Shown here piece after piece: positions 1-32,448 of a stretch of 32,448 nucleotides of DNA. The notes beneath the pieces were generated by a model. It ran no database searches and had not been told where the DNA came from. It saw nothing but the letters and a program-made list of their open reading frames with translations. This stretch comes from Actinomycetes bacterium (lineage in GTDB: Bacteria > Actinomycetota > Thermoleophilia > BMS3ABIN01), in contig JAJYIN010000001.1 of assembly GCA_021790075.1 (NCBI GenBank), positions 11,172 to 43,619 on the forward strand, read 5' to 3'. The translations under genes were made by a program, and so were the position numbers. Numbering within the stretch: position 1 is the first letter of the stretch; each line of letters begins with the position of its first letter.

Positions 1-15
1 CGCTCTGAATATGCT

Positions 16-342
16 GTGACGGAAAGCATCCTGGAGATCATCCAGGCCGAGGCGGCCAAGGCCGGCGCCGGCACGGTCGGTGAGGTCACGGTGGTGATCG
101 GCGAGCTGTCCAGTTTTGTTGACCGTTCCATCGAATTTTATTTTGAGGAACTCTCCAAAGGGACCGTCGCCGAAGGAGCGCGGCTCAACTTCCAGAAAGT
201 CGAAGCGCGGGCGGCCTGCCTTGATTGCGGCACCGAGTTCAGGCCCCGGCACGCCTTCTTTTCCTGCCCGCAGTGCAGCTCGCCGCTGTTCAACGTCCTG
301 CGGGGGCACGAGTTTTACGTGGAGAGCATCGATGTCGACTGA
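16..342 (+). CDS. hypA: Hydrogenase nickel metallochaperone HypA, paralog 1 (frame open to the window edge; true start may lie upstream)
   Basis: The 108-aa ORF is colinear with the HypA family. N-terminal helix SEYAVTESILEII aligns with MHE-YSV...; zinc ribbon is CLDC-X12-CPQC. Codons 1-15 are in frame with no stop, so GTG16 is only the first visible start. It sits first in a hyp operon. Confidence 0.85.
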   Translation: MTESILEIIQAEAAKAGAGTVGEVTVVIGELSSFVDRSIEFYFEELSKGTVAEGARLNFQKVEARAACLDCGTEFRPRHAFFSCPQCSSPLFNVLRGHEFYVESIDVD

Positions 343-367
343 GGCTTTATAAAGGGTTTGAACTGAA

Positions 368-1030
368 GTGAAAATCGAGGTTAAAAAGAACATCCTCGCC
401 AGTAACGCCGTGGTCGCTGCCGGCAACCGGGAACGGCTGGAGCGGCACGGCGTGTCGATGATAAACCTGATGGCGTCTCCCGGCGCCGGCAAGACCAGCG
501 TTATCACCAGGGCCATCGAGGGCGTTCGCGGCGAGCTGTCGCTGGGGGTGATCGAGGGCGACATCGCTTCAGAGATCGATTCCCTGGCCATCGAGGCTAT
601 GGACGTGCCCGCCATCCAGATCAACACCGGCGGCTCCTGCCACCTGACGGCGGCCATGGTCGGCTCGGCCCTGGATCACCTGGACCTGGGAGCGCTGGAT
701 ATGATCATCATCGAGAACGTCGGCAACCTGGTCTGCCCGGCCGAGTTCGATCTCGGAGAGACTGCCCGTGTGATGATCGCCAGTGTCGCCGAAGGCCACG
801 ACAAACCACACAAGTACCCGCTCATGTTCCGCGAAGTGGACGCGATCATCATCAACAAGATCGATTTGCTGCCGTACTGCGATTTTGACCTGCCCCAGTT
901 CCGCCAGATCGTCGCAGGACTCAACCCGGGTGCCCGTCTCCTCGAGCTGTCCTGCAAGGATGGGTTTGGCGCCGGCGACTGGTGCGACTGGCTGCTGGGC
1001 GCAGCCGCCCGGGTCAGCGGCGGCGCCTGA
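368..1030 (+). CDS. hypB: Hydrogenase nickel-insertion GTPase HypB
   Basis: Walker A SPGAGKTS, metal-site residues GGSCH and ENVGNLVCP, and NKIDL G4 motif. GTG start. No N-terminal CxxCGC or His-rich stretch. Confidence 0.92.
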   Translation: MKIEVKKNILASNAVVAAGNRERLERHGVSMINLMASPGAGKTSVITRAIEGVRGELSLGVIEGDIASEIDSLAIEAMDVPAIQINTGGSCHLTAAMVGSALDHLDLGALDMIIIENVGNLVCPAEFDLGETARVMIASVAEGHDKPHKYPLMFREVDAIIINKIDLLPYCDFDLPQFRQIVAGLNPGARLLELSCKDGFGAGDWCDWLLGAAARVSGGA

Positions 1031-1149
1031 GAGGAACCGCGGGCCGATCGGAGTATAACCGCCCGGGGTGGCGGCAGCGCCGGAGAGGAACCGGAGGCTG
1101 ATCCGGCAGGCAATCCGGATTCAACTCCGGCAGAGGACTGGTTCCGAGC

Positions 1150-1569
1150 ATGAATGAGATGGACATCAGCGAAAGGATCCTGGAGACGGCCTGCGCCGAG
1201 GCAGAGCGCACCGGCGGCCGCGTCGTTACCCTGAGCGTCTCGGTCGGGTCGCTGTCTGGCTGCCATATCCCGTCGCTAAAGACCTGGCTCGAGGAGCTTT
1301 CCCGCGGCACCGCCGCCGAGGGTTGCACCGTGGATCTCCTGGCGGCGGAGCCGCTGGCCCGCTGCCTTGGCTGCAGCCGCGTCTTCGCCCCTGAGAGAGA
1401 CCGGCCCGCCTGCAGTTGCGGCTCGACTGTTTTTTCTCTCATTTCCGGTCAGGAAGCCTGTCTGGACAGCTTCGTGCTCGAATACCCAGATGCGGATGGG
1501 CCGCCGCTTGGATTCGGGCCGGCAGACCCTGACTCCCCGGGTTACAACGTATTGCCGGCCGACGGCTAG
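1150..1569 (+). CDS. HypA-like metallochaperone, divergent paralog 2 with a C-terminal Pro/Asp/Gly-rich extension
   Basis: MNEMDISERILETA aligns position for position with the MHE-YSV N-terminus of HypA, with His2 replaced by Asn. The zinc-ribbon-like site is CLGC-X12-CSC, so the second pair is CxC rather than CxxC. AGAGGA lies 13 nt upstream of the ATG. About 30 extra C-terminal residues (PDADGPPLGFGPADPDSPGYNVLPADG). Confidence 0.7.
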   Translation: MNEMDISERILETACAEAERTGGRVVTLSVSVGSLSGCHIPSLKTWLEELSRGTAAEGCTVDLLAAEPLARCLGCSRVFAPERDRPACSCGSTVFSLISGQEACLDSFVLEYPDADGPPLGFGPADPDSPGYNVLPADG

Positions 1570-1589
1570 CCGGCCGGGTCAGTCATCCC

Positions 1590-4010
1590 ATGAACACGCC
1601 TTCCGGGAAAGCCAGCACCGATTCGGGCGCCACCGGCGTCGTTCGCGTTCTCATCTCCATCACCGGGGTCGTGCAGGGGGTCGGTTTCCGGCCGTTCATC
1701 TACCAGAAGGCGAGTAGCCTGGGCCTGTGCGGCAGTGTCATCAATACGTCGGCCGGGGTAACCATTGACGTCGAAGGCCCGGCGGCGGCCGTCGAAACGC
1801 TGATCTCGTCGCTGCCGGCGGATGCTCCGCCGCGGGCCGTGATCGGCTCCATGGCGGTTGAAGGAGCAAAGCCGGAGGGGCGGCGCGGCTTCGAGATCGG
1901 TGCTTCGGCGCGGCTGGCCGGCCTCTCGCAGCTGGTGTGTCCCGACAGCTGCACCTGCGATGACTGCCTGGCCGAGCTGCGGGAACCGGCCGGCCGGCGT
2001 TTCCGTTATCCCTTTATCAACTGCACCAACTGCGGGCCCCGGTTTACTATCATCGAGGACCTCCCTTACGACCGGCCTTTGACCACAATGAAGAACTTCG
2101 ATATGTGTGATGATTGCCGGGCCGAATACGAAGACCCGGCCGACCGGCGTTTCCACGCCGAGCCCAACGCCTGCCCCGTTTGCGGGCCCAGCCTGTGGCT
2201 GGCCGATCACGAAGGCGTGGCCCTGCCGGTTTCCGACGCCATCGAGGCGGCGGCGGCGGCGCTCAGGGACGGCCAGATACTGGCGATCAAGAGCCTGGGC
2301 GGTTTCCAGCTGGCCTGCCTGGCTACGGATGAGGCCGTGGTGGGGCGCCTGCGGCGGCGCAAGCGCCGGCCCCACAAGCCCTTTGCCCTGATGGCCGCCT
2401 CGATCGAGGACGCCGCGATGATTTGCCATATCTCTGCCCGCGAAGGGGAGTTGCTTGCGGCCGTCGAACGGCCAATTGTTCTCCTGCGCCGTCATGCTGA
2501 TAGCGGCATTGCCGCATCGGTCGCTCCGGGGCTGGCCCATCTGGGAGTGATGCTGCCGTATACGCCGCTCCATTTCCTGCTCATGGACGCCGTGGGCACG
2601 CCCCTGGTGATGACCAGCGGCAACCTCACCGAGGAACCCATCTGCCGCACCAATGCGGAAGCCATTGAGCGCCTGGCGCCGGTGGCCGACCTGTTCCTGC
2701 TTCATAACCGGGGGATCCGTTCCACTTACGACGACAGTGTATTCATGGTGGAGCAGGACCGGCCGCTGGCGATCCGCCGGGCCCGCGGCTATGCGCCCCT
2801 GCCGGTAAGGCTGCCCCGGGACGGCCCGCCGCTTCTGGCCGGCGGCGCCGGCCTCAAGAACACTTTTTGCCTGTCGCTGGGGCGGGATGCCTTTGTCTCC
2901 CAGCACATCGGGGATCTGGAAAACGCCGAGACGCTGCTTCATTACGAGCGCACCGAGAGCCTTTACGAACGCCTGTTCTCCATCCGGCCGGAGGCATTTG
3001 CCTGCGACCGCCATCCTGATTATCTCTCCTCGATATTCATCAAGGAGCGCAACCCGGAGCCCCTGCAGTTTCAGCACCATCGCGCCCATGTGGCTGCCTG
3101 CCTGGCGGATAACGGTTTTACCGGAGCTGCGGTGGGAGTGGCCCTCGACGGCACCGGCCTGGGCGACGACGGCGCTATCTGGGGCGGCGAGTTCTTCACC
3201 GGCGGGCTGGACAGCGGGCTGGAGCGGGCGGCGCACCTGGAGTATTTCCAGCTGCTGGGCGGCGAGGCGGCTATTCACGAACCCTGGCGCACCGCTCTGG
3301 CGCTGGTATGGAAATACGCGCCCGGCGACCTGGACTTTGTGGCCAGGCTGCTGGACATTCCGGGCACCAAGCAGGAACTGCTCATGCGCCAGCTCAAGAC
3401 CGGCCTGAACTGTCCGCAGACTTCCAGCTTTGGGCGCCTGGTCGACGGAGCCGCCGCCCTGGCGCTGGGGCGCCACCAGGCCACTTACGAGGCGCAGGCG
3501 GCGGTGGAGCTGGAAGCAGCCGCCTGGCGGCGGGTGTGGAAGCTGGAGGCTGAAGGCAGGCAGCCTGGCGGCGGCCCTTCGTTTGACGAAGTGGCCACAC
3601 CCGCAATCGACGGCGCTTCCGGCGCTGATGAGCCCAGGTTATCCGACCTCGCTTACCGGTTTTCCCTTAATTTTCAGGCAACGCCATGGACTCTTTCCCC
3701 CCAGAGGTCGATCCTGCGGTTGATCGCCGACCTGAAACAGGAGGAAGATCCGGAAGTGATGGCGCTGCGCTTTCACCTGGGGCTGGCAGAGGCTATAGTA
3801 CGAACCAGCACCAAGCTGGCCGAGCACCATGGGCTCAGGACCGCGGCCCTGAGTGGGGGCGTATTTCAGAACCGGCTGCTGTCGCGGCTAGTGCGGGAAG
3901 GACTGGCCCGTGAGGGGCTGGAAGTGCTCGGCCACCAGCAGCTGCCTCCCAACGATGGCTGCATTTCCTATGGCCAGGCGGTGCTGGCCCGTTACGCTTA
4001 CAAGGAGTAA
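1590..4010 (+). CDS. hypF: Carbamoyltransferase HypF
   Basis: 806 aa. Acylphosphatase motif VQGVGFRPF; two zinc-finger repeats (CDDCLAEL...NCTNCGPRF and CDDCRAEY...ACPVCGPSL); YrdC-like LAIKSLGGFQLAC; Kae1-like C-terminal domain. Confidence 0.96.
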   Translation: MNTPSGKASTDSGATGVVRVLISITGVVQGVGFRPFIYQKASSLGLCGSVINTSAGVTIDVEGPAAAVETLISSLPADAPPRAVIGSMAVEGAKPEGRRGFEIGASARLAGLSQLVCPDSCTCDDCLAELREPAGRRFRYPFINCTNCGPRFTIIEDLPYDRPLTTMKNFDMCDDCRAEYEDPADRRFHAEPNACPVCGPSLWLADHEGVALPVSDAIEAAAAALRDGQILAIKSLGGFQLACLATDEAVVGRLRRRKRRPHKPFALMAASIEDAAMICHISAREGELLAAVERPIVLLRRHADSGIAASVAPGLAHLGVMLPYTPLHFLLMDAVGTPLVMTSGNLTEEPICRTNAEAIERLAPVADLFLLHNRGIRSTYDDSVFMVEQDRPLAIRRARGYAPLPVRLPRDGPPLLAGGAGLKNTFCLSLGRDAFVSQHIGDLENAETLLHYERTESLYERLFSIRPEAFACDRHPDYLSSIFIKERNPEPLQFQHHRAHVAACLADNGFTGAAVGVALDGTGLGDDGAIWGGEFFTGGLDSGLERAAHLEYFQLLGGEAAIHEPWRTALALVWKYAPGDLDFVARLLDIPGTKQELLMRQLKTGLNCPQTSSFGRLVDGAAALALGRHQATYEAQAAVELEAAAWRRVWKLEAEGRQPGGGPSFDEVATPAIDGASGADEPRLSDLAYRFSLNFQATPWTLSPQRSILRLIADLKQEEDPEVMALRFHLGLAEAIVRTSTKLAEHHGLRTAALSGGVFQNRLLSRLVREGLAREGLEVLGHQQLPPNDGCISYGQAVLARYAYKE

Positions 4011-4012
4011 AC

Positions 4013-4282
4013 ATGTGCCTGGCAGTCCCGGCCCGGATAATCGGGCTTGAAAACCAGATGGCGACCGTCGAGCTCGGCGGCCTCACGCGGCAGGCGTCCA
4101 CGGCGCTGCTGCCGGAGGCGGCTCTGGGGGATTACGTGCTCGTCCATGCCGGCTTTGCCATCTCCCTGGTCGACGAGCAGGAAGCACTGGAGACGCTGCG
4201 CCTGTTTGAAGAGATAGCGGTGGCGGAAGCGGATGCCGAAGCCGCGGAGGCGGAAGATTGGGCCGGCCTTGACCAGGACTGA
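4013..4282 (+). CDS. hypC: Hydrogenase assembly chaperone HypC
   Basis: Diagnostic N-terminus MCLAVPARI. 89 aa with an acidic tail. Starts 2 nt after the hypF stop. Confidence 0.93.
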   Translation: MCLAVPARIIGLENQMATVELGGLTRQASTALLPEAALGDYVLVHAGFAISLVDEQEALETLRLFEEIAVAEADAEAAEAEDWAGLDQD

Positions 4283-4283
4283 C

Positions 4284-5378
4284 ATGCGGCTTGCCTTCCT
4301 GGACGATTTCCGGAACCAGGAACACGCCGCCCGGCTGCTCGCGCAGCTCCATGAAGAGCGCCCGCCCGCCGTCCCGCTGAAGATCATGGAAGTATGCGGC
4401 ACGCACACGATGGCGATCTCGCGGCACGGCATCAGGCAGGCGATCCCGGCCTGGGTCCGCCTCATCTCCGGACCGGGCTGCCCCGTCTGCGTCACCGCCA
4501 ACTCCGACATCGACACCTTTATCGAGATGGCCCGGCAGCCGGGCGTGATCGCCGCTACCTTTGGCGACATGCTCAAGGTGCCGGGCACGCGTATGGGACT
4601 GGCCGAGGCCAGGAGCCGGGGCGCGCGCGTCCATGTCGTTTATTCCACCCTCGATGCCCTCAGGCTGGCCCGGGAGAACCAAGGCAAGCAGGTGATCTTC
4701 TTTGGGGTGGGCTTCGAGACAACGGCGCCCACCGTGGCGGCGGCGCTCCTGCAGGCCCGCGAGGAGAACCTCACTAACTTCTTTGTCCTGTCGGTCCACA
4801 AGCTGGTGCCGCCGGCCCTGGAGGCGTTGTGCGCCTCCCCGGAGCTGGCCGTGGACGCCTTCCTCTGCCCCGGTCATGTGTCGGCCATCATCGGCCCGGC
4901 CGCCTACGAGCCGGTCGCACGAGACCACAAGGTGCCTTGTGTTATCTCGGGCTTCGAGCCCGCCGATATCCTCCAGTCACTGGCGATGCTGGCGCAGCAG
5001 GTGGCGGAGGGCCGCTCAGAGGTTGAGCTACAGTATACCCGTGGTGTTCGCGCCGGCGGCAACCCCGCCGCCCGCGAGCTGATGGCGACCGTGTTCGAGC
5101 CGGCTGATGCCCGGTGGCGCGGGCTGGGAACGATACCAGGGAGTGGCCTCAGGCTGCGGCAGGAGTTCTCCGCCTTTGACGCCGCTGCCCGTTTCCCGGT
5201 CGACGCCGGCTATTCACGGGAGCCCAAGGGATGCATCTGCGGCTCCATTCTGACCGGGAAGAAGACCCCACCCGACTGCGCCCTCTTCGGCCGCGGCTGC
5301 ACGCCGGACCACCCCGTGGGACCATGCATGGTATCATCGGAAGGAACCTGCGCCGCCTATTTCCATTATGAGGTTTAG
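4284..5378 (+). CDS. hypD: Hydrogenase maturation Fe-S protein HypD
   Basis: Motifs GPGCPVCV and FGVGFETTAP, plus the C-terminal Cys cluster CICGSIL...PPDCALFGRGCTPDHPVGPCMVSSEGTCAAY. I chose ATG 4284 (MRLAFLDDFRNQE), 1 nt after the hypC stop, over the ORF-track start 4233, which overlaps hypC. Confidence 0.93.
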   Translation: MRLAFLDDFRNQEHAARLLAQLHEERPPAVPLKIMEVCGTHTMAISRHGIRQAIPAWVRLISGPGCPVCVTANSDIDTFIEMARQPGVIAATFGDMLKVPGTRMGLAEARSRGARVHVVYSTLDALRLARENQGKQVIFFGVGFETTAPTVAAALLQAREENLTNFFVLSVHKLVPPALEALCASPELAVDAFLCPGHVSAIIGPAAYEPVARDHKVPCVISGFEPADILQSLAMLAQQVAEGRSEVELQYTRGVRAGGNPAARELMATVFEPADARWRGLGTIPGSGLRLRQEFSAFDAAARFPVDAGYSREPKGCICGSILTGKKTPPDCALFGRGCTPDHPVGPCMVSSEGTCAAYFHYEV

Positions 5379-5511
5379 AGCCTATTTCGACAGGTATATT
5401 CTGCTGCGGTCGGCTGCAAAGCCTTTGGGCTGCGTCCTCGGAGCACAAAGTCCTGACGTACCGCAGAGGACCGGAGCGAACCGGCTGCCGGAATCGTGAG
5501 TCGCGACAAGC

Positions 5512-6531
5512 ATGAATGATGAAGAGAAAAAGGTGATGCTGGCCCATGGCAGCGGCGGCCGCCTGACACAGGAACTGGTGCAGTCGGTATTCGCCGCCGG
5601 CTTGGGCAACCCGATCCTGGACAGGATGGAGGACGCGGCCACGCTGGAGCTGCAGGGCCGGCTGGCGTTCACTACTGACAGCCACGTGGTCTCCCCCCTC
5701 TTCTTCCCCGGCGGCGACATCGGCCGCCTCTCCCTGACCGGCACCGTCAACGACCTGGCCATGATGGGAGCCGTCCCTCTGTACGTTGCCGCCGGTTTCA
5801 TCATCGAGGAAGGGTTTCCACTGGCCGAGTTGGGACGGATCGTCACCTCGATGCGCGAAGCCTCCCGGGAAGCCGGGGTCCAGGTGGTGGCGGGCGATAC
5901 CAAGGTTGTGGAGAGAGGCGCCGCCGACGGCGTTTTCATCACCACCAGCGGCATCGGGCTCATCCCGGACGGCGTCCGCATCAGCGCCGCCGCCGCCAGC
6001 CCCGGCGATGCGGTAATCGTGAGCGGCACCATCGGCGACCATGGCGTGGCCATCCTGAGCCAGCGCCAGGGAATGGATTTTGAAGTGGAGCTACGCAGTG
6101 ATTGCGCTCCCCTGGGGGGACTGGTGCGCGGGATGCTGGAAGCTTCGCGGCGCATCCGGGTGCTGCGCGACCCTACCCGCGGCGGGCTGGCAGCGGTGCT
6201 CAACGAGATCGCTATTGCTTCGGGAGTGTCCGTCGAGATCGACGAGGAACGGATCCCCTTCCGGCCGGAAGTGCGGGCCGCATCCGAACTGCTCGGCCTG
6301 GACCCCCTGGTGATGGCCAACGAGGGCAAGCTGGTGGCCGTGGTGGCGGCGCAGGACGCCGGCAGGGTCCTGGAAGTCATGCGCAGCCACTCTCTGGGGA
6401 GCGAAGCCACCGTCATCGGCCGCGTCGAGACTGCCGCCGGAGAACGGCCGCGCGTGTTCGCCCGGACCATTCTGGGCAGCCGCCGGATCCTGTCGATGCC
6501 ATCCGGCGAGCAGTTGCCCCGCATCTGTTAG
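5512..6531 (+). CDS. hypE: Hydrogenase maturation protein HypE (carbamoyl dehydratase)
   Basis: PurM-like fold signature LAHGSGG and the invariant C-terminal PRIC motif. An in-frame TGA at 5497-5499 bounds the start. Confidence 0.96.
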   Translation: MNDEEKKVMLAHGSGGRLTQELVQSVFAAGLGNPILDRMEDAATLELQGRLAFTTDSHVVSPLFFPGGDIGRLSLTGTVNDLAMMGAVPLYVAAGFIIEEGFPLAELGRIVTSMREASREAGVQVVAGDTKVVERGAADGVFITTSGIGLIPDGVRISAAAASPGDAVIVSGTIGDHGVAILSQRQGMDFEVELRSDCAPLGGLVRGMLEASRRIRVLRDPTRGGLAAVLNEIAIASGVSVEIDEERIPFRPEVRAASELLGLDPLVMANEGKLVAVVAAQDAGRVLEVMRSHSLGSEATVIGRVETAAGERPRVFARTILGSRRILSMPSGEQLPRIC

Positions 6532-6619
6532 GACTTGCGGGCCGGTTTCCAGCTGAAGGTCCGCGGCCAATACCCGGTGTAAGCCGGGCTGACGCCATCA
6601 GTAAAACCCTGCCGCCAGG

Positions 6620-6648
6620 TTGAAAGCCGCAATCCGCAGGACTAGAAT
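6620..6648 (+). promoter_or_regulatory. Sigma-70-type promoter for the riboswitch-kimA transcript
   Basis: TTGAAA (6620-6625), a 17-nt spacer, then TAGAAT (6643-6648), immediately upstream of the aptamer. Confidence 0.55.
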
Positions 6649-6832
6649 GTGACTGCTTACATAGACTTGAGCCTAAACCCGTGATGAGCGGGTACGGAGG
6701 AACCAGGTTCCAGGGGCGAATCCGCGCGCAGGGCAGCATGGCAGCATAACATGACAGCCGTGCCGCGGCAGGGCACTTCCAAGCCCGAGCCCGTCAGCTA
6801 ACTCCGCCGGCGTTTGGAAGGCAACGAACAGA
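6649..6832 (+). promoter_or_regulatory. c-di-AMP riboswitch aptamer (ydaO/yuaA = kimA class); ends approximate
   Basis: The conserved blocks of the class appear in the right order: GACTGCTTAC...GAGCC, TACGGAGGAACCA, GGGGCGAATCC, and CCCGAGCCCGTCAGCTAACTCCGCCGGCG. Compare B. subtilis GGGGGACCCA, GGGGUGAAUCC and CCCGAACCCGUCAGCUAACCUCGUAAGCG. It lies upstream of a KimA homolog, the founding genetic context of this class. Confidence 0.85.
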
Positions 6833-6843
6833 GGTCAGATGTC

Positions 6844-6868
6844 AACCGCTGCTCGCTGGCGGTTTTTT
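6844..6868 (+). terminator. Intrinsic terminator forming the riboswitch expression platform
   Basis: Stem AACCGCUG / UGGCGGUU (6 Watson-Crick plus 2 G-U pairs), loop CUCGC, then UUUU. The 3' arm (6854-6862, CGCTGGCGG) can pair instead over 9 bp with the aptamer 3' strand CCGCCGGCG (6804-6812). Confidence 0.65.
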
Positions 6869-6899
6869 AAATGCCATATTTTTCTGGTCTGAGGTTGGA

Positions 6900-8714
6900 A
6901 TGTCGTTAAAACGTATGCTGATCGGGCAGCCGATCGAGACCGTGCAGGAGAAGCACGAACGCCTCTCCAAGGTCACAGGGCTGGCCATCTTTTCTTCTGA
7001 CAACCTCTCCTCGGTCGCGTATGCAACCGAGGAGATCCTGCTGGCGCTGATGGTGGCCGGCACGGCGCTGCTCAATTACGCCCTGTTCATCGCCATCGCT
7101 ATCGCAGCTCTGCTGGCAATCATCGCCATTTCGTACTTCCAGACCATCCATGCCTACCCCACGGGCGGCGGTTCCTACATCGTGGCCAAGGATAACCTCG
7201 GCACGGTGTCCGGTCTGGTCGCCGGGGCGGCGCTCCTGATCGACTATGTGCTGACCGTTGCCGTCAGCATTACCGCCGGCATTGCCGCGGTCACCTCGGC
7301 GGTTCCCTCCCTCTACGAGCACAGGGTGCTGCTCTGCCTGATCGCCATCGTCATCCTCATGCTCGGAAACCTCAGGGGATTGCGCGAAGCCGGCAAGTTG
7401 TTCGCTCTGCCTACCTATTTCTTTATCTTCAGCCTGCTGGGACTGATCGGCGTCGGCCTCTTCAAGGCCTTCACCGGCGCCGTGGCGCCCGCGCCCCTGC
7501 CGCCCATCACGGCCGCCGTCAGTTACGTGCCCCTGCTCGTCGTCCTGCGCGCGTTCGCATCCGGCTGCGCGGCCGTGACCGGTATCGAAGCCGTCTCCAA
7601 CGGCGTCAGCGCCTTCAAACCGCCGGAGGCCCGCAACGCCAGCATGACGCTCCTGATAATGGCGGCCCTCCTGGGGATCATGTTTGTCGGCACCTCTTTC
7701 CTGGCCGACCATTTCAACATCATCCCGGTGGAGAACCAGACCGTGCTCTCACTGCTGGCGGCCACGATCTTTTCCAAGGGTGTCATCTATTACCTGATCC
7801 AGGCGGCCACGGCGCTGATCCTGATACTGGCCGCCAATACATCCTTCCAGGACTTCCCCCGCCTGTCGTCCGTGATGGCCGCCGACGGTTTCATGCCCCG
7901 GCAGCTGGGCAGCCGCGGCGACCGGCTGGTGTTTTCCAACGGCATCATCATCCTGGGAGGCTTCGCCGCCGTGCTGGTGATCGTCTTCGGTGGCGATACG
8001 CATCGCCTGATTCCGCTGTACGCGGTCGGCGTCTTTCTCGCCATCACCCTCTCCCAGGCAGGCATGGTCAAGCATTGGCTCAGCAATCGGGAAAAGCACT
8101 GGCGCCGGAATATCCTCATCAACGGCCTGGGGGCGTTTACCACCACCATCGTGGTCATTATCATCGTCTGGTCCAAGTTCCGGGACGGGGCCTGGATCGT
8201 GGTCCTCGCCATTCCGCTGATCGTTTACCTGACCATGCAGGTAAAACGCCATTACGATTCCATCGCCAGGCAGCTGTCGCTGGAAGGGGAGGCGCCCCAG
8301 GCCGAGTTCTCGCACCATTCGGTGATCATACCGGTCTCCGGGGTACAGCGCGCGGTCGTGGGCGCGGTCAGGTACGCCAAGGTGCTGTCTGACGACGTCA
8401 CGGCCGTCTATGTGTGTTTCGACCCGGCAGCTACCGCAAAGGTGAGGGAGAAATGGGAGCAGTACGGCATGGGCGTGCCGCTGCTGGTGCTGGACTCACC
8501 CTACCGCTCGGTGATCGAGCCGCTGATGGAATACATCGAGGGCGTGCGCGAAATCCATCCCGACGGCGTCATCACCGTCATCCTGCCTGAATTCGTGCCC
8601 CAGCGCTGGTGGCATCACCTGCTGCATAACCAGACCGCGCTGCTGATCAAAGGTATTTTACTGTTCAAAAAAGGTGTGGTGGCCACCAGCGTGCCGCTGC
8701 ACCTGCGGGCCTAG
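6900..8714 (+). CDS. kimA: KimA-type K+/H+ symporter (APC superfamily, YdaO family)
   Basis: 604 aa, similar in size to B. subtilis KimA. N-terminal signature LIGQPIE...ERLSKVTGLAIFSSDNLSSVAYATEEIL, about 12 TM helices and a C-terminal cytosolic domain. GAGG RBS lies 6 nt upstream of the ATG. Preceded by a c-di-AMP riboswitch. Confidence 0.85.
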   Translation: MSLKRMLIGQPIETVQEKHERLSKVTGLAIFSSDNLSSVAYATEEILLALMVAGTALLNYALFIAIAIAALLAIIAISYFQTIHAYPTGGGSYIVAKDNLGTVSGLVAGAALLIDYVLTVAVSITAGIAAVTSAVPSLYEHRVLLCLIAIVILMLGNLRGLREAGKLFALPTYFFIFSLLGLIGVGLFKAFTGAVAPAPLPPITAAVSYVPLLVVLRAFASGCAAVTGIEAVSNGVSAFKPPEARNASMTLLIMAALLGIMFVGTSFLADHFNIIPVENQTVLSLLAATIFSKGVIYYLIQAATALILILAANTSFQDFPRLSSVMAADGFMPRQLGSRGDRLVFSNGIIILGGFAAVLVIVFGGDTHRLIPLYAVGVFLAITLSQAGMVKHWLSNREKHWRRNILINGLGAFTTTIVVIIIVWSKFRDGAWIVVLAIPLIVYLTMQVKRHYDSIARQLSLEGEAPQAEFSHHSVIIPVSGVQRAVVGAVRYAKVLSDDVTAVYVCFDPAATAKVREKWEQYGMGVPLLVLDSPYRSVIEPLMEYIEGVREIHPDGVITVILPEFVPQRWWHHLLHNQTALLIKGILLFKKGVVATSVPLHLRA

Positions 8715-8796
8715 CCGGGCTTTCTGCTGAGGCTAGACCGTGAAGCGTGCGGCGGCCTGGTGGCCTCTCCCGGCCGCAGGCCAGCTCAACCTGCTG

Positions 8797-9939
8797 TCAA
8801 CCTCCGGTGGACGGCGCCGTCCCCAGGATGACCTGGATGTTCATCTGGTTGCCGCCCCTCTGAACCGTCAGGTTGACTTTATCGCCTGGTTTGAGCGTGT
8901 TAATGATCCCTGCCAGATCGGAATCGCTGACCAGAGGCGTGCCGTTGGCGCTCGTAATCACATCGTTGGGCTTGAGGCCGGCTGCTGCCGCCGGCGAGCC
9001 GCTGGCGACCTGGCTCACCAGGACGCCCTTGGTGATATTGAGGCCGAGGTGGGCCGCCACCGCGGGATCCAGCGGCGCATAGGTAATGCCCATATAGGGA
9101 TGCACCACATGGCCGGTGGCCACAATCTGGTCCGCTAACGACTTGGCGGTATTGACCGATATAGCGAAGCCGATCCCCTGCGCGACCGCTCCGGATGTGT
9201 CCGAGCTCGCCACCAGCGTGTTTATGCCGATCACCTGGCCGCTCAGGGTGACCAGCGGTCCGCCGGAATTGCCCGGGTTAATGGGGGCGTCGGTCTGGAT
9301 CACATCGAACAGGTACGGCCCCGGTTGATTGGGTGTGGTGGCCGGTTCCTGCACCGCCCGGCCCAGGGCGCTGATCACGCCCGCGGTGACGGTCGGCCCG
9401 CCCGGCAGCGCCAGCGCGTTTCCGATCGCCACTACCCACTCCCCTACCTGCCCTTTGCTGGAATCACCCAGCGAAGCCACCGGCAGGTTGTCACCGGTGA
9501 TCTGCACCACGGCTATGTCAGACAGGCTGTCGCCGCCGATGATCTTGCCGCTGAAGGAACGCCCGTCCGGCAGGGTCACCAGCAGGCTCTGGGCGCCCTC
9601 GATCACATGATTGTTGGTGAGGATATGGCCCTGGTCGTCATAGATGACGCCGGACCCGACACCGGCAGGTATCGTGTAAGGCTGGTTGAACTGTCCGGAT
9701 ACCTGCTGCTGGTTGGTGATCCGGACGACTGCCGGTTTCACCGCCTGGGTCGCCTGGATAATCGCGGCGCTAAAACCACCGGCGCTGGGAATGTTCGGCG
9801 GCGGCGCCAGATTTCCCGGTGCGGTGCCGGTTGGGGATGTGCCGGTTGTCTGCTGATCATCGCAGCCGCTCACCAACCCGGTGACCAGAGCCGCGATCAG
9901 CAAGATACCGGCGGCAAGGACAGTTACCTTTCTCATCAT
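8797..9939 (-). CDS. htrA: HtrA/DegP-family serine protease with PDZ domain, predicted lipoprotein
   Basis: Catalytic triad contexts TNNHVIEG, DIAVVQI and GNSGGPL, with a C-terminal PDZ domain (GVLVSQVASGSPAAAAGLKPNDVI). Start taken at the ATG at 9939, preceded by AAGGGGGA. Signal peptide ends in the lipobox LVSGC. Confidence 0.9.
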   Translation of the reverse strand: MMRKVTVLAAGILLIAALVTGLVSGCDDQQTTGTSPTGTAPGNLAPPPNIPSAGGFSAAIIQATQAVKPAVVRITNQQQVSGQFNQPYTIPAGVGSGVIYDDQGHILTNNHVIEGAQSLLVTLPDGRSFSGKIIGGDSLSDIAVVQITGDNLPVASLGDSSKGQVGEWVVAIGNALALPGGPTVTAGVISALGRAVQEPATTPNQPGPYLFDVIQTDAPINPGNSGGPLVTLSGQVIGINTLVASSDTSGAVAQGIGFAISVNTAKSLADQIVATGHVVHPYMGITYAPLDPAVAAHLGLNITKGVLVSQVASGSPAAAAGLKPNDVITSANGTPLVSDSDLAGIINTLKPGDKVNLTVQRGGNQMNIQVILGTAPSTGG

Positions 9940-10045
9940 GTCCCCCTTCGAGTCTCCCGTGGCTTCCAACAGATTTGAGCTAGGCTTTTTATACCCGGAG
10001 GGCCCCGGTCAAAACCGGCCGGCTCCCTGGCGCTCGAGGCCGCCG

Positions 10046-11923
10046 TTATTTTACCTTGAATTTCTTCTCTCCGATCTGCTCGATTCGCAAATTGAGATCG
10101 GCCGGACCTGCTTTGAGGCTGGCCCATTCACGCCTGATCACGTTGATGTGATTATCAGGCCTGATTAAATCCATCCAAGATTTTATGGAGTAATACTCAG
10201 GATATGAAATCTCTTTCGCATGGATGTATTGTCCCTCAAAGTTGCTGATACCAACGGGAAGATTGTAAAATTCTACCTCGCTGCCCGCGGGAAATTTGTT
10301 AACATTTTCCTTAATTCTGGTCAGCAGGAGGCCGGTAAAATCACTGTCCGTCTTCCATTCGTCAGCCCGATTGATCAAATAGGTCGATAAGGGAAACGAG
10401 AGAGCCAAAGCCGCCGCGAGAAGGAAGGCAACTATTCTCGCTGCGTTTCTTGTCCGACGTCTGGATGACCATGATTGCACTGCTGATTTTGCGGCTTTTT
10501 GGCTTTCAAGCAGAAACACTGAAACCAGAATACTGAAAGGGACCAGAGGGAAGTACGCGTTTCTGTGAGCGAAAGTCAAGGTTGGTAGATAAATCAGAAG
10601 AGGGACGACCAGCCAAATGACGGCAAACAGCACCAGCTTTCCGTAGATTGAATAACGATAGTAATTTATCAGTTTCCGGCGTTGATCAAACGCAATCAGA
10701 ATCAGCCCGCATACAACTATGAGCAAGGGAATCAGGCTTCGCAAGCTTTGTTTAACCGACTGATTAAAGAAGCTGTTCATTATGGGGCCGGAAGCGAAAA
10801 TCAAGCCAAAAAACAAAAGAGTGATTGTGAAATAGACAGAATATGCCGCGTTGCGCTCTTTCCTGTTCCATGTTTCCCAGTTCTTGAACAGGCGCCATGC
10901 ATAAAAAAAGAGAAAAAGGGTTGCCGACCCCAGAAACAGATAAACCAGAGTTTTCCATGAATATAAAGAAAAGGGCCGAAAGAGCCAGCCCAGTATATCG
11001 CCCGGGTACAGGAGGTCGGAAAAATACATGGAGCTGATTTTGGAAAAAGCCTCAACGTTGTTTTCAGGAAGGTGAACCCTCCAATGATATCCTCCCATAC
11101 CATGCAAAACCATAGTGCGCCAAACCAGGAAAATGCCGGTGGCAACCAGATATGGAGCGCAGGTTTTTAAAATGGCGAGAACGTCTCTTTTGCAAACTTT
11201 CCCGGCAGAAAAGATGGCCAGGTAAGCGATGAGCAAAGCAGGAAGCGCGAAGGCGATTTCTTCGGAGCCGAGCGCCAGGAGATAAGAAACCAGGGAGGGA
11301 ACAAGATACCTTTTTCTGTGTGGTGAAGCATCGACATATTTAATAAAAAACAGAAAGGCAATGAGCATAAAAATTGCCGGTAGAATGGTCTGCCGCCGGG
11401 AAGATGCGGCCAGACTTTCGAGCACAATTGGGTGAACTGTAAACACGAGTCCACTTAGAATAGAAGCAGTGCGGCTCCGGCTCAGGATGAAAACGACGTA
11501 GACGACCAGAAACACAGCGGAAAGATGAAGAAGAAAGTCGGTCAAGTGATACCCAAACGGGTTGAGACCCCACAAAGCGTAATCGAGGCTGTAGGATAAA
11601 ACCGAAACCGGCCTGTAAGCTACGGCAACATCAAAGCCTGTTCCCGCCATCGTGTACTTGCCAAAAATCCTCACCACGTCGTGAAGACCATGGATTCTGC
11701 CAGTGTCGATCAGGCTGAGGGTGTCGCTTCCCACAAAGGAATAACCAAATATGTCCTTGTAAAAGACGAGGGCAATCAGAGCCAGAGATGCAAGAATAAC
11801 AAGGAAGGCGGTTTTTCCAGCAACAGGCTCTTTGCGCGCGCGCTCTTTGGCATAAGTCCCGGTTGCTGATAGTTTGGCTATGTTCTCTTTGCCGGTTGCC
11901 ATTTCAGAAGAGATGCTTCCCAA
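10046..11923 (-). CDS. Polytopic membrane protein, PMT/TMTC-like GT-C glycosyltransferase (family assignment tentative)
   Basis: 625 aa, more than 10 predicted TM helices. First-loop acidic motif FVGSDTLSLID. YRPVSVLSYSLDYALWGLNPFGYHLTDFLLH resembles the RPL..LS...G.NP.G.H..N.LLH signature of PMT_2/TMTC-type enzymes. TTG start with GGGAGA 9 nt upstream (alternative ATG at 11902). Sampled line 10201 has 25/60 G+C. Confidence 0.6.
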   Translation of the reverse strand: MGSISSEMATGKENIAKLSATGTYAKERARKEPVAGKTAFLVILASLALIALVFYKDIFGYSFVGSDTLSLIDTGRIHGLHDVVRIFGKYTMAGTGFDVAVAYRPVSVLSYSLDYALWGLNPFGYHLTDFLLHLSAVFLVVYVVFILSRSRTASILSGLVFTVHPIVLESLAASSRRQTILPAIFMLIAFLFFIKYVDASPHRKRYLVPSLVSYLLALGSEEIAFALPALLIAYLAIFSAGKVCKRDVLAILKTCAPYLVATGIFLVWRTMVLHGMGGYHWRVHLPENNVEAFSKISSMYFSDLLYPGDILGWLFRPFSLYSWKTLVYLFLGSATLFLFFYAWRLFKNWETWNRKERNAAYSVYFTITLLFFGLIFASGPIMNSFFNQSVKQSLRSLIPLLIVVCGLILIAFDQRRKLINYYRYSIYGKLVLFAVIWLVVPLLIYLPTLTFAHRNAYFPLVPFSILVSVFLLESQKAAKSAVQSWSSRRRTRNAARIVAFLLAAALALSFPLSTYLINRADEWKTDSDFTGLLLTRIKENVNKFPAGSEVEFYNLPVGISNFEGQYIHAKEISYPEYYSIKSWMDLIRPDNHINVIRREWASLKAGPADLNLRIEQIGEKKFKVK

Positions 11924-11929
11924 ACTGAC

Positions 11930-13471
11930 TTATCTCCCTTTCACTTCATAGAGCGCTTCTGCGACCGGAAAAGGCTCGCCATGTTCAAAATCCTGGTAAG
12001 TGACGGCTTTATATTCCAAGGGAAAGGGTCCGCCCAGCTCTTTGATATTTGGCAGTGGCTTAAACGGCAGGGTTACCGAAATCAGGATCTGCGCCCCGGG
12101 GTTCTCTTCCTCCGCCCGCCTCAAAAGACCGGGCAGCGTTTCCCTGGTCGCCCCGATCAGCCTGATATCAGTGCGCTCGCTATCGATTTTCTGGGCATAA
12201 AGCAACCCCGTATATGAATCCCAATCGGCCAGGATTACCGCATCCTGCCTGGAGTGATCAAAAACTGTATTAATATATTGCCTCATGCCATAATCATTTC
12301 TGTGGTTGACGAAGTCCCATGTTCTGGTAACTCCCAGCAACAGCACCGCGAAATAAACGGCTCCAATGATGATCACCGGCAGATGGCGCAGGCGTCCCCG
12401 GCCCAGGTAAGCCTCACCCATGCACATGATGAGAAAAACAGAAAACCCTGTCCACACGGAGAAGTACATCAGTAAAGACAGATGATAAAAGGGATAGTCG
12501 CCGCTAAAGAAAAACAGGAAAAACATGTGCGCCACCATGGCCGCGGCGAGAAATAAAAGGGGGCGCCACAGGTTCCGCAGCGCCGGCCACACAGCCGGAT
12601 ACAAAAGCACGATGGCCGGTCCAAATACGAGAAAGGCATAAGACGGGAAATAGCTTTGCTGAACTACCTGTACAAGCAGGTCCTTGGTCTGAACAAGCCC
12701 CGGCAGCTTCAGCGTCTCATGGCCTTCCGCCCGGGCATCGCTGGCAGAAACATACCTGATAAAAGACGTAACAGAGTCAATTTGCTGATAATCGATTAGC
12801 GGATGCATTGCGCTGCGAATCGGCAGAAACAAGTAAGGACTGATCCCTAAAAGGAAAAAAGCAAGAGTCAATAAAAGCGGCTTGGTCCGGAATAGCCCGC
12901 GCCACGGCCCCAGAAAAAAGATACCGGCAACCAGGACCGGTAAAAAAAACAATAAAGTGATGTGCCAGGTTATACCTGCGCCGAACAGCCCCGCCCCCAC
13001 CCATACCAGGCGATTGTCTCCGTTTCGTCGCCAAATAAGTAACAGTGTCAGCAGAATTGCGCTTATGGCTGGTACAGCATTGTACGGATTGGCCACCGCC
13101 GCGTGTGACCACCAAAGTCCGCCAACCGCCAGGGTGATGCTGGACACCAGAGCAGGCAACATACGGCCGAACAACGTATAACTAAGAGCATAAACAGCAA
13201 CTACGCCAATGGCGCCGATGACCGCAGATAAAAAATTTACGCGGACGGCGACATTTCCGACAGGGGCGAGCGAAAAAAGCCAGGCCACGATATCGTACGC
13301 CGGCGAACCGGGCGCATGGGCAATTCCCATGGTGGCGGCGCTGGCCTGCCAGTCGGCGACATCGTGGGCAAGTACGTCCGGAGCGACGGTATAAGAATAA
13401 AGGGCGAGGGTGGCCAAGCCCAGGAGAAAACCAGCGATAACGCTGGGCTTGAGAAAGAAAGCTTTCATCAC
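11930..13471 (-). CDS. DUF2723/TMEM260-like GT-C membrane glycosyltransferase, paralog B
   Basis: 513 aa polytopic protein. N-terminal loop APDVLAHDVADWQASAATMGIAHAPGSPAY matches the DUF2723 pattern (acidic loop, then G-I-x-H-x-P-G-x-P). Colinear with the upstream paralog. The start abuts the upstream stop codon. Confidence 0.75.
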   Translation of the reverse strand: MMKAFFLKPSVIAGFLLGLATLALYSYTVAPDVLAHDVADWQASAATMGIAHAPGSPAYDIVAWLFSLAPVGNVAVRVNFLSAVIGAIGVVAVYALSYTLFGRMLPALVSSITLAVGGLWWSHAAVANPYNAVPAISAILLTLLLIWRRNGDNRLVWVGAGLFGAGITWHITLLFFLPVLVAGIFFLGPWRGLFRTKPLLLTLAFFLLGISPYLFLPIRSAMHPLIDYQQIDSVTSFIRYVSASDARAEGHETLKLPGLVQTKDLLVQVVQQSYFPSYAFLVFGPAIVLLYPAVWPALRNLWRPLLFLAAAMVAHMFFLFFFSGDYPFYHLSLLMYFSVWTGFSVFLIMCMGEAYLGRGRLRHLPVIIIGAVYFAVLLLGVTRTWDFVNHRNDYGMRQYINTVFDHSRQDAVILADWDSYTGLLYAQKIDSERTDIRLIGATRETLPGLLRRAEEENPGAQILISVTLPFKPLPNIKELGGPFPLEYKAVTYQDFEHGEPFPVAEALYEVKGR

Positions 13472-15106
13472 TTAGGGAGTCGTATCCTTCACCTCAAAAA
13501 GCTGCAAAGCGGCAGGGAGCGGTTCACCGTGAGAGTAGTCCTGGTAGGTCTTGCCCTTGATGCTCACAAAGATTGGTTGGCTCAGTGCCACAATATTGTT
13601 CGCCTGGTCCATTGGCAAAGTGCGGGAAAGCAATATCTGGTTTCTAGGATATTCCGACTCAAGCTGCGACACTTCCTCGCGCCACACGGCCGGTTGCAGC
13701 GATACTTTGAGAGTCAAATCAGGCCGCTCACCATCAACCTTCTGGGCGTAAAGAAGCGCGGGATAAGAGTCCCAGTCGGCCAGAATGACAGCATCCGGCC
13801 GAGCGGTCGCGAAAACATCGTCCACGTAGTGCCGCATGCTTACATCATTGGCATGGTTAACAAAACTCCAGACTCTTGGGATGCCGAGGGCCAGCATCGC
13901 AAAAAAGAACACTCCGGTCGCGACAACAAGCAACCGGCGCAACTTTTCGCCTTCCAGATAGCTCTCACCAACAGTCATGATGAGATAGACCGAGAAACCG
14001 ACCCAAATGGAAAAATAAAACAGCAGCGGCAGATAGTACTGGTCATACATGCCGCTGATCAGTATGACCATCGTCATCTGCAGCACCATGCCTGCCAGTA
14101 AAAAGAGCAGAATACGGACGAATGGTTTGATTCTTGGCCACACGGCCGGATACAGCAGGATAATCGCCGGCCCGAACACCAGAAAGGCGTAAGAGGGATA
14201 ATAACTGCTGCGGACTACTTCGGTAAGCCGGGCCTTGACGTCTCCCAGCCCCGGCACCTGGATCACTTCATGCCCTGGGTTTGGCCGCGTTTCTGCGCCT
14301 GAAAGATAATCCTTGAAAGAAGAAAACGAATTAACCTTCGTAAAGGCAACAACCGCGGGATTCATGGCGCTGCGGATCGGGACGTACGCATAAAAAGAGA
14401 ATCCCACAATGAACATGCCAATAGTCAACGCTATCGGCAGGGGTTTTAGCAGCCGGCGCCAGGGACCAAGCACAAATATTCCTACCACCATCACGGGAAG
14501 GAAAAAAAGCATAGTCGTGTGCCACGAATAACCAAATCCCGCCAGCAGCGCTCCCCCCCAGACCAACCGGTTGTCGCCGCTTTTACGCCAAAGCAACAAG
14601 AGAATCAATAATACGGCCATGATCAACACGATGGTGTTGTAGGGCACTGCCACCGAAGCCTGCGACCACCACAAGCGCGCCACCCCTAATGTCACGGCCG
14701 ATACGAGCGCCGGCAACATGCGTCCGAAAATAATCATCATGAGGGCGTAGGCGGCCACCACCCCCGCGGCGCTGGTGATAACCGAGACGTAGCTGATCCT
14801 GGCCGCCGCCGAGCCGATCGGAACCAGGCTAAAGAGCCATGAGACGATGGTGTACGCCGGAGTTCCAGGCCCGTGGGTAATGCCGAGGGTCGCTCCCGCC
14901 GCCTGCCATTCGCCCGAGTCATGGGCCAACACATCGGGAGCCAGAGTAATGGTGTAAATAATTATGGCAGCCAGTCCCAGAACAACTCCTGCCACCGTGA
15001 CCGGTGTGCGGAAAAAGGCTTTCCGCTGCTCCTCCCCGGCCGGATGCGCCAGCTTTTGTGTTTCCTTGCGACAGGCAGGGGCTGCGGGGATGGTTGTGGG
15101 TAACAT
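13472..15106 (-). CDS. DUF2723/TMEM260-like GT-C membrane glycosyltransferase, paralog A
   Basis: 544 aa polytopic protein. Loop APDVLAHDSGEWQAAGATLGITHGPGTPAY. AGGAG lies 8 nt upstream of the ATG. Shares blocks such as FGRMLPALVS, GDNRLVW, YPSYAFLVFGPAI.LLYPAVWP and AVILADWDSY..LLYAQK with paralog B. Confidence 0.78.
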   Translation of the reverse strand: MLPTTIPAAPACRKETQKLAHPAGEEQRKAFFRTPVTVAGVVLGLAAIIIYTITLAPDVLAHDSGEWQAAGATLGITHGPGTPAYTIVSWLFSLVPIGSAAARISYVSVITSAAGVVAAYALMMIIFGRMLPALVSAVTLGVARLWWSQASVAVPYNTIVLIMAVLLILLLLWRKSGDNRLVWGGALLAGFGYSWHTTMLFFLPVMVVGIFVLGPWRRLLKPLPIALTIGMFIVGFSFYAYVPIRSAMNPAVVAFTKVNSFSSFKDYLSGAETRPNPGHEVIQVPGLGDVKARLTEVVRSSYYPSYAFLVFGPAIILLYPAVWPRIKPFVRILLFLLAGMVLQMTMVILISGMYDQYYLPLLFYFSIWVGFSVYLIMTVGESYLEGEKLRRLLVVATGVFFFAMLALGIPRVWSFVNHANDVSMRHYVDDVFATARPDAVILADWDSYPALLYAQKVDGERPDLTLKVSLQPAVWREEVSQLESEYPRNQILLSRTLPMDQANNIVALSQPIFVSIKGKTYQDYSHGEPLPAALQLFEVKDTTP

Positions 15107-15240
15107 GGAACGACTCCTGCTTCTGCTACTTGCTGATGTTAGCGGGGTGTAAACCTGCCCATACTTCTATCGCTGCAACGTCCGCTGATATTCCTGCTGA
15201 TTATTGCTAATCTGTACGCCTTCCTTCATCAGAATCATCG

Positions 15241-15258
15241 CCCGGACCGTCGTCCGGG
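15241..15258 (-). terminator. GC hairpin 20 nt downstream of the ftsK stop (possible U-tail-less terminator or attenuator)
   Basis: Perfect CCCGGAC-CGTC-GTCCGGG, a 7-bp stem. No U tract on either strand. Confidence 0.3.
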
Positions 15259-15277
15259 TCGTCAAAATCAGGGCTCA

Positions 15278-17830
15278 TTAATCGTCCGCACTGTAGTCAT
15301 CTGCCTCGTAGTCAGGCTCAATATCGATTCCGTACCGGTCTGACAGGCCGGCGGCACCGCTGGCCCCGGCACCCAAGGCCGTACTGCCGGCTGCGCTGCG
15401 CGCTCCTGCGAGGGCCAGCAGGCGGTCGAGGTCGGCCTCGGTCATCAGCACGCGCCGCGGCTTGCTGCCCTCGTAGCCGCTGATGACGCCTCTTTTCTCC
15501 AGCATGTCGATGAGGCGGCCGGCGCGGGTATAGCCCACCCGGAGCCGGCGCTGGAGGAAGGAGACTGAGGCGGTGCCAGTGCCTACCACCAGCTGCATGG
15601 CCTCCACCAGCAGGTCGTCCTCGTCCGCGGGCAGCTTCTCCTCGCTGCCCTCTTCCTTTCCCTCCAGAAGATCGAGATTGAAATCGGGCTTTTTCTGGCT
15701 CTTGCAGCGGTCGGTGAGCAGCTTGACCTCTTCCTCGGAAATGTAGGCGCCCTGGATGCGCTGCAGCTGCGAGGATCCCAGCGGGCTGAAGAGCATATCG
15801 CCCTGGCCCAGCAGGCTCTCGGCGCCGGTCGTGTCCAGAATTACACGCGAGTCTATCTGTGATGATACCGCAAATGCGATGCGGGAAGGAACATTGGCCT
15901 TGATCATGCCGGTGATGACGTCCACTGACGGACGCTGGGTGGCCAGCACCAGGTGTATCCCCACCGCCCGCGATTTCTGGGCCAGGCGGATGATTGCGTC
16001 CTCGACCTCGCCCGGCGCCACCATCATCAGGTCGGCCAGCTCGTCGACGACCAGCAGGATGTACGGCAGCGGCTTCTGCCCGCGCTCGCCCCGCACCCGG
16101 TTGAGCTCGTCCAGATGCCTCGCCTTGACCAGCTGCATCTGGCCATAGCGGTTCTCCATCTCCGCCACCAGGTTGGCCAGCACATTGGCGGCGTCCTTCA
16201 TCACGGTCACCACCGGCGTTAGCAGGTGAGGGATGCCCTCAAAATGGTTGAGCTCCACCCGCTTGGGATCGATGAGGATCATGTTGACGTCGTCCGGTGA
16301 GCTGTGCAGCAGGATGGAAGAGATGATGCAGTTGATGCAGCCGCTCTTGCCCGAACCGGTGGTGCCCGCCACCAGCAGGTGGGGCATCTGGGCCAGATCC
16401 GTGTAAACGGCCTTGCCGGCGATATCCTTTCCCAGCCAGACCATCAGCGGCCCGGAGCCGGCGGGAAAGTCTCGGTAGATGTCGCCCAGGGTCACCAGGT
16501 TGGGGCTGGAGTTGGGCACCTCGACGCCCACCGCCGATTTCCCTGGAATCGGCGCCAGGATACGAATATCGGTGGTGGCCAGCGCGTAGGCGATGTCGTT
16601 CTTCAGGTTGCTGACCTTGGAAACCTTGATGCCGGGGGCCAGTTGCAGTTCGTAACGCGTCACCCGGGGACCCGATACGGTGCCCGCCACCCGCGCCTCG
16701 ATGCCAAAACTGGCCAGCGTCTCCGTGAGCACGCGGCTGATGCGGTCGGCGCTCTCCGGCCCTCCCTGCTGGCGCTCGGAACTCTTCCGGAGTAGATCGG
16801 GGTTGGGGAGGATGTAACCCGACTCCGCTTCCGCCTCGCTGCGGGGAAAGAGCTCGTCCTGAACCGGCGCGCCGGAGAGCGCCGCCGCCGTCCCAGCCGC
16901 CACTGCGGCTTGTTCCTTTAGCAGGGCGGCGCCAGATTCTTCGTCTACCACCGCCAGGGCCGGCTTGCGGCCGGCGAAGATGTCGGGATAGGTATCGGCG
17001 CCGTCGAGCGGGGAACCCCCGCCGCCATCGGCGTCAAGCTTCGTCTCGCCCAGCGCCGGGCGTTCGACCGCGGCTGCAGGATCCACGCCAAAGGGGACCG
17101 CTCCGCCTGCGCCGGCCCCTGCCGCGGCAGCGCTGTCCGCCGGCAGCCGGGCGGCCTCGCCGGCACGGCGCTCCGCCAGGTTCTGTCCCAACTGCCAGGT
17201 CGTGCGGCGGGCGCTCACCGCTGCCCGGCGCGCCCCCTTGCCCGAAGCCAGCAGCACCGTTCTCACCGAAGCCCCGGTGATGAGAAAGGCGGCGCCCAGC
17301 AGCAGGAAAACGACGGCGATGGAACTGCCCACATCGCCTATCAGAGATCCGGTCACCCAGTAGAGGGTGTCGCCGACGACGCCGCCATGGGACGGGAAGT
17401 AAGAGCTGTCAAAAAAGGACTGATGAGCCAGACTGTTGCCCATCACCGAAAAAGTGTTGGCGCCTGCTATCAGGAACAGGGCGGCGGTCAGGAACGCCAT
17501 GCCCGCCTGGAAACCACGTGGTCCCCGCGGCATCTCCGGAAAGATGAGGAAGCTGCCCGCCAGAACAAGGGCCGGCGGGCTCAGGTAGACCAGCCACCCG
17601 GACAGAAAGCGGAGACCGTCCTGGGCGGCGCCGCCCACCAGTCCGCCGGACCAGCCCAGGTAAAGCACCAGCGCCATGAAACAGCCGGCGGCGGCCAGCG
17701 CCAGGCCGGCCAGCTCGCGCAGGCGCCTGAGGTCGCGCGCCTTTGCCTTGGCGGTCTTCTTGCCGCGGCCGGCTTTGCCCCTCCTCCTGCTTTTGGCTGC
17801 CTTCCTGTATTTGGCCGTCCTGGCTGCCAC
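15278..17830 (-). CDS. ftsK: DNA translocase FtsK/SpoIIIE
   Basis: 850 aa. Basic N-terminus plus TM helices, an Ala/Gly-rich linker, Walker A GTTGSGKS, Walker B LLVVDELADL, and a winged-helix gamma domain (SVSFLQRRLRVGYTRAGRLIDMLE). GTG start with GGAGAGGGA just upstream. About 50-aa acidic tail after gamma. Confidence 0.95.
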   Translation of the reverse strand: MAARTAKYRKAAKSRRRGKAGRGKKTAKAKARDLRRLRELAGLALAAAGCFMALVLYLGWSGGLVGGAAQDGLRFLSGWLVYLSPPALVLAGSFLIFPEMPRGPRGFQAGMAFLTAALFLIAGANTFSVMGNSLAHQSFFDSSYFPSHGGVVGDTLYWVTGSLIGDVGSSIAVVFLLLGAAFLITGASVRTVLLASGKGARRAAVSARRTTWQLGQNLAERRAGEAARLPADSAAAAGAGAGGAVPFGVDPAAAVERPALGETKLDADGGGGSPLDGADTYPDIFAGRKPALAVVDEESGAALLKEQAAVAAGTAAALSGAPVQDELFPRSEAEAESGYILPNPDLLRKSSERQQGGPESADRISRVLTETLASFGIEARVAGTVSGPRVTRYELQLAPGIKVSKVSNLKNDIAYALATTDIRILAPIPGKSAVGVEVPNSSPNLVTLGDIYRDFPAGSGPLMVWLGKDIAGKAVYTDLAQMPHLLVAGTTGSGKSGCINCIISSILLHSSPDDVNMILIDPKRVELNHFEGIPHLLTPVVTVMKDAANVLANLVAEMENRYGQMQLVKARHLDELNRVRGERGQKPLPYILLVVDELADLMMVAPGEVEDAIIRLAQKSRAVGIHLVLATQRPSVDVITGMIKANVPSRIAFAVSSQIDSRVILDTTGAESLLGQGDMLFSPLGSSQLQRIQGAYISEEEVKLLTDRCKSQKKPDFNLDLLEGKEEGSEEKLPADEDDLLVEAMQLVVGTGTASVSFLQRRLRVGYTRAGRLIDMLEKRGVISGYEGSKPRRVLMTEADLDRLLALAGARSAAGSTALGAGASGAAGLSDRYGIDIEPDYEADDYSADD

Positions 17831-17855
17831 GTTTCCCTCTCCCTGGACCTCAAAT

Positions 17856-17883
17856 ATTATAAAAAACTTTTACCATTGCGCAA
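17856..17883 (-). promoter_or_regulatory. Candidate promoter for ftsK in the rnj-ftsK spacer
   Basis: On the minus strand, TTGCGC, a 16-nt spacer, then TATAAT, inside an AT-rich 69-nt spacer about 25 nt upstream of the GTG start. Confidence 0.45.
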
Positions 17884-17899
17884 AACAGTTCGGCGCCTG

Positions 17900-19564
17900 T
17901 CAGACTTCGACCACCACCGCGATGATCAGCGGCCTTTTTTTCGTCCGCTTGTAGATGAACCGCGCCAGCCGGTCATGGATGTGCTCCTGCAGCAGGGTCT
18001 GGTCGCTGTGGCCCTGCCGGGCGCTTTCCGCCAGGATCTGCTCCACCTGCCCGGAGATCTCCTTTAGCAGTTCCTTATGGCCGCGCATCCAGACGAAGCC
18101 CTTGGCGGTGATGTCCGGCTTGGCGGCCGGACGGCCGTCCTGTTCCCGCACCGGCACAACTACCAGGATGCTGCCATCCCGCGACAGCTTCTGCCGGTCG
18201 CGCAGGGTCACGTCCTTGATGTCGCCCACATCGAGGCCGTCAACGAAAGCGATGCCGGCGTCGATCCTGCCGTTCACGGTGACCTTGCCGTCGGCGGCCT
18301 CGACGACATCGCCGTTGGCGGTGATGATGATGTGTTTTTTGTCCATCCCCATCTCCTTGGCCAGCTCGGCGTGGAAATGCAGATGCCGGAACTCGCCGTG
18401 GATCGGCATGAAATATTTCGGCTGCGTCAGGTTGATCAGCATCTTCAGCTCTTCCCGGGCGGCGTGCCCGGAGACGTGCACGGGATATACGGTCTCGTAG
18501 ATGACGTTGGCTCCCGCCTTGAACAGGCGGTTGATCACCTGGTGGACGCTGACCTCGTTGCCCGGCACCGGCCGCGCCGAGAGGACGACCGTGTCGCCCC
18601 CCATCAGCTTGACCTTCTTGTGGTCCCCGGCCGCCATCCGCGACAGGGCCGAGAGCGGCTCACCCTGGCTGCCGGAGGAGAGGATGACCAGCTTGCGCGG
18701 CTTGTAGTTGCCGATTTCCCCCAGGCTGATGAGCATCTCCTCGGGAATGGTGAGGTAGCCCAGCTCGCGCGCCATCTGCACGTTGCGCACCATGGAGCGG
18801 CCCACCACGGTCAGCTTGCGCCGGTGGTGCCGGGCCGCATTGACAATCTGCTGAATCCTGTGGATATGCGAGGCGAACGAGGCGACGATGATGCGCCCCG
18901 GAGCCTGCACGAAGATGTCATCCAGGCTCTTGCCCACGGATTTCTCAGGCCCGGTGACACCTTCGAACTCAGCATTGGTGCTGTCGGAAAGGAGCAGCAG
19001 CACGCCCTTGCTCCCAAGCTCGCCAAAGCGGCCCAAGTCCGTGCGGCGCCGGTCGATGGGGTTGGGATCGAGCTTGAAATCGCCGGTATGGACGATAGTG
19101 CCCACGCCCGTGGTCACCGCCACGGCCACTCCATCGGGGATGCTGTGGGTGACGCTGATAAACTCGCAGTGGAAGGGACCGATGTCCACAGGAGTGCCCG
19201 CCACGATCTCGCGCAGGTCGACCTCGCCGGTGAGGCCGTGCTCGTCGAGCTTGTTGCCGACCAGCCCCAGGGTGAGGCGGGTGCCGTAAACCGGCACGTT
19301 TATCTCTCTGAGCAGGAAAGGCAGGGCGCCGACATGGTCCTCATGCCCGTGGGTCAGCAGCACCGCTTCCACCCGGTCGGCCCGCTCGCGCAGATAGTTG
19401 AAGTCGGGGATGATCAGGTCGATGCCGAGGAGCTCGTCCCGGGGAAACATGATGCCGGCGTCAATCACGAGGATGCTGCCGTCCTGGTCCTCCAGGACCA
19501 TCATGTTCTTGCCAATCTCCCCCAAACCGCCCAGGGGGATGATTTTCAGTGAATTAACAGGCAT
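17900..19564 (-). CDS. rnj: Ribonuclease J (metallo-beta-lactamase / beta-CASP)
   Basis: LLTHGHEDHVGALPFL motif and beta-CASP architecture. Start taken at the ATG at 19564 (MPVNSLKIIPLGGLGEIGKNM), the canonical RNase J N-terminus, with GGAAGGGA upstream. The ORF-track extension to 19657 was rejected. Confidence 0.93.
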   Translation of the reverse strand: MPVNSLKIIPLGGLGEIGKNMMVLEDQDGSILVIDAGIMFPRDELLGIDLIIPDFNYLRERADRVEAVLLTHGHEDHVGALPFLLREINVPVYGTRLTLGLVGNKLDEHGLTGEVDLREIVAGTPVDIGPFHCEFISVTHSIPDGVAVAVTTGVGTIVHTGDFKLDPNPIDRRRTDLGRFGELGSKGVLLLLSDSTNAEFEGVTGPEKSVGKSLDDIFVQAPGRIIVASFASHIHRIQQIVNAARHHRRKLTVVGRSMVRNVQMARELGYLTIPEEMLISLGEIGNYKPRKLVILSSGSQGEPLSALSRMAAGDHKKVKLMGGDTVVLSARPVPGNEVSVHQVINRLFKAGANVIYETVYPVHVSGHAAREELKMLINLTQPKYFMPIHGEFRHLHFHAELAKEMGMDKKHIIITANGDVVEAADGKVTVNGRIDAGIAFVDGLDVGDIKDVTLRDRQKLSRDGSILVVVPVREQDGRPAAKPDITAKGFVWMRGHKELLKEISGQVEQILAESARQGHSDQTLLQEHIHDRLARFIYKRTKKRPLIIAVVVEV

Positions 19565-19815
19565 TCTCAGGACAGGTTCCCTTCCGGCGCCGTTCCGCAG
19601 GCACCAAAAAACACACGAAGCCGGATGGCGGCCCCGACTCGGTGGCATGAGCAGCAATCATTAGTCTGGTTTATTGTTCGCCCCCAGGCGGCTGTTTCCT
19701 GCGGCAGTTGCCGGATTCGCCGCTCCCGGCCGGCGCAACCCGTCCAGACAGCCCGGCTGCCCGCGTGTGCACCTCCCCGGCAGGCTCAGCGCCTGCGCCA
19801 GTTACCGCAACGGGG

Positions 19816-20700
19816 CTAGCTTCCCGCGGGCGCCAGGGCATCGAGCGCGTGGCGGATGGCGGCTTCCTGCTCCCCAGTGGCCGCAACCAGCGGCAGCCGG
19901 TAGCCGCCGACGTTGTGACCCTGCATGTTAAGGGCCGCCTTGATGGGGATAGGGTTGGTGGTGACAGACATGGCCTCGTACAGCCTGGCCAGTGACTCAT
20001 CAATGGCGCGGGCCTCATCCACCCGGCCGGCCCGGTAGAGCTCGACCATCCGCTTCATCTGCGGTCCCGCCAGGTGCGAGGCCACGCAGATGCCGCCCAG
20101 GGCCCCCATCTCGAGCAGTGGGAAGAGCATGTCGTCGTTGCCGGCGTACAAGCCCATGTCGCACAGCTCCGTGAGCCGCCGTGACTGTTCCAGGTCCGGA
20201 TTGGCCTGCTTGACCGCGACTATGTTGGGAATCTCATACAGCTCGGCCAGTGTCTCCGGCTCTACGTTGAGCGCCGTGCGGCCGGGGATGTTGTAAAGGA
20301 TGACCGGCCTGTCGGTAGCGGCGGCAATGGCGGCGAAATGGGCGATGACGCCGGCTGCGGGCGGCTTGTTGTAATAGGGGGTTACCGCCAGGATGCCGTC
20401 GGCGCCCGCCGCGGTCGCGCGGGCGGTCAGCTCGACGCTGTGGGCGGTGTCGTTGGAGCCGGTGCCGGCAATGACCGCGCCGCGGCCCCCGACCGCCTCC
20501 CTGACGACGCGGAAAAGCTCCACCTTCTCATCATCTGTGAGGGTCGGCGACTCGCCGGTGGTGCCGCTCACAACCAGCCCGTCAGAGCCGTTCTCGACCA
20601 GGTAATCGGCCAGCTCGGCAGTGCCCTCAAAGTTGACGCTGCCGTCCTCATTAAGGGCCGTGACCATGGCGGTCAGTATGTCTCCCAGTGAGTTATTCAT
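19816..20700 (-). CDS. dapA: 4-hydroxy-tetrahydrodipicolinate synthase
   Basis: 294 aa. GTTGESPTL motif and DapA-family colinearity. Adjacent to dapB. Confidence 0.93.
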   Translation of the reverse strand: MNNSLGDILTAMVTALNEDGSVNFEGTAELADYLVENGSDGLVVSGTTGESPTLTDDEKVELFRVVREAVGGRGAVIAGTGSNDTAHSVELTARATAAGADGILAVTPYYNKPPAAGVIAHFAAIAAATDRPVILYNIPGRTALNVEPETLAELYEIPNIVAVKQANPDLEQSRRLTELCDMGLYAGNDDMLFPLLEMGALGGICVASHLAGPQMKRMVELYRAGRVDEARAIDESLARLYEAMSVTTNPIPIKAALNMQGHNVGGYRLPLVAATGEQEAAIRHALDALAPAGS

Positions 20701-20721
20701 GAACCAGTTATTATTTCAGAT

Positions 20722-21498
20722 TTACATTATCTTCTCCAGCCCCACGGCGAGGCCGTCGAGCTGGGAGACGCGCCGGATCGCCATGACCACGCCAGGCATG
20801 AACGATTCCCGGGAGATGGAATCATGGCGGATGGACAGGGTCTGGCCCTGCCCGCCGAAGATCACTTCCTGGTGCGCCACCAGTCCCGGCAGGCGGACGC
20901 TGTGAATGGGGATGCCCTTGTGGACAACCCCGCGGGCAGCCTCGCCTTCGGGGCCGGCCGGCTCCGGGCTGTCCACCCGGGCGGCCGCGATCATGCCGGC
21001 GGTCTGCATCGAGGTGCCCGAGGGCGCGTCCAGCTTCCGGTCATGGTGCAGCTCCACGATCTCGACATACGGCATGTAACGGGCTACCAACTGGCAGATG
21101 TCCATCATCAGCACGGCGCCAATGGCGAAGTTGGGCGCCACCAGGCAGCTGGCGCCGCTGACGCGGCACTGGGCCTCGATGTCCGCCAGTTGCGCCTCCA
21201 CCAGGCCGGTGGTGCCGACCACGCAGTTGACTCCCTTTTTAAGGCAGGTGATGATATTGTCAAAGACCGAGCCTGGAACTGTAAAATCAACCGCTACTTC
21301 CGCGGCGGTCTTTTCCAGACATTCCTCCAGGGAAGCAAACACAGGGACGTCCTCGATGGCAAAGGCTCCCCGCGCTTCCCGTCTGGCGAAGGCCGTGTCC
21401 ACGGCCGCCACCAGCGAGAGGTCGGGCTCGGCCAGGACGGCGTCGCAGACCGTCCGCCCCATCCTCCCCATCGCCCCGCTGACCAGTACCTGGATCAT
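20722..21498 (-). CDS. dapB: 4-hydroxy-tetrahydrodipicolinate reductase
   Basis: N-terminal dinucleotide fold VSGAMGRMGR and signature ELHHDRKLDAPSGT. GGAGG RBS. Confidence 0.93.
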   Translation of the reverse strand: MIQVLVSGAMGRMGRTVCDAVLAEPDLSLVAAVDTAFARREARGAFAIEDVPVFASLEECLEKTAAEVAVDFTVPGSVFDNIITCLKKGVNCVVGTTGLVEAQLADIEAQCRVSGASCLVAPNFAIGAVLMMDICQLVARYMPYVEIVELHHDRKLDAPSGTSMQTAGMIAAARVDSPEPAGPEGEAARGVVHKGIPIHSVRLPGLVAHQEVIFGGQGQTLSIRHDSISRESFMPGVVMAIRRVSQLDGLAVGLEKIM

Positions 21499-21507
21499 GC
21501 CGGCCTC

Positions 21508-22494
21508 CTATGCCTTCCGTTCCATGGTTGATTCCGCAATCATCGCCAGCGGCTCTGTCTCCAGCTCCACGCTCAGGCCCGCCAGCATCTCCTTTGCCTG
21601 CCGTACGCATGCCTCACCCTGCGCGCGCGCCTCCTCGAGGGCGCCGGAAGCCGCCACCAGGCCGCAGATCTCATCGATGCCGTCCTCCTCGAGGCTGCCG
21701 GATGCCAGCTTGCGTATGGACCTGTCACGGCGCATCGCCAGGAGGAGCGGCAGGGTGACCGTGCCGTCCCTGAGGTCGGCGCCGGCGCGCTTGCCCGTGC
21801 TGGCCGGATCGCCGGTAAAATCGAGGATGTCGTCAGCGATCTGAAAAGCAAGGCCTACGCGGGCGCCGAACTCCCCGATGGCCGCCACCGCCTCTTCCGG
21901 ACATCCGGAAAACAGCGCCCCGAACCGGCAGGCAGCCGCGAACAGGCTCGAGGTCTTCAGCCGGCAGCGTTTGATATAAGATTCTGGCGTCAGGTCAAAA
22001 TCGCCTTCCTGCTCACGCTGCGACAACTCGCCCAGGCTGAGGTCGAGGCCGGCCCGGCTGAGGGCGGCAATTGCCGCCGGTGAACCGGTGTTGGCCAGTA
22101 TCTCAAAAGCGGTGGCGAAAAGGTAATCGCCCGCGGCGGTGCCGAAAGGGGTCCCATATGCGGCCGCCAGCGTCGGGCGCCCCCGCCTGAGAGCGGCCCC
22201 GTCCAGGATATCGTCGTGAACCAGGGTGGCGCTGTGCACCAGCTCCACCGCGGCGGCGGCGGCATAATGCGCGTCGATGATTCCGGATCCTTTCCGGGAG
22301 GAAAGGAAAACCAGCAGCGGCCGCAACCTTTTTCCCCCGGCCGAGAGGGTATGCACACAGGCTTCGCCCAGGGTGCCTTCCGGCCGGCACGTGACCCCCG
22401 TGAGCCGCAGTTCGCATTCCTGGAGGTGCGGCTTGTAGCGCGGCCAGTAGGCTTCCTTAAAGCGGTCCAGGGCGCTTGTCCGGGTGCCTGTCAC
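21508..22494 (-). CDS. Polyprenyl diphosphate synthase (trans-IPPS, IspB/HepT/GGPPS family)
   Basis: First and second Asp-rich motifs, LVHDDILDG and QIADDILDF. The GTG start overlaps the upstream stop (GTGA). Confidence 0.88.
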   Translation of the reverse strand: MTGTRTSALDRFKEAYWPRYKPHLQECELRLTGVTCRPEGTLGEACVHTLSAGGKRLRPLLVFLSSRKGSGIIDAHYAAAAAVELVHSATLVHDDILDGAALRRGRPTLAAAYGTPFGTAAGDYLFATAFEILANTGSPAAIAALSRAGLDLSLGELSQREQEGDFDLTPESYIKRCRLKTSSLFAAACRFGALFSGCPEEAVAAIGEFGARVGLAFQIADDILDFTGDPASTGKRAGADLRDGTVTLPLLLAMRRDRSIRKLASGSLEEDGIDEICGLVAASGALEEARAQGEACVRQAKEMLAGLSVELETEPLAMIAESTMERKA

Positions 22495-23189
22495 TCCGGC
22501 ACCGAGCCCCAGTGAATGGCGATGATGCTGCCGGCCAGCAGCCGGTAGGAGACATCCGCCAGGCCGGCGGCGCGCATGATGTCCGCCAGCTCCGGCGCCG
22601 GCGGAAAGCGGCGCACCGATGACGGCAGATAGGAATAGGCGGAGCCATCCCTGGATATCACGCGCCCCAGCGCCGGCACCAGGCGGTCGAACCAGATGCC
22701 GTAAAACTGCTCGAAGGGCTTTTGCGACGGCCGGGTTATCTCCAGGCAGACCACGCGCCCGCCGGGCCGGACCACCCGGGCCATCTCCGCAAACGCCCGC
22801 CCTATGTCCGGGATGTTGCGGACGCCGAAACCGACGGTGACGGCGTCGAAGGTGCCGTCGCTGAACCCAAGACTGGTCGCGTCGCCCCAGCGGAAATCCA
22901 CCGGCCGGCCCCGCCGGCGCGCCTTCTCCCTGGCCACTTCCAGCATGCGGCGGCTGAAATCAACCCCCGTGACGCTGCCCAGCGGTCCGACGGCCTCAAA
23001 GAGGAGGAAGGAGAAATCACCGGTGCCGCAGCAGACGTCAAGAGCCGCGTCACCCGGCTTCAGCCGGGCGGCTTCCAATCCCAAACGCCGCCAGCGGTGG
23101 TGCATGCCGCCGGTCATGAGCGTGTTCATCAGATCGTAGCGGCGCGCGATGCTGCCGAACATTCCGCGCACGCGCGCGGGTTCGGGCAT
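22491..23189 (-). CDS. ubiE: Demethylmenaquinone/ubiquinone C-methyltransferase (UbiE/MenG family)
   Basis: MFGSIARRYDLMN...HHRWRR N-terminal signature and SAM motif LDVCCGTGD. Start set at ATG 23189. The remainder of the 451-aa track ORF overlaps ubiX in another frame. Confidence 0.85.
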   Translation of the reverse strand: MPEPARVRGMFGSIARRYDLMNTLMTGGMHHRWRRLGLEAARLKPGDAALDVCCGTGDFSFLLFEAVGPLGSVTGVDFSRRMLEVAREKARRRGRPVDFRWGDATSLGFSDGTFDAVTVGFGVRNIPDIGRAFAEMARVVRPGGRVVCLEITRPSQKPFEQFYGIWFDRLVPALGRVISRDGSAYSYLPSSVRRFPPAPELADIMRAAGLADVSYRLLAGSIIAIHWGSVPE

Positions 23190-23221
23190 GCCAATGGCCA
23201 GGTTCTTCTCGATTTCTGTCT

Positions 23222-23836
23222 TCAGCTCCCCTCCCAGCGCCGGAACAAATCGTTCCCGATGCCAACGACATCGAGCGCCTTGCTCACCACGAAATCCACC
23301 AGGTCCTCGATCGTACCGGGATTGTGGTAAAACCCCGGCATGGCCGGCACCACCCCGGCCCCTGCTTCCTTGAGCGTCAGCAGGTTGCGGAGATGGACGA
23401 GGCTTAGTGGTGTCTCCCGCGGCACCACCACCAGCGGCCGCCCCTCCTTGAGCATCACGTCGGCGACACGGTGGATGAGGTTCCTGGTGACGCCCGCCGC
23501 GATCGAGCCCACGCTCGACATGGAGCAGGGACAAACGAAAGCCGCTTCCAGCAGCGCGCTGCCACTGGCGAACGTGCTGCCCATGCTTTCGGGCAGCACC
23601 AGCTCCGCCAGCCCGTGGGGGTCCAGACCGTGGCGGTCGAAGAATGACTCCAGCACCATTTCCCGCGGCGCGGTCAGCATCTCCAGGCCGGCGGCCTGCT
23701 CCTCCTGGCGGATGACCTCGACCGCTCCATCGGAAAAACAGGCGGTCACATCGTGGCCCCCATCCATGAGAGCCTTGAGGAGCCGCCCCCCGTAAATGGA
23801 GCCGCTGGCGCCGCTGATGCCGACAAAAATCTTCAT
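23222..23836 (-). CDS. ubiX: Flavin prenyltransferase UbiX/Pad1 family
   Basis: 204 aa. MKIFVGISGASGSIYG N-terminus and family colinearity. Confidence 0.9.
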   Translation of the reverse strand: MKIFVGISGASGSIYGGRLLKALMDGGHDVTACFSDGAVEVIRQEEQAAGLEMLTAPREMVLESFFDRHGLDPHGLAELVLPESMGSTFASGSALLEAAFVCPCSMSSVGSIAAGVTRNLIHRVADVMLKEGRPLVVVPRETPLSLVHLRNLLTLKEAGAGVVPAMPGFYHNPGTIEDLVDFVVSKALDVVGIGNDLFRRWEGS

Positions 23837-23917
23837 AGCCTTGCAAAGTCTAGCATGAATCCGGAATTCAGGCGCATTCCCCCGGGTTCTCAGGCTGGTG
23901 CTTTCCCGTACGATTCA

Positions 23918-23941
23918 GGGGCGCGCCTGACGGCGCGCCCC
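23918..23941 (-). terminator. Strong GC hairpin downstream of the DUF72 gene (U-tail-less terminator candidate)
   Basis: GGGGCGCGCC-TGAC-GGCGCGCCCC, a perfect 10-bp stem, about 40 nt after the stop at 23982. No U tract. Confidence 0.45.
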
Positions 23942-23981
23942 ATCCGCCGCTTCTCACCCCGCCGCTGCCTCCGCTTCCGCT

Positions 23982-24701
23982 TCAGCTTTCCAGCTGCCCA
24001 CGCAACTCCAAAGCATTATCTAAGGCATAACCTTTCCAATCGTTGTTGAAGTAAACATACACATCGGCGCCGCCGGCCATGAATCCGCGGACGCGGTCGG
24101 CCCAGGCAGCCAGTTCGCCGCGTGAATAAAGGCCGTCGCCGCCGCCGTAGTGGCAGCGGATATAAGTCCAGTCCGTGGTCAACACAAGGTCCCGCGGGTA
24201 CTCGGGATGGTCGGGGATGCAGAGGGCGGCGCCGGCGTTGTCGAGGACGTCGTACACCTCCTGGCAGTACCAGCTGGGGTGCCTGAACTCAAACGCGTGC
24301 CGCCAGCCGCCGGGAAGCGCGGAGACGAACGCCGCCAGCCGGTCATCGTGACGCTGGAAGTTGGGCGGCAGCTGCCAGAGGACGGGGCCCGCCTTGCCGC
24401 CCAGCCGCGCCCCCAGGTCCAGGAAACGGTCAACGGACTGGCCGGTATCCCCCAGGCGTTTCACGTGAGTGAGGTAACGGCTGCCCTTGAGGGCAAAGAG
24501 GAAACCGGGCGGCACCGCCTCCCGCCAGTGGTCCATGTACTCCGGCTTGGGCAGGCGGTAGAAGGTGGCATTCACTTCCACCGTGTCGAAACGCTCGGCG
24601 TAAAATTGAAGCCACTCTGACTGTTTGAGGCCCTTCGGATAGAACAGCTCCCGCCAGTGGCTGTAGTTCCACCCCGAAGTCCCGACCCGGAAGAACGGCA
24701 A
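23982..24701 (-). CDS. DUF72 family protein (YecE-like)
   Basis: 239 aa. N-terminal RVGTSGWNYSHWRELFYP...FDTVEVNATFYRLP is the DUF72 signature. Apparent TTG start preceded by GGGGG. Confidence 0.85.
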   Translation of the reverse strand: MPFFRVGTSGWNYSHWRELFYPKGLKQSEWLQFYAERFDTVEVNATFYRLPKPEYMDHWREAVPPGFLFALKGSRYLTHVKRLGDTGQSVDRFLDLGARLGGKAGPVLWQLPPNFQRHDDRLAAFVSALPGGWRHAFEFRHPSWYCQEVYDVLDNAGAALCIPDHPEYPRDLVLTTDWTYIRCHYGGGDGLYSRGELAAWADRVRGFMAGGADVYVYFNNDWKGYALDNALELRGQLES

Positions 24702-24884
24702 GACACCCCCATGATCCGTGGGCCGCCGGCGAACTGGCGTGTCCGCAAAGGCAGATGCCCTATTCTATCCGATTGGCGCCTGATTGATGCGCCGGCGCCA
24801 TCGCAAGCGGGAAAGATGCGTGGCGGAGCCGCCGCCGATACGCCCGGCGTTCAAGGTGGTTTCCCGGGGGCTCCTGCGGCGCCA

Positions 24885-27044
24885 TCACAAGCCGCTGCCG
24901 ATGCCGGCGCCGCCGCTTCCGGAATCAGGGCCCGGCCCCTTGTCGAAGCCAAGGCGCCCGGCCACCACGACCTGATTCTTGCCCCTGCTCTTGGCCTCAC
25001 GGAGCGCCCAGCCGGCCCGCTCGAACATCTGGTTGGCGTCCCGCGCCAGGGATGGCCATTCCGCCACGCCGATGCTCACGGTTATCTTCCCCTTTTCGAT
25101 CAGGAATGAGTTGGCCGCCAGCATCTCCCGGATGCGCTCCGCCGTCCGCCTGGCGTCGGTTTCCTCACCCGGTTCGCTTACACCCATGTCGGGCAAGAGC
25201 AAGGCGAACTCGTCGCCACCGTAGCGGGCGACGATGTCGAACTGCCTGACGGAAGCCCTCAACGTCTGGGCTATGACCCTGAGCACCTGGTCACCCTCGG
25301 GATGGCCGTTGACATCGTTGTATTCCTTGAAATCGTCCACGTCCATGATTAGGATCGAAACCGGCTGCACGTGCTTCTCCGCCCTTTCCACCTCGCTTGA
25401 CACCGCCTCATAGAAGAACCGGTGGCTGTACAGTCCGGTGAGGCCATCGGTAAGGCTGTGGCGCCGTGTCTCCTCCATCAGGCGGGCGTTGTCGATCACG
25501 AGCCCCAGCTGCCTGACGGCGGGCTCAAGCAGTTCCAGGTCGGCGGGGGAAAAGGCGCCGGCGTGAAAGCTGCCCAGATTCACGGTTCCCAGCACCTCGC
25601 CCTTGGAAATCAGGGGGATGATGACCTCGGAGCGGATTCCTTCCTCCACGAGGAGCTTGTCAGCCGGATACTCATCACCCCTGATGTCATCCCGGACCAG
25701 TGGACGGTAACTTTCGATCGCCTTGCCGATGGGAAGCGCCTCCCGGGGGAGCCACAGCCCCCGGTCCAGCCAGGTGCGCTCGGCTTTCGTGTTTGTGGCG
25801 ACGAACTCCACCTCCTGGGACTCGGGATGCCAGAGGCTGAGGCTGGCGCGGTCGAAGTCGATCAACTTCCGGATGTGCCCGGTGAACGATTCATAGATCG
25901 CGGCCATGCCCTCGTTTGAGGAAAGGTCCTGCGTCAGCGCCGTCATCAACTCAACCTGGGTGCGGTCGCGGCTGAGCTCGCTCTCAAGCTGCGTGTTTTC
26001 CACGGCGGCGGCGATGCGGTCGGCCGCCACGCAGAGGGAATCCTTCTCCTCCTCGGAGTAGTGGTGAGGGGTGAACGTGCCCAGGGTGAGCATGCCCAGC
26101 GGCTGTCCCCGGCCGACCAGCGGCAGGCTGATCAAAGTCTTCACCTGAAGCGATTTCAGGTAGGGGCTGACAAAGCGGCTGTCGACGCTCAGGTCCTCGG
26201 AGACGGCTATATAGGTGCCGGCGAAGGCGCGTCCCAGTATGCCCTCCCCCACCCTTTCCGTGAGCTTGCCGGCGGCTCCCGGGGCGAGCCCGTAGGTCAC
26301 CCGCGCCACCAGGTTCTCGCCGCTGCCGTCGGCCAGCGACACGCAGCCCATGTCGGCGCCGGCGAACGACGCGGCTGAGACCAGCAGGTTCTGCAGCAGC
26401 TCATTCAGGTGGAAGGAAGACAGCGCCGCTTCCGAAAGGGCGACCAGGCCGGCCAGTTTCTCGCTGCGGCTACGCGCTTCCTGGTATGCCTTCTCCAACT
26501 GCTCTTCCCGCTCACCCAGCAGGTAGGTCATGGCGTAGAAATTCTCGGTCATCTCGCGCACCGGGTCGCGGTTGGCTTTCCTGAACACGGGGCACAGGCG
26601 GCAGTCCTCCAGTTTCTTGGCGAATTTGCCCTGGACCTCGCCGCGGCAGAAAGTCCCGGCGATCAGCCAGCAGCGGGCATGCTCCTGCCCGTAGGCGGGG
26701 CAGTCCTCCTGCCCGCAGCCGAGTTCCCGCCAGCAGGTGGCAAGGTCGGGAGACTGGAAGGCCGGCACCCACTGTTTCCTGGCGACAGCTTCCCGCATCA
26801 GGTCATTGACCCGGTTCCGGGCCGCATCCATCTTGCTGCCCCATTCGTAGACATCATTCTCACGGCGGGCCAGCAACGCCATTCCGGCTCCCAGGGCCGG
26901 AATCAGCACCAGCAGAATCCAGTAATGGTAAGGACGGGCATAAAGGTCCAGGAGCAGGTGCGCGCCCGCGAGCAAAGCGCCGGCGGCCGCCCCCCAGATG
27001 CAGTAGGCAATGACCCGCGTGCGGCCAAAACCGATAGTTTTCAT
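24885..27044 (-). CDS. Membrane-anchored sensor diguanylate cyclase (2 TM - Cys-rich module - GAF - GAF - GGDEF)
   Basis: 719 aa with two N-terminal TM helices. A 7-Cys block spans residues 104-151. Two GAF-like regions follow. The GGDEF domain has an intact RYGGDEF site and an RQFD (RxxD) I-site five residues upstream. GGGGGAA RBS. Confidence 0.9.
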   Translation of the reverse strand: MKTIGFGRTRVIAYCIWGAAAGALLAGAHLLLDLYARPYHYWILLVLIPALGAGMALLARRENDVYEWGSKMDAARNRVNDLMREAVARKQWVPAFQSPDLATCWRELGCGQEDCPAYGQEHARCWLIAGTFCRGEVQGKFAKKLEDCRLCPVFRKANRDPVREMTENFYAMTYLLGEREEQLEKAYQEARSRSEKLAGLVALSEAALSSFHLNELLQNLLVSAASFAGADMGCVSLADGSGENLVARVTYGLAPGAAGKLTERVGEGILGRAFAGTYIAVSEDLSVDSRFVSPYLKSLQVKTLISLPLVGRGQPLGMLTLGTFTPHHYSEEEKDSLCVAADRIAAAVENTQLESELSRDRTQVELMTALTQDLSSNEGMAAIYESFTGHIRKLIDFDRASLSLWHPESQEVEFVATNTKAERTWLDRGLWLPREALPIGKAIESYRPLVRDDIRGDEYPADKLLVEEGIRSEVIIPLISKGEVLGTVNLGSFHAGAFSPADLELLEPAVRQLGLVIDNARLMEETRRHSLTDGLTGLYSHRFFYEAVSSEVERAEKHVQPVSILIMDVDDFKEYNDVNGHPEGDQVLRVIAQTLRASVRQFDIVARYGGDEFALLLPDMGVSEPGEETDARRTAERIREMLAANSFLIEKGKITVSIGVAEWPSLARDANQMFERAGWALREAKSRGKNQVVVAGRLGFDKGPGPDSGSGGAGIGSGL

Positions 27045-27112
27045 AAGGTTCCCCCGTTTCAGACAGGCTCGACGGCTCCCTGGCGGGAGTCATGATCCGT
27101 GTTTTCCTTGTA

Positions 27113-27118
27113 ATTATA
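27113..27118 (-). promoter_or_regulatory. Perfect TATAAT -10 element upstream of the diguanylate cyclase gene
   Basis: Minus-strand TATAAT about 70 nt upstream of the ATG at 27044. The nearest -35-like TTGAAT has only 14-nt spacing, so the -35 is weak. Confidence 0.3.
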
Positions 27119-27246
27119 GTAGCATTCACTAGATTCAAAGATGACGCGGATGCCTTATGACTTCGGCCAGGTTCTAGAAGTATTGCTTTTTGCAGGAAGA
27201 ATTGCATACAGGACGGGATTCGGCAATCAATCAGCAAACCTGCAGC

Positions 27247-27267
27247 TATTCATCAGAATAATGAATA
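27247..27267. promoter_or_regulatory. Operator-like inverted repeat TATTCAT-N7-ATGAATA
   Basis: Perfect 7-bp arms (27247-27253 and 27261-27267), 12 nt upstream of the -35 of the candidate sRNA promoter, within the AT-rich spacer. Confidence 0.3.
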
Positions 27268-27278
27268 TCCCAGGGGTA

Positions 27279-27308
27279 TTGACGATACCGGAGGGGGTAT
27301 GGTATATT
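27279..27308 (+). promoter_or_regulatory. Strong sigma-70-type promoter with extended -10, with no downstream plus-strand CDS
   Basis: TTGACG (27279-27284), an 18-nt spacer, then TGgTATATT (TG at 27300-27301, TATATT at 27303-27308). Confidence 0.55.
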
Positions 27309-27313
27309 TCGCA

Positions 27314-27398
27314 TTGGAAGAAAGGTGCCCAAAACCTTTCAACCCCCCACCCCCCTAGTGGAAAGCCCCAGTGCCGGCTAGACTGGGGCTTTTTCTTT
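27314..27398 (+). ncRNA. Candidate small RNA of about 85 nt with a C-rich single-stranded tract
   Basis: Bounded by the promoter above and an intrinsic terminator. 5' hairpin GAAAGGT-GCCCAAA-ACCTTTC (27320-27340), then CCCCCCACCCCCC (27343-27355), then the terminator. Transcribed opposite to both flanking genes. Confidence 0.5.
27364..27398 (+). terminator. Intrinsic terminator (plus-strand oriented; may also serve lepA bidirectionally)
   Basis: AGCCCCAGT-GCCGGCTAG-ACTGGGGCT, a 9-bp stem, followed by TTTTTCTTTGCCTTTTT on the plus strand. On the minus strand only CTTTCC follows. It lies about 70 nt downstream of the lepA stop. Confidence 0.7.
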
Positions 27399-27468
27399 GC
27401 CTTTTTGCGGCGTGATCCCCCGATCCGGAACTGCAACCACTGGCAACGTACACTCCCGGTTTCCCGCC

Positions 27469-29274
27469 TTATTTTTTCTCGATGTCCAGCACCGCCAGGA
27501 ACGCTTTCTGCGGGATCTCGACGCTGCCCACCTGCTTCATCCGCTTCTTGCCTTCCTTTTGCTTCTCCAGCAGCTTGCGCTTGCGGGAAATATCGCCGCC
27601 GTAGCATTTCGCCAGCACATCCTTGCGTTTGGCGGGTATCGTCTCGCGGGCGATCACTTTCTTGCCGATGGCCGCCTGGATGGCCACCTCGAAAAGCTGC
27701 CGCGGTATCTCCTGCTTCAGACGCTCGACCAGCCCCTTGCCCTGATGATAAGCTTTGTCCTTGTGCACGATAAGTGACAATGCATCAACCGGCTCGCCGG
27801 CGATGAGGATGTCCAGTTTGACCAGTTTGCTTTCCCGGTAGCCCGACATCTCGTAATCCAGCGAAGCGTACCCTTTCGTGCGCGACTTGAGCTGATCGAA
27901 GAAATCCAGCACGATTTCGGCCAGGGGCAACTGGTAATGGATCTGCACCCGGTTGGAGGACAGGTACTGCATGTCCTCGAAATCGCCACGGCGCTCCTGG
28001 CAGAGCTCCATCACCGGCCCCACAAAATCGCCGGGAACCAGGATGGAAACCTTCACATAAGGCTCCCGCACCAGGATGATGTCGGCCGGATCGGGCATGT
28101 CCGCCGGACTGCGCACCACCAGCTCCTCACCGCTGCCCAGCTCCACTTCGTATTCGACATTGGGCGAAGTGGCCAGCAGGTCCAGGCCGTATTCACGCTC
28201 GAGGCGCTCGCGGATGATATCCATGTGGAGCAGCCCCAGGAATCCGCAGCGGAAGCCGAAACCGAGCGCCCGCGAACTCTCCGGCTCGTAGCTGAGCGAG
28301 GCGTCGTTCAGCTTCAGCTTGTCGAGGGCGTCCCTGAGCGCCGGGTAATCATCGCCGTCAATGGGAAACAGCCCGCAGAAGACCATCGGCTTGGCCTCGC
28401 GGTAGCCCGGCAGCGCCCGCGCCGCGCGCCTGGCCGCCTGGGTGAGGGTATCGCCCACGCGCAGGTCGCGCACCGTCTTGATGCCGGTGATGATATAGCC
28501 GACCTCTCCCGCCGCCAGCGTGTCAGCCGGCATCATGTTGGGTGAGAAGAAACCCACTTCCTCCACCTCGGCCCGCGTCCCCAGCGCCATGGCAACGATC
28601 TCGTCTCCCTTGTGAAAAGCGCCGTCCACCACCCGCACGAAGGCGATCACGCCCCGGTACTGGTCATATACCGAATCAAAGATGAGCGCCCGGGCGGGAG
28701 AGCCGGGATCGCCCGCCGGCGGCGGGATACGGCTGATGATCGACTCCAGCACCTCGGTCACGCCCTCCCCGGTCTTGGCGGAAACACGCAGCACTTCATC
28801 CGGGTCGAGACCGAAAAGCTCGGACACCTCCCCCGCCACCCGCTCGGGGTCAGCGGCCGGCAGATCGATCTTGTTGAGGACCGGCACAATCTCCAGGTTG
28901 TTATCAAGGGCCAGATATGTGTTAGCCAGCGTCTGCGCCTGGATTCCCTGTGAGGCGTCCACGACCAGCAGCGCCCCTTCACAGGCCGCCAGGCTGCGGG
29001 AGACCTCATAGCAGAAGTCCACATGTCCCGGAGTGTCAATCAGGTGCAGCATGTAGGTGTGGCCGTCGCCAGCCTGGTAGAGCACCCGCGCCGCCTGGGC
29101 CTTGATGGTGATGCCGCGCTCCTGCTCCAGGTCCATCATGTCAAGCATCTGGGAAGTGATCTCGCGGCCGCTCACCGTGTTGGTGATCTCCAGGATGCGG
29201 TCGGCCAGCGTCGACTTCCCGTGGTCGATATGGGCGATGATGGAAAAGTTACGGATGAGAGATTGATCAGACAT
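27469..29274 (-). CDS. lepA: Translation elongation factor 4 (LepA)
   Basis: 601 aa. [28 protein letters not shown] and NKIDL motifs, with the LepA-specific C-terminal domain. Confidence 0.96.
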
Positions 29275-29331
29275 AAAATATAGATTACCAGATTGCCGCG
29301 GGACCTAGCCCGCGCAAACAATCCGGCTCCC

Positions 29332-30921
29332 TTATTCCACCTTTTCCTTCCTGATCTTTTTCAGCAGCTGCAGCTCCGGCAGCTTGAGCAGCCACGCCAG
29401 GCCCACGAAAACCGCCGCCGCCGCCGCCGCCGCGCCGCCCAGGGAAAGGAGCTGCCCTCCGAGGCCCCGGCCGAGCAGAGCGTCCAGTGGATACCAGACC
29501 GCGTAGGCAACAACCGCCACCACCACCGAAATCAGGCCGACGGTAATGCCGGAGCGGGCGATGTCGCGGCCGTTCACCCGCGCCAGCTCGCGCCGGAGCA
29601 GGAACAGCAACACAAAGAAGGTGACCACCGAGACCACCGAAGTGGAAAGCGCGATGCCACCCAGCCCGAAAAACTTGATGAGCAGCCAGTTGAGGAAAGC
29701 ATTGACGCCCAGGTTGACGATGGCCACGCTGGTAGGCAGCCACGGGCGGCTCAGGGAAAAGAAGCTGCGGGTCAGCAAGGCGCAGCCGCCGCTAAAGGCA
29801 CTGCCAAAGGCGAAGAAGAACAGGGCCGAAGCCACCAGGCTGGTGGAGTCGGCGCTGAACTGGCCGTGCTGGTAGGCCAGGCGCACCAGCGGCTGGGCCA
29901 TCACCAGCATGAACGCCGACGCCGGTATCAGCAGGAAGAAGATCGACCTGAGGCCAAGTGACACCGTCGAGCGGAACCGGTCCCGGTCGTGGCGCGCCGC
30001 CAGCTTCGACAGGGTCGGGAACAGAACCGTCCCCACGGCGATGGCGAACAGCGACTCCGGCAGCTGGTAGAGGCGGAAGGCGAAGTTCATCGCCGCCACC
30101 CCTCCTTCCCCCAGGAAGGAAGCAAACTGGATGTCGACGACGCCGTTTAGGTTGATGAGGCCAAGGCTGAGGCTGACCGGCAGCATCAGCGCCCCCACCT
30201 TGCGCACGTGCGGGTTGCGCCAGGCCAGGCTGAAGCCGAGCCGCCCGCCCCTCCCCCTCAGCCAGGGAAGCTGCATCACCAGCTGCACCACAGTCCCCAT
30301 CAAAACGCCCCAGGCCAGCGAATAGATTCCCAGGCGGCTGCTGCCCAGCAGCATTGCCAGCAGGATGACCACGTTCCAGGCGATTGGCGCCACCGCCGGC
30401 AGGGTGAAATGGTCGTATGAGTTCAGGATGGCGATGACCACGCCGGTGATGGAGAGCATCACCACGGTAGGGAAGAGCAGCCGTGACATGTTGACGATGT
30501 CGGTCATCATGCCGGGGTCGTTGCGGTAACCGGGCGCGAACACCGGCATGATCTGGGGCGCGAAGATGATGCACAGAACCACAAGCGCGCCCAGGATCAA
30601 CGTGACCAGGGTGAATACCGTACGCGCCACCAGCCAGGCCTCACGGCGCTGCTCCTTTTCGAGGAGGCCGGCGAAGACGGGGATGAGCGCGGCGCTGAGG
30701 GCCGCCTGGGCCACCAGGACCTGGACCGTGGACGGCACCAGAAAGGCCACGTCAAAGGCGCTCTTTTCCGCGCCCGCGCCGAACAGGGCCGCCGCCACGA
30801 TCTCGCGGACGTAGCCAAACCCCCGTGACGCCGCCGTGCCAGCGATGACTATCATGGCTGCCGCGGCCAGCCGGCGGCCGTGGGAAACCGGTTCGACTTC
30901 ACTTATGGGGGTGGCGGACAA
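29332..30921 (-). CDS. murJ: Lipid II flippase MurJ (MviN family)
   Basis: 529 aa, about 14 TM helices. N-terminal SRGFGYVREIVAAALFGAG...DAF.VAF signature. TTG start after GAGGAAGAGAGAA (alternative internal ATG 22 codons downstream). Confidence 0.88.
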   Translation of the reverse strand: MSATPISEVEPVSHGRRLAAAAMIVIAGTAASRGFGYVREIVAAALFGAGAEKSAFDVAFLVPSTVQVLVAQAALSAALIPVFAGLLEKEQRREAWLVARTVFTLVTLILGALVVLCIIFAPQIMPVFAPGYRNDPGMMTDIVNMSRLLFPTVVMLSITGVVIAILNSYDHFTLPAVAPIAWNVVILLAMLLGSSRLGIYSLAWGVLMGTVVQLVMQLPWLRGRGGRLGFSLAWRNPHVRKVGALMLPVSLSLGLINLNGVVDIQFASFLGEGGVAAMNFAFRLYQLPESLFAIAVGTVLFPTLSKLAARHDRDRFRSTVSLGLRSIFFLLIPASAFMLVMAQPLVRLAYQHGQFSADSTSLVASALFFFAFGSAFSGGCALLTRSFFSLSRPWLPTSVAIVNLGVNAFLNWLLIKFFGLGGIALSTSVVSVVTFFVLLFLLRRELARVNGRDIARSGITVGLISVVVAVVAYAVWYPLDALLGRGLGGQLLSLGGAAAAAAAVFVGLAWLLKLPELQLLKKIRKEKVE

Positions 30922-31050
30922 GCGTTCTCTCTTCCTCTATCAAGCCGGGAACCTTTTCTGCGTCTTTCCCGGCGTTCCTTTCCCAACGGCGCCGGCCCAG
31001 GCGCCAGGCCGCTGATACCGGCGGCGCCGCCGGTATCGATCAGAATCAAT

Positions 31051-31079
31051 GTTTACGAATTCCGGCGCCAGAGCTATAA
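31051..31079 (+). promoter_or_regulatory. Candidate promoter for the TSUP-gene leader
   Basis: TTTACG (31051-31056), a 17-nt spacer, then TATAAT (31074-31079). Confidence 0.5.
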
Positions 31080-31085
31080 TATAAG

Positions 31086-31182
31086 TGAGCCCCAAGATAA
31101 GAGATGGGCTGAAACTCCTTCCGGCAGTTTAACCGGAATTGACTTTTCAAGTTCAGGCCGTCAGCAACCCTCACTTGGGGCT
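31086..31182 (+). promoter_or_regulatory. Structured 5' leader RNA of about 97 nt, unknown class (candidate cis-regulatory element)
   Basis: 10-bp closing helix GAGCCCCAAG (31086-31095) / CTTGGGGCTC (31173-31182). It encloses CTGAA/TTCAG (31108-31112 / 31151-31155), hairpin TTCCGG-CAGTTTAA-CCGGAA (31118-31137) and TTGA-CTTT-TCAA. It starts at the predicted TSS and lies 118 nt upstream of the TSUP ATG. Confidence 0.4.
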
Positions 31183-31299
31183 CTTGGCTTGCGATCTTTC
31201 TTCCTGGTTGTTCTCTTTTCCTGGCCGCCCGCCTGCGGCGGAATCCCTCTCTTTCATCCCATGCTTGGGAAAAAATGCCTCCTGTTTTACAATCCACGC

Positions 31300-32043
31300 A
31301 TGATTTCCGCAGCTACGCTCGTTCCCTGCATCGCCATCGTCCTGTGCGCTTCCCTCGTCCAGGGGGCGGCCGCTTTCGGCTCCGCCCTGGTGGCCATGCC
31401 TTTCCTGGCGATGATCATGCCTGCCCGCGACGCGGTTGCGCTGAGCCTCATGATGGGCGTCATCCTCAACCTGATGACCATCGGTGACGAACGCCGCAGC
31501 ATTGCCTGGCGGCAGATCGCTGTGCTGTTGCCGGCCCTGGCTATCGGCATCGGCGCCGGAACCCTTATCCTCAAAAGCATCGACGGCCCGGCATTCAAGA
31601 TGCTCCTGTCGCTCGTATTCCTGACGATGACTTTGGCTATGCTGGCAAGCAGTTCCCTCAAAGTCAAACCGGGCCCCGTAACCGCCCAGGCTGCCGGGGC
31701 TATCAGCGGCCTGCTGACCGGCTCCACCAGCATGGGCGGGCCGCCGCTGGTGCTCTACTTGACCGGCCGCGGGCTGGCCAAATCCGCTCTAAAGGGAACG
31801 CTGGCGGCCCTTTTCCTGCTGGGGAACCTGTTCGCGCTGGCCTCCCTGCTGGGAGCCCACGTCGTTGCGGGCGGCGCCGCGGCGGTCACCTTGCCGCTGG
31901 GCGCCGTCATGGTGCCGGGTTACCTGGCAGGCCGGCGCCTGACCTCGAGGCTGGATTCCGAAGTCTTCCGCCGCCTGGTGCTTATCGCCCTGGCGCTGGC
32001 GGCCCTTCTGGAAATCGGGCTCAGCGCTGCTGCTCTCGTCTGA
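31300..32043 (+). CDS. TSUP/TauE-SafE family (DUF81) anion permease
   Basis: 247 aa from ATG 31300 (alternative ATG at 31261). About 8 TM helices. Internal repeat-type motifs VQGAAAFGSALVAMPFL and GSTSMGGPPLVLYL are typical of DUF81. The upstream part of the 387-aa track ORF is non-coding leader. Confidence 0.75.
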   Translation: MISAATLVPCIAIVLCASLVQGAAAFGSALVAMPFLAMIMPARDAVALSLMMGVILNLMTIGDERRSIAWRQIAVLLPALAIGIGAGTLILKSIDGPAFKMLLSLVFLTMTLAMLASSSLKVKPGPVTAQAAGAISGLLTGSTSMGGPPLVLYLTGRGLAKSALKGTLAALFLLGNLFALASLLGAHVVAGGAAAVTLPLGAVMVPGYLAGRRLTSRLDSEVFRRLVLIALALAALLEIGLSAAALV

Positions 32044-32085
32044 GCCTCCAAGTCGCCAAGCCGTTTTTTCAGGAAGATCACCCAG

Positions 32086-32114
32086 TTAAACAAAGCGCGC
32101 GGGCGGGCGATAAT
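32086..32114 (+). promoter_or_regulatory. Candidate promoter for a stand-alone structured RNA
   Basis: TTAAAC (32086-32091), a 17-nt spacer, then GATAAT (32109-32114). The -10 region ATAATATAA is identical to that at 31075-31083. Confidence 0.4.
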
Positions 32115-32120
32115 ATAATA

Positions 32121-32301
32121 CAGAGCCCCGAGAGGTCGTAGGTCGGGCCAATGGAAAGCTCCAGGCGGTGGAGGAAGCGCGGTAAGGGAACCGCAAAGTA
32201 CGATGAAGCCGTTTGGGGAGCAGGTGTGGGTCCAGAGGCCGGAGACTGAAAATCACTCGGGGCCTTTCTTTTTCCGGAGCCGGGCAACCGCCCGGCTCTT
32301 T
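32121..32301 (+). ncRNA. Candidate structured ncRNA of about 180 nt, unknown class
   Basis: Long-range helix GCCCCGAG (32125-32132) / CTCGGGGC (32256-32263). Inner helix TCGTA/TACGA (32136-32140 / 32199-32203) encloses hairpins CTCCA-GGCGG-TGGAG (32159-32173) and GCGGT-AAGGGA-ACCGC (32179-32194). It ends at a terminator. No plus-strand CDS follows. Confidence 0.4.
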
Positions 32302-32303
32302 CT
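32277..32303 (+). terminator. Intrinsic terminator hairpin between convergent transcripts
   Basis: GAGCCGGGC-AACC-GCCCGGCTC, a perfect 9-bp stem, followed by TTTCT on the plus strand. On the minus strand it lies 9 nt after the stop at 32307 but is followed by an A-rich tract. Confidence 0.6.
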
Positions 32304-32306
32304 AGT

Positions 32307-32448
32307 TTACCCTGACGGAGAGGCTCCCGTGGCCTTTTGCATCTGGTTCAGGGTATCCTGCAGCGCCTTGAGCTCGCTGCCGTAGGTGGCCCAGTCGCCC
32401 TGTTTCTGGGCGTTGACGGCATTATTGTAATGCTGCACAGCCGCCTTG
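32307..32448 (-). CDS. 3' end of a CDS running off the window (C-terminus ...KAAVQHYNNAVNAQKQGDWATYGSELKALQDTLNQMQKATGASPSG); possibly UPF0182-family
   Basis: Open minus-strand frame from the window edge to TAA at 32307-32309. GC-rich third positions match the neighbouring genes. The GDW..Y helical tail resembles the UPF0182 C-terminus from memory only. Confidence 0.5.
   Translation of the reverse strand, partial: KAAVQHYNNAVNAQKQGDWATYGSELKALQDTLNQMQKATGASPSG

Follow-up and report, generated by a model that had tools for sequence, protein, structure and literature searches.

Predicted GT-C glycosyltransferase genes between ftsK and htrA in a Thermoleophilia lineage: probable in-place replacement and a separate gene gain

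Protein O-mannosylation offers the closest described parallels to the genes reported here. The heterodimers Pmt1-Pmt2 and POMT1-POMT2, along with actinobacterial Pmt (e.g., Rv1002c of Mycobacterium tuberculosis), are GT-C enzymes that use polyprenyl-phosphate-mannose at the extracytoplasmic face, and the actinobacterial enzyme targets Ser/Thr/Pro-rich linkers of lipoproteins. At the level of gene content, glycan genes are exchanged as cassettes at O-antigen and capsule loci flanked by housekeeping genes, and resident genes can be replaced in situ through xenologous displacement. Two further systems bear on the locus. TMEM260 is a metazoan protein O-mannosyltransferase (PF11028; structures 9rql-9rqn), and TMTC1-4 (GT105) have bacterial look-alikes in which a PMT_2/DUF1736 module is joined to C-terminal TPRs.

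We analyzed a 32,448-nt stretch of DNA (the window) from an actinobacterium of the class Thermoleophilia that carries three adjacent genes on the minus strand. G3 (13472..15106, 544 aa) and G2 (11930..13471, 513 aa) are a tandem pair of TMEM260-like (DUF2723) paralogs, while G1 (10046..11923, 625 aa; TTG at 11923 or ATG at 11902 are both possible start codons) belongs to a large, uncharacterized family that is free of TPRs. The open reading frames are packed exactly as an earlier note on this DNA described: the stop of G3 at 13472 abuts the start of G2 at 13471, and a 6-nt gap (11924-11929) separates G2 from G1.

Predicted enzymes and their relatives

Both members of the pair scored above the PF11028 threshold (G3, E = 5e-18 and 65.9 bits, cutoff 24.2; G2, E = 6e-16), and they were 54% identical to one another over their full length. 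A profile of the G2/G3 family matched the solved TMEM260 structure 9rql (E = 1.9e-22, profile positions 13-458), with an alignment that spanned the transmembrane GT-C module in full and reached into the beginning of the C-terminal domain. Specifically, the invariant D63 of G3 aligned with D52, the conserved catalytic residue of TMEM260, for which a D52A mutant is inactive (PMC10214176), and G2 retained the same AHD..W motif. Yet, the two systems differ in several ways. G2 and G3 are bacterial proteins of about 515-545 aa with low identity to TMEM260, a short alpha/beta domain replaces its C-terminal TPR region, and they are tandem paralogs linked to ftsK. The acceptors of TMEM260 itself are IPT domains. 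As a paralog pair in which both catalytic aspartates are kept, G2 and G3 also resemble the obligate heterodimers Pmt1-Pmt2 and POMT1-POMT2, but they have no PMT or MIR domains and are similar to Pmt structures at the level of fold only.

G1 had no Pfam or NCBIfam match. Its N-terminal ~45% (~280 residues) was homologous to TPR-bearing PMT_2/DUF1736 proteins, with which it shares an acidic residue in loop 1 and the motifs YRP, NPFGYHLTN..LH, VHP..E, and SKE; some of these TPR-bearing bacterial relatives carry Pfam PMT_2 or DUF1736. D67 of G1 was invariant, as were R104-P105, H164-P165, and E222; the family of full-length homologs is very large and uncharacterized. Unlike the look-alikes, G1 lacks a TPR domain and has additional transmembrane helices along with a small C-terminal domain containing a conserved YSIKSW. 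The earlier description of G1 as PMT/TMTC-like therefore holds for the N-terminal module, as judged against bacterial TPR proteins rather than eukaryotic TMTC sequences, but it does not extend to the rest of the protein, and G1 as a whole gave no PMT_2, DUF1736, or TPR match in Pfam.

Structural models agreed with these assignments. The AF2 model of G3 (pLDDT 82, pTM 0.85) matched PglB, STT3, ArnT, ALG9, and Pmt4 in Foldseek, while that of G1 (pLDDT 79, pTM 0.82) matched ArnT, STT3, AglB, DPY19, and PglB, and the top significant matches of both models were GT-C enzymes only. Based on PF11028 for G2 and G3, the TMEM260 profile, and the models of G3 and G1, all three products are predicted to be GT-C-fold membrane glycosyltransferases, in agreement with the earlier note. 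Its statement that bacterial DUF2723 proteins are functionally uncharacterized also stands, in that we found no description of their function in the searchable literature. The genes are intact, and dN/dS values of 0.22 for G3 and 0.14 for G2 in comparison with a close relative (L009) point to purifying selection and mark the pair as functional.

The DUF2723 slot downstream of ftsK

The pair is anchored upstream by ftsK (15278..17830, minus strand; Pfam FtsK_alpha, FtsK_SpoIIIE, and FtsK_gamma). Downstream of the trio lies htrA (8797..9969, minus strand; Trypsin_2 and PDZ), a native-GC flank (GC3 0.785) that encodes a lipoprotein serine protease. It had been proposed that the genes reside inside a conserved dapBA-rnj-ftsK block as an acquired island. 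The block is real, but the trio sits at its downstream edge, between ftsK and htrA, and the slot was not empty. When relatives were compared at ftsK, as the earlier note had suggested, the order dapB-dapA-rnj-ftsK-DUF2723 was found in L003-L007, L108, and 14 of the 16 GTDB-species loci L010-L025. The gene directly after ftsK is a single-copy DUF2723 with native GC in about 16 related lineages of the Thermoleophilia. These comparisons show that one TMEM260-like gene directly downstream of ftsK is the ancestral, housekeeping context in this Thermoleophilia-type actinobacterial clade. The order DUF2723-htrA is likewise present in L009, L016, L019, and L020.

The spacer between ftsK and G3 (15107..15277, minus strand) has a lower G+C content and is 171 nt long, versus just 12-41 nt for the ftsK-to-DUF2723 spacer in most relatives. 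It was 85-93% identical to its counterpart in L009, gave no alignment with L003 or L027, and contained no convincing promoter or terminator in a consensus scan. Scans for tRNAs and repeats detected no tRNA and no meaningful flanking repeat at the locus, and the annotated neighbor genes included neither an integrase nor a transposase; nor were there donor-synthesis genes near G1-G3. On these absences, the earlier note was accurate.

Tandem DUF2723 pairs with spacers of 0-16 nt recur in few lineages overall (L003, L009, L026, and L027), and G1 was not found in any of these pair-bearing contigs. Apart from the window, the complete trio was seen in L008 alone, an ENA assembly that is 99.7% identical. 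L009, a Logan contig, is 94.5% identical to the window over the end of ftsK, G3, and G2, after which 111 unrelated nt stand in the place of G1 and homology resumes in the htrA leader. Within the G1-htrA spacer (9970..10045, minus strand), the sequence from ~10043 downward (GGCCTCGAGCGCC...GGCCGGTTTTGACCGGGGCC) is common to L009, where junction sequences and blastn coordinates place it after G2 and the unrelated 111-nt spacer. This shared stretch bounds the G1 indel on its downstream side, and the absence of G1 from this close relative is shown. Outgroups and the extreme composition of the gene point to a separate and later gain, gene-sized, which would make G1 a strain-level accessory gene; a loss of G1 in L009, with no gain in the lineage of the window, is the less likely alternative.

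Composition and phylogeny

Between ~10000 and 15000, windowed G+C fell to 0.46-0.55 compared with ~0.62-0.68 elsewhere, and five 60-nt counts reported earlier (25, 31, 30, 40, and 45) were reproduced exactly. Against a background of 0.826 ± 0.025 (minimum 0.784) for 19 other genes of the window, which represents 32 kb of the organism's genome, GC3 was 0.526 for G1 (the lowest in the window), 0.599 for G2, and 0.655 for G3, corresponding to z-scores of -12, -9, and -7. Membrane proteins elsewhere in the window were not lowered (KimA-like, 0.841; MurJ, 0.872; TauE, 0.824). The trio is clearly distinct from these other membrane-protein genes, in line with the earlier argument that hydrophobic codon bias alone does not suffice to explain the drop. 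Furthermore, Karlin codon-usage distances to the window background were 0.43-0.63 for G1-G3 and 0.15-0.39 for all other genes. The composition of the three genes is strongly foreign. Relative to ftsK, rnj, dapA, and dapB, GC3 was lower by 0.185 in G3, 0.24 in G2, and 0.31 in G1, while the same difference for single-copy DUF2723 genes in relatives was only -0.10 to +0.035. The GC3 of G3-type genes lay within 0.63-0.67 in each of the five lineages in which they occur, regardless of host composition. The flanks of the pair in L003 are poorer in G+C than the pair region itself, which leaves room for more than one direction and number of pair transfers.

Gene trees conflicted with housekeeping trees, both built by neighbor joining on partial loci from metagenome-assembled genomes and not by model-based maximum likelihood. 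In the housekeeping tree (1783 columns, 200 bootstraps), the window grouped with L003, L012, L016, L019, and L020 in 200/200 replicates, and L003 joined the other four to the exclusion of the window in 180/200; the window and L003 formed a group in just 16/200. In the neighbor-joining DUF2723 tree, the single genes of L012, L016, L019, L020, L013, L010, and L024 formed a clade (200/200) that excluded the pair genes. G3-type and G2-type genes were each recovered as clades in 200/200, G2-type genes grouped with the single gene of L011 in 127/200, and a clade uniting the pair genes with the single genes closest to them was recovered in just 104/200. Identity to the L003 pair was 77% for G3 and 80% for G2, where a single-copy calibration predicted ~66% (residual standard deviation, 0.058), and no donor lineage closer than this was found. 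Owing to the conflict between trees and the foreign composition, we interpret the pair as having replaced the resident gene in place, and because G3 and G2 are also present in L009 (dS 0.13-0.14), we place its acquisition before the split of the window and L009 lineages. As in xenologous displacement, homologs that are foreign in both phylogeny and composition occupy the same position between conserved flanks, without mobility genes; the borders of the pair bear no recombination scars or repeats at either end. In contrast to O-antigen and capsule cassettes, the exchange involves just one or two GT-C genes and not a multigene polysaccharide locus, and the end points of recombination could not be mapped.

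Proposed history and function

We favor, with moderate confidence, a history of two events on an old scaffold involving predicted GT-C functions. A tandem and translationally coupled pair from a different DUF2723 sublineage, with a composition fitting a genome of about 53-56% G+C, would have entered from a relative of lower G+C and taken the place of the resident gene in the ancestral slot after ftsK, at a time before the lineage of the window separated from that of L009. G1, an unrelated GT-C gene, would then have been inserted cleanly as a single gene between G2 and htrA. An alternative is purely vertical descent, in which the ftsK-linked gene duplicated long ago and its copies were then lost differentially, and low G+C reflects gene-specific constraint or lagging composition. 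Hidden paralogy of this sort yields the same topology as transfer, the pair occupies the exact ancestral position without marks of mobility, its identity to L003 is near the housekeeping level (about 78-80%), and some single DUF2723 genes in relatives do fall slightly below their flanks in GC3. Nevertheless, we consider this explanation unlikely. The deficit of the pair is far beyond the single-copy range, and third positions would be expected to follow the mutation bias of the genome; the housekeeping data rarely unite the window with L003; and several independent losses would be needed among the nearest housekeeping relatives, whose single genes form their own clade.

The earlier note had envisioned three GT-C enzymes, gained together by horizontal transfer as one cassette and acting jointly on one envelope protein or polymer, as a new system. 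The genes are indeed codirectional and tightly packed, share a predicted fold, and are all foreign in composition; moreover, G1-like genes elsewhere often adjoin another, different polytopic GT-C-like protein, an adjacency that may carry functional meaning. But no DUF2723 gene was found near G1 relatives in 80 G1-family loci, a co-occurrence that the note had singled out for study, and four lineages carry the pair alone. With GC3 falling stepwise (0.66, 0.60, 0.53), a precise and separate G1 indel, and a slot that was already occupied, such a cassette is improbable. There is no conserved three-gene module, and the trio is best read as a replacement to which one gene was later added, not as a new system of three enzymes. 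Less credible still, to the point of being negligible, is a misassembly that joined two related populations. The window probably derives from a metagenome-assembled genome, and related populations of 52-65% G+C share synteny that could favor chimeric joins, yet the same junctions appear in two independent assemblies of other samples: L008 joins the high-GC end of ftsK to low-GC G3-G2-G1, and L009 runs from the end of ftsK through G3-G2 to htrA.

Homology predicts a GT-C mechanism in which a sugar is moved from a polyprenyl-phosphate carrier to a protein or envelope polymer at the outer face of the cytoplasmic membrane. G2 and G3 both keep the catalytic aspartate and are under purifying selection; they may most plausibly form a Pmt1-Pmt2-like heterodimer or divide acceptors or sugars between them as two separate enzymes, to which G1 would add, or in which it would alter, one further glycosylation step. 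Speculatively, the neighboring lipoprotein HtrA is a candidate acceptor. In the window as well as in L009, L016, L019, and L020, its lipobox cysteine is followed by a Ser/Thr/Pro-rich linker, the type of site targeted by actinobacterial Pmt.

Composition and occupancy of the slot behind ftsK

The three minus-strand genes between ftsK and htrA, namely G3 (13472-15106, 544 aa), G2 (11930-13471, 513 aa) and G1 (10046-11923, 625 aa), stand out in composition from the other genes of the window. The earlier note had described their packing and sampled their G+C content; the packing is exact, all five counts were reproduced exactly, and computation of windowed G+C, GC3 and codon usage revealed a large and real anomaly. 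Over G1-G2-G3, windowed G+C is 0.46-0.55, down from about 0.65. GC3 is 0.655 in G3, 0.599 in G2 and 0.526 in G1 (z = -7, -9 and -12), the composition of G1 being the most deviant in the window, compared with a background of 0.826 ± 0.025 and a minimum of 0.784 among 19 other window genes. For this background, which takes the composition of the host from the 32-kb window only, two ORFs with spurious N-terminal extensions were corrected beforehand and a false UbiX-UbiE fusion ORF was excluded. Codon-usage distance to background is 0.43-0.63 for G1-G3 versus 0.15-0.39 for every other gene. Other membrane-protein genes are not depressed, since the polytopic controls (KimA-like, 0.841; MurJ, 0.872; TauE, 0.824) lie inside the background range of GC3. 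In GC3 and codon usage, therefore, the three genes deviate from their host as a genomic island would. A chimeric assembly was rejected on the evidence of independent assemblies: the high-GC end of ftsK is joined to low-GC G3 both in L008, a contig from another ENA sample that is 99.7% identical to the window, and in L009, a Logan contig that is 94.5% identical.

The slot directly after ftsK is not empty in relatives. Contexts of G3 homologs in Thermoleophilia and Gaiellales MAGs follow the order GGDEF-flavoprotein-ubiE-polyprenyl synthase-dapB-dapA-rnj-ftsK-DUF2723-hypE and onward, where DUF2723 is the former name of the TMEM260-like family that includes G2 and G3. In about 16 related lineages, one DUF2723 gene lies directly behind ftsK, and in several of them the gap is just 12-41 nt. 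When one genome per GTDB species was scanned, 16 loci were recovered, all from Thermoleophilia or "Actinomycetes" MAGs, and ftsK synteny with a lone DUF2723 gene was found in 14 of them. Relative to the mean GC3 of ftsK, rnj, dapA and dapB, the single genes lie between -0.10 and +0.035. Farther along, the stretch between DUF2723 and hypE varies, being empty or holding htrA, kimA, TrkH-TrkA-TrkH or small ORFs. The earlier note had described an island inside a conserved block, but the slot ancestrally holds a DUF2723 gene in relatives, so that the locus did not break up a block that had been continuous before. For island calling, this illustrates a trap: a compositionally foreign segment may have replaced a resident homolog in place instead of being a new insertion.

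Probable arrival of the tandem pair and of G1

The tandem G3-G2 pair, with a spacer of 0-16 nt, occurs in the window, in L008 and L009, and in three further homologous contigs (L003, L026 and L027). The G3-type gene has a GC3 of 0.63-0.67 in all pair lineages; for the flanking genes the value runs from about 0.55 (L003) up to 0.80-0.84 (L009 and the window). The gene tree also conflicts with the housekeeping tree, both built by neighbour joining with bootstraps. With FtsK, RNase J, DapA and DapB concatenated (1783 ungapped columns, 200 bootstraps), the window forms a clade with L003, L012, L016, L019 and L020 in 200/200 replicates; L003 joins the other four without the window in 180/200, and the window groups with L003 in 16/200. 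For DUF2723 itself, the tree unites the single genes of L012, L016, L019, L020, L013, L010 and L024 in a 200/200 clade that leaves the pair genes of the window and L003 outside. The G3-type and G2-type genes are each recovered in 200/200 replicates, and the G2-type tends to group with the single genes of L011 (127/200), of P0052 and of L108, which belongs to the other housekeeping clade. Furthermore, identity to the L003 pair is 77% for G3 and 80% for G2, above the value of about 66% (residual sd 0.058) expected at this housekeeping divergence from a calibration with single-copy orthologs. To the single genes that their nearest housekeeping relatives carry, it is only 47-55%. Taken with composition, these neighbour-joining trees and identities make it the most economical reading that a pair from a lower-GC relative displaced the resident gene in place. 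Alternatively, hidden paralogy followed by repeated loss could possibly stand in for transfer, and it is compatible with incongruence between neighbour-joining gene trees.

Displacement by the pair appears to predate the split between the window and L009. Between these two, dS is 0.13-0.14 in the pair, near the 0.19 of the ftsK end, and a search of windowed identity for a recombination break revealed no clear one (ftsK end, 93-95%; pair, 92-98%), identity being lower at the variable htrA leader only. Cassette borders were sought in the ftsK-G3 spacers of the pair-bearing lineages, which could not be aligned because they are too diverged. Annotation, tRNA and repeat searches upheld the absence of mobility marks that had been noted earlier: there are no att-like borders, with no tRNA and no flanking direct repeats, and no integrase or transposase among the neighbours in the window. 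One pair locus alone carries a fragment of a Mutator-family (IS256-like) transposase, about 1 kb downstream of the pair (L027:4381-4644, minus strand). After the pair of L026 lies a convergent, partial 371-aa polytopic protein without a Pfam hit (2981-4096, minus strand). In L003, a relative with 52% GC, the pair and six small unannotated ORFs downstream of it (L003:10001-15334) have a G+C of 0.55-0.61 compared with 0.48-0.53 in the flanks, and the region may be foreign there as well.

G1 alone shows presence/absence polymorphism among close relatives. L009 aligns with window positions 15623-11922, from the ftsK end to the G2 stop, at 94.5% identity; it then has 111 unrelated nt in place of G1, and the alignment returns at 10043, in the htrA leader. 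The difference corresponds exactly to the G1 ORF, with clean junctions and no flanking repeats. G1 is likewise absent from the other pair-bearing contigs (L003, L026 and L027), and its nearest homologs are merely about 33-41% identical. When metagenomes were scanned with a narrower family alignment, the contexts of G1 relatives were heterogeneous, and a DUF2723 gene was found near none of them (0/80 loci). We infer that G1 was added later than the pair, by a strain-level insertion. Given this indel, the existence of the pair without G1 elsewhere, and the lack of co-occurrence across the 80 loci, a conserved module of three genes does not exist. Closely packed genes that look alike may differ in time of arrival, which is part of the same trap in island calling.

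Relatives of G1 have companions of their own. In four unrelated metagenome contigs, a full-length G1-type gene is followed by a conserved polytopic protein of ~660 aa from another family, which is absent from the window (L002:11833-13818, L038:9780-11792, L029:4200-6143 and L031:2350-4011). The partner proteins are 35-49% identical, have no Pfam hit and share an N-terminal YLGDDSW motif. Together, the two genes look like a conserved unit that the window is without. Another homolog, P0003 (L001:9043-11968), lies in a polysaccharide-type locus directly behind a UbiA-family prenyltransferase, near a Wzt-type ABC transporter ATPase and genes for heptose and dTDP-sugars, neighbours that hint at a glycan pathway dependent on polyprenyl-phosphate-sugar for P0003.

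Two families of GT-C proteins

Human TMEM260 is a disease-linked protein O-mannosyltransferase that modifies Ser/Thr of IPT domains, with polyprenyl-phosphate-mannose as donor. G2 and G3 share 54% identity from end to end, and both match the corresponding Pfam family, PF11028 (TMEM260-like, formerly DUF2723), at 59.2 and 65.9 bits compared with a curated cutoff of 24.2. A family profile of 22 members matched the solved human TMEM260 (9rql_A) with an E value of 1.9e-22, profile positions 13-458 aligning with residues 28-482, a span that covers the entire membrane GT-C module. The catalytic Asp of TMEM260, D52 in the first extracytoplasmic loop, aligns with an invariant Asp in the motif AHD(S/V)(G/A)(E/D)W; G3 has this Asp as D63, and G2 keeps it as well. 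TMEM260 loses its activity in the D52A mutant (PMC10214176). When G3 was modelled with AlphaFold2 (pLDDT 82, pTM 0.85), the model retrieved GT-C enzymes with all 25 of its Foldseek matches at E <= 1e-3 and at each rank to E 5e-3, including PglB, STT3, ArnT, ALG9/12, Pmt4, DPY19 and Emb. Judging from its identity with G3, G2 probably shares the fold. Metazoan TMEM260 has a C-terminal luminal TPR region, whereas G2 and G3 have none (no Pfam hit); in the G3 model, a short alpha/beta domain past residue ~420 takes its place. The exact G2 sequence is not on record in public assemblies.

G1 belongs to a separate GT-C family. It matches no family in Pfam or NCBIfam at E <= 0.1, and hence neither PMT_2 (PF13231) nor DUF1736 (PF08409) nor TPR, although some of its homologs do carry such domains (PMT_2 at 29.6 bits in P0025; DUF1736 in P0015). 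Over its N-terminal ~45% it is clearly homologous to TPR-bearing proteins of bacteria, of which some carry PMT_2 or DUF1736; phmmer matches to these proteins reach E 1e-19 and cover 20-45% of G1, with common motifs seen in the alignment. TPR repeats are missing from G1 and from its close full-length homologs. The label "PMT/TMTC-like" that G1 had been given is accordingly apt at the level of the N-terminal module only. The predicted fold and the loop-1 acid are also as in TMTC-like and PMT_2+TPR proteins, but the Pfam domains and the repeats are not. The AlphaFold2 model of G1 (pLDDT 79, pTM 0.82), which ends in a small mixed domain, matched GT-C enzymes at all significant Foldseek ranks (ArnT, STT3, AglB, DPY19 and PglB), and the acidic loop-1 residue D67 is invariant in the family alignment together with several motifs. 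The architecture of G1 over its full length is widespread: at E <= 1e-30 the family profile recovers 4,070 cluster representatives, and many are full-length proteins of 500-660 aa. Sequence searches of solved structures gave no match with a TPR-free G1 alignment and were swamped by TPR proteins with a wide one. Since the profile-profile comparison found no significant relation between the G1 and DUF2723 families, G1 does not represent a third, diverged paralog of G2 and G3; BLASTP likewise found no similarity of G1 to G3, nor to the downstream membrane protein of L026 or the partner protein of L002. The description of the trio as three GT-C enzymes stands because of the family matches and the GT-C folds of the models, that of G2 by homology.

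Possible function and gene neighbourhood

The genes are intact, the loop-1 Asp is conserved, G3 and G2 are tightly coupled, and both are under purifying selection, with dN/dS between the window and L009 of 0.22 for G3 and 0.14 for G2. The tight paralog pair is conserved in five lineages (spacers of 0-16 nt) and the active-site motif is intact in both G3 and G2, the arrangement expected of a Pmt1-Pmt2-type couple. From what is known of these families, each enzyme would take its sugar from a polyprenyl-phosphate carrier and hand it to an acceptor on the outward side of the membrane; G3 and G2 would act either as a heterodimer like Pmt1-Pmt2 or as two enzymes that divide the specificity between them, and G1 would add one additional or alternative transfer. 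No gene for donor synthesis was found within the window.

Actinobacterial Pmt enzymes mannosylate lipoproteins with Ser/Thr/Pro-rich linkers. The HtrA proteins of the window, L009, L016, L019 and L020 carry a lipobox Cys and, behind it, a linker rich in Ser, Thr, Pro and Ala (N-terminal ~65 residues in the window), and by this analogy the lipoprotein HtrA orthologs beside the slot are speculative candidate acceptors. More broadly, clade-wide housekeeping protein O-glycosylation in Thermoleophilia could be built around the ftsK-linked TMEM260-like gene, with Ser/Thr/Pro-linker lipoproteins such as HtrA as acceptors, an obligate G3-G2 heterodimer in some lineages, cassettes swapped between species to vary the surface glycan, and G1-like add-ons extending it. 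We consider this scenario improbable as a whole; if true, it would give bacterial DUF2723 its first function. In the papers that were searchable, no function is attributed to these proteins beyond mention of "distant homologs in bacteria."

The earlier note saw in these genes a potential new system. Our findings instead place G1-G3 in known GT-C families, with no new mechanism shown, and events of this type, in-place replacement combined with strain-level insertion, are already known. That a TMEM260-like gene stays linked to ftsK over a clade is a useful lead, if not a highly surprising one. An ftsK-adjacent gene that is fixed across an actinobacterial clade, keeps the catalytic Asp and forms a tandem pair in some lineages offers an entry point to bacterial DUF2723.

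Beyond ftsK (15278-17830), the minus strand continues with rnj, dapA and dapB, followed by a quinone context of polyprenyl synthase (21508-22494), ubiE (about 22491-23186) and, in another frame, a UbiX-type flavoprotein (23222-23836). An apparent UbiX-UbiE fusion of low GC3 (451-aa ORF, 22491-23846, minus strand) was rejected as a spurious N-terminal extension overlapping the separate flavoprotein gene. Past the flavoprotein lie DUF72, a GAF-GGDEF protein, lepA and murJ, all on the minus strand, and a plus-strand TauE-family gene whose ORF (30880-32043) seems too long at the 5' end, reaching into murJ. Besides the dip at G1-G3, G+C also drops, to a lesser extent (0.54-0.58 in 1-kb windows), at about 27045-27468, the ~420-nt GAF-GGDEF/lepA intergenic region, where an Rfam search found no match. 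Scanning 9700-15500 for promoters and terminators gave counts within about two sd of shuffled sequence and no convincing site. On the far side of htrA (8797-9969, minus strand), the plus strand holds hypA-B-F-C-D-E (16-6531) and a KimA-like APC transporter of K+ (6900-8714). Immediately 5' of the transporter gene is a ydaO-type c-di-AMP riboswitch (6660-6827, plus strand; RF00379, 76.5 bits compared with a gathering score of 38), a known regulatory pairing. In relatives, the variable slot between DUF2723 and hypE repeatedly holds K-transport genes (TrkH-TrkA-TrkH or KimA-like) or htrA (for instance L011:6809-11151, L013:11103-12908 and L108:11558-13369). Finally, two MAGs have a second DUF2723 copy between rplA-rplJ and rpoB (L015:4442-7876 and L017:4789-7893), followed in a conserved adjacency by a ~435-aa NosD/right-handed beta-helix protein that is a possible acceptor candidate.
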